Below are positions 1 to 41,692 of a stretch of 41,692 bases of DNA, piece after piece. Source of the DNA: Thelocarpon superellum (lineage: Eukaryota); NCBI GenBank assembly GCA_026025795.1, contig JAPEUG010000119.1:1-41692 (forward strand), given 5' to 3'. A model generated the notes under the pieces. That model was not told where the DNA came from. It did no database searches and worked only from the letters and a program-made list of their open reading frames with translations. The translations under genes and the position numbers were made by a program. Every line of letters starts with the position of its first letter. The stretch's first letter is position 1.

Positions 1-766
1 TGACGCAAGAAGCAGCAACGCGCGAGCAACTACGCAGGGAGTTCCTGGCGATGCAAGACGCGATCAAGGCGACGGAGATCCTGATGCCGTTTGTCTTCTA
101 CGACGGCGCCAACATCCCTGGTGGCGTGTGCAGAGTCAAGAAGGGCGACCACACCTGGCTGTTCCTCGACAAGGCGCGCAAGGTCGGAGCCGAGCTGGGC
201 GTCGGCGGTGGCAGCGGCTTGGGCGAGAAGGCCCACAGTCGTCGCGAATGGGCCCGCGTCGGCGTCGACGACCTGATGTTGGTTCGTGGCGAGGTGATTA
301 TTCCTCATGTACGTTGCTCACCCCCCGCCTCCACCGTCACTCTAGTTCTGTTCCGGGCGACGATCTGACCAGGGGACAGCACTACGACTTCTACTACTTC
401 ATCGTGAACAAGACGAGGGGACCGTCCGGAGGATTGCTGTTCGACTATAGCGCCGAAGCACGACCGTCTTCTACCGCCTCTACCCCGTCCACCTCGGCCT
501 TGTCGACGACCGCGCCCATACTCACCACGAGCGCGGCCGGGAGCAGGAACAAGAAAAGCGGCGAGGAGAGACACGAGCAGGGAGGAGACGACAAGGGGAT
601 AGAAGGAGCCGCGCACGACCCGAACATGACGAAAGTGGTGGACCGGCGCTGGTACGAGCGCAACAAACACATCTTCCCTGCCAGCGTCTGGGAGGAGTTT
701 GAGCCCGAGCGAGACTATGGGAGTGCTGTGAGACGGGATCCAGGCGGGAATGCGTTTTTCTTCTGA
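1..766 (+). CDS. XAP5: XAP5/FAM50 family nuclear protein, 3' part (5' end outside window)
   Basis: Exon to 308 (…EILMPFVFYDG…EWARVGVDDLMLVRGEVIIPH), intron 309-379 (GTACGT…CTGAC…CAG), exon 380-766 (HYDFYYFIVNK…TKVVDRRWYERNKHIFPASVWEEF). These are the conserved XAP5 C-terminal motifs. Confidence 0.9.
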   Translation, partial: DARSSNARATTQGVPGDARRDQGDGDPDAVCLLRRRQHPWWRVQSQEGRPHLAVPRQGAQGRSRAGRRRWQRLGREGPQSSRMGPRRRRRPDVGSWRGDYSSCTLLTPRLHRHSSSVPGDDLTRGQHYDFYYFIVNKTRGPSGGLLFDYSAEARPSSTASTPSTSALSTTAPILTTSAAGSRNKKSGEERHEQGGDDKGIEGAAHDPNMTKVVDRRWYERNKHIFPASVWEEFEPERDYGSAVRRDPGGNAFFF

Positions 767-858
767 CCGCCTCGTCGGTCGTAGATGGCTATCGATCCAT
801 TATGCATGTACGGTGACTACTCCGCCATCCCGCCGGAGAAGTAGGGGAGAAAGCCGGC

Positions 859-2067
859 TCATTTGCCACCCCCCTGGTTGAACTCCATACTGTACCCGCC
901 CGAGCCCTCGTCCTTTTTCAGATTGAAGTTGTCCGTCGAGAGGCCGAACGGCTTGAGTATGCCGTTTCCGAGCTGTTGTCGTCCACATCATCATCAGCCT
1001 CTACTCTTCCCTGCGGTCCCCTTTGCTCTCCATGTAGAAGATCGTCCGCTCACCTCTTTCAACTTCGACATCATCTCCGCCACTTCTTTTCCTTTCGCCT
1101 GCTCCATGCGGGATGGGAGTGAGCGTAGAGCTCGTTGCACGACGGCTCGATCTTGCGCGGAGAGGGTCGTCAGAGCGGGCGAGGAGGAGACGGCTTGGTA
1201 GTCTGTTGCTCGTTAGCCTGCCTGCTCCCCACCAATCGTATCGTACCGTATAGTATCAAGGTGATTGTATATGGTTTGTAGACAGTGTCGTGGCCATACG
1301 TTGACTTGGTCAAGGGGGGCGAGGTGGCACATACCCTCTTGCGCCGCCTGCAGATCCGCCCACGCCCCGCTTTCAGCCCGCGCCTTGGCTCTTCGTAACA
1401 GCGTCTTGGTCCTCATGCGCCCAATCTCGTCGTCGCTGTGGCCTTGGTATGTCTTGGGCCCTTCCACTGCCCCTTTTCTTGCTCCAGCGCTGACTACCTC
1501 CTCGTCCGCTTCTTCCTCGTCCTCTCTTTCCTCTGCTCCTCCTCCGTCATCCCCCTTCTCGTCATCTGCTGTCCCGCTCCCCGCCTCCTCCCCCTTCTTC
1601 TTGATGTCAATCCCCTGCAATCGATTCAACGCATCCAGCGAAGCGGTGGCAGCTGTAACCGCCTCCTTCCACTGTGCAAGTTTGAGATGGCACGCGGCGA
1701 CATTGCTCCGCAGCACGGCGACCTCAAAGTCCAGGTAGTTCGGACACGTCGCGAGCGCCTTGTCATACCCCGTGATGGCATCTTGGAACTGCGAGCTGCC
1801 GAAGAGGGTGTTGGCGTGGCGTTTCTGTTCGTTGGTGGCTTCCAGGAGCGTCTTTTACGGGTCAGCGTCGATTGTCTCACTCTAACGCACCCACAAGGGT
1901 CCAGGCGGGCGTGATTGTCGGGTCTATGTACGCTGTAGACGGGGGAGGGAGAGTGGGGCACTCACAGCTTCTTCCTCTGCCGAGAACCGCACCGGAGAGG
2001 TCCCGTTTGATGCCTGCGTCGTAGCGTCTTCTTCTTCTGCCGAGCTTTTGGGCGTGTTGGAGCTCAT
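859..2067 (-). CDS. TPR-repeat protein, TTC1-like
   Basis: ATG 2067; introns 1965-1852, 1334-1203, 1053-973. TPR motifs ([46 protein letters not shown]) and the TTC1-type tail [39 protein letters not shown]; stop 861-859. Confidence 0.85.
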
Positions 2068-2707
2068 CTTGTCGAGGCGTGGGTGGGTGACGAGAAGGTG
2101 AGTGGGGTAGGTGAACCACCACCAGCTCACAGCACTCGTGCGGATAGTGATAGGTGGTGGGTCGTCGGACTCGGTCCGCGGACCCGAAGGTCGGCTTTCC
2201 GCCTACCACGAACTCCTATCCTGCGTCCTGGATCTCGACCCACCGGCCGCCCTGGCCTCCTCCTAAAGCATGACCGACCCCGCATGGTAGCCGCGAGAAC
2301 CCGAAGCACAATCCTAACAGTTCTATGATCAATTCGCCGAGGCACATCGATCGATGCAGCTGGACAACGGCCACGCGCTGGCCTGTATTACCGCCACGAA
2401 CATCGTAGTCTGGACGGTCTCGCGTAGGACGAAAGAGATCAGGCGCCCTACGAACCAGGGGAATGGGAACAGTACTCTCACTCGCACAAGTCGCGTTGTT
2501 CACGGCGCTTTGCCGCGTTGTACGCGAGAAATACAAACACACCTACGTAGCTCCCTTCCGTCCCGCCATCCCGGTTGTCCCGGCTGGTCTCGTGGCAGAT
2601 GAACTATCCCACCTGTAGCTATGAACCTGTCTGTACATGAAGAGGCAGTGGCCCGACTCGAGTCGAGTTTAGGATACGGAGGACTCACCCACCTACTGCA
2701 TTTTCCA

Positions 2708-2878
2708 TACCTCACCACCACCCCTACACCTCACCACCACCCCTATACCTCACCACCACCCCTGTACCTCACCACCACCCCTATACCTCACCACCACCCC
2801 TATACCTCACCACCACCCCTATACCTCACCACCACCCCTATACCTCACCACCACCCCTATACCTCACCACCACCCCTA
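2708..2878. repeat. Minisatellite, 9 x 19 bp (TACCTCACCACCACCCCTA)
   Basis: Nine near-identical units counted directly, with two single-base variants. Intergenic. Confidence 0.97.
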
Positions 2879-3449
2879 GATTTCCTCCGTCACCTTATAC
2901 TCCGCCGTCACCCTGACCTACGCCCACGTCACGGCAGACACGTCATGTCACGGCATGGCACAGAACTCATGGAAATATTCATCGGATTCGTGACAGAAGT
3001 GATGGGTGAGAAGAACGGGTGCTTCCCATCGCAGACGCTCGCATGTCCAGATACAACCCAACATCAGAAGGATGTGGGGATCCACCGACGGGAGATCCAA
3101 CCCTTCACCCTCGTCGAGGCAAGACACCAGAATTGCAGAGAGTTTGACAACAGCTGCAAAAAGGTCCGTCACAGACAAGAAAAGGGAAACGACACGCGCG
3201 GGTGACAGCGAGGTCTGACAATGAGAAACGAGAAGAGAGAAGCAAGGGAAAAGGCTGAGACAGAACATTGGGGGAAACATCTGGGCGGAACATGGGCTGC
3301 GACGTCGGACCTGCCGAGTCAACGTGTCAAGTGTGAGGGGTGAATCAAGGTGATCAGGGAAACATGCCAACAACAGCAGGGGTGACAAGAGGGCAACAGC
3401 GGGGGACGTCCATCATCCCCGTGCTGCCTCATTCATCCCTCGTCCGTTC

Positions 3450-3503
3450 TTCATCTTCGCCTTCGTCTTCATCTTCGCCTTCGTCTTCATCTTGGCCTTC
3501 GTC
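3450..3503. repeat. 3 x 18 bp tandem repeat (TTCATCTTCGCCTTCGTC)
   Basis: Seen directly; reads DEGEDE on the minus strand. Confidence 0.9.
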
Positions 3504-3593
3504 TTCAACTTCCTCGCCCATGTCGACGGCCGACGCCCCCGCTTCGCCCGACTCACGTGGCACAGAGTGGGTGGTCTCTTCTCAACCTTCCAG

Positions 3594-6500
3594 TCACCCA
3601 AGTCTCGTCCGCTTGTGGGCGGACGATTCCAAATCATCGTCGTCTCCGCCACTCTTGCGCTTCGATCCCTGGGAGGAAGAGGCCGTCTTCAGATCCTCGT
3701 CCCCGTCCCAGTTGATGTACTGGTCAAATGGGGCATATTCGCTCCCACTCGCGGGCAAGTCGGCGTACTCGTCAAACTCATTACACTCGTCATCAATGAG
3801 CACAGATTTGGGTCGGTGAAGCTCAAACGCCTGGCGTTGCTCGCGGTCCTCGTTGCGAGCGAGCTCCGCCAAGCGTTGCAGACGTGGGTGGTCGGTCCAA
3901 TGCTCGTAGACGAGCTCGGCGGTCATGAGATTCATGATGCGTTGATTGACGATGAACAGATGCTCCGATTCGGACCCGAATTTGATATTCTTGCTCCAGT
4001 TGTCGGGATGCATCACGTACTGCACAAAAGCCTTGTCGTTCTCGTCAATCAGCACGTTTTCTGCGAGGGGGTCAAAGGTCGGGCTCCACAGCAGACGACA
4101 CCCCTCTCGTCCCACTGGCTTCGAGCCCACTGCGGTCGTCTGGGGCGCGGGCGCCCCAGCAATCGCCGCATCGGGATAGGAAGCGGCATCCAGGGTCGAA
4201 GTGCCTGGATCCGCGAGAGGCAGGGCCTCGAGGTTGGACGAGCCGGGGTTCGCGAGAGGCGCAGCCCCGAGGGTGGGAGGTTCGCGGTCCACGAAAGCCT
4301 CGGCCTCGATGATGAAGGAGAAAGGGTCCACGAAAAGCCCGTCCTCGAGGTCGTCAAGAGTTATCGCCTCGTTGGAGTCGCCCATGATCTCCACGAGAGC
4401 GGCGTGACAATCAGCCTCTACCCGCTGATCCGCCGATTGCTGGTCGGTCGGACAGCGGGCCTCCGGGTGCTGGGACGCCTGACGCTGAACCGCCGGATAT
4501 TGAGCGCTCGGGCGCTGGGTTACCGGAGGTTGAGCGGTCGAGTGCTGGACCGTCGACTGCTGGCCCGCCGAGTCCTGCGCAGTCGTGGGCTGGGCAATCG
4601 CGGGACGGGCGACTGTGGGAGGAGCGATCGTGGGAGGAGCGGTCGTATACGGCGCAGTGGTAGGTTGGGTGGCCAGGTGACGGGTGGCAGTGGGAGGGAT
4701 GACCGCGGGTTGAATGGCTGCACGAGGTACGGCCAGGTCAGGAGCAGCCGTGCGAGGGACGTTGATGCTCGCATTGGCGGTAGAGATGAAGGTCATTGGG
4801 GTCGCAGCGGTGAGCATCGCTGACTTTGTGGCCGTCATCTTGGCCCCGTCGGCGACCTCATCGCCCGCATTGCCTCGAGGGGTATTGAGAGCATTCACCG
4901 CATCATCCAAGGTGTACGATCCCGATCCCGATCCCGACCGCTTCACTTTCTTCTGTGACAATGCTCCGTCCACGGGCTCGGTACCATCCGCATTAGTAGG
5001 GCCCGATGACTTTCGCTTCTTGCCACGGGGAGCCGACATCGCCGTCGCTGTTGAAACGGCGGGCGTAACTGGACCCGCCGAACCCGTCTGGTTCAAGGGG
5101 GAAAAGCCGGATTGATTGCCGTGCATGATGCCCGTCGGATAGCCCATCGGCGTCCATTGCGAGCCAGCTGTGACCTGGGACACCTGTTGGGCAGGAAGCT
5201 CCGGGGAGATCGGGTTCGTAGCCGTAGACGCGAAGGGCGAGGAGTCCAACAGCCCGAGTGCCTTCTTGTCGTCCGTCTCATCTTCGTCATCCTCTGCCTC
5301 TCCTTCGGCATCTTCTTCTTGCGTATCGACGGTTGCGCGGCTCCGCTTCTGCGTCGGATCGTCCTCACCCAAGGCCTTTCGGCCCTCCTTGATGTGCCGC
5401 GCTTTATTCGAATTGAGCCGCTTGTTCTGTGCCGCACGCTTCATTGACGCGTTAGCTTTCTCTACCGCCACTTTGGCTTAGGTCCTCTCCGTACGTACCT
5501 TGACTTGAGCCTCAGGATTGTCCACCAGATCATCGGTGAATGGAGCATCCATGAGTCGCTTGCAGATGGTCTTCTGGACCTGCACGAGATGCCGCGTTAG
5601 CGAAGTATAGGAGCAACAGGGGTGACACGGTGAAACGTACTCGTAGCGTCGCGCAGAGTTCCTCGATGAGCTCGGTAAAGGTCCGATGGATCGTGGCCTT
5701 GCGGTTCCGCTGCCAATCTGGGACCAAGGGACCGAGCAACTGCTTCAAGATACACTTATTCTGAACACGCGCACCGTCAGTCTCGAGGCCCCAAGACAGA
5801 CAGGGTCGGGGATGAACGAACTAAAAGGTCCCACGCCACCATCTCGACGTGCTTGTCGTCATACTTGCGCGAGCTGAAATTGGTGAACGCCTGCGGCGGC
5901 TTCTTGTTGGCAAGTCGCATCTCCTCAGTGTAGTCGTTGGTGTCGCTGAAGTCAATCATGGCAAGGTGGAGCTTCTTGACCATCGCCTGTTGCGCCTGGA
6001 CTGTCGTTGGTACCGTCCGATCGACCGAGGGATCCAGTCGATGAGATGCAAAGTGCTCATAGCGCGCATCTGATGCTTGCAGCACGTCCTGAAACTCATG
6101 TTGGTAGGTGGGATTGACCGAGCTCGGATCCATGGCACCTCCGGACGTACTCGCTCCCGCGGATCCAGAGGCCGACGCCATCGAGTACCCGCTTAGGTTT
6201 GGATGCAGCAGCGGAGCGCCACTCAACAACGCCGGATGGACGGTATGATCTCCTCGCAGTCGAGTTGAGGCAATCAGTCGCGGGTCGAAGAAGGCTGAAG
6301 CACCCGAGGATGGTTGCGAAGATGGTCGCATCTGAGTTTGTGCTGGTGCTTGGCCCTGCACCGGCATCTGATGTCCTGTTGGAACCTGACCCTGCGTCGG
6401 AATCTGACCTTCCATCTGGATCTGGCCCTGCGTCGGGACCTGGCCCTCCATCTGAATCTGGCCCTGCGTCGGGATCTGGCCCTGCATCGACATTTGATTC

Positions 6501-8773
6501 GGCATCGGTACCTGGGTCTGCCCGGACGTCTGGTGTGGCATTTGCACCTGGTTTCGCCCGGACATCTGGCTTCCACGCGGCCGCATCTGGTTCTGCCCCA
6601 AACTCTGCTGGCCTGACGGCATCGGCACCCGGCTCTTCGCCAGCATCTGCCGCTGCGATTGCAACTGCGGCTGAGATTGAATCCGGGGTTGCGACTGTAT
6701 GCGAGCCTGAGAATGCGTCTGGGGCGCCGATGGCATCTGGGGCGCTGATGGCATCTGGGGCGCTGATGGCATCTGAGGCGCTGATGGCATCAGGGCCTGC
6801 GAAGGCGTCTGGGGCTGCGAGAGCATCTGATAGGCGTTGTACTGCGGCTGCGTGAACTCTTGCGGCAGATAATCCTGGGTCTGATGCCCCACCGTCATCG
6901 TCTCTTGAGTCAGAGGTGCCTGCACGAACGATACGCCTGGTTCATATTGTGGGCCTTGGACGAAGGGCTGACTTGACCAGGCCTGATTTTGGTGGAGGGC
7001 GTGAGCATAGGACTGAGGCTCCATCTGCGGTACATTGTAAGTAGGACGCGGTGCGATCGATCGAGGCTGCGAAGGGTTCGAGTGCGTGGAACGAGCTCCA
7101 CGGCGCACATTGGGCTCAGTCGTCGAACGCGCCAATCCGGGGGCATGCATCACACGCGACTGCGACTGCGATTGCCGCTGCTCCACTGGCGAGGAGGAAT
7201 AGTACGGCGCTTGTCCAGGCGCGCGGCGCATATGGCGATCATGGGCCACCGAGGGCGTCGGGGTCGAGGGCGTTCGCGAGAGGTTGGAGCTCGGGTTTGA
7301 GGAACTCGAATCCGATACCTTGGCAGGCCCACGGCTCACGTTCTCGGGCGGCGTGTTGAACATCTCGTTCTGGCGAGTGATGCCTGTCGATGCGGACATG
7401 GCGGTCCCGTGTCCATGGCCAAACAGTGGTTGGGGATGAACCGACACACTCGCAGGATGCTGGTCCGATGGCATGCGCTGTGGTTGGACGGACGGTGCGT
7501 GATGAGCCTGCGCGTTGTTCGACTGTTGGCTCCCTTCGTGGGCGAGGACTCCAGCACCTGACATGCGTGGGCCTTGGGCCGTTTGGATCCACGTTCCTGG
7601 CGCCTGCGTCTGGCCTTGGGCAGAGGCAGAGGCAGAGTGTTGTTGGGGTAACGTGACGGCCTGCTCCGGAGTCACCTTTCCCTCCGAATTGTTGCCATCA
7701 AGGGGGCCGGCCGGACCAGCCGTGCGAGCCGTGATGGCACCGGGAGTCTGCGTGCTCTCGCTCGGATTCAGAGTCGGCGCGATTGTCTCAGCCTCCGTTG
7801 CTTTGAGATTCGCCACGATTTCGTCCTGATCTTGGGCATCGTTTGTGGCCACTGGTTGCGTGGCCTCGAGAACGACGCTTGAATCGACATTTCCATGCAC
7901 GCCAGAGAGGGGAGAGCCCTGATCAGGAGCCACGGCGGAAAGACTGGCAGTGGGACCGACGTTCGCCTGATCCTCGCCAGGAGCGGTATGCAGGCCATGG
8001 TCGTCAGCGGCGGCTGCGGTGGCCTTGTCGATCAGGGCATTGGCGGCGGCGCCGACAGTGGTCAGGTCACCTGCCGGGGCGTTGTCGCCCACAGTCGCAA
8101 CGTCAATCGTATCATTGGCGGCGATGGTACCGGTAATCAGATGGCTGGTGACATCAGTGGTCAGATCATTGGCGGCAGCGACGTTGGCCGCGTTGGCCGC
8201 GTTGGCCGCGTTGGCCGCGTTGGCCGCGTTGGCCGCGTTGGCGTCATCGGTCAGATCGTCGGCGGCGATGGCATCGGTGATCAGGCCGCCAGCGTTGTTG
8301 AGGTCGTCAGTCTCGTCCTCGAAGGTAGCGGGGTCGATGAACTCTTGAAGATTGAAGGTTTTGTTGGCCGTTGAAAGGTCGTCCTTGAGAAATCCGGCGA
8401 GGTCGTCAAAACCGAGCGCAAGCAGGTTTAGCCCGCCAGTAGCAGGCTTGACATTCTTCACAGGCGCTGAAGCAGAGACGCCGGCGCCGCCAGGATGTTT
8501 GTCGAGAGCTTGATCAACGTGCTGGTCGGGCGCAGTGCCGGAGGCAGTATCTGCAGGATCGAAGTCGATGTCGGGAAAGGAAGGGAAAGGATCATCAGGA
8601 AGGAGAGGATCCTGCGGGGATTGTTCCATCCATGAATCCAAGAAGAAGCTCGTGTCGTCGTAGTTGCCTAGGTACTCGTCCCCATACGTCGCGTTGGCTT
8701 CATTCGCAAAATACAAGTCGCGCGCTTCTTGGTCGCGAGCCTCTTGGCCGGGGGAATCGTTGAGATTTGTCAT
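3594..8773 (-). CDS. Large (~1665 aa) uncharacterised protein: acidic N-terminus, Q/M/P-rich low-complexity region, central helical/basic domain
   Basis: Joins the 1009-aa and 625-aa ORFs through introns 5821-5761, 5640-5580 and 5498-5439, all phase 0. Spliced core: VEMVAWDLLNKCILKQ…LRVQKTICKRLMDAPFTDDLVDNPEAQVKRAAQNKRLNSNKARHIKEG. Internal coding repeats: (AAN)n at ~8184-8240, PSAPQM at ~6720-6790, QGQIQMEGQVPT at ~6390-6490. Confidence 0.8.
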
Positions 8774-8852
8774 GTTGACGGTAGCTCTCGGACCAGCCAG
8801 TCTCAAGGCGTATGGAATCTAAGGAATGTGAAGCAGAAAGGTTCCGCTGGAT

Positions 8853-9378
8853 CTGAAAGTATCAAGAGACCGTTAGTTGCAAATCAGAACCCGAAGACTG
8901 GAAAGACGGCCAGCAGATGGCAGAGCACGCAACGGAAATCGCAAGGAAGAAAGATGGTCGAGAGGTCCTGAGATCCAGAGGGAGGAGGAAATCGACCCAC
9001 AGATCATCCAGGGCAAGGGGTGGGTAGGGTGGGCAAGTGTTTCATCAGGGTGAATCAGGTGCGAGGCCGATAACCTTTTCGGAAGAAGACCGATTCACCA
9101 TGAAAAGGAGGTTGGGAATTTGGTGCAGGTGAATGATAGAAAGTGAGAAAGGGAAGCCCATCATGAGGGCAGCGGGTACCGAAGTGGTCAAAGGCCGAGG
9201 ATGGGCCGACAGAGAGGAAATGCTCGGCAGAGGGCTTACCGTGGGCAAATATGAGGAGCACGATTTAGAGTGCTGGGACGGTCAATCAGCGACGGAATTC
9301 CTCGGGATGGAGACGCCAGAACAGGCGGCGTAGGCCAAGGCAGCTCTCCTGCGCACGATGAGGCGATCGATGACTTAC
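8853..9378 (-). other. Two probable 5'-UTR introns of the large gene (9378-9273 and 9239-8853) flanking a 33-nt non-coding exon
   Basis: GTAAGT…GCTGAT…CAG and GTAAGC…CTAAC…TTTCAG. An in-frame TAG at 8821-8819 precedes ATG 8773, so the leader is non-coding. Confidence 0.6.
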
Positions 9379-10820
9379 ATGATGCAGTCGCCACCGTGGT
9401 CTAGCCAGTAGTAAGGTCGGCGCGAAGCAATGCTTGTCAAGCGTGGGGAATGCCAGGATCAGGGATCGGATCCCGACTCGAGCGTCGAAGAGACGGTGTT
9501 GCACGTCGGTCGCGGGCTGCAAGTGTTGCGAACGTTGGGTTGATCGTGGAGGGACAGTGGGCCAGAGCCAGGGGCAACGTCAGAACGCGTACAGCCCGTC
9601 GAGAAACGTGTAGGATGAGCAGGAGAGCAGAAGAGCAGGAGAGCAAGAGATCCGGAGATGGAGAGAAGTGTAAGGTAGCAAGGGATGGGTGGAGCGAAGG
9701 GAAGTAGATGAGCAGGAAAGAGAGGGGTGCGGTGGAGTGCAAAGATGTGGAGTGCAGAAGTGGGAGAGTGCAAGGGCAAGTTGGGACGCTCCGAAAGTGC
9801 CAGATCTGTGGGCTGGACTTAATGAGGTTGAGCGCGGCAAGCGGGAGACAATAACACAGTGACAGTCCTAAGCGTCACCACAGATCACGCCCAGCCTTAA
9901 CACTTGCCCCAGGCCCAAAACGCCAAAATCCCCCTTTGGGCCAACGTCTCGTTCACTCATCGCCGGGCTGGATGTTTCGCCATAGCCGAAGATGTGGGTC
10001 CCCACGTGGCACGTCAATGGGCCTCGTGGACCAAGTCCGTCGCAGCCTTTTCAATTGGCCGACCTCCACGCCCGTAACATCCCGGGCACCGGTGCCGGCT
10101 GGTAGCCCTGCAGGTACCGCTCAGAACGACAGTCCATGGCCGATGAGCGTCGGTGAGCATTGCCAACGGAGCAGGCGTCTGCTAGCCATCTCGTCGGTCA
10201 GGACACACCTTGACCTTCTCTCGCATTGCATATGAGGCCGAGGCCGTGAGACTGTGGTGGGCCAGACATTGCCACACAGGAAAGTGCAACGCGGCAAACG
10301 TCTCCACCCCAGACCGTCTTCCGGGCGCAGCCGACGGGCAAGAACAAGCTGTTGGCTTGCTCGGCTACCGCGTTGACCAAACAGCGCTTCGAGATTGCTT
10401 CCTTGGAGCTCCAGAGTCGATCCCATCGCCACCGCACGGTCGCACATCGATCGGCCGCCTCGTATGGTGCACTTTGGCCTCAGCTTGAAGCTCCCAAGCT
10501 CGGCCGTCACGCTCGCGGGTAAGTAGAACTTATCAGCATCCAGGTTGCGCGCATACTCACGCGAGCAACTGAGAGCAAAGTACGGTCGAACGTAGCAAGT
10601 TGACTTCAGACGCGCATCGTCGTCACAGTATCACGCACGGCCACGTCACGTCTGCCCTCATCACCATCTCCGAGTCACCTGGCAATGGCACAGCACGAGC
10701 GGAAGAAAGATGGAATTCAGTCACGGCCCTCGAACGCCTCACATGCAAGACAATCACAGTCACGGCGGCGATCGTGGATCACAGGGGCGAGAAGCATAGG
10801 TTGGAACTATGATAGTCAAC

Positions 10821-12060
10821 TCACCAATTCCGTCGTCCTTGGCCTCGTCCACCTCGGCCACCACCAAAATTTCCCTGGCGGTTGCGGTTCGGGTCTCCGC
10901 CCATCATGCTCGGGTCGTATCCAAAGCCCATCTGTTGCTGCTGTTGCTGCTGCTGTTGCTGCTGCCCTCCTGGGCCCTGCGCTCCGTAGCCTGCCTGGGC
11001 GAGGCCAAAGCCTTGGGACGGGTTCCCACCACTCGGGCCGGCAGGTGCCTGTGGCATGCCAAACATGGACGGATCCATTTGGCTCGGGTCCAGGCCTGAC
11101 CCCATCATCTGCGCCATCTGCGCCATCTGCGCCATCATATCGGGCCCCATGTCGCCCATGGAAGGCATGGGAGGCATGGCCATGCCAGTCTGCGGTCCTC
11201 CGGCGTTCGGGAGACCCGGCAGCGGCAGGCCGCCTCCGTCCATGATCATGTTGAAGCCTTTCTTGTCCTCCAAGATGCCATTCCGCGTGTTCTCCTGCTT
11301 CAGGCAGTAGAGAGACCAGGTGAACTCGTCAAACCCATAATTGAAGTAATCGCTGACGTCCGTCCCTGGCTCTCGCCACGGCTTTTCATGCTCCTTGAGA
11401 TCTGGAGATACACGAGAGATCAGTTCGCGGGACCAGTGAGCTCGCAACGTCGGAGGTGTGACCCACCCTCATCAATATTCACTTCGGTGATGGGCTTGCC
11501 CGCAGGCTCGTAGACGGGCTTCGCATCCACATCAATCGTAGACGTCCTCACTGCCGGGTAATCCACTCCCGACTTCGGTACCTCGACCTTGACCGAAGCT
11601 TCGACTCTCTCCGACGGGGCGGCTTTGAGCGTAGTCTCGGCTATGGCCCGTGCCGGTACGGCGCGGATGGCGTTGTGCCGGGACGATTGGCTGATGCGAT
11701 TGTCAGTAACCAGGTCGTCCGCGGCTCCTTGGGCGTCCGTGATGAACTCACGGCGGCGGCTCGGCCTTGCTGCCGTCCTTCCGCTCGGTGATGATTTCAA
11801 TGTCCTGATAGGCGCGTTAGTCGACCGTGCGTCGCCGCCGCTGCGACTTGAAGCCATACCGAGTTGCTCTCATCATCCTCTTCTACCTCTTCATCCTCTT
11901 CATCATCGCCTAAGCCCTCACTCAGCTTCTGGCCAGCGCCACCTGCCGCGCCCGAAGCAGGCTTCGCGTCGACCGGGGGCACATCGCTTGGACCGGGCGC
12001 GGAGAGGTCCGTTCCAATATTGTCCTCGGGCGCGTAGAAATCGTCATCCTCTTCCTCCAT
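10821..12060 (-). CDS. FIP1: Pre-mRNA polyadenylation factor Fip1
   Basis: Acidic N-terminus MEEEDDDFY; introns 11859-11805, 11751-11691, 11466-11402; Fip1 motif KPWREPGTDVSDYFNYGFDEFTWSLYC; polyQ and RGG-type tail. Confidence 0.95.
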
Positions 12061-12423
12061 GATGCTAAGATTGGGGTGTCAAGACGTATCGATAGACGGT
12101 CGAGGTCGATTTTGCAGATCACATCCCCCTCAACGTCCCCACAAGCTTCAGGCAGGCAGCTTTGGTTCACTGCGATCAGTGAACAATGAAGTTCCAGGCG
12201 AAGTTGACTGGCTCGTGTAAACTTTCCGTCTTCCTCCGAGAGGCGAGCTGCGAGCTCCTAATTGAGAACCCTCGGCTCTTCTTTCCCAACTCTTCGCAGT
12301 CCCTACAACATCAGCTTGGATACTGAGACACGTCGGTCAAACTCGAATTTCATGAAGGGTAGCTTCAATCTCTTCCTCCGGCCGTGATCATAGCCGAAGC
12401 TCGTGGCTCCGCTGAAGCTCGCC

Positions 12424-14178
12424 ATGGCATTCGGACGATCCAGCAGTGGACCGGGGGGGTTGAGCATCAACACCGGCTCCGCTAATTCTTTGTTGTAAGT
12501 CCTCCCCGCGGCCACGTCACGGCGGGTCGGAGCCTTTGGCAGCGCCCTCGCTCTTTCCAGCATCAAGGAACGGTCTTTTAGGAGGGGAGAGGGAAATGGA
12601 GACTGACAGCTTTAGCCCCAACACGAGCAGCCAAGCACCGGCGTCGGGCGGGCTTTTTAGCACCAGCACCTCTTCACAAGCTACAACCGGGGGAGGAATC
12701 TTTGGTCAAGCCTCGCCGGGGGCGGGTCTGTTCGGATCGTCGTCGAAAGCAGCATCTTCGGCAACGCTGGCGGTGCCGGGCAGTGGTCCGCCTTCGCAAC
12801 CCGGGGGCCTCTTTGGCTCCTCTCCTGCGCCCGCGGCGGGCTTGTTTGGGGCGAGTAACCAGCAAGCACAAGCGCCCCCAGCCTCGGGGTTGTTTGGATC
12901 GAACACGCAACAACCGCAGAATGCGCAAGGGGGCGGTCTCTTTGGCTCGAATAGCGGGGCGACTTCGCTTCGGCCTCAGGTTCGCCAGCCCCGCTTCTCC
13001 TGAGCTCCTGCATCCCCGGCTGACATCCGCGCAGCCGCAGCAGAGTGGAGGGCTCTTTGGTGCAACGCAGAGTCAGGCACAACCCCAGAATCCACAGCAA
13101 GCCGGGAGCCTCTTTGGCAATCCAAGTGCCACGACAGCCTCTAGTCTATTGTGCGTGAGACCTCAATGATATGGACGGCGACAGGCCCTAATCTCACTGC
13201 CATAGTGGAAATCCAACTCCCCACGCACAACCGAACAACACTGCACCGGCAGCATCCGGCATGTTTGGGGGCACAACTACGACGAATCAGGCGAATGCAC
13301 CGTTCGGAGGCCTTTCCTTTGGACAGCCGCAAGCGACGACGCTCCAGCCGCCGAACGCAGTGCCCGGGGTGAAAATCGACCTGAGCAACCTCCGACCCAC
13401 CACACGTTTCACGGACCTCCACGAGGATGTACAAGCAGAGATTGAGAAGCTAGACGCCATGATCCTGACGCAGATGGACCGGGCCAAGCAAGTGGCCGCC
13501 TTTCTCGGACCGCACGCGGACACGCTGACCTATCTGCCCAACGATGTCACCTTTATCACGCATCGAGTGGCGACGCTCTCGTCGGCCTTGGAGAATGACG
13601 CGCAGGCCATTGCCCATGTTCGTGATCTGACCGCAACGGACGGGGCCGATGCGAAGCTGTCGTTCCGCGCCGTCGACAATCTGAAGCTGCCGCCGCAGTA
13701 CCACCACCACGGCTCGATGTTATGGAACGCGCCGCCTGCACCCAATAGCCGCAGCTCCGGAGCGGCACTTGATGCAACGACCGCATTGACTGGGTCCGAT
13801 GAGCGGTCCGGCGGTCCGAAAGACCTCATTGCTTTCTTTGCGGCGCGTGCCGATGCCATGGCGGCGTCACTGGACAATTACCAGCAGGGCGTGGCCTCGG
13901 TCGAGACGCACTTGGCGGGGGTAGAATCGCGCACGGCACAGCAGATCCAGAACCTCCTGATGACACGAGGGCAGGATGGTGGCGAGCTGAGCGCGACCGA
14001 CCAAGTCCGTGAGTTGGCCGGGGTGCTCCGCGACTTTGAGCGCGGTATCCTCCTGGTCGCGGGCACGGTGGGCGGGGCGCGAGAAGGGGTACAAGAATTA
14101 GAGCTGGCCACGCATAACAAGGACAGCGCGGGGCTCGGTGGGTCAGGTGCGGCGGGCGGTAAGGCTGGGAGGAGGTAG
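12424..14178 (+). CDS. NUP49: FG/GLFG nucleoporin Nup49/Nup58
   Basis: MAFGRSSSGPGGLSINT; introns 12495-12615, 12980-13034, 13151-13205; many GLFG repeats followed by the coiled-coil region VKIDLSNLRPTTRFTDLHEDVQAEIEKLD. Confidence 0.85.
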
Positions 14179-15672
14179 GGATTGGAGTCAATTTTCAATG
14201 CTGGCCGGTGGAAAGAGGTGACACCTGGCGGGACGAGCATGTGGTCTCGTGACGTGGCTCTTCCGTTAGTAGCTCCGAACCTCACTTCGGGCTCTTGTAG
14301 TAAATTAGACCACGACCCGGTGAGCGATGAGCTTTGCCCTCCTGCACAGGCCCCTCGCATACCATCAGCCAAGTCTCTCATTACACATCTAGTAGATTTC
14401 GTCGTTACGAGCAGGACCGGTGGTCTAGGCGCCACCACGGTCGCCGATGACTGCACCCAGTCATCGACCCCACTTGGTACATGGCACCGCAAGTAGCGAT
14501 TCGTTTGTGCATGGGGGCACCGCTGTCTATTGTGCCACTCACAAGTGTGCGAGAAATAGATTATGAGAGCGCGCCCAGTTCTAGTGAAAGATCGAGACGC
14601 ACCTAAGGTCCGTCGGCATTTCACAGTGAGTGCCTGTAAAGGAGACGATGGCGTCGACCACCAACTGAAATGCTGGGGCGTGGCGCAGGCACTAGAAGAG
14701 AGATCACTTAGGCACGAGACCCTGAGGGATGAGCAGGCCTGTGGAGATTGCCGCCGAGCAGCATGCGGAGACTGCTGGGTCCTGGAAAAATCATCTCTCG
14801 TTCTCTCAAGTACGGGGCAGCCAAGTCCCCTTCGATCACCAGCCCCATGACGCTTTCAGGACCTCATCGACCATCCGAACCCCGCGTGATTTCACCTTGC
14901 GGCACAATGGACATGGCGGACGAGTGGCCGAGCGCGCCACTGACAGGCTCTCACGGGTGGAAGCGTACGCAGTCTTACTCATCTGAGTCGTAAGTCTGCG
15001 GTCGATCTCGAGGCGGGCCTTGAGGCGGGCTTACCGGTCTCTCTCAAGGGCGAACTCGTCATCTGGGGATTTCTTGCGTGATCACAGATCGGTGTGGTAA
15101 GGAAACCAACGCCAAGCGAGGGGCACCCTACCACTCGGTTAGCTGGGCATCACCAATCAGGGACCCCGAGAGGGTGCGCTCGGGCAGGAGACGCGGCGTG
15201 TCCAGCAGTAGGTCCCGCAGTTGCAGTCGTTGGCGTCGGACAGGGGCCACGCCCACGATTTCGCACCCACTACTACTGCTCCCCAGCTTCTCCATGCTTG
15301 AATCATCAGATGCTACCAGTGGCGCCGTCGTCTCACCAAATCAATCATCTCGCCCAGGCAAGCCGGATGACCCGCCCGGCTCGTCGATGCTCAAGCGGCC
15401 AGTGCGGGGGCCTTCCATGCCCAGGCATGAACCCTTGACCCTGTCTGATCAACCGGGCCGGACCCGATCAGCTGCCGGTGGCCAAAGACCCTGGATGCAC
15501 CGCTGAGCAAGCACCGCACTGCGGAGGGAAATCATTGCGAGCTCTTTCATATCCACGTCTGCCGACGCCACGTCTAGTCTCCGGGTCTGACATGACCCGA
15601 TCTGGGCCAAGTCCGCCGTTGCTGAGTGGCACGATGGTGCGATCGCGCTCAGGATGGCGACGGCCCGCGATG

Positions 15673-15688
15673 TATATAGTGACGCCAT
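15673..15688 (+). promoter_or_regulatory. TATA-like box next to a CYS-3/MetR-like site (GTGACGCCAT)
   Basis: TATATA at 15673-15678; 9/10 match to ATGRYRYCAT at 15679-15688, ~150 bp upstream of a sulfonate dioxygenase. Confidence 0.4.
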
Positions 15689-15835
15689 GTCCCCAATGCT
15701 CGCCCCGCACGCCCCGCGTTTGGTGTGATCTTCAAACGATCTCCCTGCGGAGGCCTATCTCGCTGAAGACCAATCATTGAAGACACCTCCGCCTCGTAGC
15801 TCTCTCTGCCGCTGTCCCCATCTACTTCCGTCACC

Positions 15836-17118
15836 ATGGCTCCATCGCTGGAGGAGCGGGTCCACCCCCCTCTCTCTCCTGCGCCGCTATTTCCCGCCAA
15901 GGACACCTCATGGCAGCACTATGCTCCAGGCCGAACGGCGGTGGAATCGCACGTACAATACGAGCACGACGATCTCAAACCATCTTTCCCCGTCGTGCAT
16001 TGGGCACCACTGACTGAGGTTCCCTATCACGACAGAGGCTTGCACGGACACGCGCAGTTCCGACATCTGCTCAAGGATGCAGTCGACATCTTCGATTACA
16101 ATCCCAAGATCGGCACCGAGATCCACGGCGTCCATCTCGCGCAACTCACGGAGCATCAAAAGGACGACCTGGCACGTCTGGTAGCCCACCGCGGCGTCGT
16201 CTTCTTCCGGAATCAAGATGACCTCGACATAGACGCCCAACGAGATCTGATGCGTTACTTCGGCAGCCTCCACAAGCACGCGACGACGTCGGTGCCAAAG
16301 CGGCCTGGCTTGGAGGATGTGCACGTGGTGTACACGGACGAAACGTCCAAGGATCAGCGGGCCCTCTTTACCCCTAGCTTCCTCTGGCATTCCGATGTAA
16401 GTCTCTTCTCCGCGCTTGACGGCCCGTACTGACCACGCCAGGTCACCTACGAGATCCAGCCGCCGTCGTACACGAGCCTCAAGCTCCTATCGGGCCCACC
16501 ACGTGGTGGCGGAGGGGACACGCTGTGGGCATCTCAATATGCGGCGTACGATGTCTTATCGCCCTTCATGCAGCGATACTTGGAGAGCCTGACGGCCCTG
16601 CACTCGGCAGAACTGCAGGCGGAAGGATCCCGCGCCCTCAACCGGCCGGTCCGGCGCGACCCCGTGGTGACGCAGCATCCCCTGGTCCGCACGAATCCCG
16701 TGACAGGCTGGAAGAGTCTCTTCTTCAATCCCGGCTTCGTCACCAAGATCGTCGGCGTGCCCAAGACGGAGAGTGATACCATCATCCATTTTCTCAACGA
16801 GGTCTTGACCACCACCCAAGAGCTCCATGTCCGCTTTCAATGGCAAAAGAACGACGTGGCTTTTTGGGACAATCGTGTGACGGTACTTATGATGTGGCTG
16901 GCTTTAATGTCGCTGTCCTCCCGCTAACGTGCGAACAGAATCACACGGCATCCTATGGCTTCGCCCCCCATCGCCGCCACGCCGTCCGCGTGGCTAGCCA
17001 AGGCGAGCGTCCGTATCTTGACCCCTCAGGAAAGTCACAGGAAGAGGAGCTCAACCGGCTGTACGGGATTCCGACGACGAGCAAGGATGGTTCTGGGCTT
17101 GCCAATTACAATGACTAG
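15836..17118 (+). CDS. TauD/JLP1-family alpha-ketoglutarate-dependent (sulfonate) dioxygenase
   Basis: PKIGTEIHGV, RGVVFFRNQ, WHSDVTYE (HxD), GGDTLWAS, HPLVRTNPVTGWKSLF, FWDNRVTNH…R; introns 16397-16441 and 16883-16938. Confidence 0.93.
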
Positions 17119-17725
17119 CCTGATGAAGCTCAGCCACTTGGCTGGAACACGAAAGAGCAGCAAGCGGGCCACGTTTTCGTTCTCTGACCCTTTAGCCGGT
17201 TCTGTCCCTCATCTCTTCTAGACGACGGAGCTTAGGAAGTTACATCATTTAGGAGTTCAGCATGGTCTCGTTTCCGCCATGGTGCATTGTATGTGGAATG
17301 TGTGAGAACAACGATGCTAACCATTCTTCACGCGGAGATACGGTGGTGATTTGGCAAGGAATTCAGCCTGTGAGTAAAAACAAGGGATAAGAGTAGGTGG
17401 TGGCTGCATCTTGGCCAGAACCCTCCCATGACTTTCGCGAGACGGCCGTGTTCTTCCCATGGAGCAAGAAGGGGATCTTATGCAGCAGGTCATGTGTTTG
17501 ACGGGTCATGGACCGAGATGACGGGCGACGGAGCTCCACCGAGTCCTCCATGATGCCTTATCGGTTGGTCATCGAGCGAACAATCTCCTCCCCCGCTCAC
17601 ACTTTCCGCCCGCTTTCCTCAACCTCCCTAACGACCTCAAGTAATCCGTATCCCCGGGCCCAGAGGGTTCGGCAGCCTTGACGATTACGGAAGAGCCATG
17701 CATCAGTGCCGATGACCACTGATTC

Positions 17726-20311
17726 ATGGCGTCCGTCCACCTACAAACCTCCACCATGCCGGGCACCGAGGCCATCCTCAATGAGGACCGCCGTATCACG
17801 CGTTCGAAGATCGACCTCCCTCTTCTCCGCACTGATCCAGAGCTTGATCTACTTTCCTTCGCTCGTCAGTTGGAGCCGGATTTTGCTCATTTGAGATTCC
17901 CAATGGTCCAGGTGGAGGATGACGAGGACGAAGGCGTCTCATGGCCGTCTTGGGCTACGGATTGCGTCCGTGAGCTTGATTCGGCGTTGGCGGCCGAGAA
18001 GCTGCAAATCAAAAGGGCAGATCTTCTCTTCCTTCAGTCTGCCGTATCACTTGGGCGGTCTCCCTCTCCCATGAGTCTCTCGGGCTTGGATGAGGCGCTC
18101 GTCAAGGTTTGTCCTCCCGTTGACTGTTTGACGGCAAGGACTCAACGCTGATACCGCCAAGGCCAGGAGATCACGATTATTGAGGTCCGTGCCTCTGCAG
18201 CGAGCTCGAACGAAGGTTGCGATTATCCAGTCTTCTCAAAATGAAATCCCTCAGTCCTCTCCCGTCGCCACAGGCAATTCTTTTTCTGCGGCACACGAGT
18301 TGGAAGATACTTGTGCCTCGAGGTCCGAGAGGTCTTGGCCCTCGACTGGTCCACAGGACAGAAATGTCTTCGATTCACCGATATTGAACGAGGGTGTGCC
18401 TGAGGTCGCCGCCACCCAGGAGACGGTAGAGGTGCCTTCCGAGAGCATCTCATCTGAAACGCTTTATCCCGGGTTTGGTGATGCCCCTCCACCCGGTATA
18501 TTTGAAAATTCGACCGGGACCACCAAGGCTAGAACCAACAGAATTCCACATTTCAAGGTCCCTCGGCTGGATGGCTGGCCTCTACGTTCATTTTCAGTAC
18601 GGTCTAGACTCTCCAATGAAACGACATTCTCTTCGACTCTCGACGCCCACTGGAGCTCGATGAAGCGATTCACAAATGAAAGATGGCCGGTACGGAAGAG
18701 TCTAGACCGAGAACTAAGCTGGGTACCGTTTTCACTCGAGCTGCGGAGAATCTCTTCGGAAGAAGAGCTGGATGACGGTGGCGGCGGAATGTACCTGAAG
18801 AGCTTCCTGAAGATGACAGAGAGTGGAATAGACAGCAGTGCTTTCATTTGGAAGCCGGAGGGGCTGAAGATGCTGAGAGATTTATATGAGGAAGAGGAGG
18901 AGCTTCTCCCAGGGCTTCTTCCCCACCGTGCTCAACGGACGGTGGTCAGGAAGAGGAAGCGATTGGCACCTGGAGAGGAAGGGGGCGAGGTGAAATCAGC
19001 GCATGGAGGACCATTCTCAACAGGTGGAGGTTTACTCAGCTTCATGAAGGCGCGAGGGCAAGACGTTTCTCTCTTAACATCTCACCCACCACCGGGCCAT
19101 CATCCTCCTCGACCAGTCTCAGTCAACTTCGCACCGGAGGATTCAGCGACGAATTTGCGGAGACACCGAATGTTTACGGACCCCCTCCCCTACCCACCAA
19201 TCTATATTCCCGACTTACCGCACGCCGTCATCATCTCCACGGCCCTATCCACGCAGCACTCCCTCATCCGCCGATTAGAGGAGCTGAGCCCAAGCATCGA
19301 GTTTATCGAACGAGACTACACCTCAAACTCTCTTTCAGCCAGTCATACTCTTCCTCTCCCTTCAGCATCACTGCTCGAAGAGGCGGACCTGACCATATCC
19401 GCAAGCACAGGGATTCTACTCACGACCCTGCAGAAGTTAAAGCAGCGTTCTCTCCATGCATCCACGGGCCCCTTTTCTCATCCTCCCCCTTCCGCTCGTA
19501 CAAACGCGGCGCTCAGTTCCCCACTCAAACAGCGCATCGCCCGCGCTCAACCGCGGTACGCACGGCTCATCGTCCTCGTGTCTGAGGGACTCCGCACGGT
19601 TTCAACGACGAGCTACCCTACTATGCAACACAACGCACCGGAAGTATCGCCGGTGACGGGTGGTTTGAAAGAGGGAGATACAGATGCTTTGGTCGACTTG
19701 ATGGCTTTTGCGAGCGGGAGAAGACAAATGGGAAAGGTGGACGTGTTGTTCGTAGGTGGCGGAGAAGAGCAGCTAGCGGGCTGGATCGCAGGGATCATGA
19801 GTCCCGTCCAGCCCCTGTCGTCCTCACTGTCATCCACTGTCGCAGAGGCGCGAGGGGAGCGGGTTAAGTTGCTGCATGAAGAGACATTGGTAAGCATTCT
19901 CCGCCTCCTACGCAGAAGTAGATTTCACCGTCCATATCACCGTCCATATCACCGTCCCTATCCTCTCATCCTCCAGTCACTCCTCTTTCAAAACGCAATC
20001 GACTAATGTACATGTAGTGGGAAATATTCCTCCGCAAAGCAGGCCTGAATCCCTACGCCGCGCAGGCCATTCTCTCCACGCTCAAGAAAGGGAGTCAGAG
20101 AGCACCTTCGCTTGGACAAGAGACCAAGGACTTGGCGGACGAGAGGTTCGAAAACGCAAACGAAGGGAGAAGGAGAGGGGAAATATGGACTCTAGCCGCC
20201 TTCGTCACTCTCTCATTCGCCGAGAGAGTTTCGTGCTTCGCGGGCGGGGCGGGTGGGGTGTCTGCGTCATCCCTGAGACGACTAGAGGACGTGTTTGATG
20301 CTGCATTGTAG
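17726..20311 (+). CDS. Probable Zip2/SHOC1-like meiotic XPF-fold protein (start codon uncertain)
   Basis: Introns 18107-18161 and 19890-20017. C-terminal IEFIERDY…EEADLTISASTGILLTTLQKLKQ…RYARLIVLVSEG…GGGEEQLAGWI…LLHEETLWEIFLRKAGLNPYAAQAIL resembles an inactive XPF/ERCC4 domain plus HhH. The CDS itself is well supported; the family call is inferred. Confidence 0.6.
19926..19961. repeat. 3 x 12 bp repeat (TCACCGTCCATA) inside intron 2 of the Zip2-like gene
   Basis: Seen directly. Confidence 0.85.
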
Positions 20312-20343
20312 GCCGGTTGTGACCATCCATGTCGTGGAACGAG

Positions 20344-21950
20344 TCATAACCTCCATATCTTCAGCGTGTTGTCGTATCCTCGCTCCTGCGCTGACATGTT
20401 CGCATCTGAAGCGGCGGTAGACGAAGGCGGCGACGAATCTCCGTCTCCTTCATCCATGCTCCGTCGCTGTCCCGAGCAAGTCGCGACCACCGACCCCGAA
20501 GGATGCACGATCGTAGACGTGACGGGATCTGTTCTCTCCTCAGTCTTGGATCACGCAGATCGGGAGCGAGGGAGAAGGGAGATGAAGTGGACCACTAACC
20601 ACCATGAGCCATCCACTCACACGCCGGCTGGGTAGCATTGGCACCTCCCCGCCAAAACCTGACCATGCCGTCTACGCCGCCAGCCCAGATCTCATGCCCG
20701 GGCACCGAATTTGAGTCCGACGGTGAAGCTGACGGTGGTGGTGCAGGGTTCGACACGGCGACCATATCAACGCCAAGTCTCTGATTGGTCTCTGCATTTC
20801 TGCCCGTCAATGAAGCCACTTTCTTCCCTGCGACGCGCACGTCGTACGCCGATATCGCATCACTCTGCCGTTCCGCGATGTAGAGGTATCGTCCGCAGGG
20901 ACTCCACAGGACTTGTGTGATGCCTGTTCCCTCGCGTTGGAGTGGCTCGGCATCCGAGTCGGTGGGTGGGCTCTGTCCCCCCGCGAGGGAGAACACGGCA
21001 ATGCAATTCCCACTCCCTTCTGCATCGTACAGGCCCACGTTGCGCGTGAATGTGCCGGCGGCTAGGATGCCGTCGACGCTGATGGCCATGCCGCTCACAA
21101 TTCCCTTCATGCCCACTCCGCCGCCGACGAGCTTTTTGCGCTTGGACGGGATGGTGGCAAATTGAGACACGGGGCCCGATCCGTCGCGCGATACGTCGAA
21201 TAGCGCAATCACGCTGTCGCTTCCGGCTAGGAAATGTGTACCGGATGGTCTGAACAGCAGCGAGTGCGGCGTCAGATACTTCTCTGTGGGGCCGTGGACG
21301 AGGGTGTACGTGCTTAGGCGTGTCGGATGCAGAGACGAGTGCAGGGTAACGGGGAGGCCGCGGGGAGAAGAGAGGTGCACGGTGGTGGAGGGGTCTATGA
21401 CGCTTTTCAGCTTGCGTGGAAGATGTGCCGTGCGTGTTGGAACGGACCTTGGAGATCAAAGTGCGGATAGATGCATGTCGCATATACCGGCTCTGGCGAG
21501 ATGATGATGGAGTAGGGGAGTAGCTGAGAAGGCGAAGACCTTTCGTCCAGGAGATCTGCAGGTCTAGCTTGAATATTTCTCAGGATGATGATCTTGAGCC
21601 ATTTTGGTTTCAAGCCATGGCCACCTACAGTACAAAGGTGCGCAATCGATTGTCTTGGCTGGACGTCAAGATACATGTTCCATCCGGTGACCTTGACAGG
21701 TCAGTCATGTGGCGTCCAATTGAGCCCCGCTCGCAACCTACCACTGAGCGCTTTTGAAGTAGTTGGACTCCTCGTGCGAACTCTTGAGCTCAACAGCCTC
21801 CCAGGATTGGTCAGGGACATCTCCTCCATCCTGGAACTTCAAAGCCTTGGCCTCGCGCCGATGGCTCTCTCTTGTAGGGCATTGGTACACGGCATTGGTT
21901 GAAGCAATACATTTGGGATCGGGGGATGCTGATGCACAGTCCGTCATCAT
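20344..21950 (-). CDS. WD40 protein, WRAP53/TCAB1 (yeast Swt21)-like
   Basis: Introns 21741-21692, 21628-21564, 21447-21395, 20599-20529. Motifs NYFKSAQWSPDGTCILTSS, TEKYLTPHSLLF…IALFDVSR, LAAGTFTRNVGLY, GITQVLWSPCGRYLY, TNQRLGVD, VATCSGQR, DNTLKIW. Confidence 0.88.
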
Positions 21951-22206
21951 CACACTGATTGATGAAGTTGGCGGAATGCCGATGAAATGTGGTCTGACTT
22001 GCTCGATCCAAGAAACGACTCGAATAAGAGCAATTGTAGAATGCACCAAGTAGGCCTAAAGCTCTGTCAGAGCGGTAGCTCACAGCTTCACACTAAGCTA
22101 CGGAGGAATTGGAAGAAGCTTGAATATCGGGAGCGCTCCCTAAAAGCGCCTCCTCACTTGCCCCTCCAGATTCTCGCGTATCCACCGGCGCGATCAGGTC
22201 ACCAAG

Positions 22207-22250
22207 TCACGTGCTCTAGAGCTCCAAAGTCTTGGCATTCTGGAAATTTC
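22207..22250. promoter_or_regulatory. Heat-shock element (TTCtgGAAatTTC, 22238-22250) plus TCACGTG E-box (22207-22213)
   Basis: Perfect three-unit nGAAn inverted array 100 bp upstream of the HSP10 ATG. Confidence 0.75.
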
Positions 22251-22349
22251 TCTGACGGCAATGTTTCCATCGGGACAAGCCACGCCAGTCCAACCTCCAC
22301 TCGACCACGAAGCTCCAGTCCACCCCCAAACTCAGACATCTTGATCACA

Positions 22350-22852
22350 ATGGTACGTCCTATGCGCTTTCACCCCATTCAACCCCATTCCTAACATGGT
22401 CGGCCAGACGACGGCTCTCAAATCCATCAAGTCCCTCGCGCCCCTGCTGGACCGCATCTTGGTCCAGCGAATCAAGGCCGAGACCAAAACCGCGTCAGGC
22501 ATCTTCTTGCCCGAGAGCAGCGTCAAGGAGCTGAACGAGGCCAAGGTCCTGGCTGTGGGACCGGGCGGGCTGGACAAGGAGGGCAAGCGGGTACAGCCGA
22601 GCGTGGCACCCGGCGACAAAGTGTTGATTCCTCAGGTATGGACGATTGATAGGTTGCTGCGCGGCCTGGTGCCTGGATCTCGCTTCCAGACATGGCTGCT
22701 GATATCCAGTGTCTAGTATGGAGGAAGTCCAGTCAAGGTCGGCGAGGATGAATATCATCTCTTCCGAGACCATGAGTAAGTGCTGCATGTCCGGCCTGGT
22801 GTCATCCTTGCTGATAAGCTCTGCTAGGCTGCTGGCAAAGATCAATGAGTAA
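22350..22852 (+). CDS. HSP10: Mitochondrial co-chaperonin Hsp10 (GroES family)
   Basis: ATG-only first coding exon; introns 22353-22407, 22636-22716, 22776-22827; LAPLLDRILVQRIKAETKTASGIFLP…VAPGDKVLIPQYGGSPVKV…LLAKINE. Confidence 0.96.
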
Positions 22853-23140
22853 AGAGGAGCGGGTCAGTCGTCAACTTGCATCATCTATTGTATAGACATC
22901 TCAAGGTCTCTTGCATCACGCAGCGTTTCAGGCGACCCCTATGTACTACAGCCCTCGGACCATCTACAAGATAAATCTCCTCTCCGCAACGCAGGTACCT
23001 TTACAAGCGAGTGGTCTGTTCAGCTTTTGCACAGGGGACCCTCAAATGAAGGTCAAATTCACCCCGTGGTATCGTGTATGCACACCGGCAAAACTCCAAA
23101 CAATGAGGACCGGCCGGCCGCACTGGGGGTTCGCATGCCA

Positions 23141-24187
23141 TCATGAGGCATTCCGTAACAACGGAGTCCGCTCGTGAACGCGATGCCCCTCGCCGTTTCC
23201 TTCCACCACATGACTTCCTTCGTCGTCGGTCTCGGCGTGGTCCTCACGATGGATCGCAGTCCCTGGGGCAAAGTCCCGAGGGCGGTTGGCGAACAGCTCA
23301 AAGTAGATGGCCATGACCAGTAGCCCACCCTGCAAGCATCCCGTCACCAAGTACACCCCCCACGCACTCCAACCTTCGGCACCTAGTCGTAACGCGAGGC
23401 TGGTGGCCCAGAGGAAGCTCCCTGGCGTTTGTAGACACATCATCGGGATGCTGAGGCTCTCCACCGCCCGCAGCCGCCAGGTCGTGTAGAGCTGAGGGAA
23501 GTACTGGATGCAGGCAAGTAGCGTTGCCACAACGCCATAGAAATTGGCCAGAGCCGGAACGACCGATGGGTGAGTGAACAGGAGGATCACCGAGACGACA
23601 AAGGTGACGGCCGCGTGCAGGAAACAGGCCAAGGCGACCCCGATGGCGGTCTGATAGGTATACTGGGACTTGATGCTCTTGGGCGCCGAAAGTGGCGTGT
23701 TGCGGGGGAAGAAAATGAGGAAGAGTAGGAGACTAGACGAGAGCTTAGCACGGCGCTTGGCGGGCGGGGGAAGGGATAGGCTGGGGGACGAACATGATGC
23801 TAAAGCAGGTCCACTGCGTCCCCACCTGCGCGATGCCCAACAGCGCCGAGAAGCACTGGAAGGGGCTGACGACCTTGCAGCATTGTAGGTCTGCACGACT
23901 AGCGGGTAGGAGGAGGATATTGGCAAAGGCGCTGGTGCCGCTGGTAGTGCCGAGAAGGACAAAGTACGGCGAGAGTCCCTCAGACGACCGACGGCGGATG
24001 ATTCGGTAATGCTGGGGCAAGTACGAGACGACGATCCCGACCAGGAGGAATCTGATTTCCGTCAGCGACGCCTACACCAGACCTGAAGTGCCGAGGGACG
24101 GCGGCCGGGAGGTTGGTCCTACATGGACAAGCTCAAGTTGGCGTAACTAGGGGTGGTTAAGCTGATGCAGTGATGCGAGGACGCCAT
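23141..24187 (-). CDS. PQ-loop family 7-TM membrane protein
   Basis: Introns 24122-24052 and 23793-23733; two PQ loops (SYLPQHYRI…SEGLS; QYFPQLYTT…SLSIPMM); C-terminal ERTPLL dileucine motif. Confidence 0.9.
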
Positions 24188-24633
24188 GATGCACGGCAGC
24201 GATGGGGATGTGCTGCTCAAAGAGAGACAGAAGTGTGACGGAGCATGACGTGGGGAGAGAGGAATTACGGAGGCGCCTTTGCACGGAGAATGAAGAGCGT
24301 CATAATTCCTGCCACCCGCGGCTTGACACGTTGATCTGGCGCATAATCACCGCTGGCACGCACAGGCAACATCCAGCCAGCACGCTCCGCTGCCGCTGGG
24401 CCGCCACTCCCCGGCACGTTGCTTGGTGGCGGACTGGCGGAGCAGCCGAGGGCGGCGCGTGTGGCTGTGCCGCCCACCCTAGCCTCAGGCTTCTTCCCCA
24501 CACATCACTTCTTTAGTCGTGCACCGAGAGGAGCGTCGGAGTTCCGGCCGGGATTCATCATGGGGTGGAGCGCGCTGAATCTCCTGCCGGTGAAAGGTTT
24601 GCAGTATTTCCTCTAGAAGGAGTGTCCTAGCTA

Positions 24634-27030
24634 ATGGGAGGTGTAGAATGGCTGGCGATATGGCATATGTACCGAACCCCCATTCTGATGGGACTGCTGG
24701 CCACCCTCCTTATCCTCCGAATATGGATGCATTTGACGTTCACGCGCACGCATGGCCCGGAGAACTCGGTGTTTGTAAAAGGAGTGCAATCTCCTTCGGT
24801 CCCAGTAAAACCAGCGGACAACAAGATAGAAGTCTCGTTGGCAGACTCAGAGAAAGAAAAGCCCAAGAGAAAGACGCCTCCGCGGAGAGTGGACGGCCGA
24901 AGCACTCGGGTTCACGGAGGACCGGAGTCTAAGGACGACGAAGACGCCGACTGCAAAGTCCAGATTTTGGTCTTCTTCTTCTCCCTCACGGGCTCAACGG
25001 AGAAAAGGGCCAGGTGGCTGGTCGAGCAGCTCAAGCTCGAGTCTGCCCCTGAGCCGGAAGGCTCAAAGCTCCTACCGCCGGGTTTGCTCGACTTATCCTC
25101 CGTTGATTTGGACGAGTATTTCATCTCTCCACCAAAACCATCCAATCCCCAGGAAAAGGTCAAATACGTCTATCTTATCATCCTGCCCACTTACGACCTC
25201 GACACGATTTTGAATACCTATCTCGAGCACCTACGAGAGACGCATCACGACTTTCGCATCGATACCGCCCCGCTGTCGTCCCTATTAGGCTATGCGGTCT
25301 TTGGGTTTGGAGATCGGGAGACATGGCCGACAGAGGAGGAAGGATTCTGCTCTCAGGCAAGAGAAGTGGACCGGTGGATGGCCAAATTGACGGGTCGAAA
25401 GCGCGCCTTTCCACTAGGGATGGGGGATGTGAAAACCGACGCCGCCGAGCGATTGGCAGAATGGGCCTTGGGAGTGAACGAGACGGTGACAGAGCTGATA
25501 GATTGCGGCAGTCTCGGGGAAGGGGTGAGAGGGAGTGGAGATCCTGTGGAAAGTGATGAAGAGGATGCGGATGAGGTGAACGAGGAAAGCGACGCGACTC
25601 GTGCTCCTTCGACGACAACCAAGCCATTCGCTTCCAGAGTAGATGACGTCGAGGACCTCGGCCGGACTCTGACATCCTCGTCAGAGGCCGCGGCCCCGAA
25701 CGCATCAAGCATGGGAGTCATAGCAGTGGACTTTACGACCTATGGCCAAACGAACGCACCAGCCGCCCAGCCAATCAGGGAGATGGTGCCCAAGTCGTCC
25801 CCGACCTATGCGACTTTGACAAAACAAGGCTACACCATCGTCGGGTCTCACTCGGGGGTCAAGATCTGCCGATGGACCAAGTCGGCCCTGCGCGGCCGCG
25901 GCTCATGCTACAAGTACTCATTCTACGGCATCAAGTCACATCTATGCATGGAGACGACCCCATCGCTGAGCTGCAGCAACAAATGCGTGTTCTGCTGGCG
26001 CCATGGCACCAACCCCGTGGGCACCACCTGGCGGTGGAAGGTCGACCCACCCAAGTTGATCTTCGACGGCGTCAAGGAGGGCCACTACAAGAAGATCCGC
26101 ATGATGAAGGGTGTGCCAGGGGTACGAGCGGATCGATTTGCCGAAGCCTTTCGCATCCGGCACTGTGCGCTCAGTCTCGTCGGCGAGCCCATCTTCTACC
26201 CTCACATCAACGAGTTCACCGCGATGTTGCACCGCGAGCACATCTCCAGCTTCCTGGTCTGCAACGCACAACACCCCGACCAGCTCGCCACCCTGCAGCC
26301 CGTGACCCAGCTGTACGTCAGCATCGACGCCAGCAACCGTGAGAGCCTGCGCAAGATCGACCGACCTCTCCACCGCGACTTCTGGGAGCGGTTCCAGCGC
26401 TGTCTCGACCTCCTCCGCGAAAAGCGCTTCCAACAACGCACCGTCTTCCGACTCACGCTCGTCAAGGGATTCAACATGGCGGACGAAGTCGAAGGCTACG
26501 CCACCCTCGTCGAGCGCGGCCTCCCCTGCTTCGTAGAAGTCAAGGGGGTGACGTACTGCGGCACCTCAACGTCCGCAGGGGCGGGTCTGACGATGCAAAA
26601 CGTGCCGTTTTACGACGAAGTGCGCGCCTTCGTCCTCGCGCTCAACGACGCCCTCGCGGCCCGCGGCCTGCACTATGGCCTCGCAGCCGAGCACGCCCAC
26701 AGCTGCTGCATCCTGCTCGCGTCGACGCGCTTCCGCATCGACGGACGATGGCACACGCTCATCGACTACGCGCGCTTCTTCGAGTGTTTAGAGTCCGGGC
26801 GCGGATTCACGCCCGAGGACTACGTCGGCCCGCCGACGCCCGAGTGGGCGCTGTGGGGTAACGGCGGCTTCGATCCTGCAGATACGAGAGTGTATCGGAA
26901 GGGGAAGAATAAGAAGCCATTGCTGCAGGGGGATGGTGGGGGTGCAGATGAATACGGGGAAAAGGGCACTGTGGATGAAGAGGCCGTGATAGAAGAGTCG
27001 GCAGTGCCTGTTCCCATAGATGAGACATAA
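24634..27030 (+). CDS. TYW1: tRNA wybutosine-synthesising radical-SAM enzyme Tyw1
   Basis: Intronless 798-aa ORF: N-terminal TM anchor, flavodoxin-like domain (SLTGST; YAVFGFGD), KQGYTIVGSHSGVKICRWTK, CSNKCVFCWRH (CxxxCxxC), EVKGVTYCG, EHAHSCC. Confidence 0.97.
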   Translation: MGGVEWLAIWHMYRTPILMGLLATLLILRIWMHLTFTRTHGPENSVFVKGVQSPSVPVKPADNKIEVSLADSEKEKPKRKTPPRRVDGRSTRVHGGPESKDDEDADCKVQILVFFFSLTGSTEKRARWLVEQLKLESAPEPEGSKLLPPGLLDLSSVDLDEYFISPPKPSNPQEKVKYVYLIILPTYDLDTILNTYLEHLRETHHDFRIDTAPLSSLLGYAVFGFGDRETWPTEEEGFCSQAREVDRWMAKLTGRKRAFPLGMGDVKTDAAERLAEWALGVNETVTELIDCGSLGEGVRGSGDPVESDEEDADEVNEESDATRAPSTTTKPFASRVDDVEDLGRTLTSSSEAAAPNASSMGVIAVDFTTYGQTNAPAAQPIREMVPKSSPTYATLTKQGYTIVGSHSGVKICRWTKSALRGRGSCYKYSFYGIKSHLCMETTPSLSCSNKCVFCWRHGTNPVGTTWRWKVDPPKLIFDGVKEGHYKKIRMMKGVPGVRADRFAEAFRIRHCALSLVGEPIFYPHINEFTAMLHREHISSFLVCNAQHPDQLATLQPVTQLYVSIDASNRESLRKIDRPLHRDFWERFQRCLDLLREKRFQQRTVFRLTLVKGFNMADEVEGYATLVERGLPCFVEVKGVTYCGTSTSAGAGLTMQNVPFYDEVRAFVLALNDALAARGLHYGLAAEHAHSCCILLASTRFRIDGRWHTLIDYARFFECLESGRGFTPEDYVGPPTPEWALWGNGGFDPADTRVYRKGKNKKPLLQGDGGGADEYGEKGTVDEEAVIEESAVPVPIDET

Positions 27031-27268
27031 CCGCCCGTTCCTTCCCCTTTGCCTTCCATTCTTTCATTCTTCCTCTCTATTACTCTACCTCGCGAGGGCG
27101 CTGAGCCGCATAGTGAAGTTTCGCAGGATAAGAAAAGCGTGGCATGAGATGAGACAATAACGCCAAGGGCCCGTATCGTGTCGAGCCGAACGCGCACAGA
27201 ACAGAACAAAACATTGAAGCCTTCACAAGACACGGTTGGAGATCCTTACTTCCCTCCCTCCCTCGAGT

Positions 27269-27393
27269 CATCCATCCAAGCACCCACCCAACCACCCATC
27301 CATCCACCCATCCATCCGTCCATCCATCCACCCATCCGTCCACCCAGCCATCCACCCATCCGTCACCCAGCCATCACCCAGCCATCCACCCAT
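27269..27393. repeat. Degenerate tetranucleotide microsatellite (CCAT/CCAC/CCGT)
   Basis: About 30 imperfect 4-mers between the convergent TYW1 and SAT4 3' ends. Confidence 0.9.
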
Positions 27394-27516
27394 CAAACAT
27401 TGCTGCCGTTCTTTTGTGATAGGGATTGAATGCTCCCATGTAGTCATCGTCGTGCTTCTGCCTTCCTCGCGTAACGTCTGTCTCTCTCATATCTTCATCG
27501 CTCAGGACGCCGGTCT

Positions 27517-30232
27517 TCACTTCGTCGCGTTCGCAGGCGCGTTGTTGGCGCTCGGCTCGAGCGTGTGGACGTGACCTGGTGCCGAGACGATCTCTCCGCC
27601 GTCTTCCTGCCGACACAGGGGCGTGGACGCGAGCCAAGGGTCGGCGAGCACTTCTTGCAGGGTGGCGCGCTTGGTGGGATTGATTTCGAGCATCAGAGCG
27701 ATGATGGAGCGGCTCTCGCGGGGGAGGAGGCGCAAGAGCCGCCAGGGCCCTTTGATCTGCGTGGGTGGGGTGTTGGCGACCGTCGGGGCAGCCGTGGAGC
27801 TGGCCGGGGTTGGAAGCTGGTCGGAGGATGCGTTTTTGGAGCCGTCGTCGGCAGCGTGCGACGGCGGGTCGGATTCCGACGCCTCGCGGTCGCCCTGATG
27901 GCGGTGGCGGTGTCGGTGTCGGTGAGTGCTGGTGGTATCACGGGTGGAATCGCGCGACGCAGGGTAGGAGGACTCGGCCGAGGTGGGGTCGTCCTCCGAC
28001 CGCAAGACGGCATCGGGGAGGTCGGCAGTCGATTTAGGTCGATGGTCGCCTCGTCGCCCGAATGATCCTTCCGAATACGGCGTGCCGGGCGTGGGGATCG
28101 ACGCGAAGAGTTTGTACGAGTTGTCGGTATATCGGGGCGCCTTCCACGGGAAGCGTCGCAAGGACATGCAGCAGAAGATGATGGCCAGCGACCAGATGTC
28201 CGGTGGCTGTGGATCGTATTTGTTGCTGTCGAATACTTCCGGCGCAAGGTACGGATCGCTGCCAACGATACCTGCACGCCCAGTTAGCCACCACGTACGT
28301 CGTTTGACTCGGACACGGGGAGACGAACCGTGCGCCATGACGATGTCGTTTTCAAACGGATATCGAAATACCGTTGCGCTGCCAAAGTCAATGATCTTCA
28401 TGATGCCGTGATCATTGACGACGACGTTGTCGAGCTTGAGATCGCGATGCGCCAAGCCCATGCTATGCAGGTAGGCAACACCGGTGATGATCTGCAGAAA
28501 GGAACAGCTGACCTCCTCGCGGCTCATCTTGCCCGTCATGACGGCGGCGAAGAGATCAAAGGGTGCATATTCCATCACCTCGTACCACTTGCCGTGCTCG
28601 TGCACGATGTCCAGGGTCTCGATGATGTTGCCGTGGTGCAGCGTCGATCCGATGCAGAATTCCGCCGTCACCTTCTTGGCGTAGTCGCGCTCGGACTCAT
28701 GCGGATGACGGTCGCGAAATTCCTTCACGGCAAAGGTCACGCCATCCCCACTCCGCTTCAACAGTCGGACGGACCCGCCCGCGCCCGCTCCGAGGACCTT
28801 GCCGAATTTGCCGTACTTGGACGTCAAGCCGTGGTCGTCGGCAAAGGGCACGGCCGTCTTGGGCAATTGGTGAGGCGGGGAGCGGGTACCCGACGTGCTG
28901 TTGCTGGTCCCCAAGCTGGACTTGGAGGCCGGTGAATGCTGTCGCTTGCTCTTATGTCCCAATCGGAAGAAGCGTTTGAGATCCGACATCGACCCGTGAC
29001 TGGCCCCCTCGTCCAGATGGCCCTTTCCGCCTCGAGCGTGTGGGAAGATGTGCGGATGTCGCTCGCCCGAGCCCGAGCGCGAGACGGCTGGGGCTGGCGC
29101 ACTCTGGCCCCCGTGCGCTCCATGACCCGAGTGACGACGCGAGTCTTTTCCGCTGAACTTGAATCGCGCGTCGATGCCCTCCAAGGTCTTGGGCTGCGGC
29201 GGTCGCTTGTTGCGAGCGTATGGGTCGTCCTTGTCCCCGAAAGGAGCAAAGGGCTGGCTGTAGGGTGTGCTGGTGCCGGAACCACTGCCACCGGCACCGG
29301 TGGCACTTTCTTCCAGCGACAGTTGGGAAGTGTCGCCGCCGGGCCCGATGGTGAAGAGGGGATTGTGTTTGGACTGTGACGAGTCTACACTCGAGTCGGT
29401 GACGGACGTCGGTTGAGTTGAGGCCATCTCTGCGGTGGAAGGTCGCGACGACGAAGTGCTGGGCGCTTGGTCGTTGTCGGAGCCGAGGGCTTTGCCGATG
29501 CTGGTCGAGGGCGCGTGGCCCTGCGGCGGCGAGATCTCCGGCGTCATGGTGACGGGATCGGGATGTGCTTTGCCCCCAACGGCAGACGGGGCCGGGTGGT
29601 CTGCGGAGAGGGTTTCCGCGGGGGTCAAGGGCGGAGAATGGACAGTGGAACCCAGCGGCGACGGTCGTGGAGACGCGCCGCCCAGGGCCGGGCTAGCCTG
29701 AGCGTCATTCGAGGGCACCTATCGTGAATCATCAGCGGGACCGGCCTTTTCGACAATAGGCGCACGGGAACAATGCCAACGTACCCTCGAGGCCGGTAGG
29801 GAGACTGGTTCGAAGCTGAAGTTTTTCATCCTTCCTTCCTGAAGGCGGGTGTTGGTGAGGGTGATGGACAGATTGCGGATCTCGTCCTCCACCTGGGGAT
29901 CGAGATCTGTCGTCTGCCTCGTGACTTCCGAATTCAGGCTGTCGACCGGTTGAGCATCCGGGGGCGAGATTTCCTGCTTGACGGAGCTGAAGCGGACCGT
30001 CTGCAGTGGGGGCTCATGCGGTGCGTCGGCCGGGTGGGGCTCGCTGGGCTCCGAGGGTTCAATGACCGGCGCAGCGCCGGCACCGACGGGGGCGAGAGGT
30101 GGTAAATCAGACGACTCGGGCTTGGGTCGGTGGAGGATGCCTGTGCGACAAAACTGTCAGTCAGGATGGTCGCTTTCGAATCTCGAGGACGAATGAGCAT
30201 ATACCCTTGGGCTCGTCGTGTGGGGTATTCAT
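27517..30232 (-). CDS. SAT4: Ser/Thr protein kinase Sat4/Hal4 (HalA), ~842 aa
   Basis: ATG 30232; introns 30204-30141, 29784-29719, 28328-28272 give one continuous frame. [55 protein letters not shown]…DNSYKLF match Sat4. Confidence 0.92.
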
Positions 30233-31442
30233 GGCGTCACGACACGGGGCGGGCGCGACGGAGGACGTGATAGCGATGGGAAGCGACGTGTCAGAGTTTG
30301 GCTCGGTGGTTGCTCAGCATGCTGGTATCGTAATCATCGAGAGATTGGATGGTTTTGCGCACGACAATGGCAAGTCTGGTACCGCGTGGTAGGTGGATCT
30401 GGAGACTGGCCTGAGATCCAGCGTGGGCCAACGCGGGCCAGGGCCCCCCAGCGGACGCGCTTCCGGATAGCCGTCTGCGGTGACTAACGTGGGGCACCGC
30501 CGGTCGTCCGGGGCACGTCAGAGCCGGACAGCGGCACGGCCACGCTGCAGCGATGTAGTGCGGCGACACTGTGCTACGGCGTACGTGGAAGTGCCAGGTG
30601 CAAGCGGCCTTGCCGACCTGAACGTGCGCGCGCTGCCTTGGTTCGGATCGACGGCTGGCTCGCCGACCGCCGAGCAGAGGCGCTGACCCCGACAGACAAT
30701 CGTCCAACGACGAACAAGAAGAAACGGCAGACTTGTCGCTCGATCTTTCCCATTGCCAGCTACATGGATGGATACTACGCAAGTAAGGAGACTGCACCCG
30801 TCATCGCGGAACCTAAGTGGGGTAGAATGATCCGTGACTCGAGCCGCGTCGAGGGTTGAATGAGGGAGAACGCGAGCGACGGAGAGCCTCGCTGGCAACA
30901 CGTGCGACTGGCGGACACGACAGGGGTGCACCGGTATTTTCCGGATGTCTTACTTGTCAGGGTCCGATTGTGCCCATGCAACTTTGGATACGCCGCCACG
31001 GCCCGTCCCAGTGACAGCGAGATATAGAGGGCAGGTGCCCGCATACGCGAAGCAGATGACCCTCCAACCGAGGCTGCTGCTCTTCGTTTCCTCGATGCTG
31101 TTTGTCACCGTTGGGCTCCCTCGGGCGCTGGCTCATGCAGGAGCTTCTCGGATGGTGAGTGGCTGGCCATCCATCTCCCTCATCCTCTACGCGAGTCTCT
31201 GTCCAGCGTACGGCGATCAATTCGGCGACTGATAAGCTTCAGTGGTGAGAGTCGTACGAGGGCACGAAAAATGCTGTTGCTCCGGACATCATCACATGCG
31301 TGCACCACGCCAATACCTAGAAACCGCGGCCAAGCCTCCGCCCTGTAGGAGTGGGACGAGGGGACATAGGGTGGGCGTTGAGGTCCGCTCAACGCCGTGT
31401 CCATGCGCGTCATCCGTTTCCCGCTCTATGTAATGTGCATGG

Positions 31443-31959
31443 TCACGGCACCACCTTGACCCCAATGGACCGTGCCTGGGCGATGATGGACTTGCACAGG
31501 CCCTCCAGGGATATGCCCGACAATCGCATCTCGGCCCGCTTGATCTTGGCGATCTCATAGACGTGCTTGAGGCTCACTTCTCCCACCACCTCCTTGCCGG
31601 GCTCCATGGCGCCGCGCACCTTGCCTTTACGCTCCTTGACCGCCGCGGCGTTCATCAACAGATGCGAGGTCACCGGGGTGCGCAGTTCGAAGTGGAAGGA
31701 CCGGTCCGGTCGGACGGTGACGCGCGCGGGGATGGGGGTGCCGGTGAGCATGTGGGCGGTGCGCGCATTGAACTCCTGGACTGGCCGTCAGCGTCGAAAG
31801 AGGTAACCAGATTGTTGGTGGACGACGCACTTTGCAGAAATCCATGCTCTTGACTCCCTTGCTGCCCAAGGCGGGGCCCACCGGCGGACTGGGGCTGGCC
31901 TGGCCTGCGCCCACGATGAGCTTCACGATCTGGTCGGTTGCGGCCGCTCGTCGTGACAT
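31443..31959 (-). CDS. MRPL19: Mitochondrial ribosomal protein uL11m
   Basis: [38 protein letters not shown]…[13 protein letters not shown]; intron 31830-31776. Confidence 0.96.
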
Positions 31960-32130
31960 GGTGGTGGAAGGCTCGTCCGGGGCGACGGCCGAGTTGGTTG
32001 CGTAGCACCTGAGGGTCTGGAAACGATCGCGTCCGGCGTGAAGCTGCGCCCGGTTGGGTTGGCCGCACAAGCGAGGCCGCACCACCAGAAATGCTGGACG
32101 CACGGCATGTCAGAGGGACGGAAAGCGAGG

Positions 32131-32170
32131 GCGAAAGCGAAAGCGAAAGCGAAAGCGAAAGCGAAAGCGA
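32131..32170. repeat. (GCGAAA)6+ hexanucleotide microsatellite in the MRPL19/SVF1 bidirectional promoter
   Basis: Seen directly. Confidence 0.95.
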
Positions 32171-32360
32171 GAGGCGAGTAACCAAGTCCGACGTCAGAGC
32201 TTCCGCCACTCAGCCCACAACGCCCACGACACCCACCACGTCCCCTACAAGTACGCCCACACGCTCTCTTCCTTATCCTGCTCCGAGTGACGGCCACCAT
32301 CTCCGTCGTCTCTCCTGTAAAATTCTCCCAGTTCCTACATTCTCCCAACGTGACGGCAGG

Positions 32361-33732
32361 ATGTTGAACTGGGCCAAACAGCAGTATGTAATGGTGGAAG
32401 GGTCGTCGCACGCGACTGCACCTCGATCTAATGTGGTCGTGGACCTCTAGGGTCGCGAACGTCGCCGGCACTCGGGAGCCCATCTACGGCCCGTCGGCCA
32501 TCAAGTCCGTCGCCACCCAGGCGACGGAAATCCCCTACACGGAGGTCACCAAGGATGACCTGAGATGGGTGGCCATGCAATCGACCTGCGTCGAGACCCA
32601 GACCTTCTACCTGACCACTGACGCTGGCCAGCTGGCCATGGCTCAGGTCATCTACAGTAATGTGGGGTACGAGACAACCGATGGGACCATGGAGCGAGAC
32701 AACTGAATAGGTCATAGTGGAATCCGGACGACCTGTCAGTTCAACACGAAGATCTTCTCGACGGATGGCAAGACGCCCCATCTCTGGGCCTCCGATCCCC
32801 TCCAAAATTTCGGCTTCGACGATGAGAATCTGTCATTTTATGCCGACAATGTCGCCATTACCCTGTCGGAGGATGGCACTCAGTACTGCATCAAGGGCGC
32901 GACCAACGACCAAGCCATCGTGCATCTGACCTTCACGAGGACGGCTCCCGGATTTCAGGTAGGCAAGGATGGGACCACCCTCTTTGGAACCGATCTGGAG
33001 AATCCGTGGGGCTCGATGCGACATGTTTTCTGGCCGCGGAACAAGGTCGAAGGTACTATCATCACCCCCGCGGGGGAATTGAACTGCCAGGGCAAAGGGC
33101 TCTTCATTCATGCGCTCCAAGGCATGAAGCCTCACCACGCCGGTCCGTCGCGCGCCCTCCTGATGGTGCAAAGATGGAGGCATTGCTGACGCTCTCCACA
33201 GCGGCAACGTGGAACTTTGTCAATCTCCAGACTCCCACGTACTCGGCCGTGATGATGGAGTACATGACGCCGCCGTCATATGGCTCGACCCGAGTAAATG
33301 TGGGTGGCGTGGCGCGGGATGGCGAGATCATGGCCGCCGGCTCCGCCAATACTGCCTCACATACCGATGTCAAAGGTGATCCCGAGAACGACTGGCCGGA
33401 ACCCGCGGCCGTCAAATTTACCTGGACCGGTCAAAGCAAGGATGACAAGCCCGTGCACGCCGTGCTGGAAGGATCCTTGGGCACCCGCCTGGACCGAGTC
33501 GACGTGCTGGCCGAGGTGCCCGGGTTTGTCAAGACGATCGTAGGTGGAGTGGTAGGCACCAAGCCCTACATCTATCAGGTGAGTCCTCTCCGAGCGCAGT
33601 GCTCGCACCATCTCCATATTTCGTGTTGATTGGAATCAGTACTCAACACCCCTGGACTTGACGGTGAAAGTGGGAGATGAAGAAACCACGGAGAAGGGCG
33701 TGCTCTTCTCCGAGGCCGTCTTCATCTCATAG
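32361..33732 (+). CDS. SVF1: Survival factor 1 (Svf1)
   Basis: [70 protein letters not shown]…[15 protein letters not shown]; introns 32384-32450, 32667-32717, 33143-33201, 33579-33639. Confidence 0.95.
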
Positions 33733-34350
33733 GTTGGAGTGGAAACGGCGTTATGGACCACTGACAGCTTGTCTCCGTCTCGCGGTCCGCTCCTTGGTTT
33801 GAAGCGCTCCGTCTGGATGCAGGCGACGTAATAGACGGTGATGAGGGTGATGTGCGATGGATGGATAGACCATGGTGACTTGGCCCCAGAGTCATGGGAT
33901 GAGATGTACCGTCTCGCCGCTTCGACCAATTCTCTGCTTCACTCACATGACCCGCGAGCTCATCGCCTTGGTCACTTCAACGATTGAATGCTCACCCCTC
34001 GCGTACGAATACCTCGTTGAGCAGTCGCGTGTTTCGCAGCGCGTGTGGACGGGGCGTGGACCCCCGGTACGCTAAGCCGAAATTGGGACAAGGTCAGACT
34101 GTGCACCTGTCGGCACGTTGGCTTGCGTCCGCTAGCCGGTCGCGCCGGTCCTCGCGTGGACTCCGTACTCGAACGCGGCCAACATCACAAAGTCGAAGCT
34201 CGACCCTGGTACGAAGGCCCAGAGCTGAGAGCGTCGAACCCACTGTACAAGTGTAGCCTCATCAAGTGTCCCCATCTGCGAGCTTCCCCTTACGCTCCCA
34301 TTGCCAACTCATCTGCCTGCTCAACGACGTCGCTCTTACTTCCTTGCATC

Positions 34351-35134
34351 ATGGTCCTGCTGACCTTTTTCCCCAGCCAGTCGGGGAAGACTCGTGGGGT
34401 TGCGGCCACAAGCTCGGGCGGCAAGCGTCTCGATCCGAACCGCAAGAGCTTGGGGGGCAAAGGGCTGGGTCACGGTGGCAAAGGATCGCGACGCCACCGG
34501 TAAGCGTCCGGGGCCCCGCGCTTATCGTGGCTGGTCTCACACCTACCCTCAGAAAGATCCTCCGAGACAACATCCAGGGGATCAGTTCGTATTTCCCTGT
34601 CGGACATTGACCCGAGTACAATGCTGATGCAGCGCTACAGCGAAGGGCGATATTCGGTGGGTCGGATCATTCCCGTTGCTCGCCCGGACCATGACTGACT
34701 CTCTTCTGGCTCCAAAGCCGTATGGCCCGTCGTGGTGGCGTGAAACGTATCTCGTCGATGATTTACGACGACATCCGTGCAGCGATGAAGGACCGCCTCA
34801 GCGTGGTACGCCTTCCCTATCTTTCTCATGGCTAGAGGCGAAATACCGACAACTTTTCAGGTCCTCAAGGACGTGGTGTGTTTCCTAGAGCATGCGGACC
34901 GAAAGACGGTGACAGTAACCGACGTGATATTTGCTCTACGACGGGTATGTATCCTTCTGTTGGCCGCCCGAGAATCCCCGTTGGTCAACGCTGATATCTT
35001 GGATGTGACGTATCCAGCTGGGTACCCCTATCTATGGTATGATGTCCAACCATCACTTTCCACTGCCAACGTCAAGGCTCACGGGTATAGGTTTTGACAA
35101 AGGAACCTACACCGAGAAGAAGAGTCGTCGCTGA
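34351..35134 (+). CDS. Divergent histone H4 variant (H4v/H4E-like), 143 aa, 6 introns
   Basis: Exons 34351-34499, 34553-34584, 34641-34656, 34718-34805, 34861-34944, 35018-35036, 35091-35134 give …[109 protein letters not shown]. Confidence 0.9.
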
Positions 35135-35778
35135 TCCGCGCGACTTGTGCATTTCGATACCCTGTCGTACGGCGTTCGGCCGACCCTCGCCCTTACAAGG
35201 CCCGCGAGGGGAGGGAAGGGAAGGGGAGTTGGAAGGCAGGCGGGTTGGGAGAAAAGGAAGGTTGGACGGGTGGAAGTGTCCCGGTCATTGTTCCTGATTA
35301 TGTCGAAGATGGCTTGAACGGCATCATCAGGAGCGGCCGGACAGTTCCACTCCTGATTGGCTTTTGGCGAATTCGCCTACGTCAGTGCGTCAATCTTGAG
35401 ATGACCGTTCGATTTCGTCCCCAGTTGAGACTCAACTTCCATGGTGATGAGGAAAATAGGCCAGTGGTTCTGGCTCAGTTGCGCTCGCTCTCAGATAGAG
35501 CCCGCCCGTCAGGTCGATCACAGCGCCAAAGGGTCCGACAAAGTCTGGAGGAGGTGGGAAGCGAGAGAGATTGACGTGCCTTGGCTCGTTGAAATCCAGA
35601 CACAGATTCAAGTCTGGGAGGGGCCATCAGAAAAGGTAACACCTGGGCTCAAAGATCAGTACAATGCATCCCCTCACCTACGAACGAAACAGACGACGGG
35701 GAGGCTCGCGATCATTGGCTCAAATTTGCTTTATCAGCGCCAAAGACGAAGAGACGGCGGCATCTTGACGACATATGG

Positions 35779-36693
35779 ATGGTCACCTTTCCACTTGGCC
35801 GTCCGACACCAGATACAATGGGGGCGGTCCCGCCCGTCCTGCTTACCCCAATACATCATCTGCGCACCAGCGAAGATGTCATCATCCACTTCTGCACCGC
35901 CGCCGTAGCTGCCTTCAAGTCCTCGCCCCCATACCAACTGGCCACAGGTATTGGGGCGGTGCTGAGTGACCCCAAATATGATGGCAAGGTGGTGCGTACC
36001 TCCGCCCAAGCAGTGGTCAAGGTCAAGCGGTCTCTGTCCATAGATGAGGTTGCCAATCGGACCTATGCCCGTTGTCATGCCTCGGGCCCCCTCCGCGTGC
36101 CGCAGGTCTACCGCTACTTCGCGGATGACGCGGGGTTCCAGTACCTGGTCATGGAATACCTTCCTAGCCAGAGCTTAGCCGACTTGGACTGGTCGACGCT
36201 CGCGCTGAATAAGCAGCAGCGGCTCATCCGCCAGGTCACCGCCGCGCTGGCCCACCTCCGCACCATTCCGATGCCGGTATTGCCCCGGCCGCGGCCTGGC
36301 CCCGTCGGAGGCGGCAAAGCACGTGGCTATCTGTCTGACGACAAGGCCGTCAACGAACCTGTCACCGCACGCAGCCATCTGGAACGCTGGATCAATGTCC
36401 GCCTGGGCTATCGATCCATTTTCTTGCCGAAGAACCATTCCATCGGCGAGACCCGTCGGTCAGACTTCGGCAACGCGCCCCTCGTCCTGTGCCGTACGGA
36501 TCTCGCACGCCGAAACATTCTCGTCCAGCCCGACGGCCAGCTGTGCCTCCTGGGCTATCACCCGCCGGCCTTTGAGAGCTATACCTTGAACGAGCGCCGT
36601 GAACGTGGTCCTCAATACTTTGGTCGACTACTGGAGGAACTCAACCCCAGCACCAAGAAGCAGGAGCAACGGGAATGGCTATTATTGGCGTAG
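35779..36693 (+). pseudogene. APH/choline-kinase-like phosphotransferase with disabled motifs (pseudokinase or decaying gene)
   Basis: AVVKVK, LRVPQVYRYF, YLVMEYLP and PGPVGGG identify the family, but the catalytic loop reads LCRTDLARRNILV (His replaced) and the DW motif is missing (LCLL|GYHPPAFE). Confidence 0.7.
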
Positions 36694-37847
36694 TTTGTGA
36701 GCGCGCGCTTTTGCTTTCCTGGTCCAAGGTAGGCATACTCGAGCCATGTGGGATGCCGTTGCTGATCCTACCTAGCGCGCCTCCTCTGGACTGGACGTCT
36801 TTACGACAAGGTTGGAGAAGGCTACGTTCGGTGGGTGCGTGCTTATGAGGGGACAGACTCCAAGAGATGTCCGGTAACACCGACCTCAAATGTGTCTTCG
36901 CACAGCAGTTCCCAGAAATGATTCTCGCGGGTAGCAGCTTCTTCAACCTGCCTGGTGTGCCAACGAGCGATGGACTGGGAATATCTTCGATTATTTACGG
37001 TGCTTGCTGAGGTCGCGACAATGTCCGGCTGGTTCTGATCCATGGTTAAATTACTGACTGGTAACAGAGTCGGTGCGGAAGCCCACCTCTCGCTGCCCAC
37101 GAAGCCCCTCGCAACGTGAATCCTACCTGAATCCTACACCTGTGGGCTGAGTCATCACCTTACCGAGTAAATCCCGAGTAACGTCACCTCGTAATTACCG
37201 CTGTACGAAGATAGCAGTCCGACAGCGGGTCGGCTAGCTACTCCTCACCCACTTACGTGGTAAGCAAGCTTTGGAGGGCACATCCAACAGACGCCGCTGC
37301 CTACATCGATAAATCACTCACACTCTGTCTCTACCACCAAAACTCCGAATGGCCCCAGCACTCATCATGCGCAGGATTCTTGCAATATCCATGCTCGAGA
37401 GAGACACACCCTCTACTGTTGTACCCTTCCACTGCTCTCGCAGCCCGTAATCCATGCCCTAGGCTCGGGCAGGCACGTTGCATGCGCTTCGGCATTTCGG
37501 TGATCGTGGGCATAATGCTTGTCACGAAAGCTCTAAAGCGCATGTTCCCTCGCCATGGCCTAAATCTGCAGCACTGTGGTGCTCTGCAACTTCAACTTCC
37601 TGCAAGGCATGGGCTGCTTTTAGGGCGGATCCTGCGCGTTTTCGGCCGACTAGCAAAGGTCCCAGCGAATGCTCTGTTTCTTTGGCGCCCCTCGTGCTCC
37701 CTTCAACCCTGCCAGTGATAAGTGGGAAGGAAGGAATGGATTTCGTACTTATAGGAGCCCGTGGCAGCAAATCCGATCGGGTGGTAGTGATCCATTTCTG
37801 TCGGTCTCCCGGTCCTTGCTGTGGGCGTTAAGTCTACCTGAGGCAAG

Positions 37848-40731
37848 ATGAAGTTCCTCACCGCCCAATGGGGGATGTGCCTTGCCTGCTTAGGTCTCCT
37901 CGTCCACTTCACCATCGCCGATGTCACTCCCGTGGACGGCTTTGTGACCAACTCCTCGCTTACCAATTCATCCGTGGGCCAGCCACAGAGCGAAACAAGG
38001 GCCGTCTACTTGATCACTAACGTCTTACTGAACGGCGCTCAAATTCTTCCTCCCACGTACGAGAAGCTCCTTCCCGTCTATGGCGTGCTCCATTTCAATG
38101 CTACCAAGCACGATGGGCCCTTGGAGATCCAGCTCGTCAAAGAAAATGGCACCGAAGCCATTCGAGTGTCCGACTGGGGCCTTGGCAACGCAGACAAGCC
38201 CATGGCCGTCCCTCAAATCCAGCCCGAGTACCTTGTTGACTCGTTTGAGCTGTATGGGCAAACCAACCTAAGCAACAGCGACATCCTGAATGCCACGACG
38301 GGTACGGGGCTGGTTCACGACGTTTGGGCCCAACATCCCTCTTTGGCGCTCAAATCCTACAATGGTCTCGACTTTGCCCGCTCCTGCATCGATAAACTTG
38401 GCCTGGGCCTGGGACCCCCGGCCGGTGCACCATCGCTGACGCAGCTCCGACTCGCCGAGGCGAAGAAGTTCTGGCAAAATCTATGGGTACCAGAAAGAAA
38501 TGTCACCGATTATCCTATCTGGCTGGACGTGCTGAGTGGCTGGGGCCCCGAGACAAGCAAGTCACGGGCCGAGTTCCATTATCAATCTGATCTCGCTCCA
38601 TCCGCCAGCATGGTCCCCTTGCGCCCTGTTGCGCCAGCTCCTGACACCGGGCGCCCCTCCGATTCATCCGAGCTGGAGTTGTCGGAGCTCGCGGCGCCGG
38701 CGATGATGGAAACTTACCACGCCGACCAAAACTCCACCGAAACAGCCCCACAATTCTTTCGGCAGTACGAGTGGATTGTTTCCTCCCCGGTGAACCAGTC
38801 CCTTCAACGCAGAGACGATCCGTCCGCCGCCGAAGGCCCATCTGAGAAAGCTCAATATGGCTCAACACCGGATGACTATCACAAGAGCGGTAACGCGGTA
38901 AGACTTATCGACAGCAATGGACGACCGGGAAAATGGGTCCTCGTGACTACGAGATCAGACAGCGTCGTCACGGTATATAGGGGAATGTCCGTGACCAAAG
39001 GGGCCACACGTCTCTTTGCGGTCGCGTCTTTTGTCACCAGCATCGTCTTGGTCATCGACATGAATGTACCCCAAGCCAAAAGGACCGCGGAAGGTCAGAA
39101 GCTAGTTGACGCCGGGTCGGCCTTGGTTTTCCTCGGAATTGTCGTGGGCATCTTCTCAGGAGGGTTTGGTTTCCTGCTGGAAGCTGCTGGCGTGTCCATG
39201 GTCACCACAGGTTCTTTCGCCCCAAAGTTCAACATCCCCTCAGATGACAGCGATGACGGCAATACCGCCCCAGGCTGGAACAGTTATGGCCCTTCTGGAA
39301 CTTACCCGAACTACTTCAACGGCAATAGCAAGAGAAGTCTGTCTGGATCTGATCCAAAACTGCCGCGCCGGGACAACGTGTTGGAAATCCTCCGATGGTC
39401 GTTCTTTGGCGACAAGGACGTGACTGGGCAAGAGAACTTCCAGGCCAAGAACGAAACCGGTCTCTTCGTCATTGGACCCGCAATGATTTCGAGCATCCTC
39501 GGTCTTTCGGCCTTCGACGCGTTTGCCTTCTTGATTCACCACAACAAAGGATTCCCGATGACCATCGAGGACATGAGCAAAGCCTTCGTCGTCAAGAATA
39601 GTACCGGCGATGACGAGCACGCCGCGTCAATCACCTGTCCGCCGCCGCAATTCTATCACGGTCGATTTGATGGTGGGCCTCCGTCGTGCGCGAAAACGCA
39701 TTGCCGTACTGATGTTTCTTGCAGACGCACCACCATCGGCCAAGGACTTGGCGCAAGCAGCGTCGGGGCCATGTTCTCGGCCTACCTTTTCCATCAATCG
39801 AGCACTCATCACCATCCCCGTCATCAATCAGACCGCCGACCAGGTCCTTGGCCGGCTGATGCCCCAGGGCGACTGCGTGCTGGTGGGCGACGTGACCGTG
39901 GGCGACGCATATCCCGCGTACAATATGACGATCAAAGGGGCGCCGGTCGTGATCGCCTGTGGCATCGTCTCGGCCATCCTCAACAGCACGGCCGTGTCGT
40001 CGGCCGAGGCAAACGGCACAATGCCGACTGGCTCCATTTCCCTCGGCAATCAGAGCTCCGATGGATCTTCTGGCACCGCCTACATTGCACCGCCGCCACC
40101 GGCCCCGTTCCAGACCGATGTGCTGAACTCGACCAACGCCATATGCCTGGGTCCCGATGCGGAGCACCTAGTCTGTCTTCCCAACGGCACGTACACCCAG
40201 CAAAAGGGCAGCCTTGGGTTTCTGGACACGCAAAAAGTCACCACGCTACGCCTCTCGCCAGGGAGCTATGTGGCCATCGAAGAGAGCGTCACGCCATATG
40301 CACGCGCAGGTCAGCCCAGGGACCCACCGAACCTCCATGTTGTTACACGGTATACGACCAATCAGTCGGCCTCCGATCACAACTTCACCATCGACATGAA
40401 ACGCATGGCTTACTACGACCCCAATACCGTTGACTTCATCGTGCCCTCCGCCGACCCGGATGTCGTGTGTCTTTTCACCGACACCAAATATGCCGGCGAT
40501 GTGCAATGTTTTGGACCCGGCGGTGGCGACTTACCACCTGCGTTGCGTGGGAACGTCAAGTCGCTCATCTGCCATGGACAGGCGGCGGTGGAGCTCTTTG
40601 CGACCAACTATAGCAATGCCTTTGCGTACCAATTCGACACCTACGTTGACGACCTCACCAAGTTGCCGCAGAATTTCGCCAGCTTGCTGCATGCGATGTG
40701 GGTCCGGATTGAGCCGGGGCCCAGTGAGTAG
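37848..40731 (+). CDS. Secreted ~943-aa protein of unknown function; internal hydrophobic helices and possible C-terminal beta/gamma-crystallin-like domain
   Basis: Signal peptide MKFLTAQWGMCLACLGLLVHFTIA. A phase-1 intron 39673-39724 (GTGGGC…ACTGAT…TTGCAG) joins the 861-aa ORF to the 373-aa ORF. Many N-glycosylation sequons. Confidence 0.8.
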
Positions 40732-41299
40732 GCCTCGCAGCCACTCGCACATGCTCCGCAGCACGATCCATCGACCAAAATAGAGGAACCTGCCATTGAA
40801 TATCTTGTACCATAGCCGCGGTAGGAAGCAAAGACGGTCAATAGAAGAGCATAGACAGTGGTATGCACGAGGATAAGCTATCTTCCAAATCGGTGCTTGA
40901 GAGATATTTCGCAATAACAGCGCGTGCGTGGGGCCAAGCCAAAGCGGTGTCAACGGAGATTTGCTCGCATAGCTACGGCGAGAGGACCAAAGTGAGCACG
41001 AGTAGGTCTTCGGATAATCCGGTGCTCCAAGTGCAGAGGTAAGCGATTACCAGAATATGCCAGCCGTCGAGTGACGGCAGGCTCCCAGATGTAGGTACTT
41101 CACTTTATTATTCTCGGAACATGTTCCATTCCCCCAACATGTCCGGCTACCACTCTTGACCTCAGGCCGGTGCGAAGTGCATCTTGAAAAGGTCCGTTCA
41201 CAAAATGTGCCGCGCTGGCCTAGATAGAATCGTGTAATGGTCCAGGATACGATATGCACGAGCCTGTAGGACGAGCTCATCGACAAGCTACGAGCTACA

Positions 41300-41466
41300 A
41301 ACGACGAGCTACGAACGACGAGCTACGAACGACGAGCTACGAACGACGAGCTACGAACGACGAAGCCACCAACGACGAGCCACAAACGACGAGCCACAAA
41401 CGACGAGCCACAAACGACGAGCCACAAACGACGAGCCACAAACGACGAGCTACAAACGACGAGCTA
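41300..41466. repeat. Minisatellite, ~12 x 14 bp (AACGACGAGCYACR)
   Basis: 4 x AACGACGAGCTACG, one 15-bp variant, 5 x AACGACGAGCCACA, then 2 further units. Confidence 0.96.
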
Positions 41467-41565
41467 GGACCTACGAGCAATGAGCAACCTACTTACACAG
41501 ACAGGCAGACATGAAGAATCCCCGACGGCGACAAGCAATCTCCTTCTAGAATCCTCTCCGCAACG

Positions 41566-41692
41566 ATGGTCCGCGTCAAACACCGGTACCTGCTTGTGCA
41601 TATCCTGAACCCCACCACCACGGTCACCAGCTGGACTGCAACACCAGATGATGCTCCCACCTCCTCCACCAGCCGGACCCTTCCACCAACCG
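41566..41692 (+). CDS. POP5: 5' start of an RNase P/MRP Pop5-like protein (truncated by window edge)
   Basis: MVRVKHRYLLVHILNP matches the Pop5/Rpp14 N-terminal MVRxKxRYLL motif. Confidence 0.65.
   Translation, partial: MVRVKHRYLLVHILNPTTTVTSWTATPDDAPTSSTSRTLPPT

Follow-up and report, generated by a model that had tools for sequence, protein, structure and literature searches.

The window examined here is the whole 41,692-nt stretch of DNA from Thelocarpon superellum, a lichen-related fungus placed in the order Thelocarpales, leotiomyceta incertae sedis, within the Pezizomycotina. Between positions 34351 and 35134 on the forward strand, a predicted join of seven exons yields a coding sequence of 432 nt for an H4-like protein of 143 amino acids, with no internal stop before the TGA at 35132-35134. 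A scan for open reading frames over the region 33900-35700 found no single frame spanning this protein, in agreement with the preliminary description of the locus, and none of the 26 long open frames of the window that were scanned against Pfam gave a histone match.

The gene belongs, very probably, to a family that has already been described. H4E is a variant of histone H4 present throughout the Pezizomycotina, and the intron pattern of its genes is wholly unlike that of canonical H4 genes (Flipphi et al. 2024, PMC10878826). The published gene model begins with a phase-2 intron and an exon of 29-32 nt, and continues with a phase-1 intron and an exon of 16 nt; these are followed by a phase-2 intron, an 88-nt exon and phase-0 introns, with a 63-nt exon between phase-0 introns and also a 21-nt exon (PMC10878826). 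Lecanoromycetes and early-diverging classes reportedly have one more intron, of phase 1, situated 19 nt beyond the last phase-0 intron (PMC10878826). The exons and introns of the Thelocarpon gene are as follows.

34351-34499, forward strand: exon 1, 149 nt; opens with ATG and encodes an extension of about 30 residues, the H4 N-tail with a 2-residue insertion, and the basic patch RRHR
34500-34552, forward strand: intron 1, 53 nt, GT..AG, phase 2; phase and position equal those of i1 of the published H4E model
34553-34584, forward strand: exon 2, 32 nt (29-32 nt in the published H4E model)
34585-34640, forward strand: intron 2, 56 nt, GT..AG, phase 1; CTGAT 13 nt before the 3' end
34641-34656, forward strand: exon 3, a 16-nt microexon encoding (T)KGDI(R) (16 nt in the published H4E model)
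34657-34717, forward strand: intron 3, 61 nt, GT..AG, phase 2; CTGAC 19 nt before the 3' end
34718-34805, forward strand: exon 4, 88 nt (88 nt in the published H4E model)
34806-34860, forward strand: intron 4, 55 nt, GT..AG, phase 0
34861-34944, forward strand: exon 5, 84 nt; gap-free alignment to canonical H4
34945-35017, forward strand: intron 5, 73 nt, GT..AG, phase 0
35018-35036, forward strand: exon 6, a 19-nt microexon encoding LGTPIY(G)
35037-35090, forward strand: intron 6, 54 nt, GT..AG, phase 1
35091-35134, forward strand: exon 7, 44 nt; starts within (G), encodes the basic C-terminal extension and ends in TGA

All six introns have GT..AG borders, measure 53-73 nt and interrupt the frame in phases 2, 1, 2, 0, 0 and 1, and three of them contain a match to the branch-point pattern CTRAY 13-23 nt before the 3' end. 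In introns 1, 2 and 4, read-through runs into a stop; the stretches read in introns 3, 5 and 6 contain none. Since the lengths of introns 1 to 5 are not divisible by three, retention of any of them would shift the frame; intron 6 is the only one that is both in frame and free of stops. Its retention (35037-35090, forward strand) would add 18 residues between IY and GFD and keep the frame. The third codon positions of the coding sequence have a GC content (GC3) of 0.674, against a GC content of 0.543 in the introns. Splicing and expression of the gene are predictions made from the DNA.

In codons 4-9 of exon 1 (34360-34376, forward strand), an AG is preceded by a CTGAC resembling a branch point and by a pyrimidine run, a layout like that of a 3' splice site. 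A gene model with an upstream 5' exon may be an alternative, and we considered an additional 5' intron with its 3' end at 34376; it was set aside and the ATG at 34351 was retained, because the proteins of Schaereria dolodes (P0162) and Pycnora praestabilis (P0198) also start with MVL, and because the open frame holds no in-frame ATG further upstream. The 143-residue product is identical, letter for letter, to a protein deposited at NCBI as 'MAG: Histone H4 [Thelocarpon superellum]' (P0001), which the translation of exon 1 alone also retrieves at 100% identity. The gene had been presented in the preliminary description as hidden, and in this respect that description has to be corrected: the same model was already on record, under a name, 'Histone H4', that conceals its identity as an H4E/H4v variant.

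Its surroundings in the window were as follows.

2-766, forward strand: XAP5 open frame (Pfam)
3354-5477 and 5777-8818, reverse strand: large open frames with no Pfam match at E 1e-5
13192-14178, forward strand: Nup49_C open frame (Pfam)
15800-16432, forward strand: TauD open frame (Pfam)
18132-20006, forward strand: DUF7102 open frame (Pfam)
23141-24061, reverse strand: PQ-loop open frame (Pfam)
24631-27030, forward strand: TYW1-like open frame with Flavodoxin, Radical SAM and Wyosine_form domains, upstream of svf1
27517-29718, reverse strand: protein kinase open frame, upstream of svf1
32392-33629, forward strand: svf1 orthologue with Svf1 N-terminal and Svf1_C lipocalin-like domains (Pfam), directly upstream of the H4E gene
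32392-33189, forward strand: Svf1 N-terminal domain, E 7.6e-52 for the main piece
32826-33629, forward strand: Svf1_C domain, E 8.4e-51
35593-36693, forward strand: APH-family open frame, the downstream neighbour; weak phosphotransferase-family match, E 2.3e-08
37842-40433, forward strand: open frame of 863 aa, downstream, with no Pfam match

The svf1 orthologue is split over at least two frames and therefore probably has introns. About 75 nt past the stop codon of the H4E gene lies a purine-rich G/A tract with GGGA/GGAAGG runs (about 35208-35275, forward strand), likely to be part of a 3' UTR or terminator region.

The spliced product has the fold of histone H4. In a phmmer search against the PDB, residues 32-131 aligned to canonical H4 chains with an E value of 7.8e-35; the N-tail has one insertion, of two residues, and every exon junction is free of gaps. 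This similarity, together with gap-free junctions, excludes a chance origin of the H4 product, and the seven exons with 16- and 19-nt microexons, six introns and H4 fold of the preliminary description were borne out by it and by the intact 432-nt frame. An AlphaFold2 model built on a 24-row alignment places helices at residues 62-70, 73-107 and 114-124, with pLDDT values of 93-96 over residues 81-120, and renders the N-tail (residues 1-55) and the C-tail as low-confidence coil (pLDDT 52-58). All Pfam matches of the protein lie below their gathering scores, CENP-T_C at 23.1 against 28.1 and Histone at 16.7 against 26.4. Beyond the fold, the N-terminal extension of some 30 residues and the basic C-terminal extension that had been described were both found, plus the insertion in the N-tail. 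At the C-terminus the canonical GG that follows YGF is replaced by a basic tail of 12 residues, that is, G101D and then 11 further residues. The retained YGF near the C-terminus presumably fits ASF1 binding as in the yeast Asf1-H3-H4 structure.

Numbering the residues by the canonical H4 unit taken from P0146, we found K5L, K12H, K16R, K77D, K91R and G101D as changes, and K8, R17-H18-R19-K20, K31, K44, K59 and K79 as kept; the substitutions at K12, K16, K77 and K91 and the retention of K20, K31, K44 and K59 are as previously listed. A basic patch, R16-R17-H18-R19-K20, is present in canonical numbering, with the proviso that the K16R call hinges on where the 2-residue insertion is placed, since a lysine sits three residues before R16. 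We compared these positions over 24 H4E-like proteins, the Thelocarpon protein included, selected for showing PIYGF, a D following YGF, and TVTVxD. At position 16, 15 of them have K, eight R and one Y; K occurs at position 77 in four; and position 91 holds K in nine, R in five, N in six, H in two, Q in one and a gap in one. Lysine is found at position 44 in all 24 rows and at position 20 in 22. As positions 77 and 91 vary throughout the family, the loss of K77 and K91 is not special to the Thelocarpon gene, and, judged by sequence comparison, K12H, K16R, K77D and K91R all fall within the variation already known in the H4E/H4v family. All 16 invariant columns of the alignment are present in the Thelocarpon protein. 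Both microexons encode residues of the family consensus, KGDIR in exon 3 and LGTPIYG in exon 6; the H4E-like rows have the KGD of exon 3 as their consensus, in place of the KPA of canonical H4. A C-tail of the pattern D-x-x-T-Y followed by lysines recurs in rows from Leotiomycetes and Orbiliomycetes, which makes the short C-tail an old feature of the family and no accident.

The structure of the gene also agrees with the published H4E model. The first four intron phases (2, 1, 2, 0) and the exons of 32, 16 and 88 nt coincide, and the 3' end, where a 19-nt exon separates a phase-0 from a phase-1 intron, is that of the Lecanoromycete and early-class form. From the text and figure legend of the model, the 84-nt exon 5 would correspond to the 63- and 21-nt exons joined; the phase-0 intron at the 63|21 site would then be missing from the Thelocarpon gene, which we read as an intron loss. 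On this reading, six of the seven positions of the typical Symbiotaphrina H4E model are present in the Thelocarpon gene. The partial Schaereria dolodes model ends at TVTVTD, which is the 63|21 boundary, the very site at which the family model has an intron and Thelocarpon has none. In the deposited models from Pycnora praestabilis and Vezdaea acicularis (P0208), similarity to H4 ends right after FALKR, which is the site of intron 5; both models seem to miss the 19-nt microexon and the tail exon, apparently running through the intron after FALKR, and they show that gene predictors still overlook H4E microexons.

Gene order agrees in part. In Aspergilli the H4E gene, hheA, is flanked on one side by the svf1 orthologue and on the other by the dynein gene nudA, and this svf1-hheA-dynein order holds in Eurotiomycetes and Dothideomycetes (PMC10878826). 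In Thelocarpon half of the arrangement is kept, with svf1 directly upstream and the APH-family frame in the place of dynein downstream; no dynein heavy chain was found as the downstream neighbour among the open frames scanned against Pfam.

Searches of protein and DNA collections returned mostly canonical H4. A search of cluster representatives gave 6093 matches at E <= 0.001, and most of the best 150 of these were canonical H4 with mispredicted extensions. A full-length search with at least 120 matches returned the protein itself and canonical H4, with no H4E rows among the matches listed; the latter were mostly models of 176-250 aa, apparently tandem or extended, of which the query covers about 60%. 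When the translation of exon 1 was compared with longer proteins in a word-based search, the deposited Thelocarpon protein itself was the only hit among 63 candidates, so that the N-extension has no relative visible to such a search. A metagenome scan yielded 80 loci at 48-67% identity, which appear to be intronless canonical H4 genes caught through the DNIQGITK pattern, and no close DNA relative was found among them. The 20 H4E-like rows that we looked up are nearly all from Pezizomycotina: from lichen lineages Schaereria, Pycnora and Vezdaea, and, further, Lineolata, Plenodomus, Delitschia, Trichodelitschia, Neohortaea, Hypomontagnella, Rhynchosporium, a Helotiales species, Erysiphe, Dactylellina, Orbilia and Drechslerella. 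These named relatives cover Lecanoromycetes-type lichens, Leotiomycetes, Dothideomycetes, Sordariomycetes and Orbiliomycetes.

We assigned the protein to a class by profile scoring and by a tree. With a profile built from the 21 other H4E-like cores, the Thelocarpon core scored 161.1 bits, and with one built from 47 distinct canonical cores it scored 137.0 bits; this is a difference of 24.1 bits towards H4E, to be read knowing that the H4E-like rows were selected after sight of the sequence signatures and the tree, and that the same rows train the profile. As controls, 20 canonical cores, each left out in turn, scored -47.6 to -58.3 bits, on the canonical side, and the 21 H4E-like cores, treated alike, scored from -14.8 (Orbiliomycetes) to +38.8 bits. 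In a quick IQ-TREE analysis of 69 rows and 102 columns, the Thelocarpon protein fell in a clade of 22 rows, 20 of them with H4E signatures, with an SH-aLRT of 90, and in an inner clade of 16 rows with an SH-aLRT of 91; no branch of the tree reached 95. Its nearest row was the Schaereria protein, at 71% identity. A tree with the Thelocarpon protein outside the other 21 H4E-like rows had a log-likelihood lower by 18.2 and was not rejected by the AU test (p 0.228). Tree support for placement with H4E is moderate, and the AU result means that the tree alone is not decisive; profile scoring separates H4E-like from canonical proteins better than the tree does. Weak phylogenetic signal is also stated by the authors of the H4E study for their own trees (PMC10878826).

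Taken with the gene structure, the 24 bits of the profile uphold the assignment, made beforehand, to the kind of H4 variant represented by Neurospora hH4v and Aspergillus H4E. We conclude that the locus is very probably the Thelocarpon superellum orthologue of H4E (hheA) of A. nidulans and of H4v, or hH4v (NCU04338), of N. crassa, these two being orthologues of each other (PMC10878826). The reading that it is instead an intron-rich but canonical, replication-coupled H4 gene has on its side the deposited name, merely 'Histone H4', and the 59-63% identity to canonical cores; it is barely credible, as the H4E profile gives the core a 24-bit advantage where canonical rows go 48-58 bits the other way, the two extensions and the residues K5L, K12H, K16R and G101D are non-canonical, the intron pattern is of the H4E type, and the scanned flanking frames contain no H3 gene, the neighbours being svf1 and the APH-family frame. 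Pfam scores under the gathering thresholds and the many substitutions at modifiable lysines might suggest a decaying, non-functional H4 duplicate, a pseudogene stitched together by a gene predictor. Against this, the frame is intact over seven exons, the six introns are canonical GT..AG introns of fungal size, the microexons have the exact family sizes of 16 and 19 nt and encode family-consensus residues, all the invariant family columns are kept, the fold core is modelled confidently by AlphaFold2, and GC3 exceeds the GC content of the introns; a pseudogene is highly improbable.

What the altered lysines might mean is a separate matter. Should the patch with R16 and H12 be immune to K16 acetylation, the protein would be a lineage-specific, constitutively 'unacetylated-like' H4E that favours compaction or silencing regardless of any acetyltransferase, in line with the 'unacetylated-like' nucleosome suggested in the preliminary description. 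K16R and K12H are real, R16 is common to all four lichen-lineage rows (Thelocarpon, Schaereria, Pycnora and Vezdaea), R17-H18-R19-K20 is retained and the family is tied to silencing in Neurospora. On the other hand, K8 is retained, and the 2-residue insertion contains an extra lysine, three residues ahead of R16; the 15 K, eight R and one Y at position 16 among the 24 rows indicate that R16 is dispensable for the function of the family; the Neurospora protein has an equivalent lysine, which is acetylated (10.64898/2026.08.11.744009); and changes of K16 in many H4Es are already in print (PMC10878826). We consider such a protein unlikely. A more elaborate version would hold that the lichen-associated lineages, that is, Thelocarpon, Schaereria, Pycnora and Vezdaea, have fixed R16 in H4E, with Thelocarpon also having lost K5 and K12, and that they thereby possess a hard-wired 'silent' H4 subtype for ATRX-type deposition, whose basic patch could not be switched by K16 acetylation, unlike that of Neurospora H4v, and which would be marked by the intron loss at the 63|21 site and the 12-residue tail. 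This we regard as speculative and quite unlikely.

The orthologues with which we identify the Thelocarpon protein have been characterized in two species. In A. nidulans, H4E is nuclear and interacts with H3, and nitrogen starvation at 37 °C induces it; it cannot replace canonical H4.1, its deletion has no phenotype, and K16 is changed to R or to a non-polar residue in many H4Es, that of A. nidulans included (PMC10878826). For N. crassa, a 2026 preprint by Carlier et al. (10.64898/2026.08.11.744009) finds that SAD-6/ATRX-dependent silencing requires H4v, so that the function of this variant, which had been called largely unknown, no longer deserves that description. H4v occurs there in MNase-resistant nucleosomes and shows no enrichment on chromatin unless SAD-6 is present. 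It also takes part in a minor ASF1-H3-H4v complex and carries acetylation on the residues equivalent to K8 and K16 (10.64898/2026.08.11.744009).

The Thelocarpon protein resembles A. nidulans H4E (hheA, AN12228) in its H4 fold, its longer and divergent N- and C-tails, the replacement of K16 and the preserved basic patch, and the genes share the first four intron phases, the exons of 29-32, 16 and 88 nt and the svf1 neighbour. They differ in that Aspergillus has seven introns, one of them specific to Eurotiomycetes, and Thelocarpon six; the phase-1 intron after the 19-nt exon is present in Thelocarpon and absent from Eurotiomycetes; the other neighbour of hheA is dynein (nudA), which is not so in Thelocarpon; and, by the published description, only the Aspergillus protein carries a 5-residue insertion in the fold. 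With N. crassa H4v it shares an N-terminal extension (25 residues in Neurospora, about 30 in Thelocarpon) and a C-terminal part that departs from canonical H4, being of 35 residues in Neurospora and a predicted-disordered tail of 12 in Thelocarpon. At position 16, Neurospora H4v has an acetylated lysine equivalent whereas the Thelocarpon protein, with its 2-residue insertion, has R. Dependence on SAD-6 and binding to ASF1 have been demonstrated in Neurospora only, and details of regulation may differ in Thelocarpon given R16 and the 12-residue tail. Canonical fungal H4 has in common with it the histone fold, the basic patch and K8, K20, K31, K44, K59 and K79, but is about 102 residues long, lacks an N-extension, has a C-terminal GG and carries lysine at positions 5, 12, 16, 77 and 91, and its genes have introns at other positions. 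Trypanosome H4V, human H4G and rice H4.V are likewise replacement-type H4 paralogues with specialised roles, of unrelated origins.

By orthology with H4E and H4v, it seems probable on balance that the Thelocarpon protein acts as a replication-independent replacement for H4, passed together with H3 by ASF1 to an ATRX-like remodeler. It would pair with H3, as in other fungi, and a minor pool of ASF1-H3-H4v would be held by the chaperone, as in Neurospora. An ATRX-like remodeler (SAD-6 in Neurospora) would then deposit the variant into nucleosomes independently of replication, at sites that might include repeats, telomeres, rDNA and tRNA loci, foreign DNA and some genes, and the deposited histone would support heterochromatin formation and silencing. 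Canonical H4 would not be replaced by it.

The Thelocarpon gene is a genuine but ordinary member of its family: the family, its microexon gene structure, the tails and the altered lysines are already in print, and the exact protein is deposited. Neither Thelocarpon nor lichens are mentioned in the main text of PMC10878826, whose supplements hold the full list of deduced H4E sequences. The window adds an H4E from the Thelocarpales with a Lecanoromycete-type 3' intron, an svf1 neighbour, one phase-0 intron fewer and R16, so that the family is now placed in an order of uncertain position. As the Neurospora work of 2026 links H4v with ATRX-like genome defence (10.64898/2026.08.11.744009), the natural K16R forms are useful as ready-made variants with which to test whether acetylation at that residue matters.
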